From Octopus sinensis (lineage: Eukaryota): a stretch of 42,512 nucleotides of DNA. Of the stretch, positions 1 to 42,512 are shown one piece after another. Location of the stretch: contig NW_021835136.1 in assembly GCF_006345805.1 (NCBI RefSeq), forward strand, positions 1-42,512. Reading direction: 5' to 3'. A model generated the notes under the pieces. It saw nothing but the letters and a program-made list of their open reading frames with translations, did not search any database and was not told where the DNA came from. Made by a program: the position numbers and the translations under genes. How positions within the stretch are numbered: position 1 is the stretch's first letter; each line of letters opens with the position of its first letter.

Positions 1-74
1 TGGAGTGAAAGTGACATGAACGTGTAGAAGACAATCTACGTCCGGTGCTTGATTGGAATGTAGCTGTTGTGAGT

Positions 75-449
75 GGAGGCGCAATGGCTCAGTGGTGTAG
101 GGCAGCGGACTCGCGGTCGCTGGATCGCGGTTTCGATTCCCGACCGGGCGTTGTGAGTGTTTATGAGCGAAACACCTAAAGCTCCACGAGGCTCCTGCAA
201 GGGGTGGTGGTGATCCCTGCTGTACTCTTTCACCACAACTTTCTCTCACTCTTACTTCCTGTTTTCTGTTGTACCTGTATTCAAAGGGCCGGCCTTGTCA
301 TCTCTGTGTTACGCTGAATATCCCCGAGAACTACGTTAAGGGTACACGTCTGTGGAGTGCTCAGCCACTTACACGTTAATTTCACGAGCAAGCTGTTCCG
401 TTGATTCGGATCAACCGGAACCCTCGTCGTCGTAACCGACGGAGTGCTT
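75..449 (+). mobile_element. tRNA-derived SINE (octopus family 1), apparently full length
   Basis: Pol III A-box TGGCTCAGTGG (85-95) and B-box GGTTTCGATTCCC (129-141); body matches an abundant octopus SINE as I remember it. Confidence 0.85.
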
Positions 450-907
450 CCATTCCAGCTGTTTGTGAAATGTTGATTACTTGAACAATGACAGTTGAAT
501 GACCTGATAATACTAATTAGATAAATGATCGTAAATCTAATCAACATGATACATTTTGCAAGTTTTAACATTTTAGTGGAATGTTTAAAATAACAAATGG
601 AATCAATGCCTCTTCCGGTGGTATTTGGTCTTAGTCTGCGGTATTACAGTATTTCATCTAGAAAACGAACGGTAGCAACAGATCAGATTTAATCCTTTAT
701 TTAACAATTCTAAAGCTTACATTGATAACATTAAATTGCAAGAAGATAGAATATCAATATAATTTCAAATCATGCAATATTTTCTGTTTCAAGCCATAGT
801 GAGAGGCCCTGAAACTCGTTTAAATTACAATCATGGTGGATTATACAGTCTCTTGCATGCATAGTGTTGTATTCAAAGTACAATTATAGTGTCGTTACAA
901 GGAAAGA

Positions 908-1017
908 ATATTTTATATTATATATGGAGAAAATATTATTTCATATTATATAGGAGAAAATATAATTTTATATTATATATGGAGAAAATTTTATTTTGTA
1001 TTATATATGCAGAAAAT
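908..1017. repeat. ~28-bp minisatellite, about 4 units
   Basis: Repeated unit of the form atattatatatggagaaaat(a/t)(a/t)tatttt. Confidence 0.8.
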
Positions 1018-1138
1018 ATCGTTTTATAGCATAAAATATCAGCAAAGACGATTCTTGGAGGCTCTTTTTCGATTTTCACACTCAAAGTTTGTTTGTTCTC
1101 TGCTGTTCTATCCTCTGTTCCATTACCAGTACTTGAAC
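936..1138 (-). CDS. Candidate exon, possibly terminal, of the aGPCR-like locus (SSTGNGTEDRTAENKQTLSVKIEKEPPRIVFADILCYKT...)
   Basis: Strong acceptor tttttttcattatgtttccag at 1139; phase 1 frame open to a TAA at 936-938; no good donor seen. Confidence 0.35.
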
Positions 1139-1238
1139 CTGGAAACATAATGAAAAAAAATAAAAATATAAAAGTTTAAGCACATTAATTACCGGATAGT
1201 ATTAATTTGTATATATATATATATGTTTTATTTCTTAC

Positions 1239-1283
1239 TATTCGAACTGTTAGAGCTGTTTTCGCTATGTATCCAGTACAACC
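1239..1283 (-). CDS. Candidate 45-nt phase 1-1 exon (LYWIHSENSSNSSN)
   Basis: Acceptor cttgtttaag, donor gtaaga, frame open and compatible with neighbouring phase-1 exons. Confidence 0.3.
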
Positions 1284-1454
1284 CTTAAACAAGTAAATAA
1301 TATTTCCCTAAACAATAGATCAACGTATTTCAGTTTGTGACTTATTCACGAATATACCATGAATGACGATGCCTTTCATGTTACTTCAGCCAATTGACAA
1401 GCGCTGATGGAAGAACTGTTCTTTTAGACAAATACACTGTCAACACAAAGGTCA

Positions 1455-1663
1455 CATCCTGTTTACATGTAGAAACACTTTCTTAAAATCTATCTGCACA
1501 TCTTGAAAATGGCCAGCGTGTATATTTCACAGAAGACAATGCTCGAAACGTAGAACTGAATCCATGAGAAACTACTTTGACAGCATTCTTCAAATTATGC
1601 CAATGTGATCTGTTTGCCCGAACACTGTTGTACGTAGAGATCCCCGTATACTCTACCTGGGCA
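1455..1663 (+). mobile_element. Helitron Rep/helicase coding fragment, degenerate
   Basis: Translates to AHLENGQRVYFTEDNARNVELNP*ETTLTAFFKLCQCDLFARTLLYVEIPVYSTW, matching the HLENGQRVYF...TTLTAFF.LC...D.FA.TLLY signature of animal Helitron proteins; in-frame TGA at 1565-1567. Confidence 0.85.
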
Positions 1664-2178
1664 CACAATATATATATGCACTCATATATTTATTGATTTA
1701 TATTTTTTAAAATAATAAATAAAATGACCATCCCGAAATATGTGTGTGTATATGTATATATATTTTTACATTTTCCCGAGCAATATATAATTTGTTACGG
1801 GATTTGACTAGTAAAAATGCTACTGTCTGTTTCGCGGCCTCTATTGTTGCATTTCCTCAATATTGACCACTACTTAGACATACTGACCGGATGTGCATAA
1901 ACCTCTTTTATGCTGGAAATAGACTTTATATTGATTTGGGAGTGGTAAAATGAAATGAATGGAAACGGAGTGAAAAATATTATATCATTGTTCGGCAATG
2001 GGATGTGATTTATTCCTCTTTTATATCTCTTAGAGATGAGTTAAAGCGTATGAGCTGTGTGTGTATCTATCGATCCTAATTCAAAAATTAATATGATCAC
2101 TTCGAACAAAATGAATTTTCGCCGAGGAAAATTATTTGCAGCACTAAATATTTTTCCTGTTTGAATTAAAGAAAGTAC

Positions 2179-2226
2179 TGGAATTGTGTGAATTATTCTG
2201 CCCAGTAGAGTCTGCATCTTCTACTT
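2179..2226 (-). CDS. Copy 1 linker exon 5 (VEDADSTGQNNSHNS), 48 nt, phase 1-1
   Basis: Acceptor ccttattttgtatag; donor gtactt is weak; conserved with 14624-14671. Read-through gives a TAG 11 codons later. Confidence 0.5.
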
Positions 2227-2562
2227 CTATACAAAATAAGGAGAAAACATTTTTGCCCTCGGATAATTGCTATAATTAAAAAGAAACTGAGCAAAGACAA
2301 ACAGTTCCGTAGGACAAAACGGAAAGCGCAAAATAAATGCTGATTTTTGAAATTATCCAAGCTTTGAGAAAATGTAATGAAATAGTTGTATGTATGAGAG
2401 AGAGGGGGGAGAGTCTGTGCGCTTGCGTGCACGCGTGGGTGTCCTAAGGTATCATCCGTTGTGGTTGATGATGACGACAACGACAAAGAGGATGGTATGG
2501 TGATTGATGAAGCTAATTATGACGGTAATGGTGTTAGAAAATGAAGAAACACGATTACTTAC

Positions 2563-2678
2563 TTTCATCAAGCAAATTCATGTTGAGCAATGCCTGGAAT
2601 TGTTCAAAACTTGGGAGATATTGCGCCGCAGTTGACTTTGAACACTTAAAGAGATTAATTGTTTTGTTTCAATTATTT
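2563..2678 (-). CDS. Copy 1 exon 4 (..SVQSQLRRNISQVLNN[F]QALLNMNLLDE), one T missing in a T run
   Basis: Donor gtaagt at 2562; a 42-nt stretch identical to copy 2; 18-nt in-frame indel versus copy 2. Acceptor uncertain (2678 or 2644). Confidence 0.55.
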
Positions 2679-2725
2679 CTATATTCAAATATAGCTTAGG
2701 ATTGGATCATCATAGGTAAAATAAC

Positions 2726-2784
2726 CGCATTCAGTATGGTTGAGAACAGAATTAGTGAAGAAGGCTAGAACTACAAGCGGGTGC
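2726..2784 (-). CDS. Copy 1 exon 3, short form (HPLVVLAFFTNSVLNHTEC)
   Basis: Acceptor ctaacttttag at 2785; frame open; donor gttatt is weak. The upstream long-form acceptor is CAC rather than CAG (2873-2875). Confidence 0.45.
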
Positions 2785-3132
2785 CTAAAAGTTAGTGTTA
2801 AGAACATATTCGTCCAGTACCGTGGCTTGCCCTCTTTAGCATGTAAGAAATCCACATGGTGGTCTTCCCTCCGTGTATAAATTTTTATATACATTTATAT
2901 TATATATATATATATGGTAATTCCTGGTTGGTTTTAAATTGCTTATTAGCACCTTAATTATATATAATCTTCACATTGCCATTTTGTGAAATCAATCACT
3001 CATTTTTATGTCATTCTGAAAGATATTGACAGGCGTGAGCTAACCTCCACAAGCGTAATGGATGTGAGCATTGCTGATGAGTATTAACTTCTTATAAGAA
3101 TTACCATGCTAATCTAATCCATCTGGCTTACC

Positions 3133-6100
3133 GTATTCCTGCTTGCTGAGGACATCTTTGTTGGGGATATGATTCTGCCATTTGATGCGGGGATTTTTCG
3201 GAGGCAGCGCAGGTGAATGAAAGATGTTTAGGTGAGGCTCTTGGTGTGTGTTATAGCGTCCAAGTCTCACTTCCATACAGTAGAGTGCTGAGTAACATGC
3301 AGGTGGTAGATTTCATTTTCGTGGTCTTCATCAGCTTATTGTTGTCCCAAGCCCGTTTGGAGAGTTGGGCCATCGCAGCAGCTGTTTTCCAATGCGTATA
3401 TTGAGCTCAGCGTCAAGGGATAGGTTGTAGGTGACGATAGAGTCCAGATAGGCAAACTTCTCCACCTCTTGTAATCTGTGGTCTCCAATATGTATGTTGG
3501 GATGTCCGATGTAGCCTGACCCATGATGTTGGTCTTCTTAAGGATGATAGCTAAGCCAAAGTCGTTACATGCTTGCTCAAAACAGTCAATGAACCTTTGG
3601 AGGGCTTCTTCTGTGTGTGATTACCAGAGCGGCATCATCAGCAAATAGCATCTCCTTGATCAGGACGTTTCTGATTTTGGTCTTGGCACACAGGCGCGAG
3701 AGATTGAACAGTTCCCGTCACTTCTACTGTGCAGAAAAACACTCCATCATCTGATGTCTGAAAGGCTTGTGAAAGTAAGAGCGAGAAGAAGATGCCAAAA
3801 AATGTAGGAGCGAGGACACAACCTTGCTTTACCCCGTTTTTTATTTGGAAGGCGGCTGATGTTGAACCGTTTGTGCTGTATGGTGCCTTGCATGTCATCA
3901 TGGAAAGACTTGATGATCCTCAGCAGCTTTGGGGACATCCGATTTTTTGGAGCAGGATTAAGAAGCCTGTTCTGCTTACCGAGTCAAAAGCCTTTGTTAG
4001 ATCAATGAAGGCCATATATAATGGCATTTTCTGCTCTCTGGACTCTCCTGAAGTTGGCGTACGGAGAATATCATATCGATAGTTGATCTGCTTCTTCTAA
4101 AGCCACACTGCGATTCCGGATAGATACGAGAAGCAAGTAGTTGTAGCCTGGCCAGGATAACGCGGGCAAAGGTCTTTCCAACAGTGCTTAGAAGAGATAT
4201 ACCACGGTAATTGTTACAATCACCACGGTCACCTTTGTTTTTGAAAAGCGTAATGGTGTTAGCATCCCGCATATCCTGAGGGACTGTACCCTCTTCCCAG
4301 CACTGACACAGAAGCTCATGAAGATGCCGAAGCAGGATGGGGTTTTTACCGGCTTTGATGATATCTGCGGGGGGGTGCCGTCTTTTCCCGGAGACTTAGT
4401 TCTTGCTAGGAAGTTAACAGCCTTGGTGAGCTCTGCTATAGATGGCGGACTGTCAAGTTCGCACATGACTGGCAAGATCTTGAGACTCTCGACTGCACTC
4501 AGCCACTGTAGTCTCCCGTGAGTAGAGATCCTGGTAGTGCTCCACCCATCTATCCATTTGTTGCCTTGATCCGTGATGAGATCTCCAGAGGGGCTGACTT
4601 GGTTGCGGATGGACCGAGGGCCTTCTTCAAACCGGCATACATACATCCCACAGGTGTCGCCACTGTCAGCAGCTGACTGGATACTCTGACAGATTTCCTG
4701 CCAATACCCATTTGCACAGCGTCTGGCTGTCAGTTGGGTTTTATTTCGTGCCTTTCTGAGTTCTTCGAGGGACTTTGTAGAAGATTCACTCTTGTATTGC
4801 ATCAGAGCTGCACACCTTTGCTTCGATAACTGGCTCCAGCTCTGAGAGCCCAGCATTGAACGAATCTGGGTTTACCTTTCTCTCATGCCGAAAGTATCTA
4901 TTGATTCGTATACAAAGCTTCCCTGATATAGTTCCACCTACTTTCAGCAGAGGAGGTTGGGCAGCTACTGAGGGCAACTTTGATAGAAGCAGCAAAACAT
5001 TTTCGCAGTGTAGGTTCCGAGGTTCTGGCAGTGTTAATGCGTGGTCGGCCCACTTTCTTGAAGCGATGGACTTTTTAGGGCAGAATCCTCACCCTACTTC
5101 TAATTAGTGAGTGGTCTGTGTCACAATCCGCGCTGTGGTAACTGCGGGTCAATAGAGTAGAATTCAGAAAGGATCTCCGTGTAATGATGAGATCCAGCTG
5201 ATGAGCAGTGGTGAGATCTTGGATGTCTCCAAGATGCCTTGTGGGAAGGCTTGTTGGTAAAGAATGTGTTTGTGATGCACAGGTTGTGGTATGTGCAGAA
5301 TACGAGTAGTCTCTGACCATTGTCATTCATGTTGCCAATACCAAAGTGTCCAACACAAATGGGCACGAATCATGGTCAGATCCCACGCGAGCGTTAAAAT
5401 CCCCCAGAAGGTAGATATTTTCAGTCGTTGGTATATTTTCTATGACACAGTTGAGATCTTTGTAGAACTGGTACTGGTCTCCTCTGAGCTGTAGAAAGTG
5501 AGAGTAGAGATGCTGAGTAGATGTACTGAGCCAGAAGAAGTCGAGAGGCGCAGTGAGGGGATACGCTCAGTGCCTCCTGATGGTGGTTCTATTGAGGAGA
5601 GTAATGAGTTTCTCACTGCAAAGCCAACGCCATGCTGACGAGGTTCTTCTGGATCGCTTCCTGCCAAAAGGAGGTGAAATCCTGCTCTTTGAGTTTGCCG
5701 TTCGAGGGGAGACTTGTCTCCTGCAGCCCAGCAATATCTATGTTGAGCTCTTTAGTTCACGGTCAATGATGGCCGTTTTCCTTGTGTCTTCAACCCTGAG
5801 TAGATCATCAGATATTCCAGGGCACATGGTCCTGACATTCCAACTTGCCAACCGCACAACTGGTGTTTTCTTGACTTTTAGTTGTTTGCCTGGTGCAGAG
5901 GTTGCAGGCCGCTTTTCAAGTCATACTTTAGCTTCAAGCACCCAATGAAGCAGGCGACCTGTGGCGGGTCAGCACCTTATTAACTGGGGGCTGCCCAGCT
6001 TGAGGTGGGCAGTAGCTAACCAATAGGACACGGAGGTCCCTCCCACCGTCAGAGGTAACCGTAGCGCCAATATTTTACGCCAATCTGAATAGACTTATCA

Positions 6101-6493
6101 CTCGTGACTGTTACCTCCGTGTTGTTTTACAGCTTTTTACAGCAGCACTGAAGTGTCCTCTCCAGTTTTGCGCAAGCCTGGGCTATAGATAAGAAAGTCC
6201 TGGGTAGCCCAATCGTCAGGTTTCCTCTCTCGACCTTGCTGATGTAGTCCAAAGGAGTGCAGTGCATTACGTTTGGCACCAGCTTGGTTGCAGGAGCTGC
6301 CGGAAGAGTGTCGAGTCGAACACTAGACCGCCTTCGGGGCTCCACTCCGGATTTCTTTGAAGGTTGTTTCCGTTCCGTAACCCTGGATAGGGGCCCATAC
6401 CGGGTACTGTCAGCCGGAGCCCGGAACTCGTGTCAGGCAGGGTCGTCACTCCCTGAAGTAGTGAAGAAGTTCGCTACCCACTACCTTTTCAAG
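3133..6493 (-). mobile_element. RTE-clade (BovB-like) LINE: 5' UTR, APE endonuclease and RT, frameshifted, 3' end missing
   Basis: LASWNVRT, ELNIDIAGLQET, DCNNYRGISLLS, YPESQCGFRRSRSTIDMIF, GVKQGCVLAP and FADD motifs; coding stops abruptly at RCLRKI.RIKWQNHIPNKDVLSK. Confidence 0.95.
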
Positions 6494-6513
6494 TAATGTT
6501 AAATTATTATTAG

Positions 6514-6514
<1 letters not shown>

Positions 6515-6567
<53 letters not shown>
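6515..6567. repeat. (TA)n microsatellite at the LINE 5' junction
   Basis: Pure TA run. Confidence 0.95.
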
Positions 6568-6573
<6 letters not shown>

Positions 6574-6789
6574 CACAGTTCTCTCTTTATCTTTATATGG
6601 GTTGGTTTGTCCTTTGTAAATAAAACATTGATAAAAACACTTAAGCATTTCGTCGAAGGTACGAATTAGTATATTGTGGGTCACAAGTAAAACAGTTGAT
6701 TATGGTGACGTCTAATACATGCGATAAAATCGAATGTTTGGAACAAAACAAAATAAATTTGAATAAATGTGTTAGAAGCTTTTGCTTAC

Positions 6790-6841
6790 CCAGGATATTC
6801 AACTCGGAATTTTCCAGTCACGTTAAAAACTCATGCTCCAT
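6790..6841 (-). CDS. Copy 1 exon M (MEHEF[L/F]NVTGKFRVEYPG after restoring one base)
   Basis: Acceptor cttttgcag, donor gtaagc; 52 nt versus 53 nt in copy 2, with the missing base in TTTTTAA. Confidence 0.6.
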
Positions 6842-7187
6842 CTGCAAAAGCCAGATGTGTATATATATATATGCATACATTAAATTCAAGAAACAAGTTT
6901 GATTTAAAAGCTTTGAGAAGTATAAAAAGATACAGATAAGGAAATCATTTTACATATGTATGTATTTATGTGTTTAAGCTGATCAGGCTAAACAAAATAC
7001 TGATCATAACAAAATCGATATCACTATCTACGAAACGTATTGAGCTCACTCACTATTTAAATTGACGTTTTGCATTTCTTGTATAAAATATGCATGTGTG
7101 TGTGTGTGTGAGTGTATGCATGTGTGCGCGTGTTCAGCGCGCGCGTGTGTGTGTGTTCGGAGAAAGAAGAGACAGATATCTACTCAC

Positions 7188-7270
7188 GGCTCTTGATATG
7201 TTCTCAGCAGGTTTTTTATATTCGTTGAAAGATTTTAAAATCAAACGAAATGCGAAGGATTTGGTCCAGC
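7188..7270 (-). CDS. Copy 1 exon A (WTKSFAFRLILKSFNEYKKPAENISRA), SEA-like start
   Basis: Acceptor atcaatccatag, donor gtgagt; 83 nt, phase 1 to 0, frame open; conserved with 18501-18582. Confidence 0.65.
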
Positions 7271-7503
7271 CTATGGATTGATATAGAAATAATTGCTGTA
7301 TTTATAAATGAGACACACGTCATAGATGCACATAAAACCCACATACGTAGATAAAAATATACATTCATAATCACATATACACTTAAAAATACTATAAATA
7401 AATATATTATATATACGAACATACAGACTCACATTAATACATCTGCATCTACATGTATAAACACATATATAAATGCATGTGTACCACATACACAGTTCAT
7501 GTA

Positions 7504-7554
<51 letters not shown>

Positions 7555-7621
7555 ATATATATATATATGTATATATATGAACAATTTCAGTTAGAATGGT
7601 TGATTCTCTCAATTTCGATAC

Positions 7622-7684
7622 CATATGACAAAGGCAAGAAATTCTGTCTTCTCTGCAATTCTGAGCTATTTTTCATTATTTTTT
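7622..7684 (-). CDS. Candidate 63-nt phase 1-1 exon (KIMKNSSELQRRQNFLPLSY)
   Basis: Acceptor tatttttag, donor gtatcg, frame open; no counterpart seen in copy 2. Confidence 0.2.
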
Positions 7685-8354
7685 CTAAAAATACTCTAGT
7701 AAGCACGGTTATAGAGCGAGCATACAGATGTAAGCATTGGCAGAAACGTACATTTAGTGCATATAAGTAGTCTCTATAATTATATATAATTCAAACTTTA
7801 ATTTCCTTTATATTTAACATTCACTATGGGTATCCCTACTCTTTCTGTTAGCTACTTATGACGTTATATCATATAACGTTTTTTTTAACAATATTAATAG
7901 CGTGCTGTCTATCACTCTACAAATCCATCATTTTTTGCTAAAATGTCTTATTGACAAGTTTCGCTTTTTTCACCTTCCTGAAGAGAAGATTGCATTCTTT
8001 CATTTATTCTTTTGAATAGTAACAGTGGAATTGTCGAAACATGTGTCGAAAGTAAAAATATTTGATTACACCTGCGTTAAACTCCATTTATTTATTCATA
8101 TATTATTCAAAATATTCAACGTAAACACGAAGTTTCTACCTTTATAAACAAGGAGTTACAACATCTTTACTTGAGAGATTTTGCTACCCTGGTAACTATT
8201 TATTATTTTTTCCGTGTTAATCGTTAACAAGGTAAAAATACACTCATCTATTTATATATACATATATGCAAATCAGCCACATTTGCATACATACGTACAT
8301 ATATATATATATAAGTTTATATTCATATTATACATAAGTAAACATATAATATTG

Positions 8355-8422
<68 letters not shown>

Positions 8423-8880
8423 TATATATATATACATATAATATACATTTAGAAACATTATTTGCATCTATGTGCACGTACACGTATCCAATATAGGATT
8501 TCATTATAGGGACAGCACTTCTGTGAAACGATCGTAAAAAAGGTTTAAATATTTAATTCAAAACTTATAAACTGTCATATACATTATATATTTATACGTA
8601 TACATATATACATATATTTTTATAAATATTTATATTTATTTATTTATATATTTTTAATACAACCATTTTTTTTCACACGTGTATATCTTTCTGTGAAGTT
8701 TTCTGATATTGAATTCTTAATATTAATAATAACATATTATTTAAAAATATATATAATCGCTCGCATTAAATATATAAATACCTTAATAATATTAACACTT
8801 TGATACAATAGAGCACTCAATATATATTCAGTATGTAATATTCTCATTGAATATATTTGACTAAAGATTCATATATACTC

Positions 8881-9300
8881 TTTACTCTTTTTACTCTTTT
8901 ATTTGTTTCAGTCATTTGACTGTGGCCATGCTGGAGCACCGCGTTTAGTCGAGCAAATCGACCCCAGTACTTATTCTTTGTAAGCCTAGTATTTATTCTA
9001 TCGGTCTCTTTTGCCGAACCGCTAAGTTACAGGGTCGTAAACACACCAGCATCGGTTGTCAAGCGATGTTGAAGGGGGGGCAAAAACAGACACAAACATA
9101 TACACACATACACACACATAGATATATATACATATACATATATACGACAGGCTTCTTTCAATTTCCGTCTACCAAATCCACTCACAAGGCTTTGGTCGGC
9201 CTGAGGTTATAGCAGAAGACACTTGCCCAAGGTACCACGCAGTGGGACTGAACCCGGGACCATATGGTTCGTAAGCAATCTACTTACCACACACCCACTA
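8881..9300 (-). mobile_element. tRNA-head SINE (octopus family 2), near full length
   Basis: Reverse complement has the head gtgtggtaag..ggttcagtcccactgcgtgg, the middle gtgagtggatttggtagacggaaa and the tail gctccagcatggcc..aaagagtaaa. Confidence 0.9.
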
Positions 9301-9303
9301 CTA

Positions 9304-9361
<58 letters not shown>

Positions 9362-9651
9362 TATATGCAACCATGCCCACACATGCAGACATATGTATTA
9401 GAATATGATTGTTCCTTTCCAGCAACACAAAACCATCCAATGGCCATTTTTATGGGTTTCGAAACAAAAAGCCTACAGTTACAAGGAAAATGACAATAAT
9501 AAAAGCACAGTAAAATAGAACGCAAAAGAAATATCTAAAGCGGTTTTATTAATTTGATTACCCTGTGTACGAGGGATACAATGTGTGCAAGGAAGAGGGA
9601 TATTAGCGTTTGGAAGGAGAATCGCTTTCAATTGAAATTTCAGGAAGAACC

Positions 9652-9930
9652 TGCGTGGTACTTGGGCAAGTGTCTTTCTACTTAAGCCTCGGACCGACCA
9701 AAACATTGTGAGTGGATTTGGTAGACGGAAACTGAAAGAAGCCTGTCGTATATATGTATATGTATATATATCTATGTGTGTGTATGTGTGTATGTTTGTG
9801 TCTGTTTTTGTCCCCCCCCTCCAACATCGCTTGACAACCGATGCTGGTGTGTTTACGACCCTGTAACTTAGCGGTTCGGCAAAAGAGACCGATAGAATAA
9901 ATACTAGGCTTACAAAGAATAAGTACTGGG
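9652..9930 (+). mobile_element. Family 2 SINE, 5'-truncated
   Basis: Same middle and 3' motifs as 8881-9300, opposite orientation. Confidence 0.85.
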
Positions 9931-10129
9931 GCCTTTTCTCTCTCGCGTCGCTTAATTTAGGCTTTTTGGACACAGTTTCTGCACTTTTCACACTTTCAGG
10001 CCTTTTCATTAGAATTATAGCAAGAGAAGTCTGCTTTTACCTGCCTTTTTATTCAGTCTTTAGTAGTTTTTCTGTGCCACATTGTAAATACTCGGCTAAG
10101 CTTTTTTTCCATCTCTATACGTTCTTCTA

Positions 10130-10790
10130 CTGCTATTAAGCATCTCCCAGTCTGGTCTTTCCTTAATTACAGTTGGTTGATATCTGCTTTCGGATGTTGA
10201 GCTCCACATATTTTCAGCAACTTATTAGATTTTGTCAAATTTATTTATTTTGATTATTATTTCTCTTTATCAGAGGTTTTGTAGGAGTTCCTTGAGGCTT
10301 GCATTGTGGGAGTTCCTGGACACTTGCTCATTCTAATGTCGACCCTCCAGTTTGTGGCCAAAGCTTACTCTTGCGCTGCCAATATAGTGTTCTCGGTCTC
10401 TTTCTTTAGAATTCCTTTCATCAGCCAATCCCACCTATTTTTTGTTATATGGAAATTGATTATGTACTCCCTTCTTGCGTCATTCCTTTTCATTTCTTTT
10501 TGAATTTCTTCCTTCGTTTTTCCTGCTTTCAATACTCCCTCATTCCTAACTGTCACTAGCAAGGTTTCCTTACTTTGGGTTCGGTATCACATTAAGCCCT
10601 CGAGTTCGATACGCACAACTGTCAGTCTTCTTTCTCCATTCGTTCTCTTCGTGTATCGGCGATCAATGTCTGCACGTGGATGATGGGCTCCATACATCGT
10701 TAGGACCTTTCTTGACTTCCTGTCCATCTCCTTTAGCTTCTCTGTCCACTTCAGTTTTCCAGCTTTCAAACCAATATTTTGCTCACTCGC
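10130..10790 (-). mobile_element. R4/Dong-type LINE fragment (C-terminal to RT)
   Basis: LKEMDRKSRKVLTMYGAHHPRADIDR and WDWLMKGILKKETENTILAAQE motifs. Confidence 0.8.
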
Positions 10791-11009
10791 CAAAAGTGCT
10801 CTCTTTTTCTCTTTTCCTTCATGTCGTGGTGTTTGATTCCATCTGTGTGTGAGTGTGAGTGTGAGTGAGAGAGAGAGAGGGAGTGTGTGTGTGGGGGGAG
10901 AGGGCATTGTAAACGATGAATGAAATGAACATGAAATGAAAAAATCGTGTAAATAAAAGAGCATAATAAACGGAATAATACAGGTTTCAGACATTGGTAC
11001 GTGACCAGC

Positions 11010-11196
11010 CGATTCGGTGTAGGGGGTTAAGTTGATTACATTGACCCAGAGCTCAACTTGCGCTTATTTTATCGACACAGAAATTATGAAAAGCAAAGTC
11101 AATCTTGGCGGAATTTGAACTCAGAACGTAAAGACAGACGAAGTACTGCAAAGCATTTCTCCCGCTCTGCTAACGATTCTGCCAGCTTACCGCCTA
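11010..11196 (-). mobile_element. tRNA-head SINE (octopus family 3)
   Basis: Reverse complement reads aggcggtaagctggcagaatcgttagc..gttctgagttcaaattccgcc, followed by a conserved central domain. Confidence 0.8.
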
Positions 11197-11402
11197 ATTT
11201 AAGGATTAATAGTGATAAGTTTTCATAATGGTCTAATGAGAAATTGAAATCATCACATCACTAAATGCATATGAAAATCTATTCAATTTGACAGTGCCAT
11301 AGTAACATTTGAGAGAAATAAATTGCTTATATTCTATGACAAACAGATATGTAGGGTATGTCATTGAATATTTGAAGATTCTACAACCACCGCTCCAACG
11401 TA

Positions 11403-11648
11403 ATGTATGCAAAGAGGTATGTACCAGTAATATCCCTGTTGTTATTTCTGCTTCTCTATCTACTCAGCCTGTCTGCAGAATGTTTACGAAAACGTGCTTT
11501 TAACGATATTACAATAATGAACTCAACCCTCCAAAGTAATAAATTCTTTAATAACGTTTCCATAAATGAGTCAAATGATTTGCCGTTGAACGAGATGGAC
11601 ACATTCCTGGAGGACTCAAACGGGAGAATAGGTTGCATTACCTTTTGA
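11403..11648 (+). CDS. Candidate secreted-protein ORF or first exon, antisense within the aGPCR-like intron
   Basis: MYAKRYVPVISLLLFLLLYLLSLSA looks like a signal peptide, followed by RKR and three N-glycosylation sequons (NST, NVS, NES); possible phase-1 donor after 11631. Confidence 0.35.
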   Translation: MYAKRYVPVISLLLFLLLYLLSLSAECLRKRAFNDITIMNSTLQSNKFFNNVSINESNDLPLNEMDTFLEDSNGRIGCITF

Positions 11649-11860
11649 TAAATCATTGTAATTACAAACACACACACACACACACAGGACAGTCATAATG
11701 GAACAGACATAGAAAGACATACACATACACACTCACCACCCCCACCCCCACCAGAGTGGTCGTATTTAAACAGACAGAAAGTCACTCACAAAAATTACTT
11801 CTTCTCATCCTGCTACTTCTACTACTGTAAAAGTCATTTAAAAATAATTTGCTCGCTCAC

Positions 11861-12003
11861 CATCATCAATGCCTTTGCTCTGTTCTGCATTGTAACATTG
11901 AGACATGTCTGGTTCTTGCCAGATACCAGTAAACGGTGAACACTTTTGTGATGACAGGTTTTGACTTGATGCCATTTCTGGATGCCCCATCGTTCTGGAA
12001 GAA
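11861..12003 (-). CDS. Adhesion-GPCR HormR (HRM) domain exon 2 (SSRTMGHPEMASSQNLSSQKCSPFTGIWQEPDMSQCYNAEQSKGIDD)
   Basis: Acceptor tttattttttcag, donor gtgagc; 143 nt, phase 2 to 1; C...G.W..PD.S.C motif typical of HormR domains. Confidence 0.85.
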
Positions 12004-12791
12004 CTGAAAAAATAAATGTTAAATATTGTCAGTCGAGTTTATTCATTCTGAGGAGAATTTCATCAGTCTCAGAGGAATATAAGAAACCTTCGAACTGGTC
12101 GTGATTTGAACTCATAATTTAGTGAAAGAAGGATAAATGGTGTCTTGCATTTGGGGGAGAAATCTATTATTTACTCCTGACCCCTATCCTCAAAACTAAT
12201 GTCAAATATTTTCTAACTAGAGTTCAGATATAAAAACAATATTCCTGCATCTGTTTTTATTTACAATAATTTCTTGTTTTTATGATTATTCAATACAAGA
12301 TTAGTTGGAACGGTGTAAGTGATGCAGAATTAAGGAGCCAAGTTGTTAGTTCAAGTTGAATGGGGGAATTAGTTGCTAATATTTCGCCACCATAGACATC
12401 AGTAGCAACAGCGGCAGCAATGGATTTATGTATATTTTCCTACATATGCACAGATTTGAGTGATTCCACCAGTTGGTCTTGTCTTAAAACTAATAAAGCT
12501 CAGCCTCTGGGAGGAACAATTTAGATGCTTAACCTGTGGAATGACGTGGTAGAAATGAGAGAAGAGAGACCGTATTATATAGTCTGTGATGAGTGAAATC
12601 CCAGGATGACCATCATGTACTAGCAAGATATATAGCTCTACAGTAATCATAAAATTGAATAAATAGTATTAGCCTGAAACCACAAGAAATCACTGATAGT
12701 TCTATTGGCTGTATCTAGGTATGTGCTTTCTTTGCTACAATTATTTTGTGAAATTCTGGAACTTACAAGAATCTTTAAATCTTTGAATAAT

Positions 12792-13165
12792 GCTGATTTC
12801 AAATTTTGGCAGCTATTTGGGGGGGGGTAGTTCGATACATAGACCCCAGTGGTACTTATTTTATCGATCCCGTAAGGGTAAAAGACAAAGTCGACCCTGG
12901 TGGCATTTGATCTCAGAATGTAAAGTCAGAAGAAATGCTGCTAAGCATTTTGTCCGGCATGGTAACGATTCCGCTAGCTCTCCACCATAAAGCCTTGTCT
13001 AATATTGGTTTCAAATTTTGGCACAAGGCCAGCAATTTCAGGGGAAGGGATAAGTCGTTTACACCAACCCCAGTGCTCAATTGGTATTTATTTCATCGAA
13101 CCGAAAAAATTAAAGGCAAAGTCGACCTTAGCGGAATTTGAACTCAGAACATAAAAACGAATGAA
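12792..13165 (-). mobile_element. Two tandem family 3 SINE copies (about 12792-12990 and 13005-13165)
   Basis: Repeated ttcaaattttggca..cccagtg..aaagtcgacc..atttga(a)ctcagaa blocks, similar to 11010-11196. Confidence 0.8.
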
Positions 13166-13405
13166 ATGAAAGCTTTGTATAATATTGGCGACAAAGCAAA
13201 CCTAGATAGTTAGGACAAGGCTAAATTATATCAAATAATGTATAAAATGTAAAAATGCTGGGACAAGAGATTGCAACCGATAGACGTTTAATTCTATCTT
13301 GTTAATCTATAAACCTGTTATTGCTCTACCAAGTAACATTCTCTCACAATAGGATGGCGCTGAAAACTTCAAACTTTGAGTAGAAATAAATCAATACAAA
13401 CGAAC

Positions 13406-13520
13406 CAATGCCTGGTGGCTACATTTCCATGACATGGGATCTCCGCAGTAGTTCCTATTTTTGTCATTGGCCAAGAGAAAGCTCGATTGTTAGTTGATGT
13501 TGTGCTTTCATCACAAACCA
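13406..13520 (-). CDS. Adhesion-GPCR HormR domain exon 1 (VCDESTTSTNNRAFSWPMTKIGTTAEIPCHGNVATRH[C])
   Basis: Acceptor ttggttctttttcag, donor gttcgt; 115 nt, phase 1 to 2. The terminal TG joins the T of the 12003 exon to make the conserved Cys. C...WP.T..G.TA..PC...ATR.C is the HormR pattern. Confidence 0.88.
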
Positions 13521-13556
13521 CTGAAAAAGAACCAAAACATGGATATAAGAGAAGCT

Positions 13557-13575
13557 AGTAGTAGTAGTAGTAGTG

Positions 13576-13625
<50 letters not shown>

Positions 13626-13626
13626 T

Positions 13627-13669
<43 letters not shown>

Positions 13670-13680
13670 CAGCAGCAGCA
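13557..13680. repeat. (TAG)n/(CAG)n microsatellite
   Basis: About 40 triplets, agt repeats grading into gca. Confidence 0.95.
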
Positions 13681-13861
13681 GTTAATGTTGGAAATAAATT
13701 GTTTGGACCACCTGCTGGCTGATTTGAGGACAATGATACATGAAGTGTTGCAAACATATACGGAGAGCATATATATTTATTCAAAATAGACAGATTTCTA
13801 GTTTTTCATTTAGTAGTTTGTAAAGAGATAAATGATTTAGAAATGAATTACAATCCCTTAC

Positions 13862-13956
13862 AAGACAAGGACCCAACCAGGCTCCATGCAATTCTTGGAA
13901 GTGTAGTCTATTCTTAACTAAAATGGCGACAATATGATTTTCTCCATATTCTTGCT
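13862..13956 (-). CDS. Candidate 95-nt exon (QEYGENHIVAILVKNRLHF...)
   Basis: Acceptor atatttgaacag, donor gtaagg, frame open; one base short of a symmetric phase 1-1 exon. Confidence 0.25.
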
Positions 13957-14623
13957 CTGTTCAAATATTTGAGAAAAATTACATTAAAGTGTCCTACTTA
14001 TTAAAATTCTATTTCTTTATTTATGCAGCTGAAGATGGCATTGCATTTAAATTGATGTAATTTTTGTATTGTTCAATTAAATTTAGCCGATTGAAACTGC
14101 ATAACTACTTGAGATCCTGTAGATTATATATATATATATTTTTTCTTATATATTCTTAAAAAACAATAAATAAAATAGAAATAGAGGTGTGTGCATATGT
14201 ATATATATATATTTTATATTTTCTCGAGCAATATATAACTGGTTACGGGATATGACTACTCAGAATGCTAGTCTGTTTCGCGGCCTCTAGTGTTGAATTT
14301 CGTCAATATATTGATCACTCTTTAGACATACTGACCGGAAGCGCAAAACCTAATGTACGCTAGAAATGGGTAGATGTTATATTGATTTGGCGATGGTGAA
14401 ATGAAATGAATGGAAACGAAGTGAAAATATATCCTTTTCCGGCAATGGGATATGATTTGTTCCTCTCTTATATCCCTTAGACACTGTTTAAATCGTATGA
14501 GCTGTGTGTATCTATCGATCCTAATGTAAAAATTAACTTGATCACTTCGTACGAAATGAATTTTCGCTGAGGAAAATTATTTGCAGCACTAAATAGTTTT
14601 CCTGTTTGAATTAAAGCAAGTAC

Positions 14624-14671
14624 TGGAATTGTTTGAATTTTTCTGCCCATTAGAGTCTGCATCTTCTACTT
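14624..14671 (-). CDS. Copy 2 linker exon 5 (VEDADSNGQKNSNNS), 48 nt, phase 1-1
   Basis: Acceptor ttctaattttgtatag, weak donor gtactt; in frame with exon 4 and with the HormR exon at 13520. Confidence 0.55.
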
Positions 14672-14836
14672 CTATACAAAATTAGAAGAAAACATTTTTG
14701 CCCTCGGTTAATTGGTATAATTAAAAAGAAACTGAGCAAAGACAAACAGTTCCGTAGTGACAAGAAACGGAAAAGCGCAAAATAAAATGCTTTTTTTTGA
14801 AATTATCCAAGCGTTGAGAAAATGTAAATAAATAGT

Positions 14837-14869
<33 letters not shown>

Positions 14870-15001
14870 GGGGGAAAGAGTCTGTGTGCTTGGTATCATC
14901 TACTGTGGTTGATGATGACGACAACGACTAAGAGGTTGGTGATTGATGAAGCTAATTATGACGGTAATGATGATTAAATTAATAAGAAACACGATACTTA
15001 C

Positions 15002-15118
15002 TTTCATCAATGAATTTCATGTGGCTTTTCTTAACTCCTAAGTTAAGCAATTCCTGGAAATTGTTCAAAACTTGGGAGATATTGCGCCGCAGTTGACTTT
15101 CAGTCATTTCGCTAAATA
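15002..15118 (-). CDS. Copy 2 exon 4 (FSEMTESQLRRNISQVLNNFQELLNLGVKKSHMKFIDE)
   Basis: Donor gtaagt; frame open; phase-1 acceptor tttactgtatag gives 117 nt. Alternative AGs at 15112 and 15157. Confidence 0.65.
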
Positions 15119-15238
15119 CTATACAGTAAATAGCAAATATTTTATTTCTGTTTGAGCTGAAATAAAAAATAAATACATACATGTATGTCGGTATGTATGT
15201 ATGTATGTAGCTAGCTAGCTAGCTAGAAATATACATAC

Positions 15239-15285
<47 letters not shown>

Positions 15286-15633
15286 TCGTTTAAAAGCTGC
15301 CCTGTTAATCCTTGGGTCCAACAATGACACCATGCATTGAGTACATATTAAATTTCATGAAACATGAATATTTCTCAAGCAATGAACAATTTTCATCAAA
15401 GCAATGATATAATTTGTCGACTCGGAACTTATTGCAAAGCTTCATGATAAACAACAGTACCACCACCATCGCCACCATATCTGCAATACACACGCCATCC
15501 AGACTTCTGACGCCATCACCATCAATACTTTTCATCACTTTCCGCTCCACCACCATCACCACTGTCTTTCACATCGCTTTCTATCAGTATATTCAAACAT
15601 AGCTTAGGATTGAATCATCATAGCTAAAATAAC

Positions 15634-15747
15634 CGCATTCAGTATGGTTGTGAACAGAATTAGTGAAGGAGGCTCGAACTACAAGCGGGTGACTAAAAGT
15701 TGGTCTTAAGAATATATTCGTCCAATGCACATGAAGGTCTTCGCTCC
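15634..15747 (-). CDS. Copy 2 exon 3 (SEDLHVHWTNIFLRPTFSHPLVVRASFTNSVHNHTEC); internal alternative acceptor at 15693
   Basis: Acceptor gatttatgcag; frame open; 33-nt in-frame indel versus copy 1; donor gttatt is weak. Confidence 0.5.
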
Positions 15748-15794
15748 CTGCATAAATCTTTGAATACACTTTATATATGTATTTATACATATAC

Positions 15795-16165
15795 AGGAGT
15801 GGCTGTGTGGTAAGTAGCTTGCTAACCAACCACATGGTTCCGGGTTCAGTCCCACTGCGTGGCATCTTGGGCTAGTGTCTTCTGCTATAGCTCCGGGCCG
15901 ACCAATGCCTTGTGAGTGGATTTGGTAGACGGAAACTGAAAGAAGCCTGTCGTATATATGTATATATATGTGTGTGTGTGTAGTGTGTGTGTTTGTGTGT
16001 CTGTGTTTGTCTCCCAAGCATGGCTGTGTGTACTCCCCGTCACTTAGCGGTTCGGCAAAAGAGACTGGGCTTACAAAGAATAAGTCCCGGGTCGATTTGC
16101 TCGATTAAAGGTGGTGCTCCAGCATGGCCGCAGTCAAATGACTGAAACAAGTAAAAGAGTGAAAA
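15795..16165 (+). mobile_element. Family 2 SINE, near full length, absent from copy 1
   Basis: Head ggagtggctgtgtggtaagtagc..ggttcagtccc and tail actgaaacaagtaaaagag. Confidence 0.92.
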
Positions 16166-16192
16166 AAGTGAGAAAGATACATATATATATAA

Positions 16193-16258
<66 letters not shown>

Positions 16259-16470
16259 CCTGGTTGGTTTTAAAATGTGTGTTAGCTACCTTCAATATTT
16301 TATAATCTTCACATTGCCATTTTGTGAAATCAGTCCCTAATTCCTATGGCATTCTCAATGATACTGAGAGGCGTGAGTTAGCCTCCACCAGCCGTAATGG
16401 AGTGAGCATTGCTGATGAGTATTAACTTCCTATAAGAAATTACCATGCTAATCTAATCCATCTGGCTTAC

Positions 16471-16490
16471 CGTGGGGAATGTTCTCCCCA
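16471..16490 (-). CDS. 20-nt microexon (GENIPH), phase 2 to 1
   Basis: Acceptor ctgtttgcattgacag, donor gtaagc; links exon M (phase 2) to the long exon 3 (phase 1) in frame. Confidence 0.5.
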
Positions 16491-17003
16491 CTGTCAATGC
16501 AAACAGACCATATGTCTTTTTGTGGCTAAGGAGTCTATGACTAATATTTCTAATAATACTGGTGCTCACTGCACTCTTTTCACACTTAGTGACTGTGAAT
16601 TATTTCCTTGTTGGTTTCAAATTGCCGATAGCCACCACAATTTATATATATACACACCCATATATGTGTGTGTATATATATGTGGTATATATATATGTGT
16701 GATGTATATGTATGTTTATATACATATATATAAATACAGCAATTTAATAAATAAAACATATGCATACATACATACATATATGTACATACCTACATCTATA
16801 TGTATATATACATACATATGAGTACAGGACACCACAAAAAAGCGTAGAACACAACGAGAAAACATAAAATCAAACTAGGAAAGGACTCTTTTCAACAACG
16901 AAAAACAGAGTACAAGACAAACAATACAAGGAACATTCCCCTTCTTCAGATGCCCCTGTTTCGACTCAATGCGTATGTATGTATATATATGTATATATAT
17001 ATT

Positions 17004-17072
<69 letters not shown>

Positions 17073-17154
17073 ATATATTATATATATATATACATATATT
17101 ATATATAGATATATATATTATGTATATATATATATGTATATATATATATACATA

Positions 17155-17193
<39 letters not shown>

Positions 17194-17437
17194 TATATAT
17201 ATCTATATCTACAACATATATATACAGTTCTCTCTGTATCTTTATATGGTTTTTTGTCCTTTGTATAATAAAACATGGATAAACACTTAAACATTTCATT
17301 GAATGTATGAATTAGTATATTGTGGGTCACAAGTACAACACTGTTGATTATTGTGACGTATAATACATGCGATAAAATCGAATGTTTGGAACAAAAGCAA
17401 ATAAATTTGAATAAATGTGTTAGAAGCATTTGCTTAC

Positions 17438-17490
17438 CCACAGTCTTCAACTCTAAATGTTCCCGTCACGGTTGAAAGGTCATGCTCCAT
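17438..17490 (-). CDS. Copy 2 exon M (MEHDLSTVTGTFRVEDC[G]), 53 nt
   Basis: Acceptor cttttgcag, donor gtaagc, frame open. Confidence 0.65.
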
Positions 17491-17502
17491 CTGCAAAAGC
17501 CG

Positions 17503-17552
<50 letters not shown>

Positions 17553-17617
17553 CATTAAATGAAAGAAACTGAGTTTGATTTTAAATCGTTGAGATGTATT
17601 GAAAAATAGATAAAGAA

Positions 17618-17930
17618 ATAATTTTATTCTGAAACGCAGGATAATGCTAATGATATAACGTGAACCGGATGAAATATCCATAATTTGCAGAAAAATCTGT
17701 CGGCGGCCAGCTATGTGACTACAACTCACACCCCTGTGATTACGCTTCAAGTGCTTTACCATTAAGCTAAACTGCGCGAACGACAAATACTTCTGCAAAG
17801 TTAGGCTATATACATCTAGCTTTATAAGACGCGTAATCTGGCCGCCGACAGAGTTTTCGGCAACAGGTGAATACGTTATCCTGTTCATGCTATACTATTA
17901 GCATTATCCTGCGTTTGAGAATATAATTAT
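17618..17930. mobile_element. MITE or fold-back element, ~310 bp
   Basis: Terminal inverted repeat ataatt(t/a)tattct(g/c)aaacgcaggataatgctaat, plus an inner inverted pair tctgtcggcggccag / ctggccgccgacaga; not present in copy 1. Confidence 0.8.
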
Positions 17931-18500
17931 ACATAAATATATTAGCTTGACACTCGGTAAAGTGGGGGAAATGAGAGGGTTTTTAATGTTCCGAGCATAT
18001 CTCTTTTTCAGAAAGGAAAACGAAAATGTTGAGAAGAAAAATATTACCAAAAGGAAGTGTGTGATTACATATGGTTTTATGTGTGTGTGTGGTGTGTGTT
18101 GGGTGTGTGTGTGTGGTGTGTGTAAACACAAGATTAGTGAATATTTGAGTAGGATTTTATTTACTGTCAGAATCGGAAATTATAAGACGGATATATTAAG
18201 ACAAAATAGTGGATAGAACAGTCTTTTTATTGACCAGAAAAAATTCAGTAAGTTAAAAAAAGAAAGTTTTATGTAATAGTTACTATCAGTAAATGGAGTT
18301 GAATGTCTCTGAATTTCATGAAACCTCACTATTTATTTGACGTTTCACATTTTTTTATAAAAATATGCATGTGTGTGTGTGTATGTGTGCGTGTGAGAGT
18401 GTGTATGTGTATGCATGTGTGCGCATGTTCAGTGCATATGTGTGCGTGCACGCGCGTCTGTGTACGGAGAAAGAGAGAGAGAGGGCAGATATCTACTCAC

Positions 18501-18582
18501 GGCTCTTGATATGTTCTCAGCGGGATTTTATATTCGTTGAACTTTTTAAAAATCAAACGAAATACGAGGGATTTTGTCCAGC
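18501..18582 (-). CDS. Copy 2 exon A (WTKSLVFRLIFKKFNEYK[N/I]PAENISRA after restoring one base)
   Basis: Acceptor atcaatccatag, donor gtgagt; 82 nt versus 83 nt in copy 1, with the missing base in AAAATCCC. Confidence 0.6.
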
Positions 18583-18710
18583 CTATGGATTGATATAGAA
18601 AATAATCTCTGCTTTTATAAATGAGACACGTCATAGATGCACATAAAACCCACATACGTAGAAAAAATATACATTCATAATCACATATACACTTAAAATA
18701 CTATATATAC

Positions 18711-18753
<43 letters not shown>

Positions 18754-19038
18754 ATATATATATATTATATTATTTCTATTCTACCTATTATATACGTTTT
18801 TATCATTATTATATTTGCAATTTACTTAGCATTGACATTTAATTATTATTTATTTTATATTTCTATTATATGTAATTTCTAGATGGTGTATGTATTTAAT
18901 TGTTCATTTTGAATTGATAAAAGCTGTTTTTTTTATTTTAATTTTTTATATATATCTTATAATGTGTGAAATTTGATTTAGTATTTCTAAATTTAATTTT
19001 TCCCTTGTAAGTTTGGATTTTATTCACTCAAATAATAA

Positions 19039-19104
<66 letters not shown>

Positions 19105-19107
<3 letters not shown>

Positions 19108-19232
19108 TTATCATTCCCTTTCTTCCTGTCGCTCTCTTCGTGTATCGGCTATCAATGCCTGCACATGGATGATTGGTTCCATACATCGTTAGGACCTTTC
19201 TTGACTTCCTGTCCAACTCCTTTAGCTTTCCT
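19105..19232 (-). mobile_element. Short R4/Dong-type LINE fragment
   Basis: LKELDRKSRKVLTMYG.HP.A.ID.RYTKR, the same segment as 10620-10760. Confidence 0.75.
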
Positions 19233-19234
19233 TG

Positions 19235-19700
19235 CGTGCCATTCGCCCCTCGGCCTCTTTTTGATCCACGACTGTTGTTCGGTAATGAGACGAGTTGCGG
19301 AATGCGTGCCTCACAAAAGGCGACCACACCTGTTCACCGTCGTCTACATAGAGCCGGAGGTGTCGCAGTCTCAGCGCGTGTCCGTGTCTGCGTATCATCA
19401 ACCATGGCACACCCAGTCCTCCTTTTAACGGGTGTTGACAGCAAATGGATCGCCTGACCATCGGGACGCATCCTTTCCACAAGAAGCGGAAGAGAATGCG
19501 TTGTAGTTTGGTGATGGTAGGGTCGGGACAAGGTACGACGGTCAGGCGGTAGTAGATGATGGACGCGACGTACATGTTCGCCACCTCCGCCCGAACTTTT
19601 AGGGACAGATTCCTCTCGGCCCATTGCTGGGCGAGAGTGACCACCCTACTCGTTATCTCGTTCCAGTTCTTCTCCATTTGGAGGTCGGGTATTCTGTTGT
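19235..19700 (-). mobile_element. Tx1/L1-clade LINE fragment (post-RT region)
   Basis: WAERNLSLKVRAEVANMYVASIIYY..LQRILFRFLWKG..HPLKGGLGVP. Confidence 0.85.
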
Positions 19701-20020
19701 GCATGGGTGACTGCCGGTCATCCATAAACAAACTTGCCCGGATATGTAACTTGGTGGGGAACTTTCTAGGTGCAATCTCCTGGTCAATCATTACAAAAGA
19801 GGATCTATAAAAGCATGCACTACCCTACCTCCTTCTCTTAGATCATTCCCTTATCCCCTAGCATGACACTGACCCAACCCCCACAGGACTTGTAGTTATG
19901 CGACCTGCATGGCAACCTCAATAGTCGGCTAGTATGATAAAAACACTGATCCCATGCTGTGAATTGGTTGGTGTTTGGAAGGGAATCTAACTACAAATAG
20001 GAGACCAAAGTAGACATTTA
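19700..20020 (+). repeat. Interspersed repeat, second copy at ~22222-22550
   Basis: Shared gcatgggtgactgccggtcatcc..aactttctagg..gaccaaag(t/c)agacatttata. Confidence 0.75.
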
Positions 20021-20059
20021 TATATATATATATATAATATGTATGTGTGTGTGTGTGTG

Positions 20060-20265
20060 TGTCTGTGTGCCTTTGTTTGTCCCCACAACATCGCTTGATA
20101 ACCGATGCCGGTGTGTTTACGACCCCGTTACTTAGCGTTTCGGCAAAATGAGAGCGATTGAATAAGTAATAGGCTTACAAAAAATAACTACTGCGGTCGT
20201 TTGCCTGTCCAAATGCGGTACTGCAGCATGGCAACAGTCAAATGACTGAAACAAGTAAAGCAATA
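20060..20265 (+). mobile_element. Family 2 SINE, 3' half
   Basis: caacatcgcttga(t)aaccgatg..agcatggc..gactgaaacaagtaaa. Confidence 0.8.
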
Positions 20266-20270
20266 AAGAC

Positions 20271-20369
<99 letters not shown>

Positions 20370-20479
20370 GAAGCAAAATTGAGGGGCACAATTGTGTACG
20401 AATACCCCATAGATATTTGATACAGAGTATATATGCGTGTTCCCAAAAAACAGTTTGTGTGAGATTTGGCACCTTACGA

Positions 20480-20709
20480 GGGGAGAAATGCCTGTCTTTC
20501 CTCTCAGCCAGGTTTCTCTAACTACTACCACATCCAAATTATGGGATCTGAGTCATTGAGGAAAATCCCTTGTTTCCAATTCGACGTCAGGCTGCGAACT
20601 TTTAAACACCCTACGTTGAGTGTATATATGAAGAAATAATTTGGTCTACCTTAGGTTAGAGATGGGCGTTAACCCCTAACGTTCCATTTATTTCGGAGCT
20701 TGTGAAGTC

Positions 20710-20743
<34 letters not shown>

Positions 20744-21295
20744 TGTGTGTGTTCCCGTTTATGTGTTGCTTTGTTTATGTCTCTGTAAAGCAACGTTGAG
20801 CGATACAGGACGGAAGAATAAGGACAGTGTACAAATAAATAAACAGGTCTAGTTAATCCGTCAGAAACACTTGAAGGCAGTGCTCCAGCATGGCCACAAT
20901 CCAATGGATAAAAGAAATCCAAGGTAAAGAGCAAACTGCTAAAACCTTCGATGTAAGGATGTTCTATAGATCTTATTACTGCATAACTCCAACCTCCCAT
21001 GCTTTACACTCTCCCTCCCTCTCCCTCTCACACACACACACACACCACCCACCCACACACACACCACACACAACCCATACACAAACAGACACAGGCAAAG
21101 AATTACAGGTACACACAGAATAAAAGCACACACGCAGAAATATACTCTAATATTAACAGGCATATTTTACGTCAATTAAATGACCTGTAATTGTGAGTTA
21201 CCTCCCTTAACATTATTCCGTTAATTTTTTTATGTGCTTTATATTTAAAGTTCTTTTTACGGCCTATCGTTTCCATTTTTTAAACATCGGAACGC
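20480..21295 (+). repeat. Unclassified ~0.85-kb composite repeat; direct copy at 28056-28920, partial copies at ~27340-27545 and ~28985-29075
   Basis: Colinear blocks: ctcagccagg..catccaaatt..tatttcggagcttgtgaagtctct..cagcatggccacaatccaatg..tttttacggcctatcgttt. Confidence 0.8.
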
Positions 21296-21487
21296 GGCCA
21301 TGCTGGAGCACTGCATTGAAGTGTTTAGTCAACCACACAGCGGGAAGTGCTTCTCTTTATTCAGATTGCTGCTTATTTGTTTGTTCTGTCTTCATATAAC
21401 AGCTACGTTACATGGATGTAAACAAAAACAGTGGATGTCAAGTGGTGAAGATTGGACAAACAGAAACATACATGGCTATATATGTAT

Positions 21488-21561
<74 letters not shown>

Positions 21562-21651
21562 TGTGTGAATTGTGTGTGTGTGCGTGTGTGTGTCTGTGTA
21601 TGTATATATATATATATATATATGTGTGTATATATATATATTTATATATAT

Positions 21652-22075
21652 ATAGGCGTATATGGCGCAGATTTAGCTCGCCCCTCTCCCTTTTTTGTGA
21701 AATACGTAGAAAAGATTGGAGATAATGATTCTGAAAAAAGTCATTGTTTGTAAAATTCCATTTATTCAAAAGAAAAATAAATAAATCTCACCTCCTGATT
21801 CTACGGTTTTCAACCAGGCTATCTACATGCTAGAAATAACAGCCATACCTCGAGCGAACTTTTTTGGGCACATAATTACAGTCTCTGTATCGAATGCTTT
21901 GCATTTTACCCCATGGGGCTACCGAGTCACTTCGTTACCATCATCTATCTCTTGTAGTTCCTACTATTCGTTTTCACTTTCTCTCTCCTTCCGCTTTGTG
22001 AAAGTACGTGACTCAATGGTAAGATCGCCAGGCTTACAATCAGGAGATAGTGAGATCGATTCATGGAACGGGCTG
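21652..22075 (+). repeat. ~420-bp repeat with an inverted copy at 34795-35222
   Basis: taggcgtatatggcgcagattta..ggaacgg is the near reverse complement of 34795-35222. Confidence 0.85.
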
Positions 22076-22605
22076 TGTGTTGAAGTTCTTGAGCAAGACA
22101 CTTTATTTCACGTTACTCCAGTTCACTGAGTTGTTGAAATGAGTTTTGACATCACTGCGCCGAAGCTGTATCAGTCTTTGAATTGCCATTGGATAACATT
22201 GTTGTCATGGATAGGGTATGCAGTTATGCATGGGTGACTGCCGGTCATCCTTAAACAAATTTGCCCGGATACGTACCTTGGTGGGGAACTTTCTAGGTAC
22301 AATCTCCTGGTCATTCATTACCAAAGAGGATCAAACATATGCACTTCCCTACCTCATTCTCTTATCCACTAGCTTGAAGCTGACCCCCCCCCCCCCCCAC
22401 CCCACCCAAAAGGTTTTGTAGTTCTGCAACTTGAATCGCAACGAATAGTCGGGTAGTATGATAAAAAGCACTGAACCCATGCTGTAAATTGGTTGATGTT
22501 TGGAAGGGCATCTAACCAGAAATAGCAGACCAAAGCAGACATTTATATATATAATATATACATTTATATGTGCGTATGTGTGTGTGTGTGTGTGTGTCTG
22601 CGTTT

Positions 22606-25600
22606 GACCCTCGATTTTGCCTCCTTTTAACTGAAAGAAGGGTTCATATTTTTAGTAAAATTTTTGACATATTGTGTACATGCTGATTATATTGGAATTC
22701 TTTTAGAAAAAGTTTTTCCTAGAGGGGGGGGGAGAATTTCAAAAAATTCCAATATCGGCATTTTTTGGACGAAGAAAGCTTTGATGAAATAATGAAAGAA
22801 ATATGCAATCAATCTACTAATCTACTACCACACCCACCCATCCACACACATGCATATATACTCTTTACTCTGTACTGTTTTACTTGTTTTAGGTCATTTG
22901 ATTGTGGCCATGCTGGAGCACCGCCTTTAGACAGGCAAATCGACCCAGGGCTTATTTTTTTGTAAACCTATTACTTATTCAATCACCTCATTTTCCCGAA
23001 CCGCTAAGTTACGGCGTCGTAAAGACACCAGCATCGTTTGTCAAGCGATGTTGTGGGAACAAACAGAGATACACAAACATATACACACACATATGTATGT
23101 ATGTATGTGTGTATGTATGTATGTATGTATGTATGTATGTATGTATGTATGTATGTAGGAAGGAGGAACTCTTGAGAGTCAACGGCCATCCAATAAATGT
23201 TTAATGTTTTTTTTCTTTTTTTCTTTTTCTTTTTGTTAATGCTTAAGGCTGTATCATGGGCGGGGACATAGAAATAACCGGACTGAATACCCGATCGCGC
23301 GGTTAAACCATTGGGAGTGAAGGACTCCTAGCCTTTGTTAGGGCATCCTTCTAGAAGGTAACTCAGGTAACTGGGATAACTGCGACATAAAACCTGCGGC
23401 TCAGTGGTTACCGATGATGTTGACCGATGATGTCTTTTCGGATTATGGCTTCTGTTGCTTAGTGTGTGGGATTGACTCAGTGCACAGTCTTTCCTCACTT
23501 TGAAAATATCTTCGTGCACAGGCATTGCACGAAAACAACATTGGATTGATTAAAGTGAGTAACTAATTCATGATTGTTGATAGTGCTGTGAGTCTCAACT
23601 GAATGGCTGGCTGTAGCCTTAAAAAGCAAAAATCAATGATGTACCAAAACAGTATAAAAATAAATGGCAGTAAGGACTCTGGAACCACATCAGCTGAAAG
23701 AGTCTGGCTCGGCAGGGGTTCCAGAGCATCACAGTCTGAACCCGGCCGTCATCATGCTACTGTGATAGAACCAAAGAAAATAATGAATATTGGCTGTTGG
23801 AATATACGGACACTGCTTGACCATAAGTCCTCTGAATGTCCTGAAAGAAGGACTGCGCTTGTTGCGAAGGAGCTTCAACGCTATGATCTTGACATCGTTG
23901 CTTTATCTGAGACGAGATTACCTGGAGATGGTCATCTTACAGAATCTTGTGGAAAATATACATTCTTTTGGAAAGGGAGAGATGAAGAGTTTAGAGGAGA
24001 AGCTGGAGTGGCATTTGCTGTTAAGACTACTCTTGTGGACAAGTTGGAAGAATTCCCAATCGAAATTAACGATCGTCTTATGTCCATGAGAATTCCTTTG
24101 GCTAAAGGAAATTATATGACCTTGGTGAGTGTGTAAGCTCCAACTATGTGCTATACTGATGACGAAAAACTTTCTTTCTACCATGCTTTGAAGGGTATTA
24201 TAAGAAATATCCCTCGGCAGACAAAGTCATCGTACTGGGTGACTTTAATGCTAGAGTGGGTAGGGATTTTAACACATGGACTGTAATTGGAAAGCATGGG
24301 GTGGGGAAGTGTAATAGTAATGACATGCTTTTGCTGCAGATGTGTGAAGAGCTGAGTCTGTGTGTTACCAATACCATGTTTCAACCAAAGAATAAGCTTA
24401 GGACTAAAGAATGGCATATTCTGGATTACATCCTAGTTAGGGTGCGTGACAGACAGGATGTACAGTGTGATCGTGTTCTTCGTGGAGCTGAGTGTTGGAC
24501 TGACCACCGCCTAGTACGTGCAACAGTAAAAGACTGAATGTTGGTATAATAGTGTGAAGAGAACTTTACGAGAGGAAATGAATGCTGCAGATATTGGGGA
24601 AGATTGGCCGAACCTCAAAAAGTCAGTTTATGATATAGGCAGGAAAGTTCTGGGATTGATACAAAGAAAGCATCAAGATTGGTTCAAAGAAAATGATGAA
24701 CATATAGATGATTTATTGGATGATAAAAGGCGTACATTGTCACGCTATTTGTCAGCAAAATCACACGAAAGGGAAGTGTTGCATAGGGAACTCAAGGACG
24801 TAAAATCACGTGTGAGGCAAAGGCTCTCAGAGATGAGGGATACGTGGTGGAGTAAGAAGGCTGACGAGATACAGGCGGCATGAGATTCCAATAACACAAA
24901 GTTGCTGTATGGTCTCTTGCGAGAAGTTTATGGACCGACGTCTTCCCTGATGACACCAATTCGAAGCAGGGATGGTAAAGAAGTTCTTCATGATTCACAA
25001 GGAATTCTGCGAAGGTGGCAAGAACACTTTGATGAACTTTTGAATCAACAGTCTGTAGTTAGTGAGGATGTTCTCAATCTCATCCCTGGATTGCCTGTGA
25101 AGGCAGCACTCGCAGAACAACGAAAGTTGGAAGACGTTGCAATGGCTGTCTCAAGGTTGAATAATGGGAAGTCTCCGGGTATGGATGGCATACAAGCGAA
25201 GTTGTTACAGCATGGTGGTGAGAAAATTCTGCAGAAACTTCACTCTTTGTTTGGTAAGGTATAGACTGGAGAGATGCTGTAATGGTGGCTCTGTATAAGG
25301 GAAAGGGCAGCGGGAATGGTTGTGGTAATTATAGGGGAGTATCATTGCTGTCTGCTGTAGGAAAGGTTTTATGCAAGATACTTCTGGATCGTCTGCTGAA
25401 ATACATTGCAGATTGTGTTCTTCCAGAAAGTCAATCTGGCTTTCGTGTGGGACGTGGCACTGCTGGTATGATATTTTCAGCTAGACAGCTTCAGGAAAAG
25501 TGTGTGGAACAGGGTCTTGATTTGTATCAGCTTTTTGTCGATCTGACAAAAGCCTTTGATACCGTCAATAGAAAAGCATTGTGGAAAGTCCTCCAGAAAT

Positions 25601-26892
25601 TGGGGGTCCTGAAAAGTTCCTTGCTTAGGTTAGGTCTTTTCATGAAGATATGAATGGTAGGGTGAATGCTAGAGGGAAGATGTCGGAGCTCATTTCAATA
25701 CAAAATGGACTGAAACTGGGGCATATTCTGGCATTGACCCTATTTTCCATATATTTCGCGATGGTGTTCTGTATTGCATTCAGAAACTGCAGAAACGGTG
25801 TTTACGTCCATTATCGAACCTCTGGCAACATATTTAATATCAGGGGCTTTGCTGCAAAACAAAGATATTTACCTCTATCATAAAAAAACATTTTGTATGC
25901 TGATGATTTTGAGCTAGTAGCACACACAGAGATTGATATGCAACACATTTTGAATGCATTCTCTGATGCTTGCACTGCCTTAGGATTGACAGTCAATCTC
26001 AAGAAAACTGTTGTCATGCATCAACCTGCCCCTGGTAAGCAGTATAGTGTACCAAATATCTATGTGAATGGTAAACGACTTGATGTAGTCGATCACTTTG
26101 TCTACCTGGGAAGCACTATTAATAGATATGGCAATGTGGATGATGAAATTCCATATAGAATGTGGATGATGAAATTCCATATAGAATTAGGAAAGCAAGT
26201 GTTGCTTTCGGAAGGCTAGAAAAGCGCCCATGGAGTCCGCGATACATATGCAGAAAGACAAAGATAAAGGTGTACAAGGCATGTGTGTTCCCTTCTCTTC
26301 TCTCTGCCTGCAAGACGTGGGTCATATATGGATACCACCTTAAACAACTGCAATGTTTCCATCAGATGTGCCTCAGACGGATCTATGGCATTAAGTGGAA
26401 GGACCGCATCGGTGATCTTGAAATACTCGAAGGCTCTCGGCGTGAAAGTATAGAAGCTCTTGTGTTAAAGCAAAGGCTCAAATGGAGTGGTCATCTGGTC
26501 AGAATGAAGGATTCAAGGATGCCAAAACAACTCTTTTATGGAGAGTTAGCTAAAAAGAACGACCTCCACATAAAACAAAAAGAGGTATAAGGACTGCTGA
26601 AGGCTTCCTTAAGAGATGCTTGCATCTCTCCTGACACATAGGAAGGCATAGTTATTGATCGTAGCAGGTGGAGAAGGATTGTGCATGAGGGGACAGCCAC
26701 ATTTCAGAAATCTCGAGTTGCACATGAGAAAGTAAGGAAAGTAAGCGATGCCCTTCCTGACATCCCGCCAGGAAGGGCATCGCTTGTACACTTTCAGAAG
26801 GGAAGGGTCTTCCTTTGATTCTGACATGCGATGTCTGTGCAAGACCCTGCCTCAGTAAAGCTGGATTCATTAGTCATCTTCGTAGTCATAAA
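22606..26892 (+). repeat. Segmental duplication copy A (partner 35903-40165): unique flank, SINE piece, (TATG)n and RTE LINE
   Basis: Similarity starts ~630 bp upstream of the LINE and continues through it. Confidence 0.92.
23240..26892 (+). mobile_element. RTE-clade LINE, family 2, copy A (APE, RT, C-terminal zinc finger), degenerate
   Basis: MNIGCWNIRTL, DIVALSETR, NYRGVSLLS, LPESQSGFR, VDLTKAFDTVNR, YADD and CDVCARPCLSKAGFISHLRSHK; many stops and frameshifts. Confidence 0.95.
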
Positions 26893-26896
26893 ACGA

Positions 26897-26936
26897 TGCA
26901 TGTATGTATATCTACGTATATATGTGTGTATGTATT

Positions 26937-26967
<31 letters not shown>

Positions 26968-27310
26968 GTGTCTGTAAGTATATATATATGTGATTGCATA
27001 TATGTATGTATATATATATGTATGTATGTATGCATGCATGTATGTATGTATGCATGTATGTATGCATGCATGTGCGACTGTATGTATGCATGTATGTAGG
27101 TATGTTTGCATGCATATATGTATATGTATGCGTGTATGTATGCATGTATGTATGTATGCAAGCATGCATGTATGTATGTATATATGTGTGTGTATGTATA
27201 TATGTATAAAAGTATGTATGAATATACGCAAGCATTGATGAATATTTGCAAGTGCATTCATATCTGATTGTGTATATGTATTAAGGGTATGTGTATGTAT
27301 GTGTGTGTGT
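26897..27310. repeat. Complex (TATG/CATG/TA/TG)n microsatellite
   Basis: Direct reading. Confidence 0.9.
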
Positions 27311-28918
27311 GCATGCGTCCCTGAGATATTTTGTGTGTATGCTTGTCCTCTGATCGCAACCTGACACGTTGTTACTTTGTTTATGTCACTATAAAGCAAC
27401 GTTTAGCGTTACAGGTCGGAAGCATAAGAACAGATTACAAGTAAATAAATAAATATATAGGTGCAGTTAAAGCGACGAAAATTCTTCAAGACGGAGCCCC
27501 AGCATGGCCACAATCCAATGAATTAAAGAAACCCAAGGTAACTAAGGAGCTTCTAGTGGCCTGGACCTTGCCTATGTAACCTATCGAGTTCAAACTTTCA
27601 GGTCACAGGCTTCTGATCACTCTAGTTACATAAATCTTTATCTATACATCTAGAAGACCCATCGCTATTCATCCACGTCCACAGCGGAGCGTCTGGGTGT
27701 TCCAGTATATACAGATTTGCCAGCAAAAAACGCTTAAGCAGATCGAAGAGATACGTGTTTCTCCTCCTCTCTGTATTCGAGCAAACACAATCCACTAAGG
27801 AGTGTGACGTACCTAGAAAATTCTCTAGTCTAGAAAATTGTCTAACTGTCCGGTCGTCGGAGTTTATAAACAACCCCCAGCCTGAAAGACTTATCAATGA
27901 TGAGGTTTACATCAAATACGACCAGTCTACTCCCACCCTCGGATCAATAAAGATTACTCTTGTCTCTAAATGTAGTTTTTCTTGAGCAGAACTACGACCG
28001 CCCCTCTTCACATTCTGGGTGACCAGGAGAAATAAATTTCTCGTTGCAGTTTAGGCGGGGAGAAATGCTTGTCAGTCCACTCAGCCAGGTGTCTCTAACT
28101 ACTAACACATCCAAATTAAGCGACACGAGGTCATTGAGGAAAAGCCCTTATTTCCAATTCGATGACAGGATGTAAACATTTAAACTCCCTACATCGAGTG
28201 TAAACATGAAGAAAAAAACTTAGTTTGGAGATGGGCGTTAAAACATACAGTTCTATTTATTTCGGAGCTTGTGAAGTCTCTAGGTGTGTGTGTGTGTTCA
28301 TGTTTATGCGTGTCCTTATCCTACGATTGCAGCCTGACACGGTGTTGCTTTGTTTATGTCTATATAAAGCAACGTTCAGCGATACAGGACGGAAGAATAA
28401 GGAGAAATTACAAATAAATAAATAAATAGGTCCAGTTAACCCGTCAGAAACTCATGAAGGCGGTGCCCCAGCATGGCCACAATCCAATGAATGAAGGAAA
28501 TCCAGGGTAAAGAGCAAACTGTTAAAAGATTCGATGTAAGGATGTTCTATAGAGCTTATTACTGCATTACTCCAACCTCCAATGCTTTCCTCTCTCCCTC
28601 CCACTCCTTCTCTCGCAAACACACCCACCCACACACACACGCACACACATACATATACACATACACACACAGAAACCCGCATATACAAACAGATTCAAGG
28701 ATAGAAGCGTTTGAACACACCGAACAAAAAAGCACACACGCAAAAAAATACGCTAACATAAACTAAAATATGTTATCTCAAGGGAAGCTACTCTCAATTA
28801 TATTTTAATATATTTGAGAGTTATCTCCCTTAAGACTATTTTATAATTCATTTAAATGCCTTAAGTATAAATTAATTTTTACGGCCTATCGTTTGCATTA
28901 CTTAAACGTTGGAAGGTT

Positions 28919-28974
<56 letters not shown>

Positions 28975-29074
28975 TCTGTGTGTGGTGTGTGTGTGTGTGT
29001 GTGTGTTCATGTTTATGTATGTCCTTATCCTACGATTGCAGCCTGACATGGAGTTGGTTTGTTTATGTCTCTAT

Positions 29075-29510
29075 AAAGCAAATTTTAGTAATGAACTGCA
29101 TGCTATTCTTGTCAGCCCCCTTGTATATTTTGTCCAGCTCACATTGCAGGTGCATAGTGTCTTCAGGGTTCTGTATTGCCTGTGAAACTTTTGTATCATC
29201 TGCATAACTTGTGATCGTGGCGTTTTGAGGGCATTCTGAGAGGGACAATATGAGCAGAAGTGCTCCCAAAACAGAGCCTTGCGGGACACCGGTCCTTATT
29301 TGCGTATCATTGGATGTAGCCCCATTGGCTAATACCACCTGACTTCTATCCTTCAGAAAGTCATGAAGCCATTCTCACAATTCTCCAACTATGCCAAGAT
29401 CACAAAGTTTGTGTCATATTGTTCCATGATAAAACTTTATCAACATTTATCGGCCTTTGCAACGTCGAGGTATACACTTCCACATTTCAGCAACCAGTCA
29501 CAGTATATTG
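29075..29510 (-). mobile_element. CR1/L2-type LINE RT fragment
   Basis: VYLD.AKA.DK.DHG..WLHDFLKDRSQVV..TGVPQGSVLG..SYADDTK. Confidence 0.88.
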
Positions 29511-29515
29511 TAAGA

Positions 29516-29557
<42 letters not shown>

Positions 29558-29606
29558 ATATATATTAGATATATATATAACGAGAAGAGCAACAAGAATG
29601 ATAGGT

Positions 29607-29696
29607 TTTTAGTACAATCGTTTCATACAAGGACAGGCTTTATTAAAAGTTGCAAAAATTACAGCATATAACGTGTCCCGTACTCATCAGCTAAAA
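29607..29696 (-). ncRNA. Type I hammerhead ribozyme motif, sense to the PLE ORF, at its 3' end
   Basis: UUUUAG-CUGAUGA-GUACGGGACA..UGUCCUUGUAU-GAAA-CGAUUG-UA-CUAAAA: 6-bp stem I, ~10-bp stem II, minimal stem III, GUA cleavage triplet. Confidence 0.75.
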
Positions 29697-32600
29697 TACA
29701 TGTGAGTTCTCTAGACATCCTAGTGGTTGAGGCTATACTCATGAAGTAATGTAGATAATTAAGTAACATAACAGATTTCCAAAGTTCATTAAAATTCTTT
29801 AAAGATGATGTACAGTCTTATCACAGAATTTTAAAAAAGTTTTAATAGCATCACAGGGAAGGTGACCTAATCCATAGTGCACATATGAATTTCCTAGATA
29901 TGATGAGGGATTACATACTCACGACGACAAATTTATCCATTGTTAATCACAACGAGGTGGGTCTCAATTCCTGCTTATTAGCATTACAGAGAGGGTGAAT
30001 TAATCCTTTGTATAGATGCACAATTTCCATGGTGTAGATGTAAATTTCCAGAGAATGAAGAGGAATTTCATATTCACAGGCGATAAATTTATCAATGGTT
30101 GAACACAATGAGGTAGGTATCAATTCTTGTTATATGATTAGGTATTTGCCACATTAATCACATTACTGCTATTTACACGAGGCTGTAGCTATTTAACTTT
30201 TAAAGGCTGAATGGCTTTCTAGAGAGGCAAAGAATAGAAAGGGAAGGGAATAGAAGAAAGAGAGAAAATAAAGGAGGAGGGAGCAAAAAGGGGGGGGACT
30301 AAAGAAGAGAAAGGAAAAAGGAATAAAGAAGGAAAAAGAAAAAAGAGAAAAGAGAAAGAAATAGGGAAAGAGGGAAAAAGAAAAAGAAAAAAGAGGGTTC
30401 TAGTTATACAGAAGAATTAGTAGACGGCAAGTCTGGTTTTATTTACAGGCATCTAGGAACTAGAGGAGAATATTATTCTTTGACCAGTAAAACAGCTAAT
30501 TTATTGCTGTTTAAATCAGCTATGAATTTAAAGAGAATCTAAAGAGATAACACGGTCAGGGGTTTAGGGGTCAGATGCTAAGATCAAAAGAAAATACATT
30601 AGGAAAATCTAAGTATAATCTTATCAAAAAGTCATTAAATTTATTTATTTACTTTATTCATTTTATTGTCTTAAGAGTTGCCGTTATTTTCATACATTGA
30701 CGGACTACAGGTCAAATCTTAGAAGATCATTTACAAGGTGTTAGGGGATTGTCTATCATAATGAAGATAATCATATTATCACCGAGGGAGTAGCCTAATT
30801 TATTAATTTTGAAATAGAATTATGGGGCTTTAGTAACTCATTTTATTTTATTAGAGTTATGCTACTTAAATTAGATTAAGTTAAGAATTAAAATTAAAAT
30901 TACAATTAAGATTTAAAATTAAGATTTAAAATTATGAGTTTTGAAATTAAATAAAGCCTCATTAAGCAGCGTATAAGTACTATTCATTTCCCTGTTCTCA
31001 AAAAACTGATGCAGATATAAGGAAAATAACTGTAGTGTGAGAACTCTTAGTTATCTACTTAAAGCAGTGCTATACTAGTAAAAAACAAGTATATCTATCT
31101 ATCTATCTAGTTACGAATATTCTAATCATTTAAAATTATTTTAAAGTCTTCAATTTAGCGTGGACACAAACTTGACCTAGTTCGATATGGTTATTCAATA
31201 AGTTTCTATGTTTTCTATGCTTTAGAATTTCATACGTCTCCATGGAGCATAGTTGGCAACCACCCTACTATTTTTATACGGAATTGCTCTCCAACTATTT
31301 CCAATTAAGGTTATAATTATTATTATTATTTTTGAGTTCCCAGATTTTGTTTGAAAGTGTGGTGGTACCAGCCTTATGACGTAATTTAAAAGACGAGATG
31401 TGATTTCTGACTCTGGCTAGAAAATTAATTGTACATCCAATGTAAAAATATTTGTTATTCTCCGTGGATATGGTACATTTTATAGATTACTTATTTTCCC
31501 GCATAGACCAGGTGCCGGGCCATTTTGATTTTAATTCTACACTTACCACAGGAGGAACAACTTCAGGCTTTGGATTATTCTTGGGTAGATGTCTTAGGTT
31601 CCTATTATTTTGATTATCATTTCTATAGTTGGTGCTGATATCTAAGTATTGCTATTATTTATTGATCCTTCTGTTTCATCATTTAGTGTCTAAAGTCCTA
31701 CCATGATTTCTTATATTATTGGTAATGTTACTATTATTGTTAGTCTTTTTATCCGACTGCATATTGTTGTTATAGATATCACTGATATTTTCATTCTCCT
31801 TATTTTCTCCATTAGCCTTATTTCTATTATTTCTAATTATTAACATATTACTTTCTATTATATCGGCATTGTTATTATTACTATTATGTTAATGTTATTA
31901 GTCATTCTGTGGTTACTAATTTCACTTATGTTTGATAGTTACTATTGCTGTTTTTATTGTTGGTAGTATTATTATAATTGCTATTGGTATTCATGCTGAT
32001 ATTATTATATTTTATTTCTATCTTTCCTGGCTAGTTTAATGTTGTTATTAATCTTAGCTATTAACGTGGACTATTTTGGAGGGTTGAATAAGAAATCCTA
32101 ACTGTTTCCTAGAAATAATTCTATGATATCTATGAGAGATAGGGAAATTTTTTCCCCAGAATTACTTTGAATTTGTTCTGTATATCCGATTGTATCGCAC
32201 AGTTGACAGGAATATTCAGCCATAATATATCTTTTCTATTAAATTTAGGGTTCGTAGAATTATTACTATTCATCTCACCGGAGTTATTGTATTTATTACC
32301 ATTATTTTTATTTTTATTTGTGTGCATCTTAGGTTTATCTCTTTGATATTATCCGAGTTACCTATGTTCTGGTCAATGCTTCTATTTGAATTTTGGGCCT
32401 GTACGCTAGATTAGCGTTTACCGTTAATTTAATTCTACTTTTATTTCGGCTTGGTCTGTATTGCTGCTTACGTGATTACTGATAACTTCTTCATTAGGAA
32501 TACGTGGGTTCTCCTTATCAACGATGTAACTTTTTGGTTGTATCCAGCCTTAGTTAACGCCGCATTATAATGCTCAGAATGGGAGTTAAATATATCCTTA

Positions 32601-34266
32601 TTGGATGATAATTTTGAAATTCTTAATGAAAATATTTCTTACTAAAGATTCAATTATATTTGGGGATGATTTGATAATTTATTTACGTAATTCGTGATTT
32701 TCGCCTTCCTTTCTAAATGGGTAATGTAGCTTGGAGTTAAGGTCTAGCGTAATATCTAGGAAGTTAACTATTTTAGTGCCCGGTTCATACGTTATACTGA
32801 GGTTGAAATCCTTAAAGAACTTATTAATTTTCTTTCTAATCTTTCTATAACAGATTTATTATTACTAGGGATAAACAAACAGAGCATCATCCCTATATAG
32901 ACCCCCCCTGTATTTCTGGGATGTCCTTGCTTATGCATTTTAAATAGATATGCGCCTACTAGGTTGGTTACCTCAGCCGAATCACTGGAACCCATTGGTA
33001 TATCAAAAAAAAATTTTGTGTATCGCTCTAGTCCATAATTTATCTAATTCTATAAATGTCTTCCTAGCTAGTAGGCACAATTTGATTTCTTCTCTAGATA
33101 TGAGGGAGCGATTCATGGCAAATTTAGTGATTTGTTGAGTAAGATAGGGGAAATACTAGAGTAATAACTATTAATATCGAACGGAATAAAGGACAGACTA
33201 CTAGTATTAGTTTAGAGTTAAACCATTTAGAAACTTCGTCCCGTACTTAGCCATAGGTTTAGGGGAGAAGAGGGGTTATTTGGGGTAGAACAGTATCCAG
33301 GATAGATTTACTAAGTCGGCCCAATGTCCGACTTAGTTGGACAGATCAGCCTTACCGAAGGGTTTTCCAAGAAATTCTTTTTGTGGTCTTTAAGGTTGAT
33401 CCTAGGCTCACACGGTTTAAGTGGCTTGTTTCTATCCGTTAAATTTAGTTTCTCCATGATCTCTTTCATTTCCATGTTTACTTTTTTTCAATTGTTCTTA
33501 GTCGTAATTTATATTTGGGTTTAGTTCCTTCCTAATTAATTTGCTATAAATATCGTAATCAACTCTATACATATTACCCTTTTTATCTGCTGGTACTAGG
33601 ATTCCCTGTTTGCACAGCCGGTTGACTGAATAAAGTTCCTAAGGTGTCTAAGGTGAGGGTTATATCTTAACGGGTGTTCCTTGAAGCTAATATCATCTAT
33701 AAGATTCAGCAAGTCTTTCTCAAAGTCTCCAGGAATGGGTTTTCTGAGGTGGGCTTTTTCTACTTTTAAAAATTCTTCTAAAATTCTTTTCGGTATTCTT
33801 TTCCTGTGTTTCTTCTTCTTCTTTTTGACTCAAATGGTACGTTTTCTCCACCTGATTCTTCTAATGAAATCGTTAATCCTATGAATGAGAAGCCAATTTA
33901 TATTCATCTATACTATGTAAGGGGATGTCTTAGGGGAGAACTCAGTTTACTTTTTCCATTCTTGTTGAGAATTAAGTACCAGAACAACATACAGATGTAT
34001 GGGAATATATTCAAAAGCAATAAAGATTCAAGTTAATTTAAAAGAATTTACTTGAATATGGTACCTAACTTAGATGCACCAAAAAAACTATACTGTTTTA
34101 ACAATACAGTAATGTGGGGTGATTATAAGCGAGAAAGAAGCATATCATAAATAAACGACCCTACCTCGTCTAAGCCGAGCAGCTAACTGATCAACATCAA
34201 CGAAGCACCTGGGTGAGTTTACATATATTACATCCGGTAAATGGCCGTTCATTGATGATACGTTCA

Positions 34267-34313
34267 GGCTTGCTGATGAATACAGAGGTATGAAATCACA
34301 GGTGATACAAGTC
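34267..34313 (+). ncRNA. Compact type I hammerhead ribozyme motif, antisense, in the PLE 5' leader
   Basis: GGCUUG-CUGAUGA-AUAC(AGAG)GUAU-GAAA-UCAC(AG)GUGA-UA-CAAGUC: all three stems pair; AUA triplet, predicted cleavage after 34307. Confidence 0.75.
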
Positions 34314-34564
34314 TATATTTTTAAATGTCTTACTTTGAAAAATTGCATTCGGTGGGATTAGTAAAATTTTTGGTAGAAATGACTAATTTTTGTCACGCTT
34401 AGCGTGTGGGCATGTATGTATAATAATGCCCTCTATATATAAATTAATATGTTCAATAAGAAGAATTATTTTCGAATTTTTTCTCTTATGAGGTCTTTCA
34501 CGCTATCTACCTGATAATTTCTTGTTAAGTTTTCCTTATTAAGAAGTTGTCCTTAATTGCTAAA

Positions 34565-34608
<44 letters not shown>

Positions 34609-34689
34609 ATATATATATAGATAATATCTATATACTTCAATAATCATTTACAAAACAATTCTAAATTGCTTATAATCATGTTCATCATT

Positions 34690-34800
34690 TCCTTGATTGT
34701 CATCATCAACAAGTAAATAACATCATCATGGTCATCATCATCTAACATCCTTTATTTTCTGGCATGGGCTGGACAGATACAAGGACTGCACTGTGCTCAG
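34690..34800 (+). repeat. ~110-bp local direct repeat, partner ~35511-35625
   Basis: cttgattgtcatcatcaac..ctggacag..caaggactgcactg(t/c)gctca. Confidence 0.75.
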
Positions 34801-35268
34801 ATCCGTTCCAGAATCGATCTCATTATCTCGAGAGTGTGAGTCTGGCGATCTCACCACTGAGCCATGCACTTCCACAGAACGGAAGGAGAAAGAAAGAGAA
34901 AATGAAAAGAAGGAACTACAAGAGATAGATGATAGTAACGAAGTGACTCCGTTGCCCCATGGGGTAAAATGCAAAGCATTCGATACAGAGGCTGTAATTA
35001 TGTGCCAAATAAAGTTTGCGTGAGATATGGCTGTTATTTCTAGCATGTAGATAGCCTGGTTGAAAAGCGTAGAATCGGGAGGTGAGGTTTATTTATTTTC
35101 TTTTGAATAAATGGCATTTTACAAACAATGACATTTTTCAGAATCATCATCTCCAAACTTTTCTATGTATTTCACAAAAAAGTGGGAAGGGTGAGTTAAA
35201 TCTGCGCCATATACGCCTATACATACACACATACATACATACATACATATATAATATATATAATATAT

Positions 35269-35311
<43 letters not shown>

Positions 35312-35357
35312 AATATATATACATATATATATATATATATAGTATATATATAATAAT

Positions 35358-35400
<43 letters not shown>

Positions 35401-35405
35401 ATAAA

Positions 35406-35436
<31 letters not shown>

Positions 35437-35902
35437 ATATATATATTATATATAGTATATATATATATATATATATACACAGCACACCCACTTATACAAT
35501 ACATTATAGCCCTTGATTGTCATCATCAACAGAGTAAATAACATCATCATCATTGTCGCATCACCTAACTTCCATGTTCCTTCTGGCTTGGACTGGACAG
35601 GATCCAAGGACTGCACTGCGCTCAAATGTCGGCTTTGGTTCTCCTATTTCTTTCTGGTTAGATGCCCTTCCTAACATCACCAATTGACAGCATGGGCTCG
35701 GTGCTTTTATCATACTACCCGACTATTGAAGTTGCCCATCTCAATCTGCTTCAACTTCCACCCTCTCCGATTCTACGGGCTTCAACAGGATATCTACATG
35801 CTAGAAAACGCAGCCAAATCTCACACAAGCACACAAACTATTTTTGGCTCATACGTACACAATCTGTATATCGAATGCCTATGGGTTATTCCTACACAAA
35901 TA

Positions 35903-36377
35903 GACCCTCGATTTTGCCTCCTTTTAACTGGAAGAAAGGTTCATATTTTTAGTAAATTTTTTATATATGGTGTACATGCGGATTATATTGGAATTCTTTA
36001 GAAAAAGTTTTCCTAGAGGGGGGAGAATTTCAAAATTCCAATATCGGCATTTGTTGCGACGAAGAAGCTTGATGAATTAATGAAAGAAATATGTAATCAT
36101 CTACTAATCTACTACCACACCCACCCATCCACACACATGCATATATACTCTTTACTCTGTACTGTTTTACTTGCTTAGGTCATTTGATTGTGGCCATGCT
36201 GAGCACACCGCCTTTAGACAGGCAAATCGACCCAGGGCTTATTTTTTTGTAAATCTATTACTTATTCAATCACCTCATTTTCCCGAGCCGCCAAGTTACG
36301 GGGTCGTAAAAACACCAGCATCGTTTGTCAAGCGATGTTGTGGGAACAAACAGAGATACACAAACATATACACACAC

Positions 36378-36408
<31 letters not shown>

Positions 36409-39400
36409 TGTATGTATGTATGTATTATGTAGGAAGGAGGAACTCTTGAGAGTCACAGCCATCAAATAAATGTTTAATCTTTCTTTTCTGTTTTTCTTTT
36501 TTTTTCTTAATGCTTAAGGCTGTATCATACGCGGGAACGTAGAAATAACCGGACTGAATACCGATCGCGCGGTTAAAACCATTGGGAGTGAAGGACTCCT
36601 AGCCTTTGTTAGGGCATCCTTCTAGAAGGTAACTCAGGTAATTGGATAAACTGCGACATAAAACCTGCGGCTCAGTGGTACCGATGATGTTGACCGATGA
36701 TTCTTTTCGGATTATGGCTTCTGTTGCTTAGTGTGTGGGATTGACTCAGTGCACAGTCTTTCCTCACTTTGAAATTTCTTTTTGCACAGGCATTGCACGA
36801 TAACAACATTGGATTGATTAAAGTGAGTAACTAATTCATGATTGTTGATAGTGCTGTGAGTCTCAACTGAATGGCTGGCTGTAGCCTTAAAAAGCAAAAA
36901 TCAATGATGTACCAAAACAGTATAAAAATAAATGGCAGTAAGGACTCTGGAACCACATCAGCTGAAAGAGTCTGGCCCGGCAGGGGTTCCAGAGCATCAC
37001 AGTCTTAACCCGGCCGTCATCATGCTACTCTGATAGAACCAAAGAAAATAATGAATATTGGCTGTTGGAATGTACGGAAACTGCTTGATCATAAGTCCTC
37101 TGAATGTCCTGAAAGAAGGACTGCGCTTGTTGCGAAGGAGCTTCAACGCTATGATCTTGACATTGTTGCTTTATCTGAGACGAGATTACCTGGAGATGGT
37201 CATCTTACAGAATCTTGTGGAAAATATACATTCTCTTGGAAAGGGAGAGATGAAGAGTTTAGAGGAGAAGCTGGAGTGGCATTTGCTGTTAAGACTACTC
37301 TTGTGGACAAGTTGGAAGAATTCCCAATCGAAATTAACGATCGTCTTATGTCCATGAGAATTCCTTTGGCTAAAGGAAATTATATGACCTTGGTGAGTGT
37401 GTAAGCTCCAACTATGTGCTATACTGATGACGAAAAACTTTCTTTCTACCATGCTTTGAAGGGCATTATAAGAAATATCCCTCGGGCAGACAAAGTCATC
37501 GTACTGGGTGACTTTAATGCTAGAGTGGGTAGGGATTTTAACACATGGACTGTAATTGGAAAGCATGGGGTGAGGAAGTGTAATAGTAATGGCATGCTTT
37601 TGCTGCAGATGTGTGAAGAGCTGAGTCTGTGTGTTACCAATACCATGTTTCAACCAAAGAATAAGCTTAGGAATAAAGAATGGCATATTCTGGATTACAT
37701 CCTAGTTAGGGTGCGTGACAGACAGGATGTACAGTGTGATCGTGTTCTTCGTGGAGCTGAGTGTTGGACTGACCACCGCCTAGTACGACGTGCAACAGTG
37801 AAATTAGTCACAAAACATAAAATCCGAGCTGCAGGGATGATCCTGCCTAAAAGACTGAATGTTGATATAATAGTATGAAGATAACTTTACGAGAGGAAAT
37901 GAATGCTGCAGATATTGGGGAAGATTGGCCGAACCTCAAAAAGTCAGTTTATGATATAGGCAGGAAAGTTCTGGGATTGATACAAAGAAAGCATCAAGAT
38001 TGGTTCAAAGAAAATGATGAACATATAGATGATTTATTGGATGATAAAAGGCGTACATTGTCACGCTATTTGCCAGCAAAGTCACAGGAAAGGGAAGTGT
38101 TGCATAGGGAACTCAAGGACGTAAAATCACGTGTGAGGCAAAGGCTCTCTCAGATGAGGGATACGTGGTGGAGTAAGAAGGCTGACGAGATACAGGCGGC
38201 ATGAGATTCCAATAACACAAAGTTGCTGTATGGTCTCTTGCGAGAAGTTTATGGACCGACGTCTTCCCTGATGACACCAATTCGAAGCAGGGATGGTAAA
38301 GAAGTTCTTCATGATTCACAAGGAATTCTGCGAAGGTGGCAAGAACACTTTGATGAACTTTTGAATCAACAGTCTGTAGTTAGTGAGGATGTTCTCAATC
38401 TCATCCCTGGATTGCCTGTGAAGGCAGCACTTGCAGAACCACGAAAGTTGGAAGACGTTGCAATGGCTGTCTCAAGGTTGAATAATGGGAAGTCTCCGGG
38501 TATGGATGGCATACATGCGGAGTTGTTACAGTATGGTGGTGAGAAACTTCTGCAGAAACTTCACTCTTTGTTTGGTAAGATATGGACTAGTGAATCTGTA
38601 CGAGGACTGGAGAGATACAGTAATGGTGGAAGGGAAAGGGCAGCAGGAATGATTGTGGTAATTATAGGAGAGTATCATTGCTGTCTGTTGTAGGAAGGTT
38701 TTATGCATGGTACTTCTGGATCGTCTGCTGAAATCCGTTGCAGACTGTGTTCTTCAAGAAAGTCAATCTGGCTTTCGTGTGGGATGTGGCACTGCTGATA
38801 TAATCTTTTCAGCTAGACAGCTTCAGGAGAAGTGTGGAACAGGGTCTGGATTTGTATCAGGTTTTTGTAGATCTGACAAAAGCCTTTGATACCGTCAATA
38901 GAAAAGCATTGTGGAAAGTCCTCCAGAAACGTGGGTGTCCTGAAAAGTTCCTTGCTTTGGTTAGGTCTTTTCATGAAGACATGAATGGTAGGGTGAATGT
39001 TAGAGGGAAAATGTCGGAGCCCATTGCAATACAAAATGGAAATAGGGGGATTCCTGGCACCGACCCTATTTGCCATATATCTTGCGATGGTGTTCTGTAT
39101 TGCATTCAGAAACTGCAGATACGGTGTTTACATCCATTATCGAACCTCTGGCAGCATATTTAATATCAGGCACTTGCTGCGAAAACAATGCATTTACCTC
39201 TATCATGAGAGACCTTTTGTATGCAGATGATTGTGATCTAGTAGCACACACAGAGATTGGTATGCAACACATTTTTAATGCATTCTCTGATGCTTGCACT
39301 GCCTTAGGATTGACAGTGAATCTCAAGAAAACTGTTGTCATGCATCAATCTGCCCCTGTAAGCAGTATAGTGTACCAAATATCTATGTGTATCTTAAACG

Positions 39401-40165
39401 ACTTGATGTAGTTGATCAGTTTGTCTACCTGGGAAGCACTATAATAGATATAGCAATTGGATGATGAAATTCCACATAGAATTAAGAAAGCAAGTGTTGC
39501 TTTCGGAAGGGTAGAAAAGCGCCTGTGGAGTCGGCGAGACATATGCACAGAAAGACAAAGATAAAGGTGTACAAGGCATGTGTGCTCCCTTCTCTTCTCT
39601 ATGCCTGCGAGACGTGAGTCACATATCGATACCACTTAAACAACTGGAACGTTTCCATCAGATGTGTCTTAGACGGATCTATGGCATTAAGTGGAAGGAC
39701 CGCATCAGTGATCTTGAAATATTGGAAGGCTCTCGGTGTGAAAGTGTAGAAGAGCTCTTGTGTTAAAGCGAAGGCTCAGATGGAGTGGTCATCTGGTCAG
39801 GATGAAGGATTCAAGGATGCCAAAACAACTCTTCATGGAGAGTTAGCTAAAGGAGAACAACCTCCACATAAACCAAAAGAGAGGTATAAGGACTTGCTGA
39901 AGGCTTCCTTAAAGATGCTTGCATCTCTCCTGACACATGGGAAGGCATAGTTATTGATCGTAGCTGGTGGAGAAGGATTGTGTACGAGGGGACAGCCACT
40001 TTTGAGAAATCTCGAGTGGCACATAAGAAAGTAAGGAGGGATGTCAGGAAGCGCATCGCTGATACACTCCAGATGGAAGGGTCTTCCTATGATGCTGACA
40101 TGCAGTGTCTGTGCAAGACCCTGCCTCAGAAAGCTGGACTCAAGAGTCATCTTCGTAGTCATAAA
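35903..40165 (+). repeat. Segmental duplication copy B
   Basis: Colinear with 22606-26892. Confidence 0.92.
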
Positions 40166-40395
40166 GCGAGAAAGATGAGTGACAACCTGGCCACTGGTGT
40201 GGTGGTGTAACACACCATACAAATATATCTGCCGGGCATGCAAAAGAGAGTGTAATTCGGCAGGAGACTTAAAAAACATGCACAGGTACATGAAGCCCAG
40301 TTACAACTACAGCCGGCTATTACCGGTAAAGGTTTTAGTTGCCAATTCTGTACAAGACTGGGCTAAAAGTCACATTCGATCACACCGCCAGTAAC
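36510..40395 (+). mobile_element. RTE-clade LINE, family 2, copy B; extends further 3' with a second zinc finger
   Basis: Same motifs as copy A plus YICRACKREC..; retains a ~50-nt segment at ~37800-37850 that copy A lacks. Confidence 0.95.
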
Positions 40396-40691
40396 AGTTA
40401 AGCTTGAAATATGTTACAAAAGGAAAATATAAAATACACGTGAAAATTTAAGGGGAGAATAAAAAAAATCAACGAAAATGCACATTGTAAATAAAAAAAG
40501 AAAAGCTTTTATGAAAGGTAACGACAGATATATACTTTTAGATGGGATGAGGTAGTAATAAAAGTCATTATTACGAGATGATTAAAAAGTCAGAAAGCAA
40601 AGCATACCATGGTTTCGTCATAAGCTATTCGTTCCCCCCGCCCTATATATAATATATTATAATATATACATATATATATATTATATATATA

Positions 40692-40751
<60 letters not shown>

Positions 40752-40787
40752 ATATACATGTATATAACTACGTATATTATGGCATAT

Positions 40788-40828
<41 letters not shown>

Positions 40829-41009
40829 TACATATGCAGTCAGATCTAGTCAAGTAATTTGCCTCATTTGTTTGTTAAATCTAGTTGGAACCGATAGATA
40901 AGAGAAAATCATTGGGTCATATATTTGATTGACTGTAGTTTTGATTTTTCGTAGAAGCTATTGGCTTGAAGCAGGGTTAGGTGTTTATGTAGTTTTCTGA
41001 TGGTAGTAG

Positions 41010-41196
41010 GGACAAACAGAGGCACACAATCGTACACATATATACACTTCTGTACGACGGGCTTTTTCAGTTTCCGATACGAAATCGAATCATAAGGATT
41101 AGTCGACCCGGGGGACGATAGAAGAAAACACTTGTCTAAGCTGCCACGCGGTGGGACTGCACCAGGAACCGTGTGGTTGGTAAGCAGGCAACCCCC
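41010..41196 (-). mobile_element. Family 2 SINE, 5' part, diverged
   Basis: Reverse complement of the ..gtcccac(c)gcgtggc..gaaaaagcccgtcgta blocks. Confidence 0.7.
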
Positions 41197-41210
41197 ACTG
41201 AGATATATTT

Positions 41211-41256
<46 letters not shown>

Positions 41257-41261
41257 TTGAT

Positions 41262-41699
41262 AGGCGTAGGAATGGCTGTGTGATAAGTAGCTTCCTACGA
41301 AACGCAGTGTTCTTGGTTCAGTCCCACTGCATGGTATCTTGGGCTAGTGTCTACTACTATAGACTCGTGCCGACCAATCCTTGTGAGTGGAATTGATAGG
41401 CGGAGCATACACACACACACAAACATATATATATACATATATGTGTGGGGGGGGCTATATATATATATATATATATATACACGTTTGTATGTCTGTTTAT
41501 CCCTCCAACACCGCTTGACAACCGGTGCTGGTGTGTTCATGTCCGCGTAACTTAGCGCTTCGTCATAAGAGAAAATAGATTAAATACTAGGCTACAAAAA
41601 GTAAGTATTGGGTTCGAATTTCGCGAATAAAGGCGCTGCTGCGGCATGGGAATATATATATATGTTATATATATATATATATATATATAATATGTGTGT

Positions 41700-41738
<39 letters not shown>

Positions 41739-41850
41739 TGTGTGTGTGGCCGATAGTTTAATACTAGGCCTACAAAGTATAAGTCCTGGTGTCGATTTGC
41801 ACGAATAAAGTATGCTCCACCATGGCCGCAGTCAAATAATTGAAAATTAA
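41262..41850 (+). mobile_element. Family 2 SINE, diverged, with a duplicated 3' tail
   Basis: Head ggctgtgtgataagtagc..gttcagtcccactgc; tail segment present twice (~41575-41650 and ~41750-41850). Confidence 0.75.
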
Positions 41851-42238
41851 GTGTATAAAACGAAAATAACCAGAAAAGTTTATATTCTCTTAACTACATA
41901 ATTAAGGGAGATAACTGAAAATCAACTTTTAGAGTTACTCCCTTTACATATAATAAAGACATGACAGTTTAAGATGTAGGTGCGTTTGTTTTTTCGCATG
42001 CGAAGGGCATGCTTGCATTCCTGCAAGAAGAGACAAACATACACATGAAATTTTCTGCTGTTAACTTTAACAAATACATTATAATTTAAATTTAATTACA
42101 CCCGAAAACTATGTAAAGTACTCACCCATCCAGTACTACCCTACCTTTGGACATGATCAGGTTTTTATTTTGTTTTAGATAGTATATATGCGTATGTGGG
42201 TATATACACGTGTATATGTATGAATGCATGCATTTATG

Positions 42239-42278
<40 letters not shown>

Positions 42279-42299
42279 GTATATATGTATGAAACAAAT

Positions 42300-42512
42300 C
42301 GCTGCCGGAATTAAATTCGTCCAATCTCACTCACCTCTCATATCATTAAGGTATTTGAGAGAGTGCTGAGATCGCGTATGACTCACTTCCTTGAGAGTCA
42401 TAATATGCTGAACTCCAACCATTCCGTAATGGAAGAGATGCCTGACGCAGCTACTGCATCATTTTGATGATATTTTGAGAGCCTTGGGAGAGGGCTCCAA
42501 CACTGATGTCAT
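42300..42512 (+). mobile_element. CR1/L2-type LINE RT fragment running off the window edge
   Basis: PISLTS.IIKVFERVLRSRMTHFLESHNMLN..LTQLLHHFDDILRALGEGSNTDV. Confidence 0.85.

What the first reader, a model, noticed from the sequence alone, without database searches (positions are those of the whole stretch)
1700..18705. Tandem duplication puts a second SEA-like exon block downstream of the HormR exons, in a compatible phase
Seen: the order on the minus strand is SEA block (18582-14624), HormR (13520-11861), SEA block again (7270-2179). The HormR exon ends in phase 1 and exon A of the downstream copy starts in phase 1. The intervening 4.5 kb is mostly repeats and shows no GAIN/7TM exons. Inference: this is either one receptor with an unusual SEA-HormR-SEA ectodomain made by exon-block duplication, or nested/partial paralogues. 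Either would be a mechanism for diversifying cephalopod aGPCR ectodomains.
Basis: partly seen in the sequence, partly recalled or inferred. Interest (0 to 1): 0.7.

Follow-up and report, generated by a model that had tools for sequence, protein, structure and literature searches.

The report
Duplicated exon block in truncated octopus receptor gene
An octopus gene derived from an adhesion receptor carries a second, damaged copy of a three-exon domain block that splices in frame after its hormone-receptor-like domain, but the product has no membrane part and the arrangement is already in the public annotation, so it is a fairly ordinary case of exon duplication.

Summary
On the minus strand a ~4.5-kb segment carrying three exons (A, B, C) occurs at 18725-14187 and again at 7415-1742 (85-93% identity), with two HormR exons between. 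The splice phases fit: block 1-1, HormR 1-1, terminal exon T phase 1.

The window is the whole Octopus sinensis scaffold VCDQ01005878.1. Its RefSeq model XP_029657078.1 already joins 11861 to 7270, as do at least 12 other O. sinensis and O. vulgaris models.

- **Parent family:** LRR, Cys-rich, ABC block, HormR, GAIN, 7TM ('ADGRG6-like'). The intact block is predicted as a ferredoxin-like, SEA-topology fold (pLDDT 87).
- **No receptor:** every model containing the second block stops in exon T. No GAIN or 7TM exons follow in five loci.
- **The second block is a remnant:** it lacks strand β3 and both conserved cysteines, and is predicted unfolded (pLDDT 52).
- **This copy:** it lacks the LRR and Cys-rich exons and has three 1-bp exon deletions. 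The assembly's own indel error rate would produce about that many.

Verdict: a phase-compatible intragenic exon-block duplication in a young, multi-copy, 7TM-less offshoot of an adhesion GPCR family. This copy is probably non-functional. Interest is low to moderate.

The parts
18501..18582 (-). Exon A, upstream copy (strand b1 and the start of helix a1 of the SEA-like domain). 82 nt instead of 83: a 1-bp deletion unique to this scaffold shifts the frame.
   Evidence: Five-copy alignment; splice sites ag|GC...CC|gtgagt. The RefSeq model starts at exon B, skipping this exon.
17438..17490 (-). Exon B, upstream copy (MEHDLSTVTGTFRVEDCG: end of helix a1, strand b2). 53 nt, phase 0 to 2. Holds the start codon of RefSeq XP_029657078.1.
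15002..15156 (-). Exon C, upstream copy. 155 nt, phase 2 to 1. Encodes b3 (SNRNKIFAIYC...), a2 and b4 (...HMKFIDE).
   Evidence: 100% tblastn match to P0010 and P0058; acceptor tttcag|CTC and donor GAAA|gtaagt.
14187..15001 (-). Intron sequence downstream of exon C that is included in the duplicated segment (matches 1742-2562).
13406..13520 (-). HormR exon 1 (H1). 115 nt, phase 1 to 2.
   Evidence: Pfam HRM hit on H1+H2.
11861..12003 (-). HormR exon 2 (H2). 143 nt, phase 2 to 1. Identical at every base in five loci.
7416..11860 (-). Intron between H2 and A'. Holds transposon fragments, a 285-bp inverted repeat and microsatellites. No GAIN or 7TM exon.
7188..7270 (-). Exon A', downstream copy. 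83 nt, intact, phase 1 to 0.
   Evidence: 100% match to P0002, P0010 and P0058; alignment.
6790..6841 (-). Exon B', downstream copy. 52 nt: a 1-bp deletion near 6821 creates the TGA at 6818-6820 that ends the RefSeq ORF. Reads CG->PG, so the first conserved cysteine is lost.
3134..6508 (-). Degenerate LINE (RVT_1 reverse transcriptase) inserted in the B'-C' intron. Present in L001 and absent in L002.
2563..2644 (-). Exon C', downstream copy. It is 5'-truncated (no b3, second cysteine lost), uses a new acceptor (ttaag|TGTTC), has a 21-nt in-frame deletion shared with L001, L005 and L006, and has a 1-bp deletion unique to this scaffold near 2602.
939..1138 (-). Terminal exon T (SSTGNGTEDRTAE...), phase-1 acceptor. 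The sister loci stop at ...AETNF*. Here a 5-nt insertion removes that stop and the frame runs on to 939.

Best explanation
The window is one copy of a young, multi-copy gene family found so far only in Octopus sinensis and O. vulgaris. The family derives from LRR-bearing 'ADGRG6-like' adhesion GPCR genes, whose canonical layout is LRR, Cys-rich, ABC block, HormR, GAIN, 7TM. In the family's ancestor, a ~4.5-kb genomic segment was copied into the phase-1 intron after HormR exon 2, upstream of a terminal exon (T) that carries a stop. That segment holds the three exons (A, B, C) of the ferredoxin-like, SEA-topology domain that precedes HormR. The three-exon module begins and ends in phase 1. The H2 donor and the T acceptor are also phase 1. 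Splicing H2>A'>B'>C'>T therefore keeps the reading frame (shown). The product is not a receptor: it ends in T with no GAIN or 7TM (shown for all models and five loci). The inserted copy is a remnant. A deletion shared by all copies removed strand b3 and the second conserved cysteine, and the first cysteine became proline. It is predicted to be an unfolded tail rather than a second SEA domain (inferred from AF2). The unit then spread by segmental duplication to at least 9 annotated loci in O. sinensis. The copy on this scaffold has no LRR or Cys-rich exons and carries three 1-bp exon deletions. Its RefSeq ORF is 190 aa. It is most likely a non-functional fragment, though possibly still transcribed (inferred).
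For: Duplication and exon map. Window identity and RefSeq model B-C-H1-H2-A'-B'(stop). Parent architecture (LRR_8, HRM, GPS, 7tm_2 in P0018, P0028, P0031, P0035). Canonical paralogues continue from H2 ('...DID.E|NIE...') into GAIN, whereas this subfamily continues into 'GWTKSF...'. All A'B'C' models end at 'AETNF*' (P0002, P0009, P0041, P0050, P0053-55, P0057, P0066, P0067). T is also used directly after HormR (P0004) and after exon C (P0068), so it is a general phase-1 terminal exon. The same order occurs in L002, L005 and L006 (L001 begins within the HormR intron and holds H2 to T), with no GAIN hit in any of the four. Intact block: AF2 pLDDT 87.1, pTM 0.77, b-a-b-b-a-b. Remnant: pLDDT 52.0, pTM 0.24, no strands, at a similar alignment depth. 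The 18-residue gap and the Cys losses are shared by all downstream copies. Near-neutral pattern: dN/dS 0.47-0.96 and codon-position counts 13/14/12. 5' truncation: homology to L006 stops at window 19099, and no Cys-rich or LRR hit lies in 19.1-42.5 kb.
Against: The frameshifts may not be real. L001 and L006 differ by only 7.0 mismatches/kb but by 9.1 gap openings/kb, and all 9-10 exon indels seen are 1-bp deletions. The assembly's error rate alone predicts about 3.4 indels in this window's 765 exonic nt, and 3 are seen. O. vulgaris has long intact ORFs with the same architecture (844 and 684 aa). H2 and the start of T are perfectly conserved in five loci while their flanks vary (p=0.0017). These points hint that some members are under selection or gene conversion. 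The AF2 result for the remnant rests on a 14-sequence alignment. Expression was not tested here. The missing 5' exons could lie off this unplaced scaffold.
Confidence: 0.65

Rival explanations
1. The family encodes functional secreted proteins (LRR, Cys-rich, SEA-like, HormR, tail) that act as soluble ligands or decoys for the membrane-bound paralogues. The A'B'C' segment is a retained, selected C-terminal extension. The frameshifts in this scaffold are assembly errors, and its 5' exons lie off the scaffold.
For: Intact ORFs of 844, 684 and 476 aa in O. vulgaris, with LRR repeats and the stop in T. L001 and L005 have fully open A'B'C'T. H2 and the start of T are invariant across five loci. The assembly's indel error rate is high enough to explain the frameshifts.
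Against: Variable sites in the ABC exons are spread evenly over codon positions, and dN/dS is 0.5-1.0. The remnant lacks b3 and both cysteines and is predicted disordered. Most O. sinensis models are ORFs of 211 aa or less that start inside exons. The window has no LRR or Cys-rich exon within 24 kb upstream.
Confidence: 0.27
2. It is one true adhesion GPCR with a SEA-HormR-SEA ectodomain, whose GAIN and 7TM exons lie beyond the scaffold end.
For: Phase compatibility would allow C' (phase 1) to join a phase-1 GAIN exon as H2 does in canonical paralogues. The scaffold ends only ~0.9 kb beyond T.
Against: None of at least 12 models in two species continues past T, and the stop in T is conserved in the four sister loci. 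There is no GAIN hit within 7.5-10 kb downstream of T in L001, L002, L005 or L006.
Confidence: 0.05
3. The duplication is an assembly artefact, such as a haplotig collapse or mis-join.
For: The window is an unplaced PacBio-era scaffold with many small indels.
Against: The two copies differ by 12-15%. They also differ by a 3.4-kb LINE, a ~450-bp deletion and different exon-C acceptors. The same up/down differences recur at chromosomal loci L002, L005 and L006 and in O. vulgaris gene models.
Confidence: 0.02

Closest known systems
ADGRG6/GPR126 extracellular region (CUB-PTX-SEA-HormR-GAIN; Leon et al. 2020, PMC6954182)
   Same: A ferredoxin-like SEA-type domain lies directly N-terminal to HormR, and as in Gpr126 curated sequence models miss it. 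In the full-length octopus paralogues HormR is followed by GAIN/GPS and 7tm_2. NCBI names the family 'ADGRG6-like'.
   Different: The N-terminus is LRR plus a Cys-rich module, not CUB-PTX. There is no furin or GSVVV cleavage motif in the b2-b3 loop. The locus studied here has no GAIN or 7TM and carries a second, truncated copy of the SEA-like exons after HormR.
Exon shuffling or duplication of symmetric class 1-1 modules in metazoan extracellular proteins (Patthy's phase-compatibility rule; from established knowledge)
   Same: The three-exon module and the two-exon HormR module both start and end in phase 1, and the copy landed in a phase-1 intron. The frame is therefore kept and several alternative joins are possible: C>T, H2>T, H2>A', A>B'.
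   Different: The inserted copy did not stay a complete domain, because it lost b3 and its disulfide pair. It adds a remnant rather than a new folded module.
7TM-less (N-terminal-fragment-only) transcripts of adhesion GPCR genes made through alternative terminal exons (from established knowledge of aGPCR transcript diversity)
   Same: The products end in an alternative terminal exon located in the intron between HormR and GAIN, giving an ectodomain-only protein.
   Different: Here the GAIN and 7TM exons appear to be absent from the loci altogether, so the truncated form is the only product. The unit has also been amplified to many loci.

Membership tests
Adhesion GPCR (class B2) | 7tm_2 transmembrane domain | tested here: not met
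   tblastn with P0015, P0018 and P0009 finds no 7TM exon in the window, nor do P0009, P0015 and P0005 in L001 or L002. All models with A'B'C' end in T. Full-length paralogues do have 7tm_2.
Adhesion GPCR (class B2) | GAIN domain with GPS motif | tested here: not met
   A GAIN subdomain-A peptide gives no hit in W, L001, L002, L005 or L006. Paralogues P0018, P0028, P0031 and P0035 have Pfam GPS.
HormR / HRM domain (PF02793) | Match to the Pfam HRM profile at the curated cut-off | tested here: inconclusive
   H1+H2 peptide: E 1.4e-5, 25.8 bits against a cut-off of 26.2, covering profile positions 7-64 of 66. In full-length paralogues the same segment sits directly before GAIN.
SEA domain (PF01390) | Match to the Pfam SEA profile | tested here: not met
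   No hit for the window's blocks or for octopus paralogues. Only the distant homologue P0035 matches, at E 0.0072 and 16.9 bits (cut-off 26.4), covering profile positions 3-100 of 106.
SEA domain (PF01390) | Ferredoxin-like b-a-b-b-a-b sandwich | tested here: met
   Met for the upstream-type block: AF2 pLDDT 87.1, with elements E2-11, H21-32, E38-45, E50-59, H64-76, E91-94. Not met for the downstream-type block: pLDDT 52 and no strands.
SEA domain (PF01390) | Structural similarity to solved SEA domains | tested here: inconclusive
   Foldseek against PDB gives no hit at E<=0.001. The top hits are generic ferredoxin-like folds. The zebrafish Gpr126 ECR (6v55_A) ranks 15th with E 0.022 and TM 0.39.
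SEA domain (PF01390) | Cleavage motif (GSVVV-type or furin site) in the b2-b3 loop | tested here: not met
   The loop reads ...VEDCG|SNRNK IF..., with neither motif. Cleavage is not universal among SEA domains.
Symmetric 1-1 exon module (exon shuffling) | Both flanking introns in phase 1 and module length a multiple of 3 | tested here: met
   The A acceptor is phase 1 and the C donor is phase 1. Intact lengths are 83+53+155=291 nt (upstream type) and 83+53+83=219 nt (downstream type). HormR is 115+143=258 nt, also 1-1.
Unprocessed pseudogene | Frame-disrupting mutations that are real, with loss of essential exons | tested here: inconclusive
   There are three 1-bp deletions (A, B', C') and no LRR or Cys-rich exons on the scaffold. 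The assembly's indel error rate would produce about as many deletions.

The most novel reading that the evidence does not exclude
The O. vulgaris/sinensis lineage has evolved and amplified a family of secreted, 7TM-less LRR-SEA-HormR proteins from an adhesion GPCR. These would act as soluble partners or decoys of the membrane receptors. Their HormR exon 2 is kept identical across paralogues by selection or gene conversion, and the duplicated block serves as a new C-terminal tail.
Probability: 0.25. Interest if true: 0.5.

Novelty: new member of a known kind. Interest (0 to 1): 0.3.

Why it matters
It is a clean, datable example of the phase-compatibility rule. A three-exon 1-1 module was copied into a phase-1 intron and is read in frame at once. 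It also shows what can happen next: loss of a strand and of a disulfide pair.

It shows that part of the 'adhesion GPCR G6-like' expansion annotated in common octopus genomes consists of 7TM-less derivatives and fragments. That matters for counts of cephalopod GPCR repertoires.

It does not show a new way of building receptor ectodomains.

Tried and rejected
- **Pfam on raw translated windows:** I used spliced peptides instead.
the conserved ORF at 15706-15596 / 2792-2688 (93% nt identity) and the ORF ending near 14624/2179 are rejected. They have no phase-compatible splice sites, appear in none of about 70 family proteins, and their amino-acid identity is what neutral DNA divergence would give.
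- **PDB sequence-profile search with the block alignment:** nothing meaningful.
- **Structure prediction of the frameshift-corrected window peptide:** I used the O. vulgaris and O. sinensis versions.
- **Frameshifts as proof of pseudogenisation:** downgraded after the L001/L006 comparison showed more gap openings than mismatches.
- **Exon versus flank variability:** flank estimates of 30-43% variable columns are inflated by microsatellite and transposon misalignment, so only H2 and the codon-position test were used.
- **O. bimaculoides orthologue (L003):** the contig ends right after H2, so it cannot show whether the second block exists there.
- **Locus DNA for the O. vulgaris model P0010:** not retrievable, because the gene range is 102 kb and the model runs on into ankyrin-repeat exons, so it is probably chimeric.
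- **Literature:** one search found no description of this octopus family.


Full report
**What the window is.** The window is identical to the whole 42,512-bp unplaced scaffold VCDQ01005878.1 of the Octopus sinensis assembly GCA_006345805.1. RefSeq places gene LOC115231134 (XP_029657078.1, 190 aa) on its minus strand from 17490 to 6818.

**The observation.** Self-comparison shows a collinear, same-strand duplication between 18725-14187 and 7415-1742. The blocks are 85-96% identical. The lower copy is longer because a degenerate LINE with a reverse-transcriptase domain sits at 3134-6508. That LINE is present in the sister scaffold L001 but absent from the chromosomal paralogue L002.

I mapped the exons using gene-model proteins found by homology search. 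All are on the minus strand:
- Upstream block: A 18582-18501, B 17490-17438, C 15156-15002.
- HormR: H1 13520-13406, H2 12003-11861.
- Downstream block: A' 7270-7188, B' 6841-6790, C' 2644-2563.
- Terminal exon: T 1138-939.

All exons have AG/GT splice sites. The phases are A 1>0, B 0>2, C 2>1, H1 1>2 and H2 2>1, and T starts in phase 1. More generally, both the ABC module and the HormR module are symmetric 1-1 units.

So does a well-conserved ORF at 15706-15596 / 2792-2688. Neither is in any family protein, and neither can be spliced in phase.

**What the exons encode.** H1+H2 match Pfam HRM at E 1.4e-5 and 25.8 bits, 0.4 bit under the curated cut-off.

An exhaustive HMMER search found 36 relatives; the 19 whose source names were looked up are all Octopus proteins or unnamed Logan transcripts, many called 'adhesion GPCR G6-like' or 'GPR126-like'. 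The full-length ones (P0018, P0028, P0031, P0035) are LRR, a Cys-rich module, the ABC block, HRM, GAIN/GPS, 7tm_2.

The ABC block gets no Pfam SEA hit in octopus proteins. AlphaFold2 on a 15-sequence alignment gives a confident model: pLDDT 87.1, pTM 0.77, order b1-a1-b2-b3-a2-b4. This is the ferredoxin-like sandwich that defines SEA. The block also lies directly before HormR, exactly as the SEA domain of Gpr126 does. That domain, too, could not be recognised from sequence (PMC6954182).

Two further results bear on this:
- Foldseek gives only weak, generic ferredoxin-fold hits. The Gpr126 extracellular region ranks 15th at E 0.022.
- The block of a distant relative (P0035) matches Pfam SEA over positions 3-100 of 106, at E 0.007.

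'SEA-like' is therefore a fair label for the intact block, but membership by curated criteria is not met. There is no cleavage motif in the b2-b3 loop.

**What the second block is.** In canonical paralogues, H2 ('...DID.E') is followed by the first GAIN exon ('NIE..FS..L..IS.KSVYFK'). In this subfamily it is followed by 'GWTKSF...', which is exon A'.

All downstream copies, in every locus and both species, lack 18 residues (SNRNKIFAIYCIVFSEMT). This segment holds strand b3 and a conserved cysteine. It was lost through a ~450-bp genomic deletion that also created a new acceptor. The partner cysteine in 'CG' has become 'PG'. At a similar alignment depth, AlphaFold2 gives this remnant pLDDT 52, pTM 0.24 and no strands.

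After C', every model runs into exon T and stops at '...AETNF*'. T is also used directly after HormR in another paralogue (P0004) and directly after exon C in an isoform of LOC115212456 (P0068). It is therefore a general phase-1 terminal exon in the HormR-GAIN intron.

No GAIN or 7TM exon is found in the window, nor within 7.5-10 kb downstream of T in four sister loci. The products are 7TM-less.

**How widespread it is.** The same layout recurs at CM016859.1 (L002) and twice on CM016887.1 (L005, L006); scaffold VCDQ01005698.1 (L001) holds the H2-to-T part. At least five more annotated O. sinensis genes hold parts of it, and O. vulgaris models of up to 844 aa have it.

The two copies within a locus differ by 12-15%. 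The loci differ from one another by 0.7-5.8%. The O. bimaculoides HormR region differs by about 25%. The differences between upstream-type and downstream-type copies are shared by all loci. The block duplication therefore predates the amplification of the unit.

No O. bimaculoides protein with the second block was found, but that is weak evidence. The lower flank (900-1745) shows no homology to the introns around HormR. A copy of [A..C + 0.8 kb] therefore sits between H2 and T. This is a displaced intragenic duplication rather than a head-to-tail one.

**State of this copy.**
- Exon A has a unique 1-bp deletion, which is why RefSeq starts its ORF at exon B.
- Exon B' has a unique 1-bp deletion that creates the stop ending the RefSeq ORF.
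- Exon C' has another unique 1-bp deletion.
- Exon T has a 5-nt insertion that removes the family stop.
- Homology to sister locus L006 ends ~0.5 kb upstream of exon A (window 19099), at transposon-rich sequence.
- The Cys-rich and LRR exons present in L002 and L006 are absent from the remaining 23 kb.

These points suggest a dead fragment, with one strong caveat. L001 and L006 look like two haplotypes of one locus (7.0 mismatches/kb), yet they differ by 9.1 gap openings/kb. All 9-10 exon frameshifts seen across the five loci are 1-bp deletions. At that error rate about 3.4 indels are expected in this window's 765 exonic nt, and 3 are observed. The frameshifts cannot be trusted without accurate reads.

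**Selection.**
- Pairwise dN/dS for the block exons is 0.47-0.96, on 63-76 codons.
- Variable sites in the block exons fall 13/14/12 on codon positions 1/2/3. That is no sign of protein-level constraint.
- By contrast, H2 is identical at all 143 bases in five loci, while 30 of 568 flank columns vary (p=0.0017). The start of T is also invariant.
- This H2 conservation is unexplained. Selection on HormR or gene conversion are the candidates.

**Conclusion.** It does not build a receptor with two SEA domains. It appends a decayed SEA-like remnant and a short tail to a 7TM-less derivative of an LRR-type adhesion GPCR, in a recently amplified gene family. This particular copy is probably non-functional. 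A minority reading remains open: the family encodes secreted LRR-SEA-HormR proteins with a function.

Noticed in passing
window 11861-12003 (H2) and 1098-1138 (start of T); L001, L002, L005, L006 equivalents: HormR exon 2 is identical at all 143 bases in five paralogous loci, while 30 of 568 flanking columns vary (p=0.0017). The first ~40 nt of exon T are also invariant. Either selection or gene conversion could explain this.
   Followed up: partly
L001 versus L006 (CM016887.1 30-71 kb), and all five loci: L001 and L006 differ by 7.0 mismatches/kb but by 9.1 gap openings/kb, and every exon frameshift seen is a 1-bp deletion. The O. sinensis assembly probably carries several indel errors per kb in this repeat family, and L001 is probably a haplotig of L006.
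   Followed up: partly
window 22606-26896 and 35903-40169 (+ strand): Two copies of a LINE, 91-96% identical, with Exo_endo_phos endonuclease and RVT_1 reverse-transcriptase ORFs broken by frameshifts. A third, different degenerate LINE lies at 3134-6508 (- strand), inside the downstream block.
   Followed up: partly
window 8962-9242 and 9651-9931: A 285-bp inverted repeat at 95% identity. The same ~250-450-bp element recurs at 15772-16169, 20019-20259, 22850-23089, 36137-36376 and 41231-41649, so it is probably a SINE- or MITE-like repeat.
   Followed up: no
window 13556-13669: A (TAG)38 microsatellite lies 36 bp upstream of the H1 acceptor. AT-rich microsatellites also abut both 5' ends of the duplicated segment (7430-7580 and 18700-18800).
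   Followed up: no
window 31574-31932 (- strand): An Asn-rich low-complexity ORF, with stops here, matches the first exon of O. vulgaris model CAJ1099352.1 (P0010). That 102-kb model is probably chimeric: it joins this exon to A-B-C-H1-H2-A' and then to ankyrin-repeat exons.
   Followed up: partly
window 15596-15706 and 2688-2792 (- strand): An ORF (...FTNSVHNHTECGYFSYDD...) is kept open in all five block copies and is the best-conserved stretch between the two copies (93% nt). It is in no gene model and cannot be spliced in phase.
   Followed up: yes
O. sinensis models P0053, P0055 (L006) and P0068 (L002): Annotated isoforms join upstream exon A directly to downstream B' (skipping C, HormR and A'), or join exon C directly to T. 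The shared phases allow several alternative products, or these may reflect recombinant copies.
   Followed up: partly
window 10590-11063 and 19031-19333 (- strand): Two copies of a transposon-derived ORF fragment (...KELDRKSRKVLTMYG.NHP...YTKR...). The same peptide is exonised at the N-terminus of O. sinensis model P0054, fused to A'.
   Followed up: no

What the first reader, a model, noticed from the sequence alone, without database searches (positions are those of the whole stretch)
11861..18582. Cryptic adhesion-GPCR ectodomain (SEA-like + HormR) built from tiny exons missed by the ORF track
Seen: eight minus-strand exons with GT-AG boundaries chain in one frame once one base is restored in exon A: WTKSLVFRLIF..AENISRA-MEHDLSTVTGTFRVEDCG-GENIPHG-..HPLVVRASF..-..ESQLRRNISQVLNNFQELL..-linker-VCDES..WPMTKIGTTAEIPCHGNVATRHC-..KCSPFTGIWQEPDMSQC. 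Established: the Cys/Trp spacing is the HormR domain of adhesion/secretin GPCRs, and SEA-HormR-GAIN order occurs in ADGRG6/GPR126. Inference: exons A to 4 follow the strand-helix-strand-strand-helix pattern of a degenerate SEA fold. In-frame 33-nt and 18-nt indels between the copies support coding.
Basis: partly seen in the sequence, partly recalled or inferred. Interest (0 to 1): 0.7.

Follow-up and report, generated by a model that had tools for sequence, protein, structure and literature searches.

The report
Octopus adhesion-GPCR-derived ectodomain gene copy
The interval holds five, not eight, real small exons of an already annotated octopus gene; they encode a SEA-like fold plus a hormone-receptor (HormR) domain from an octopus-specific adhesion-GPCR expansion, but this copy has no receptor part and carries frameshifts, so it is an ordinary, probably decaying, family member.

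Summary
The window is octopus DNA. All have GT-AG boundaries and all appear in annotated Octopus sinensis, O. vulgaris and O. bimaculoides proteins. One of these, CAJ1099352.1 "adhesion GPCR G6-like isoform X2", is 100% identical over four exons. The GENIPHG exon, the HPLVVRASF exon and the "linker" are unsupported, and the 33-nt and 18-nt indels were not found. Exons e7+e8 give a borderline Pfam HRM hit (E=1.4e-5); relatives continue from this domain into GAIN/GPS/7TM. Exons A+e2+e5 fold confidently (pLDDT 89) as a beta-alpha-beta-beta-alpha-beta ferredoxin-like sandwich, the SEA fold class, directly before HormR as in ADGRG6. SEA-specific evidence is weak: Pfam SEA E=0.007, and only for a distant relative. 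The window has no GAIN or 7TM exons. Instead e8 splices into a second, truncated copy of the module (7270-2563) and a short terminal exon. The upstream LRR/Ly6-like exons are also absent, and three exons carry 1-bp deletions. This is a known, recently amplified, receptor-less gene family, and this copy is a fragment or pseudogene, or comes from an error-rich assembly. Low novelty.

The parts
18501..18582 (-). Exon A: strand 1 and the start of helix 1 of the SEA-like module (G-WTKSLVFRLIFKKFNEYKIP / AENISRA). It carries a 1-nt deletion relative to all relatives.
   Evidence: Canonical AG/GTGAGT sites. Homologues P0004 and P0032 read it through in one frame. It is 82 nt, against 83 nt in copy 2.
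17438..17490 (-). Exon e2: end of helix 1 and strand 2 (MEHDLSTVTGTFRVEDCG). It ends in phase 2 at the conserved Gly.
   Evidence: Sites ttttgcag / gtaagc. It matches P0001, P0004 and P0032.
15002..15156 (-). Exon e5x: strand 3, helix 2 and strand 4 (SNRNKIFAIYCIVFSEMTESQLRRNISQVLNNFQELLNLGVKKSHMKFIDE).
   Evidence: 100% identical to P0032 and 79-91% to P0001, P0004 and P0005. It is the only e2-e5-e7 join that reproduces the homologues.
13406..13520 (-). Exon e7: first half of HormR (M-VCDESTTSTNNRAFSWPMTKIGTTAEIPCHGNVATRH-C).
   Evidence: Pfam HRM on e7+e8 gives E=1.4e-5. All 115 nt are identical to O. sinensis L002.
11861..12003 (-). Exon e8: second half of HormR and the first residues of the GAIN lead-in helix (SSRTMG...KCSPFTGIWQEPDMSQCYNAEQSKGIDD). 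It ends in phase 1.
   Evidence: All 143 nt are identical to L001 and L002. In paralogues P0001, P0030 and P0031 this exon encodes 9 more residues (TTQGLKDIE) at this point.
7188..7270 (-). Exon A' of the second, truncated module copy (G-WTKSFAFRLILKSFNEYKKPAENISRA). It is intact and phase-compatible with e8.
   Evidence: 100% identical to P0008 and P0032. The e8-to-A' junction is present in P0001, P0002, P0008, P0030, P0031 and P0032.
6790..6841 (-). Exon e2' (MEHEFLT/VTGKFRVEYPG). A 1-nt deletion creates an immediate TGA.
   Evidence: The tblastn match splits into two frames at 6821; L001 is intact at this point.
2563..2644 (-). Exon e5' (VQSQLRRNISQVLN/QFQALLNMNLLDE). It uses the short acceptor and so lacks strand 3. 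It has a 21-nt in-frame deletion and a 1-nt deletion.
1081..1138 (-). Terminal exon (S-SSTGNGTEDRTAE...). A 5-nt insertion and a 1-nt deletion remove the family's ...AETNF stop, so in this reading the frame runs on to 936.
   Evidence: ORF 936-1148.
16471..16490 (-).
   Evidence: Absent from all homologues. It is 20 nt and breaks the frame when used together with exon 4.
15634..15692 (-). It lies inside a 137-bp intronic block that is 93% identical between the copies.
   Evidence: Absent from all homologues. All 3 differences between the copies are non-synonymous, and the conserved block extends beyond the putative exon on both sides.

Best explanation
The interval is the 5' two-thirds of a minus-strand octopus gene. 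The gene descends from the octopus-specific, LRR-bearing adhesion-GPCR expansion, whose 7TM is closest to ADGRG6/G2.

Shown:
- Exons A, e2 and e5x encode a module of about 98 residues that folds as a ferredoxin-like beta-alpha-beta-beta-alpha-beta sandwich (SEA-like).
- Exons e7 and e8 encode the HormR domain. In full-length relatives this domain leads into GAIN, GPS and the 7TM.
- In this subfamily the receptor half has been lost. Exon e8 splices, in phase, into a tandem, truncated second copy of the module exons (A', e2', e5') and then a short terminal exon.
- The intact paralogue is therefore a receptor-less ectodomain protein: signal peptide, LRRs, LRRCT, a Ly6/uPAR-like Cys-rich domain (my reading of the cysteine pattern), SEA-like module, HormR, half module.

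Inferred for this copy:
- It is a partial segmental duplicate.
- The Ly6-like and LRR exons lie 1.5 kb upstream of exon A in the intact O. sinensis locus. Here they are missing from the 24 kb upstream, where transposon sequence begins about 650 bp from exon A.
- Three exons carry 1-nt deletions and the terminal exon has lost its stop.
- As sequenced, the copy cannot make a secreted ectodomain or a receptor. It is most likely a gene fragment or young pseudogene that may still be transcribed and spliced.
For: Gene model:
- The best protein hits are all Octopus. They reproduce the exon chain A-e2-e5x-e7-e8-A'-e2'-e5'-terminal.
- O. vulgaris CAJ1099352.1 (P0032) is 100% identical over e5x, e7, e8 and A'.
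- All junctions are canonical and phase-compatible.

HormR:
- Pfam HRM gives E=1.4e-5 on the window peptide.
- HRM gives sub-threshold hits (E 6e-4 to 0.06) in six of the eight relatives scanned and in two of the larger relatives.
- The pattern of 4 Cys and 2 Trp, including the WP motif, is invariant across the family.

Family context:
- Relatives with the same module carry GPS and 7tm_2, and some carry a Death domain (P0037, P0039, P0043, P0047).
- Their closest solved 7TMs are ADGRG6 and ADGRG2.
- The family matches the 'group 3' octopus-specific aGPCR expansion, which has LRR and Death domains (PMC6408891).

Module fold:
- AlphaFold2 gives pLDDT 88.9 and pTM 0.81, with elements E3-12, H22-33, E39-46, E51-60, H65-77, E92-95.
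- Foldseek returns only ferredoxin-like sandwiches.

No receptor part:
- The GAIN/GPS parts of P0013, P0014 and P0010-15 find nothing in the window at E<1.

Truncation and damage:
- P0030 residues 1-555 and P0004 residues 1-175 have no match in the window.
- In the intact locus L003 the Ly6-like exon is 1.5 kb from exon A.
- Homology upstream of exon A stops at about 19232, next to an ORF at 19222-19791 that reads like a retroelement (no Pfam hit).
- There are 1-nt deletions in A, e2' and e5', and a changed stop.
Against: - The frameshifts may be consensus errors rather than biology. Against O. sinensis L001, 1-bp indels are nearly half as frequent as substitutions in non-coding DNA.
- All three exon lesions are single-base deletions. 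By eye, each sits next to a repeated base.
- The near-identical P0032 reads straight through places where the window has frame changes.
- Exons e7+e8 (258 nt) are identical to L002, while the flanking introns differ by about 3.7%. This suggests constraint, or recent gene conversion.
- Octopus introns can exceed 24 kb, so 5' exons could lie outside the window.
- No RNA data could be consulted.
Confidence: 0.6

Rival explanations
1. This is an intact, functional gene for a secreted, receptor-less ectodomain protein (LRR, Ly6-like domain, SEA-like module, HormR, half module). It would act as a soluble binding or decoy partner of the membrane receptors. The 1-nt deletions are assembly errors, and the signal-peptide and LRR exons lie more than 24 kb upstream.
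For: - Intact paralogues with this architecture, a signal-peptide-like N-terminus and the conserved terminal exon exist at several loci in two species (P0030, P0031, P0001).
- The HormR exons show no nucleotide change against L002, despite about 3.7% intron divergence.
- The window has an indel-rich but substitution-poor difference profile against relatives and against P0032.
Against: - The upstream exons are 1.5 kb away in the intact locus but absent from 24 kb here, with transposon sequence at the break.
- The 5-nt insertion that destroys the family stop codon is unlikely to be a consensus error.
- The only near-identical annotated model (P0032) is a chimera that starts in an N-rich low-complexity ORF and ends in ankyrin repeats. 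It is not an LRR protein.
Confidence: 0.3
2. One reading: these exons are the N-terminal ectodomain of a complete adhesion GPCR, whose GAIN and 7TM exons lie further to the left.
For: - Full-length relatives with module, HormR, GAIN, GPS and 7tm_2 exist (P0037, P0039, P0043, P0047).
- Exon e8 ends in the first residues of the GAIN lead-in helix.
Against: - No GAIN, GPS or 7TM similarity anywhere in the 11.8 kb to the left.
- That space is occupied by the second module copy and a terminal exon.
- Six independent annotated proteins splice e8 to A'.
Confidence: 0.07
3. This is not a gene at all: the open frames and GT-AG pairs arise by chance in repeat-rich intronic DNA.
For: The exons are tiny. 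The two intra-window copies are no more than slightly better conserved in exons (88-93%) than in introns (82-87%).
Against: - There are protein-level matches down to E=2e-109 to models from three species, and profile matches to full receptors.
- The translated product gives a confident fold prediction.
- It also gives an HRM profile hit.
Confidence: 0.02

Closest known systems
Annotated Octopus proteins: CAJ1099352.1 'adhesion G-protein coupled receptor G6-like isoform X2' (O. vulgaris); LOC115226146, LOC115226217 and LOC115230264 (O. sinensis); CAI9744517.1 (844 aa)
   Same: They share the same exons and splice junctions, and the same e8-to-A' join. Identity over e5x, e7, e8 and A' is 100% to CAJ1099352.1, and 77-97% overall to the O. 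sinensis models.
   Different: The window copy has 1-nt deletions in three exons, an altered stop and no upstream LRR/Ly6-like exons. CAJ1099352.1 has different first and last exons (an N-rich ORF and ankyrin repeats).
Octopus-specific adhesion-GPCR expansion 'group 3' (Ritschard et al. 2019, PMC6408891)
   Same: Full-length relatives of the module carry LRR, GPS, 7tm_2 and in one case a Death domain. These are exactly the domain set reported for group 3. They occur in tandem clusters.
   Different: That paper selected genes by their 7TM. The receptor-less paralogues and the module between the Cys-rich domain and HormR are not described there.
ADGRG6/GPR126 (CUB-PTX-SEA-HormR-GAIN-7TM; Leon et al. 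2020, PMC6954182)
   Different: The octopus family has LRR, LRRCT and a Cys-rich domain instead of CUB-PTX. There is no furin or GSVVV cleavage motif in the beta2-beta3 loop. This locus has no GAIN or 7TM.
ADGRA2/3 (GPR124/125: LRR-LRRCT-Ig-HormR-GAIN-7TM)
   Same: It has an N-terminal LRR/LRRCT followed by HormR and GAIN. The Pfam family PF26588 hits relatives, and UniRef names one of them 'ADGRA2/3 GAIN domain-containing protein'. One relative is named 'A2-like'.
   Different: Between LRRCT and HormR there is a Cys-rich domain plus an alpha/beta module instead of an Ig domain. The 7TM scores best against G-subfamily structures.
SEA domain (Pfam PF01390; MUC1, Notch, enterokinase)
   Same: It has the same beta-alpha-beta-beta-alpha-beta sandwich and a conserved Gly at the end of strand 2. 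A distant family member (P0047) aligns to 3-100 of 106 profile positions at E=0.007.
   Different: The octopus modules give no profile hit. No SEA entry appears in the top 50 Foldseek matches. There is no G-SVVV motif.

Membership tests
Adhesion GPCR (class B2) | Seven-transmembrane domain (Pfam 7tm_2) | tested here: not met
   tblastn with relatives that reach the GPS and the start of the 7TM (P0013, P0014) finds only the HormR exons in the window at E<1. Full-length relatives with 7tm_2 do exist elsewhere.
Adhesion GPCR (class B2) | GAIN domain with GPS motif | tested here: not met
   The GAIN/GPS portions of P0011-P0015 find no match in the window. Exon e8 encodes only the first few residues of the GAIN lead-in helix.
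Adhesion GPCR (class B2) | Descent from an aGPCR ectodomain (homology of the exons to bona fide receptors) | tested here: met
   A module profile hits proteins that carry GPS and 7tm_2 at E=1e-28 to 5e-4. The HormR exons are 59-82% identical to relatives that carry GPS or continue into the GAIN region (P0010-P0015).
HormR / HRM domain (PF02793) | Profile score at or above the curated threshold | tested here: inconclusive
   The score is 25.8 bits against a cut-off of 26.2, with E=1.4e-5, covering profile positions 7-64 of 66. Eight relatives across searches give E between 6e-4 and 0.06.
HormR / HRM domain (PF02793) | Conserved Cys and Trp framework | tested here: met
   C2, W16-P17, C29, C38, W66 and C74 are invariant or nearly so across 10 diverse members. 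That this spacing is the HormR pattern rests on my own knowledge.
HormR / HRM domain (PF02793) | HormR three-dimensional fold | tested here: inconclusive
   The AlphaFold2 model of this part has pLDDT below 50. A profile search of PDB sequences finds nothing.
SEA domain | Ferredoxin-like beta-alpha-beta-beta-alpha-beta sandwich of about 100 residues | tested here: met
   The model has pLDDT 88.9 and pTM 0.81 with the element order E-H-E-E-H-E. Foldseek neighbours are ferredoxin-fold proteins, with E about 4e-3 and TM up to 0.6.
SEA domain | Sequence-profile match to PF01390 | tested here: inconclusive
   The window and octopus modules give no hit. The positionally equivalent module of distant relative P0047 gives E=0.007 and 16.9 bits (cut-off 26.4) over profile positions 3-100 of 106.
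SEA domain | SEA structures retrieved as the nearest structural neighbours | tested here: not met
   No SEA-containing entry appears among the top 50 PDB matches for either model. A direct superposition on 6V55 or 2ACM could not be run.
SEA domain | Cleavage motif (G-SVVV or furin site) in the beta2-beta3 loop; this is not universal among SEA domains | tested here: not met
   The loop reads CG-SNRNK-IFAIY. The Gly is conserved, but it is followed by a variable loop of 4-6 residues.
SEA domain | Position directly N-terminal to HormR, as in ADGRG6 | tested here: met
   The module ends one residue before the first HormR Cys in all members. The ADGRG6 domain order is taken from PMC6954182.
Octopus receptor-less ectodomain paralogues (the LOC115226146 type) | e8 spliced to a second truncated module, followed by the terminal exon SSTGNGTEDRTAE | tested here: met
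   All these exons are present, colinear and phase-compatible at 7270-1081. The window is colinear with the intact locus L003 at 87-92% identity.
Octopus receptor-less ectodomain paralogues (the LOC115226146 type) | Uninterrupted reading frame and upstream signal-peptide, LRR and Ly6-like exons | tested here: not met
   There are three 1-nt deletions and a lost stop codon. No match to residues 1-555 of P0030 exists anywhere in the window.

The most novel reading that the evidence does not exclude
The module of about 98 residues is a true but sequence-cryptic SEA domain, shared by the whole octopus LRR-type adhesion-GPCR expansion. That would tie the family to an ADGRG6-like SEA-HormR-GAIN core. 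In addition, the repeatedly duplicated receptor-less paralogues (LRR, Ly6-like domain, SEA, HormR, half SEA) would be expressed, secreted proteins. They would act as soluble competitors or ligands for their membrane-bound relatives in the octopus peripheral nervous system.
Probability: 0.25. Interest if true: 0.45.

Novelty: already known. Interest (0 to 1): 0.2.

Why it matters
- The scan did pick out real micro-exons from raw sequence and named the right superfamily. However, the locus is already in public annotation under that same name, and the parent family is a published octopus-specific expansion.
- The part that may be new is the domain reading. A confidently folded ferredoxin-like (SEA-type) module sits between a Cys-rich domain and HormR in these receptors.
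- There is also a subfamily that has lost GAIN and 7TM and is being copied around the genome.
- If those copies are expressed, they would be a natural example of soluble adhesion-GPCR ectodomains. This particular copy, however, looks damaged.

Tried and rejected
1. I enumerated every canonical AG/GT boundary around the stated peptides (480 combinations) and none is open with both small exons. Either one alone can be joined in frame through an alternative acceptor at 15118, but no homologue uses it.
2. Exon-specific conservation of HPLVVRASF. The 93% block extends beyond the putative exon, and its three differences are all non-synonymous.
3. A second HormR copy or GAIN/7TM exons in the window: none found.
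4. SEA by sequence. Pfam on the window peptide and on 16 family modules gave one weak hit, for the distant relative only. A profile search of PDB sequences found nothing relevant. phmmer of the P0047 module plus HormR against PDB found nothing.
5. SEA by structure. Two Foldseek searches against PDB returned only generic ferredoxin-fold neighbours.
6. HormR by PDB profile search: no hit. HormR by AlphaFold2: low confidence.
7. A third homologue search with the wider module alignment returned fewer proteins and no non-octopus bridge.
The 95%-identical P0004 module, or P0001, was used as the lead sequence instead.
9. A look-up of the P0004 locus was not on record.
10. tRNA scan of the window: none found.

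Full report
**What the sequence is.**
- The window is AT-rich, microsatellite- and transposon-laden animal DNA.
- A protein search with the spliced peptide returned only Octopus proteins (O. sinensis, O. vulgaris, O. bimaculoides), with the best E=2e-109.
- One O. vulgaris entry, CAJ1099352.1 'adhesion G-protein coupled receptor G6-like isoform X2' (P0032), is 100% identical to the window over four exons.

**Checking the exons.**
On the minus strand they are A 18582-18501, e2 17490-17438, e5 (true limits 15156-15002), e7 13520-13406 and e8 12003-11861.
- Each has an AG acceptor behind a pyrimidine tract and a GT donor. The phases fit: e2 ends with 2 nt, e5x with 1, e7 with 2 and e8 with 1.
- The resulting peptide matches the annotated proteins junction by junction.
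- The two smallest exons, GENIPHG (16490-16471) and HPLVVRASF (15692-15634), occur in none of the roughly 50 related proteins collected.
- None of 480 canonical boundary combinations keeps both in frame.
- The HPLVVRASF stretch lies in a 137-bp block that is 93% identical between the two copies. The block extends beyond the putative exon, and its three differences are all non-synonymous.
- No linker exon is needed. The last base of e5x plus the first two of e7 make the Met of ...FIDE-M-VCDES.
- The claimed 33-nt and 18-nt in-frame indels between copies are not there. I find one 21-nt in-frame deletion and three 1-nt deletions.

**The second copy, and where the gene goes.**
- The window holds a tandem segmental duplication: 14125-18725 matches 1669-7415 at about 82%, introns included.
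- The HormR exons occur only once.
- Exon e8 ends in phase 1, and exon A' (7270-7188) begins with two bases that complete the codon.
- Six annotated proteins (P0001, P0002, P0008, P0030, P0031, P0032) splice e8 to A'.
- After A' come e2' (6841-6790), a short e5' (2644-2563) that lacks the third strand, and a terminal exon (from 1138) encoding SSTGNGTEDRTAE.
- The GAIN/GPS portions of relatives find nothing in the window. The expected receptor exons are therefore not to the left; the reading frame ends there.

**What the exons encode.**
- Exons e7+e8 give a Pfam HRM match at E=1.4e-5 and 25.8 bits, against a curated cut-off of 26.2.
- Eight relatives give weaker HRM hits. A framework of four Cys and two Trp is conserved across the family.
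- In relatives this domain is followed by GAIN, GPS and 7tm_2.
- Structure prediction of this part was poor (pLDDT below 50), and a profile search of PDB sequences was empty.
- HormR is therefore supported by profile and context, not by structure.
- Exons A+e2+e5x form a module of about 98 residues. Modelled on the 95%-identical P0004 sequence with 16 diverse family members, it gives pLDDT 88.9 and pTM 0.81, with topology strand-helix-strand-strand-helix-strand.
- Foldseek finds only ferredoxin-like sandwiches (E about 4e-3 at best) and no SEA entry in the top 50.
- The octopus module has the same fold class and the same position. The family's 7TM is closest to ADGRG6 and ADGRG2 among solved structures.
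- Sequence evidence for SEA is thin. There is no hit for the octopus modules.
- Pfam SEA gives E=0.007 over nearly the full profile for the equivalent module of a distant relative, P0047.
- The beta2-beta3 loop keeps a conserved Gly but has no G-SVVV or furin motif.
- I rate true SEA homology at roughly even odds. 'SEA-like fold' is safe.

**Family context.**
- A profile of the module searched against 1.8 billion representatives found 26 proteins at E of 0.001 or less. All the named ones are from Octopus.
- Several are full receptors with LRRs, the module, HormR, GPS and 7tm_2, and one has a C-terminal Death domain.
- This is the domain set of the octopus-specific adhesion-GPCR expansion 'group 3' of Ritschard et al. 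2019. That group is reported as tandemly clustered, enriched in axial nerve cord, suckers and skin, and showing signs of positive selection (PMC6408891).
- The receptor-less architecture is intact in O. vulgaris CAI9744517.1 (P0030, 844 aa). It has a signal-peptide-like N-terminus, LRRs, LRRCT, a Cys-rich domain ending CCVGHLCN (Ly6/uPAR-like by my reading), the module, HormR, a half module and then a stop.

**State of this copy.**
- The window is colinear with the intact O. sinensis locus L003 at 87-92% identity from about 650 bp upstream of exon A to the terminal exon.
- In L003 the Ly6-like exon is only 1.5 kb upstream of exon A.
- In the window the homology stops at about 19232, next to an ORF (19222-19791, minus strand) that reads like a retroelement but has no Pfam hit. 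No LRR or Ly6-like exon is found in the remaining 23 kb.
- Exon A, e2' and e5' each lack one base relative to every relative.
- The terminal exon has a 5-nt insertion that removes the family stop codon.
- Taken at face value, this is a 5'-truncated, frameshifted duplicate.

**The caveat on sequence quality.**
- Against O. sinensis L001, non-coding DNA shows about 2% substitutions but also about 1% single-base indels. That ratio is too high for ordinary divergence.
- The near-identical P0032 reads through sites where the window changes frame at least six times in 450 nt.
- Some or all of the 1-nt deletions may therefore be consensus errors in the window's assembly.
- The 258 nt of the HormR exons are identical to L002, while the flanking introns differ by about 3.7%. 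This points to constraint or recent gene conversion.

**Verdict.**
- Novelty is low because the gene and its family are already annotated and published.
- The modest new point is the confidently folded SEA-type module, and the existence of an amplified receptor-less subfamily.

Noticed in passing
window 23603-26590 (+), 37051-40000 (+), 3134-6500 (-): Three degenerate LINE-type retroelements with fragmented ORFs. Pfam hits in the two plus-strand copies are Exo_endo_phos E=4.8e-8 and RVT_1 E=3.3e-14 (first copy) and Exo_endo_phos_2 E=1.3e-6 (second copy). Those two copies are close duplicates about 13.4 kb apart. The minus-strand one has no Pfam hit and is called a LINE from its ORF translations; it sits in the e2'/e5' intron and is shared with O. 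sinensis scaffold VCDQ01005698.1.
   Followed up: partly
window 17626-18325, with inverted repeat arms at 17618-17710 and 17838-17930: An insertion of about 600 bp is present in the A/e2 intron of copy 1 only; the equivalent stretch in copy 2 is 97 bp (6952-7049). It carries a 93-bp inverted repeat at 82% identity, which looks like a MITE.
   Followed up: no
window 15772-16184; also 8871-9327, 9651-9930, 20023-20358 and 41012-41404: A dispersed SINE-like repeat of about 400 bp occurs in both orientations at 74-80% identity. ARAGORN finds no intact tRNA gene in the window.
   Followed up: partly
window 31547-31994 (-): An Asn-rich, low-complexity ORF serves as the first coding exon of the O. 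vulgaris model CAJ1099352.1. In the window it shows at least six frame changes and two stop codons but almost no substitutions. This suggests either an indel-error-rich assembly or a dubious annotated exon.
   Followed up: partly
window 13545-13700: An (ACT)n/(CTG)n trinucleotide microsatellite of about 150 nt ends roughly 25 nt before the e7 acceptor.
   Followed up: no
window 1081-1138, and on to 936: The terminal exon has a 5-nt insertion and a 1-nt deletion relative to three O. sinensis loci. This replaces the conserved ...AETNF stop with a read-through of about 50 codons.
   Followed up: yes
L003 (O. sinensis CM016887.1, 3173187-3207506) and L002 (918928-960673): At least three loci on one 17-Mb O. 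sinensis scaffold, plus an unplaced scaffold, carry the same e5x-e7-e8-A'-e2'-e5'-terminal unit at 87-97% identity to the window. The unit is being copied as a block. L002 has an assembly gap (Ns) exactly at the e5x acceptor.
   Followed up: partly
relatives P0039 and P0051 (O. bimaculoides): Full-length receptors of this family end in a cytoplasmic Death domain (Pfam E=3.3e-6) after a long Ser/Thr/Gln-rich repeat. This is an unusual tail for an adhesion GPCR and was already noted once by Ritschard et al.
   Followed up: no
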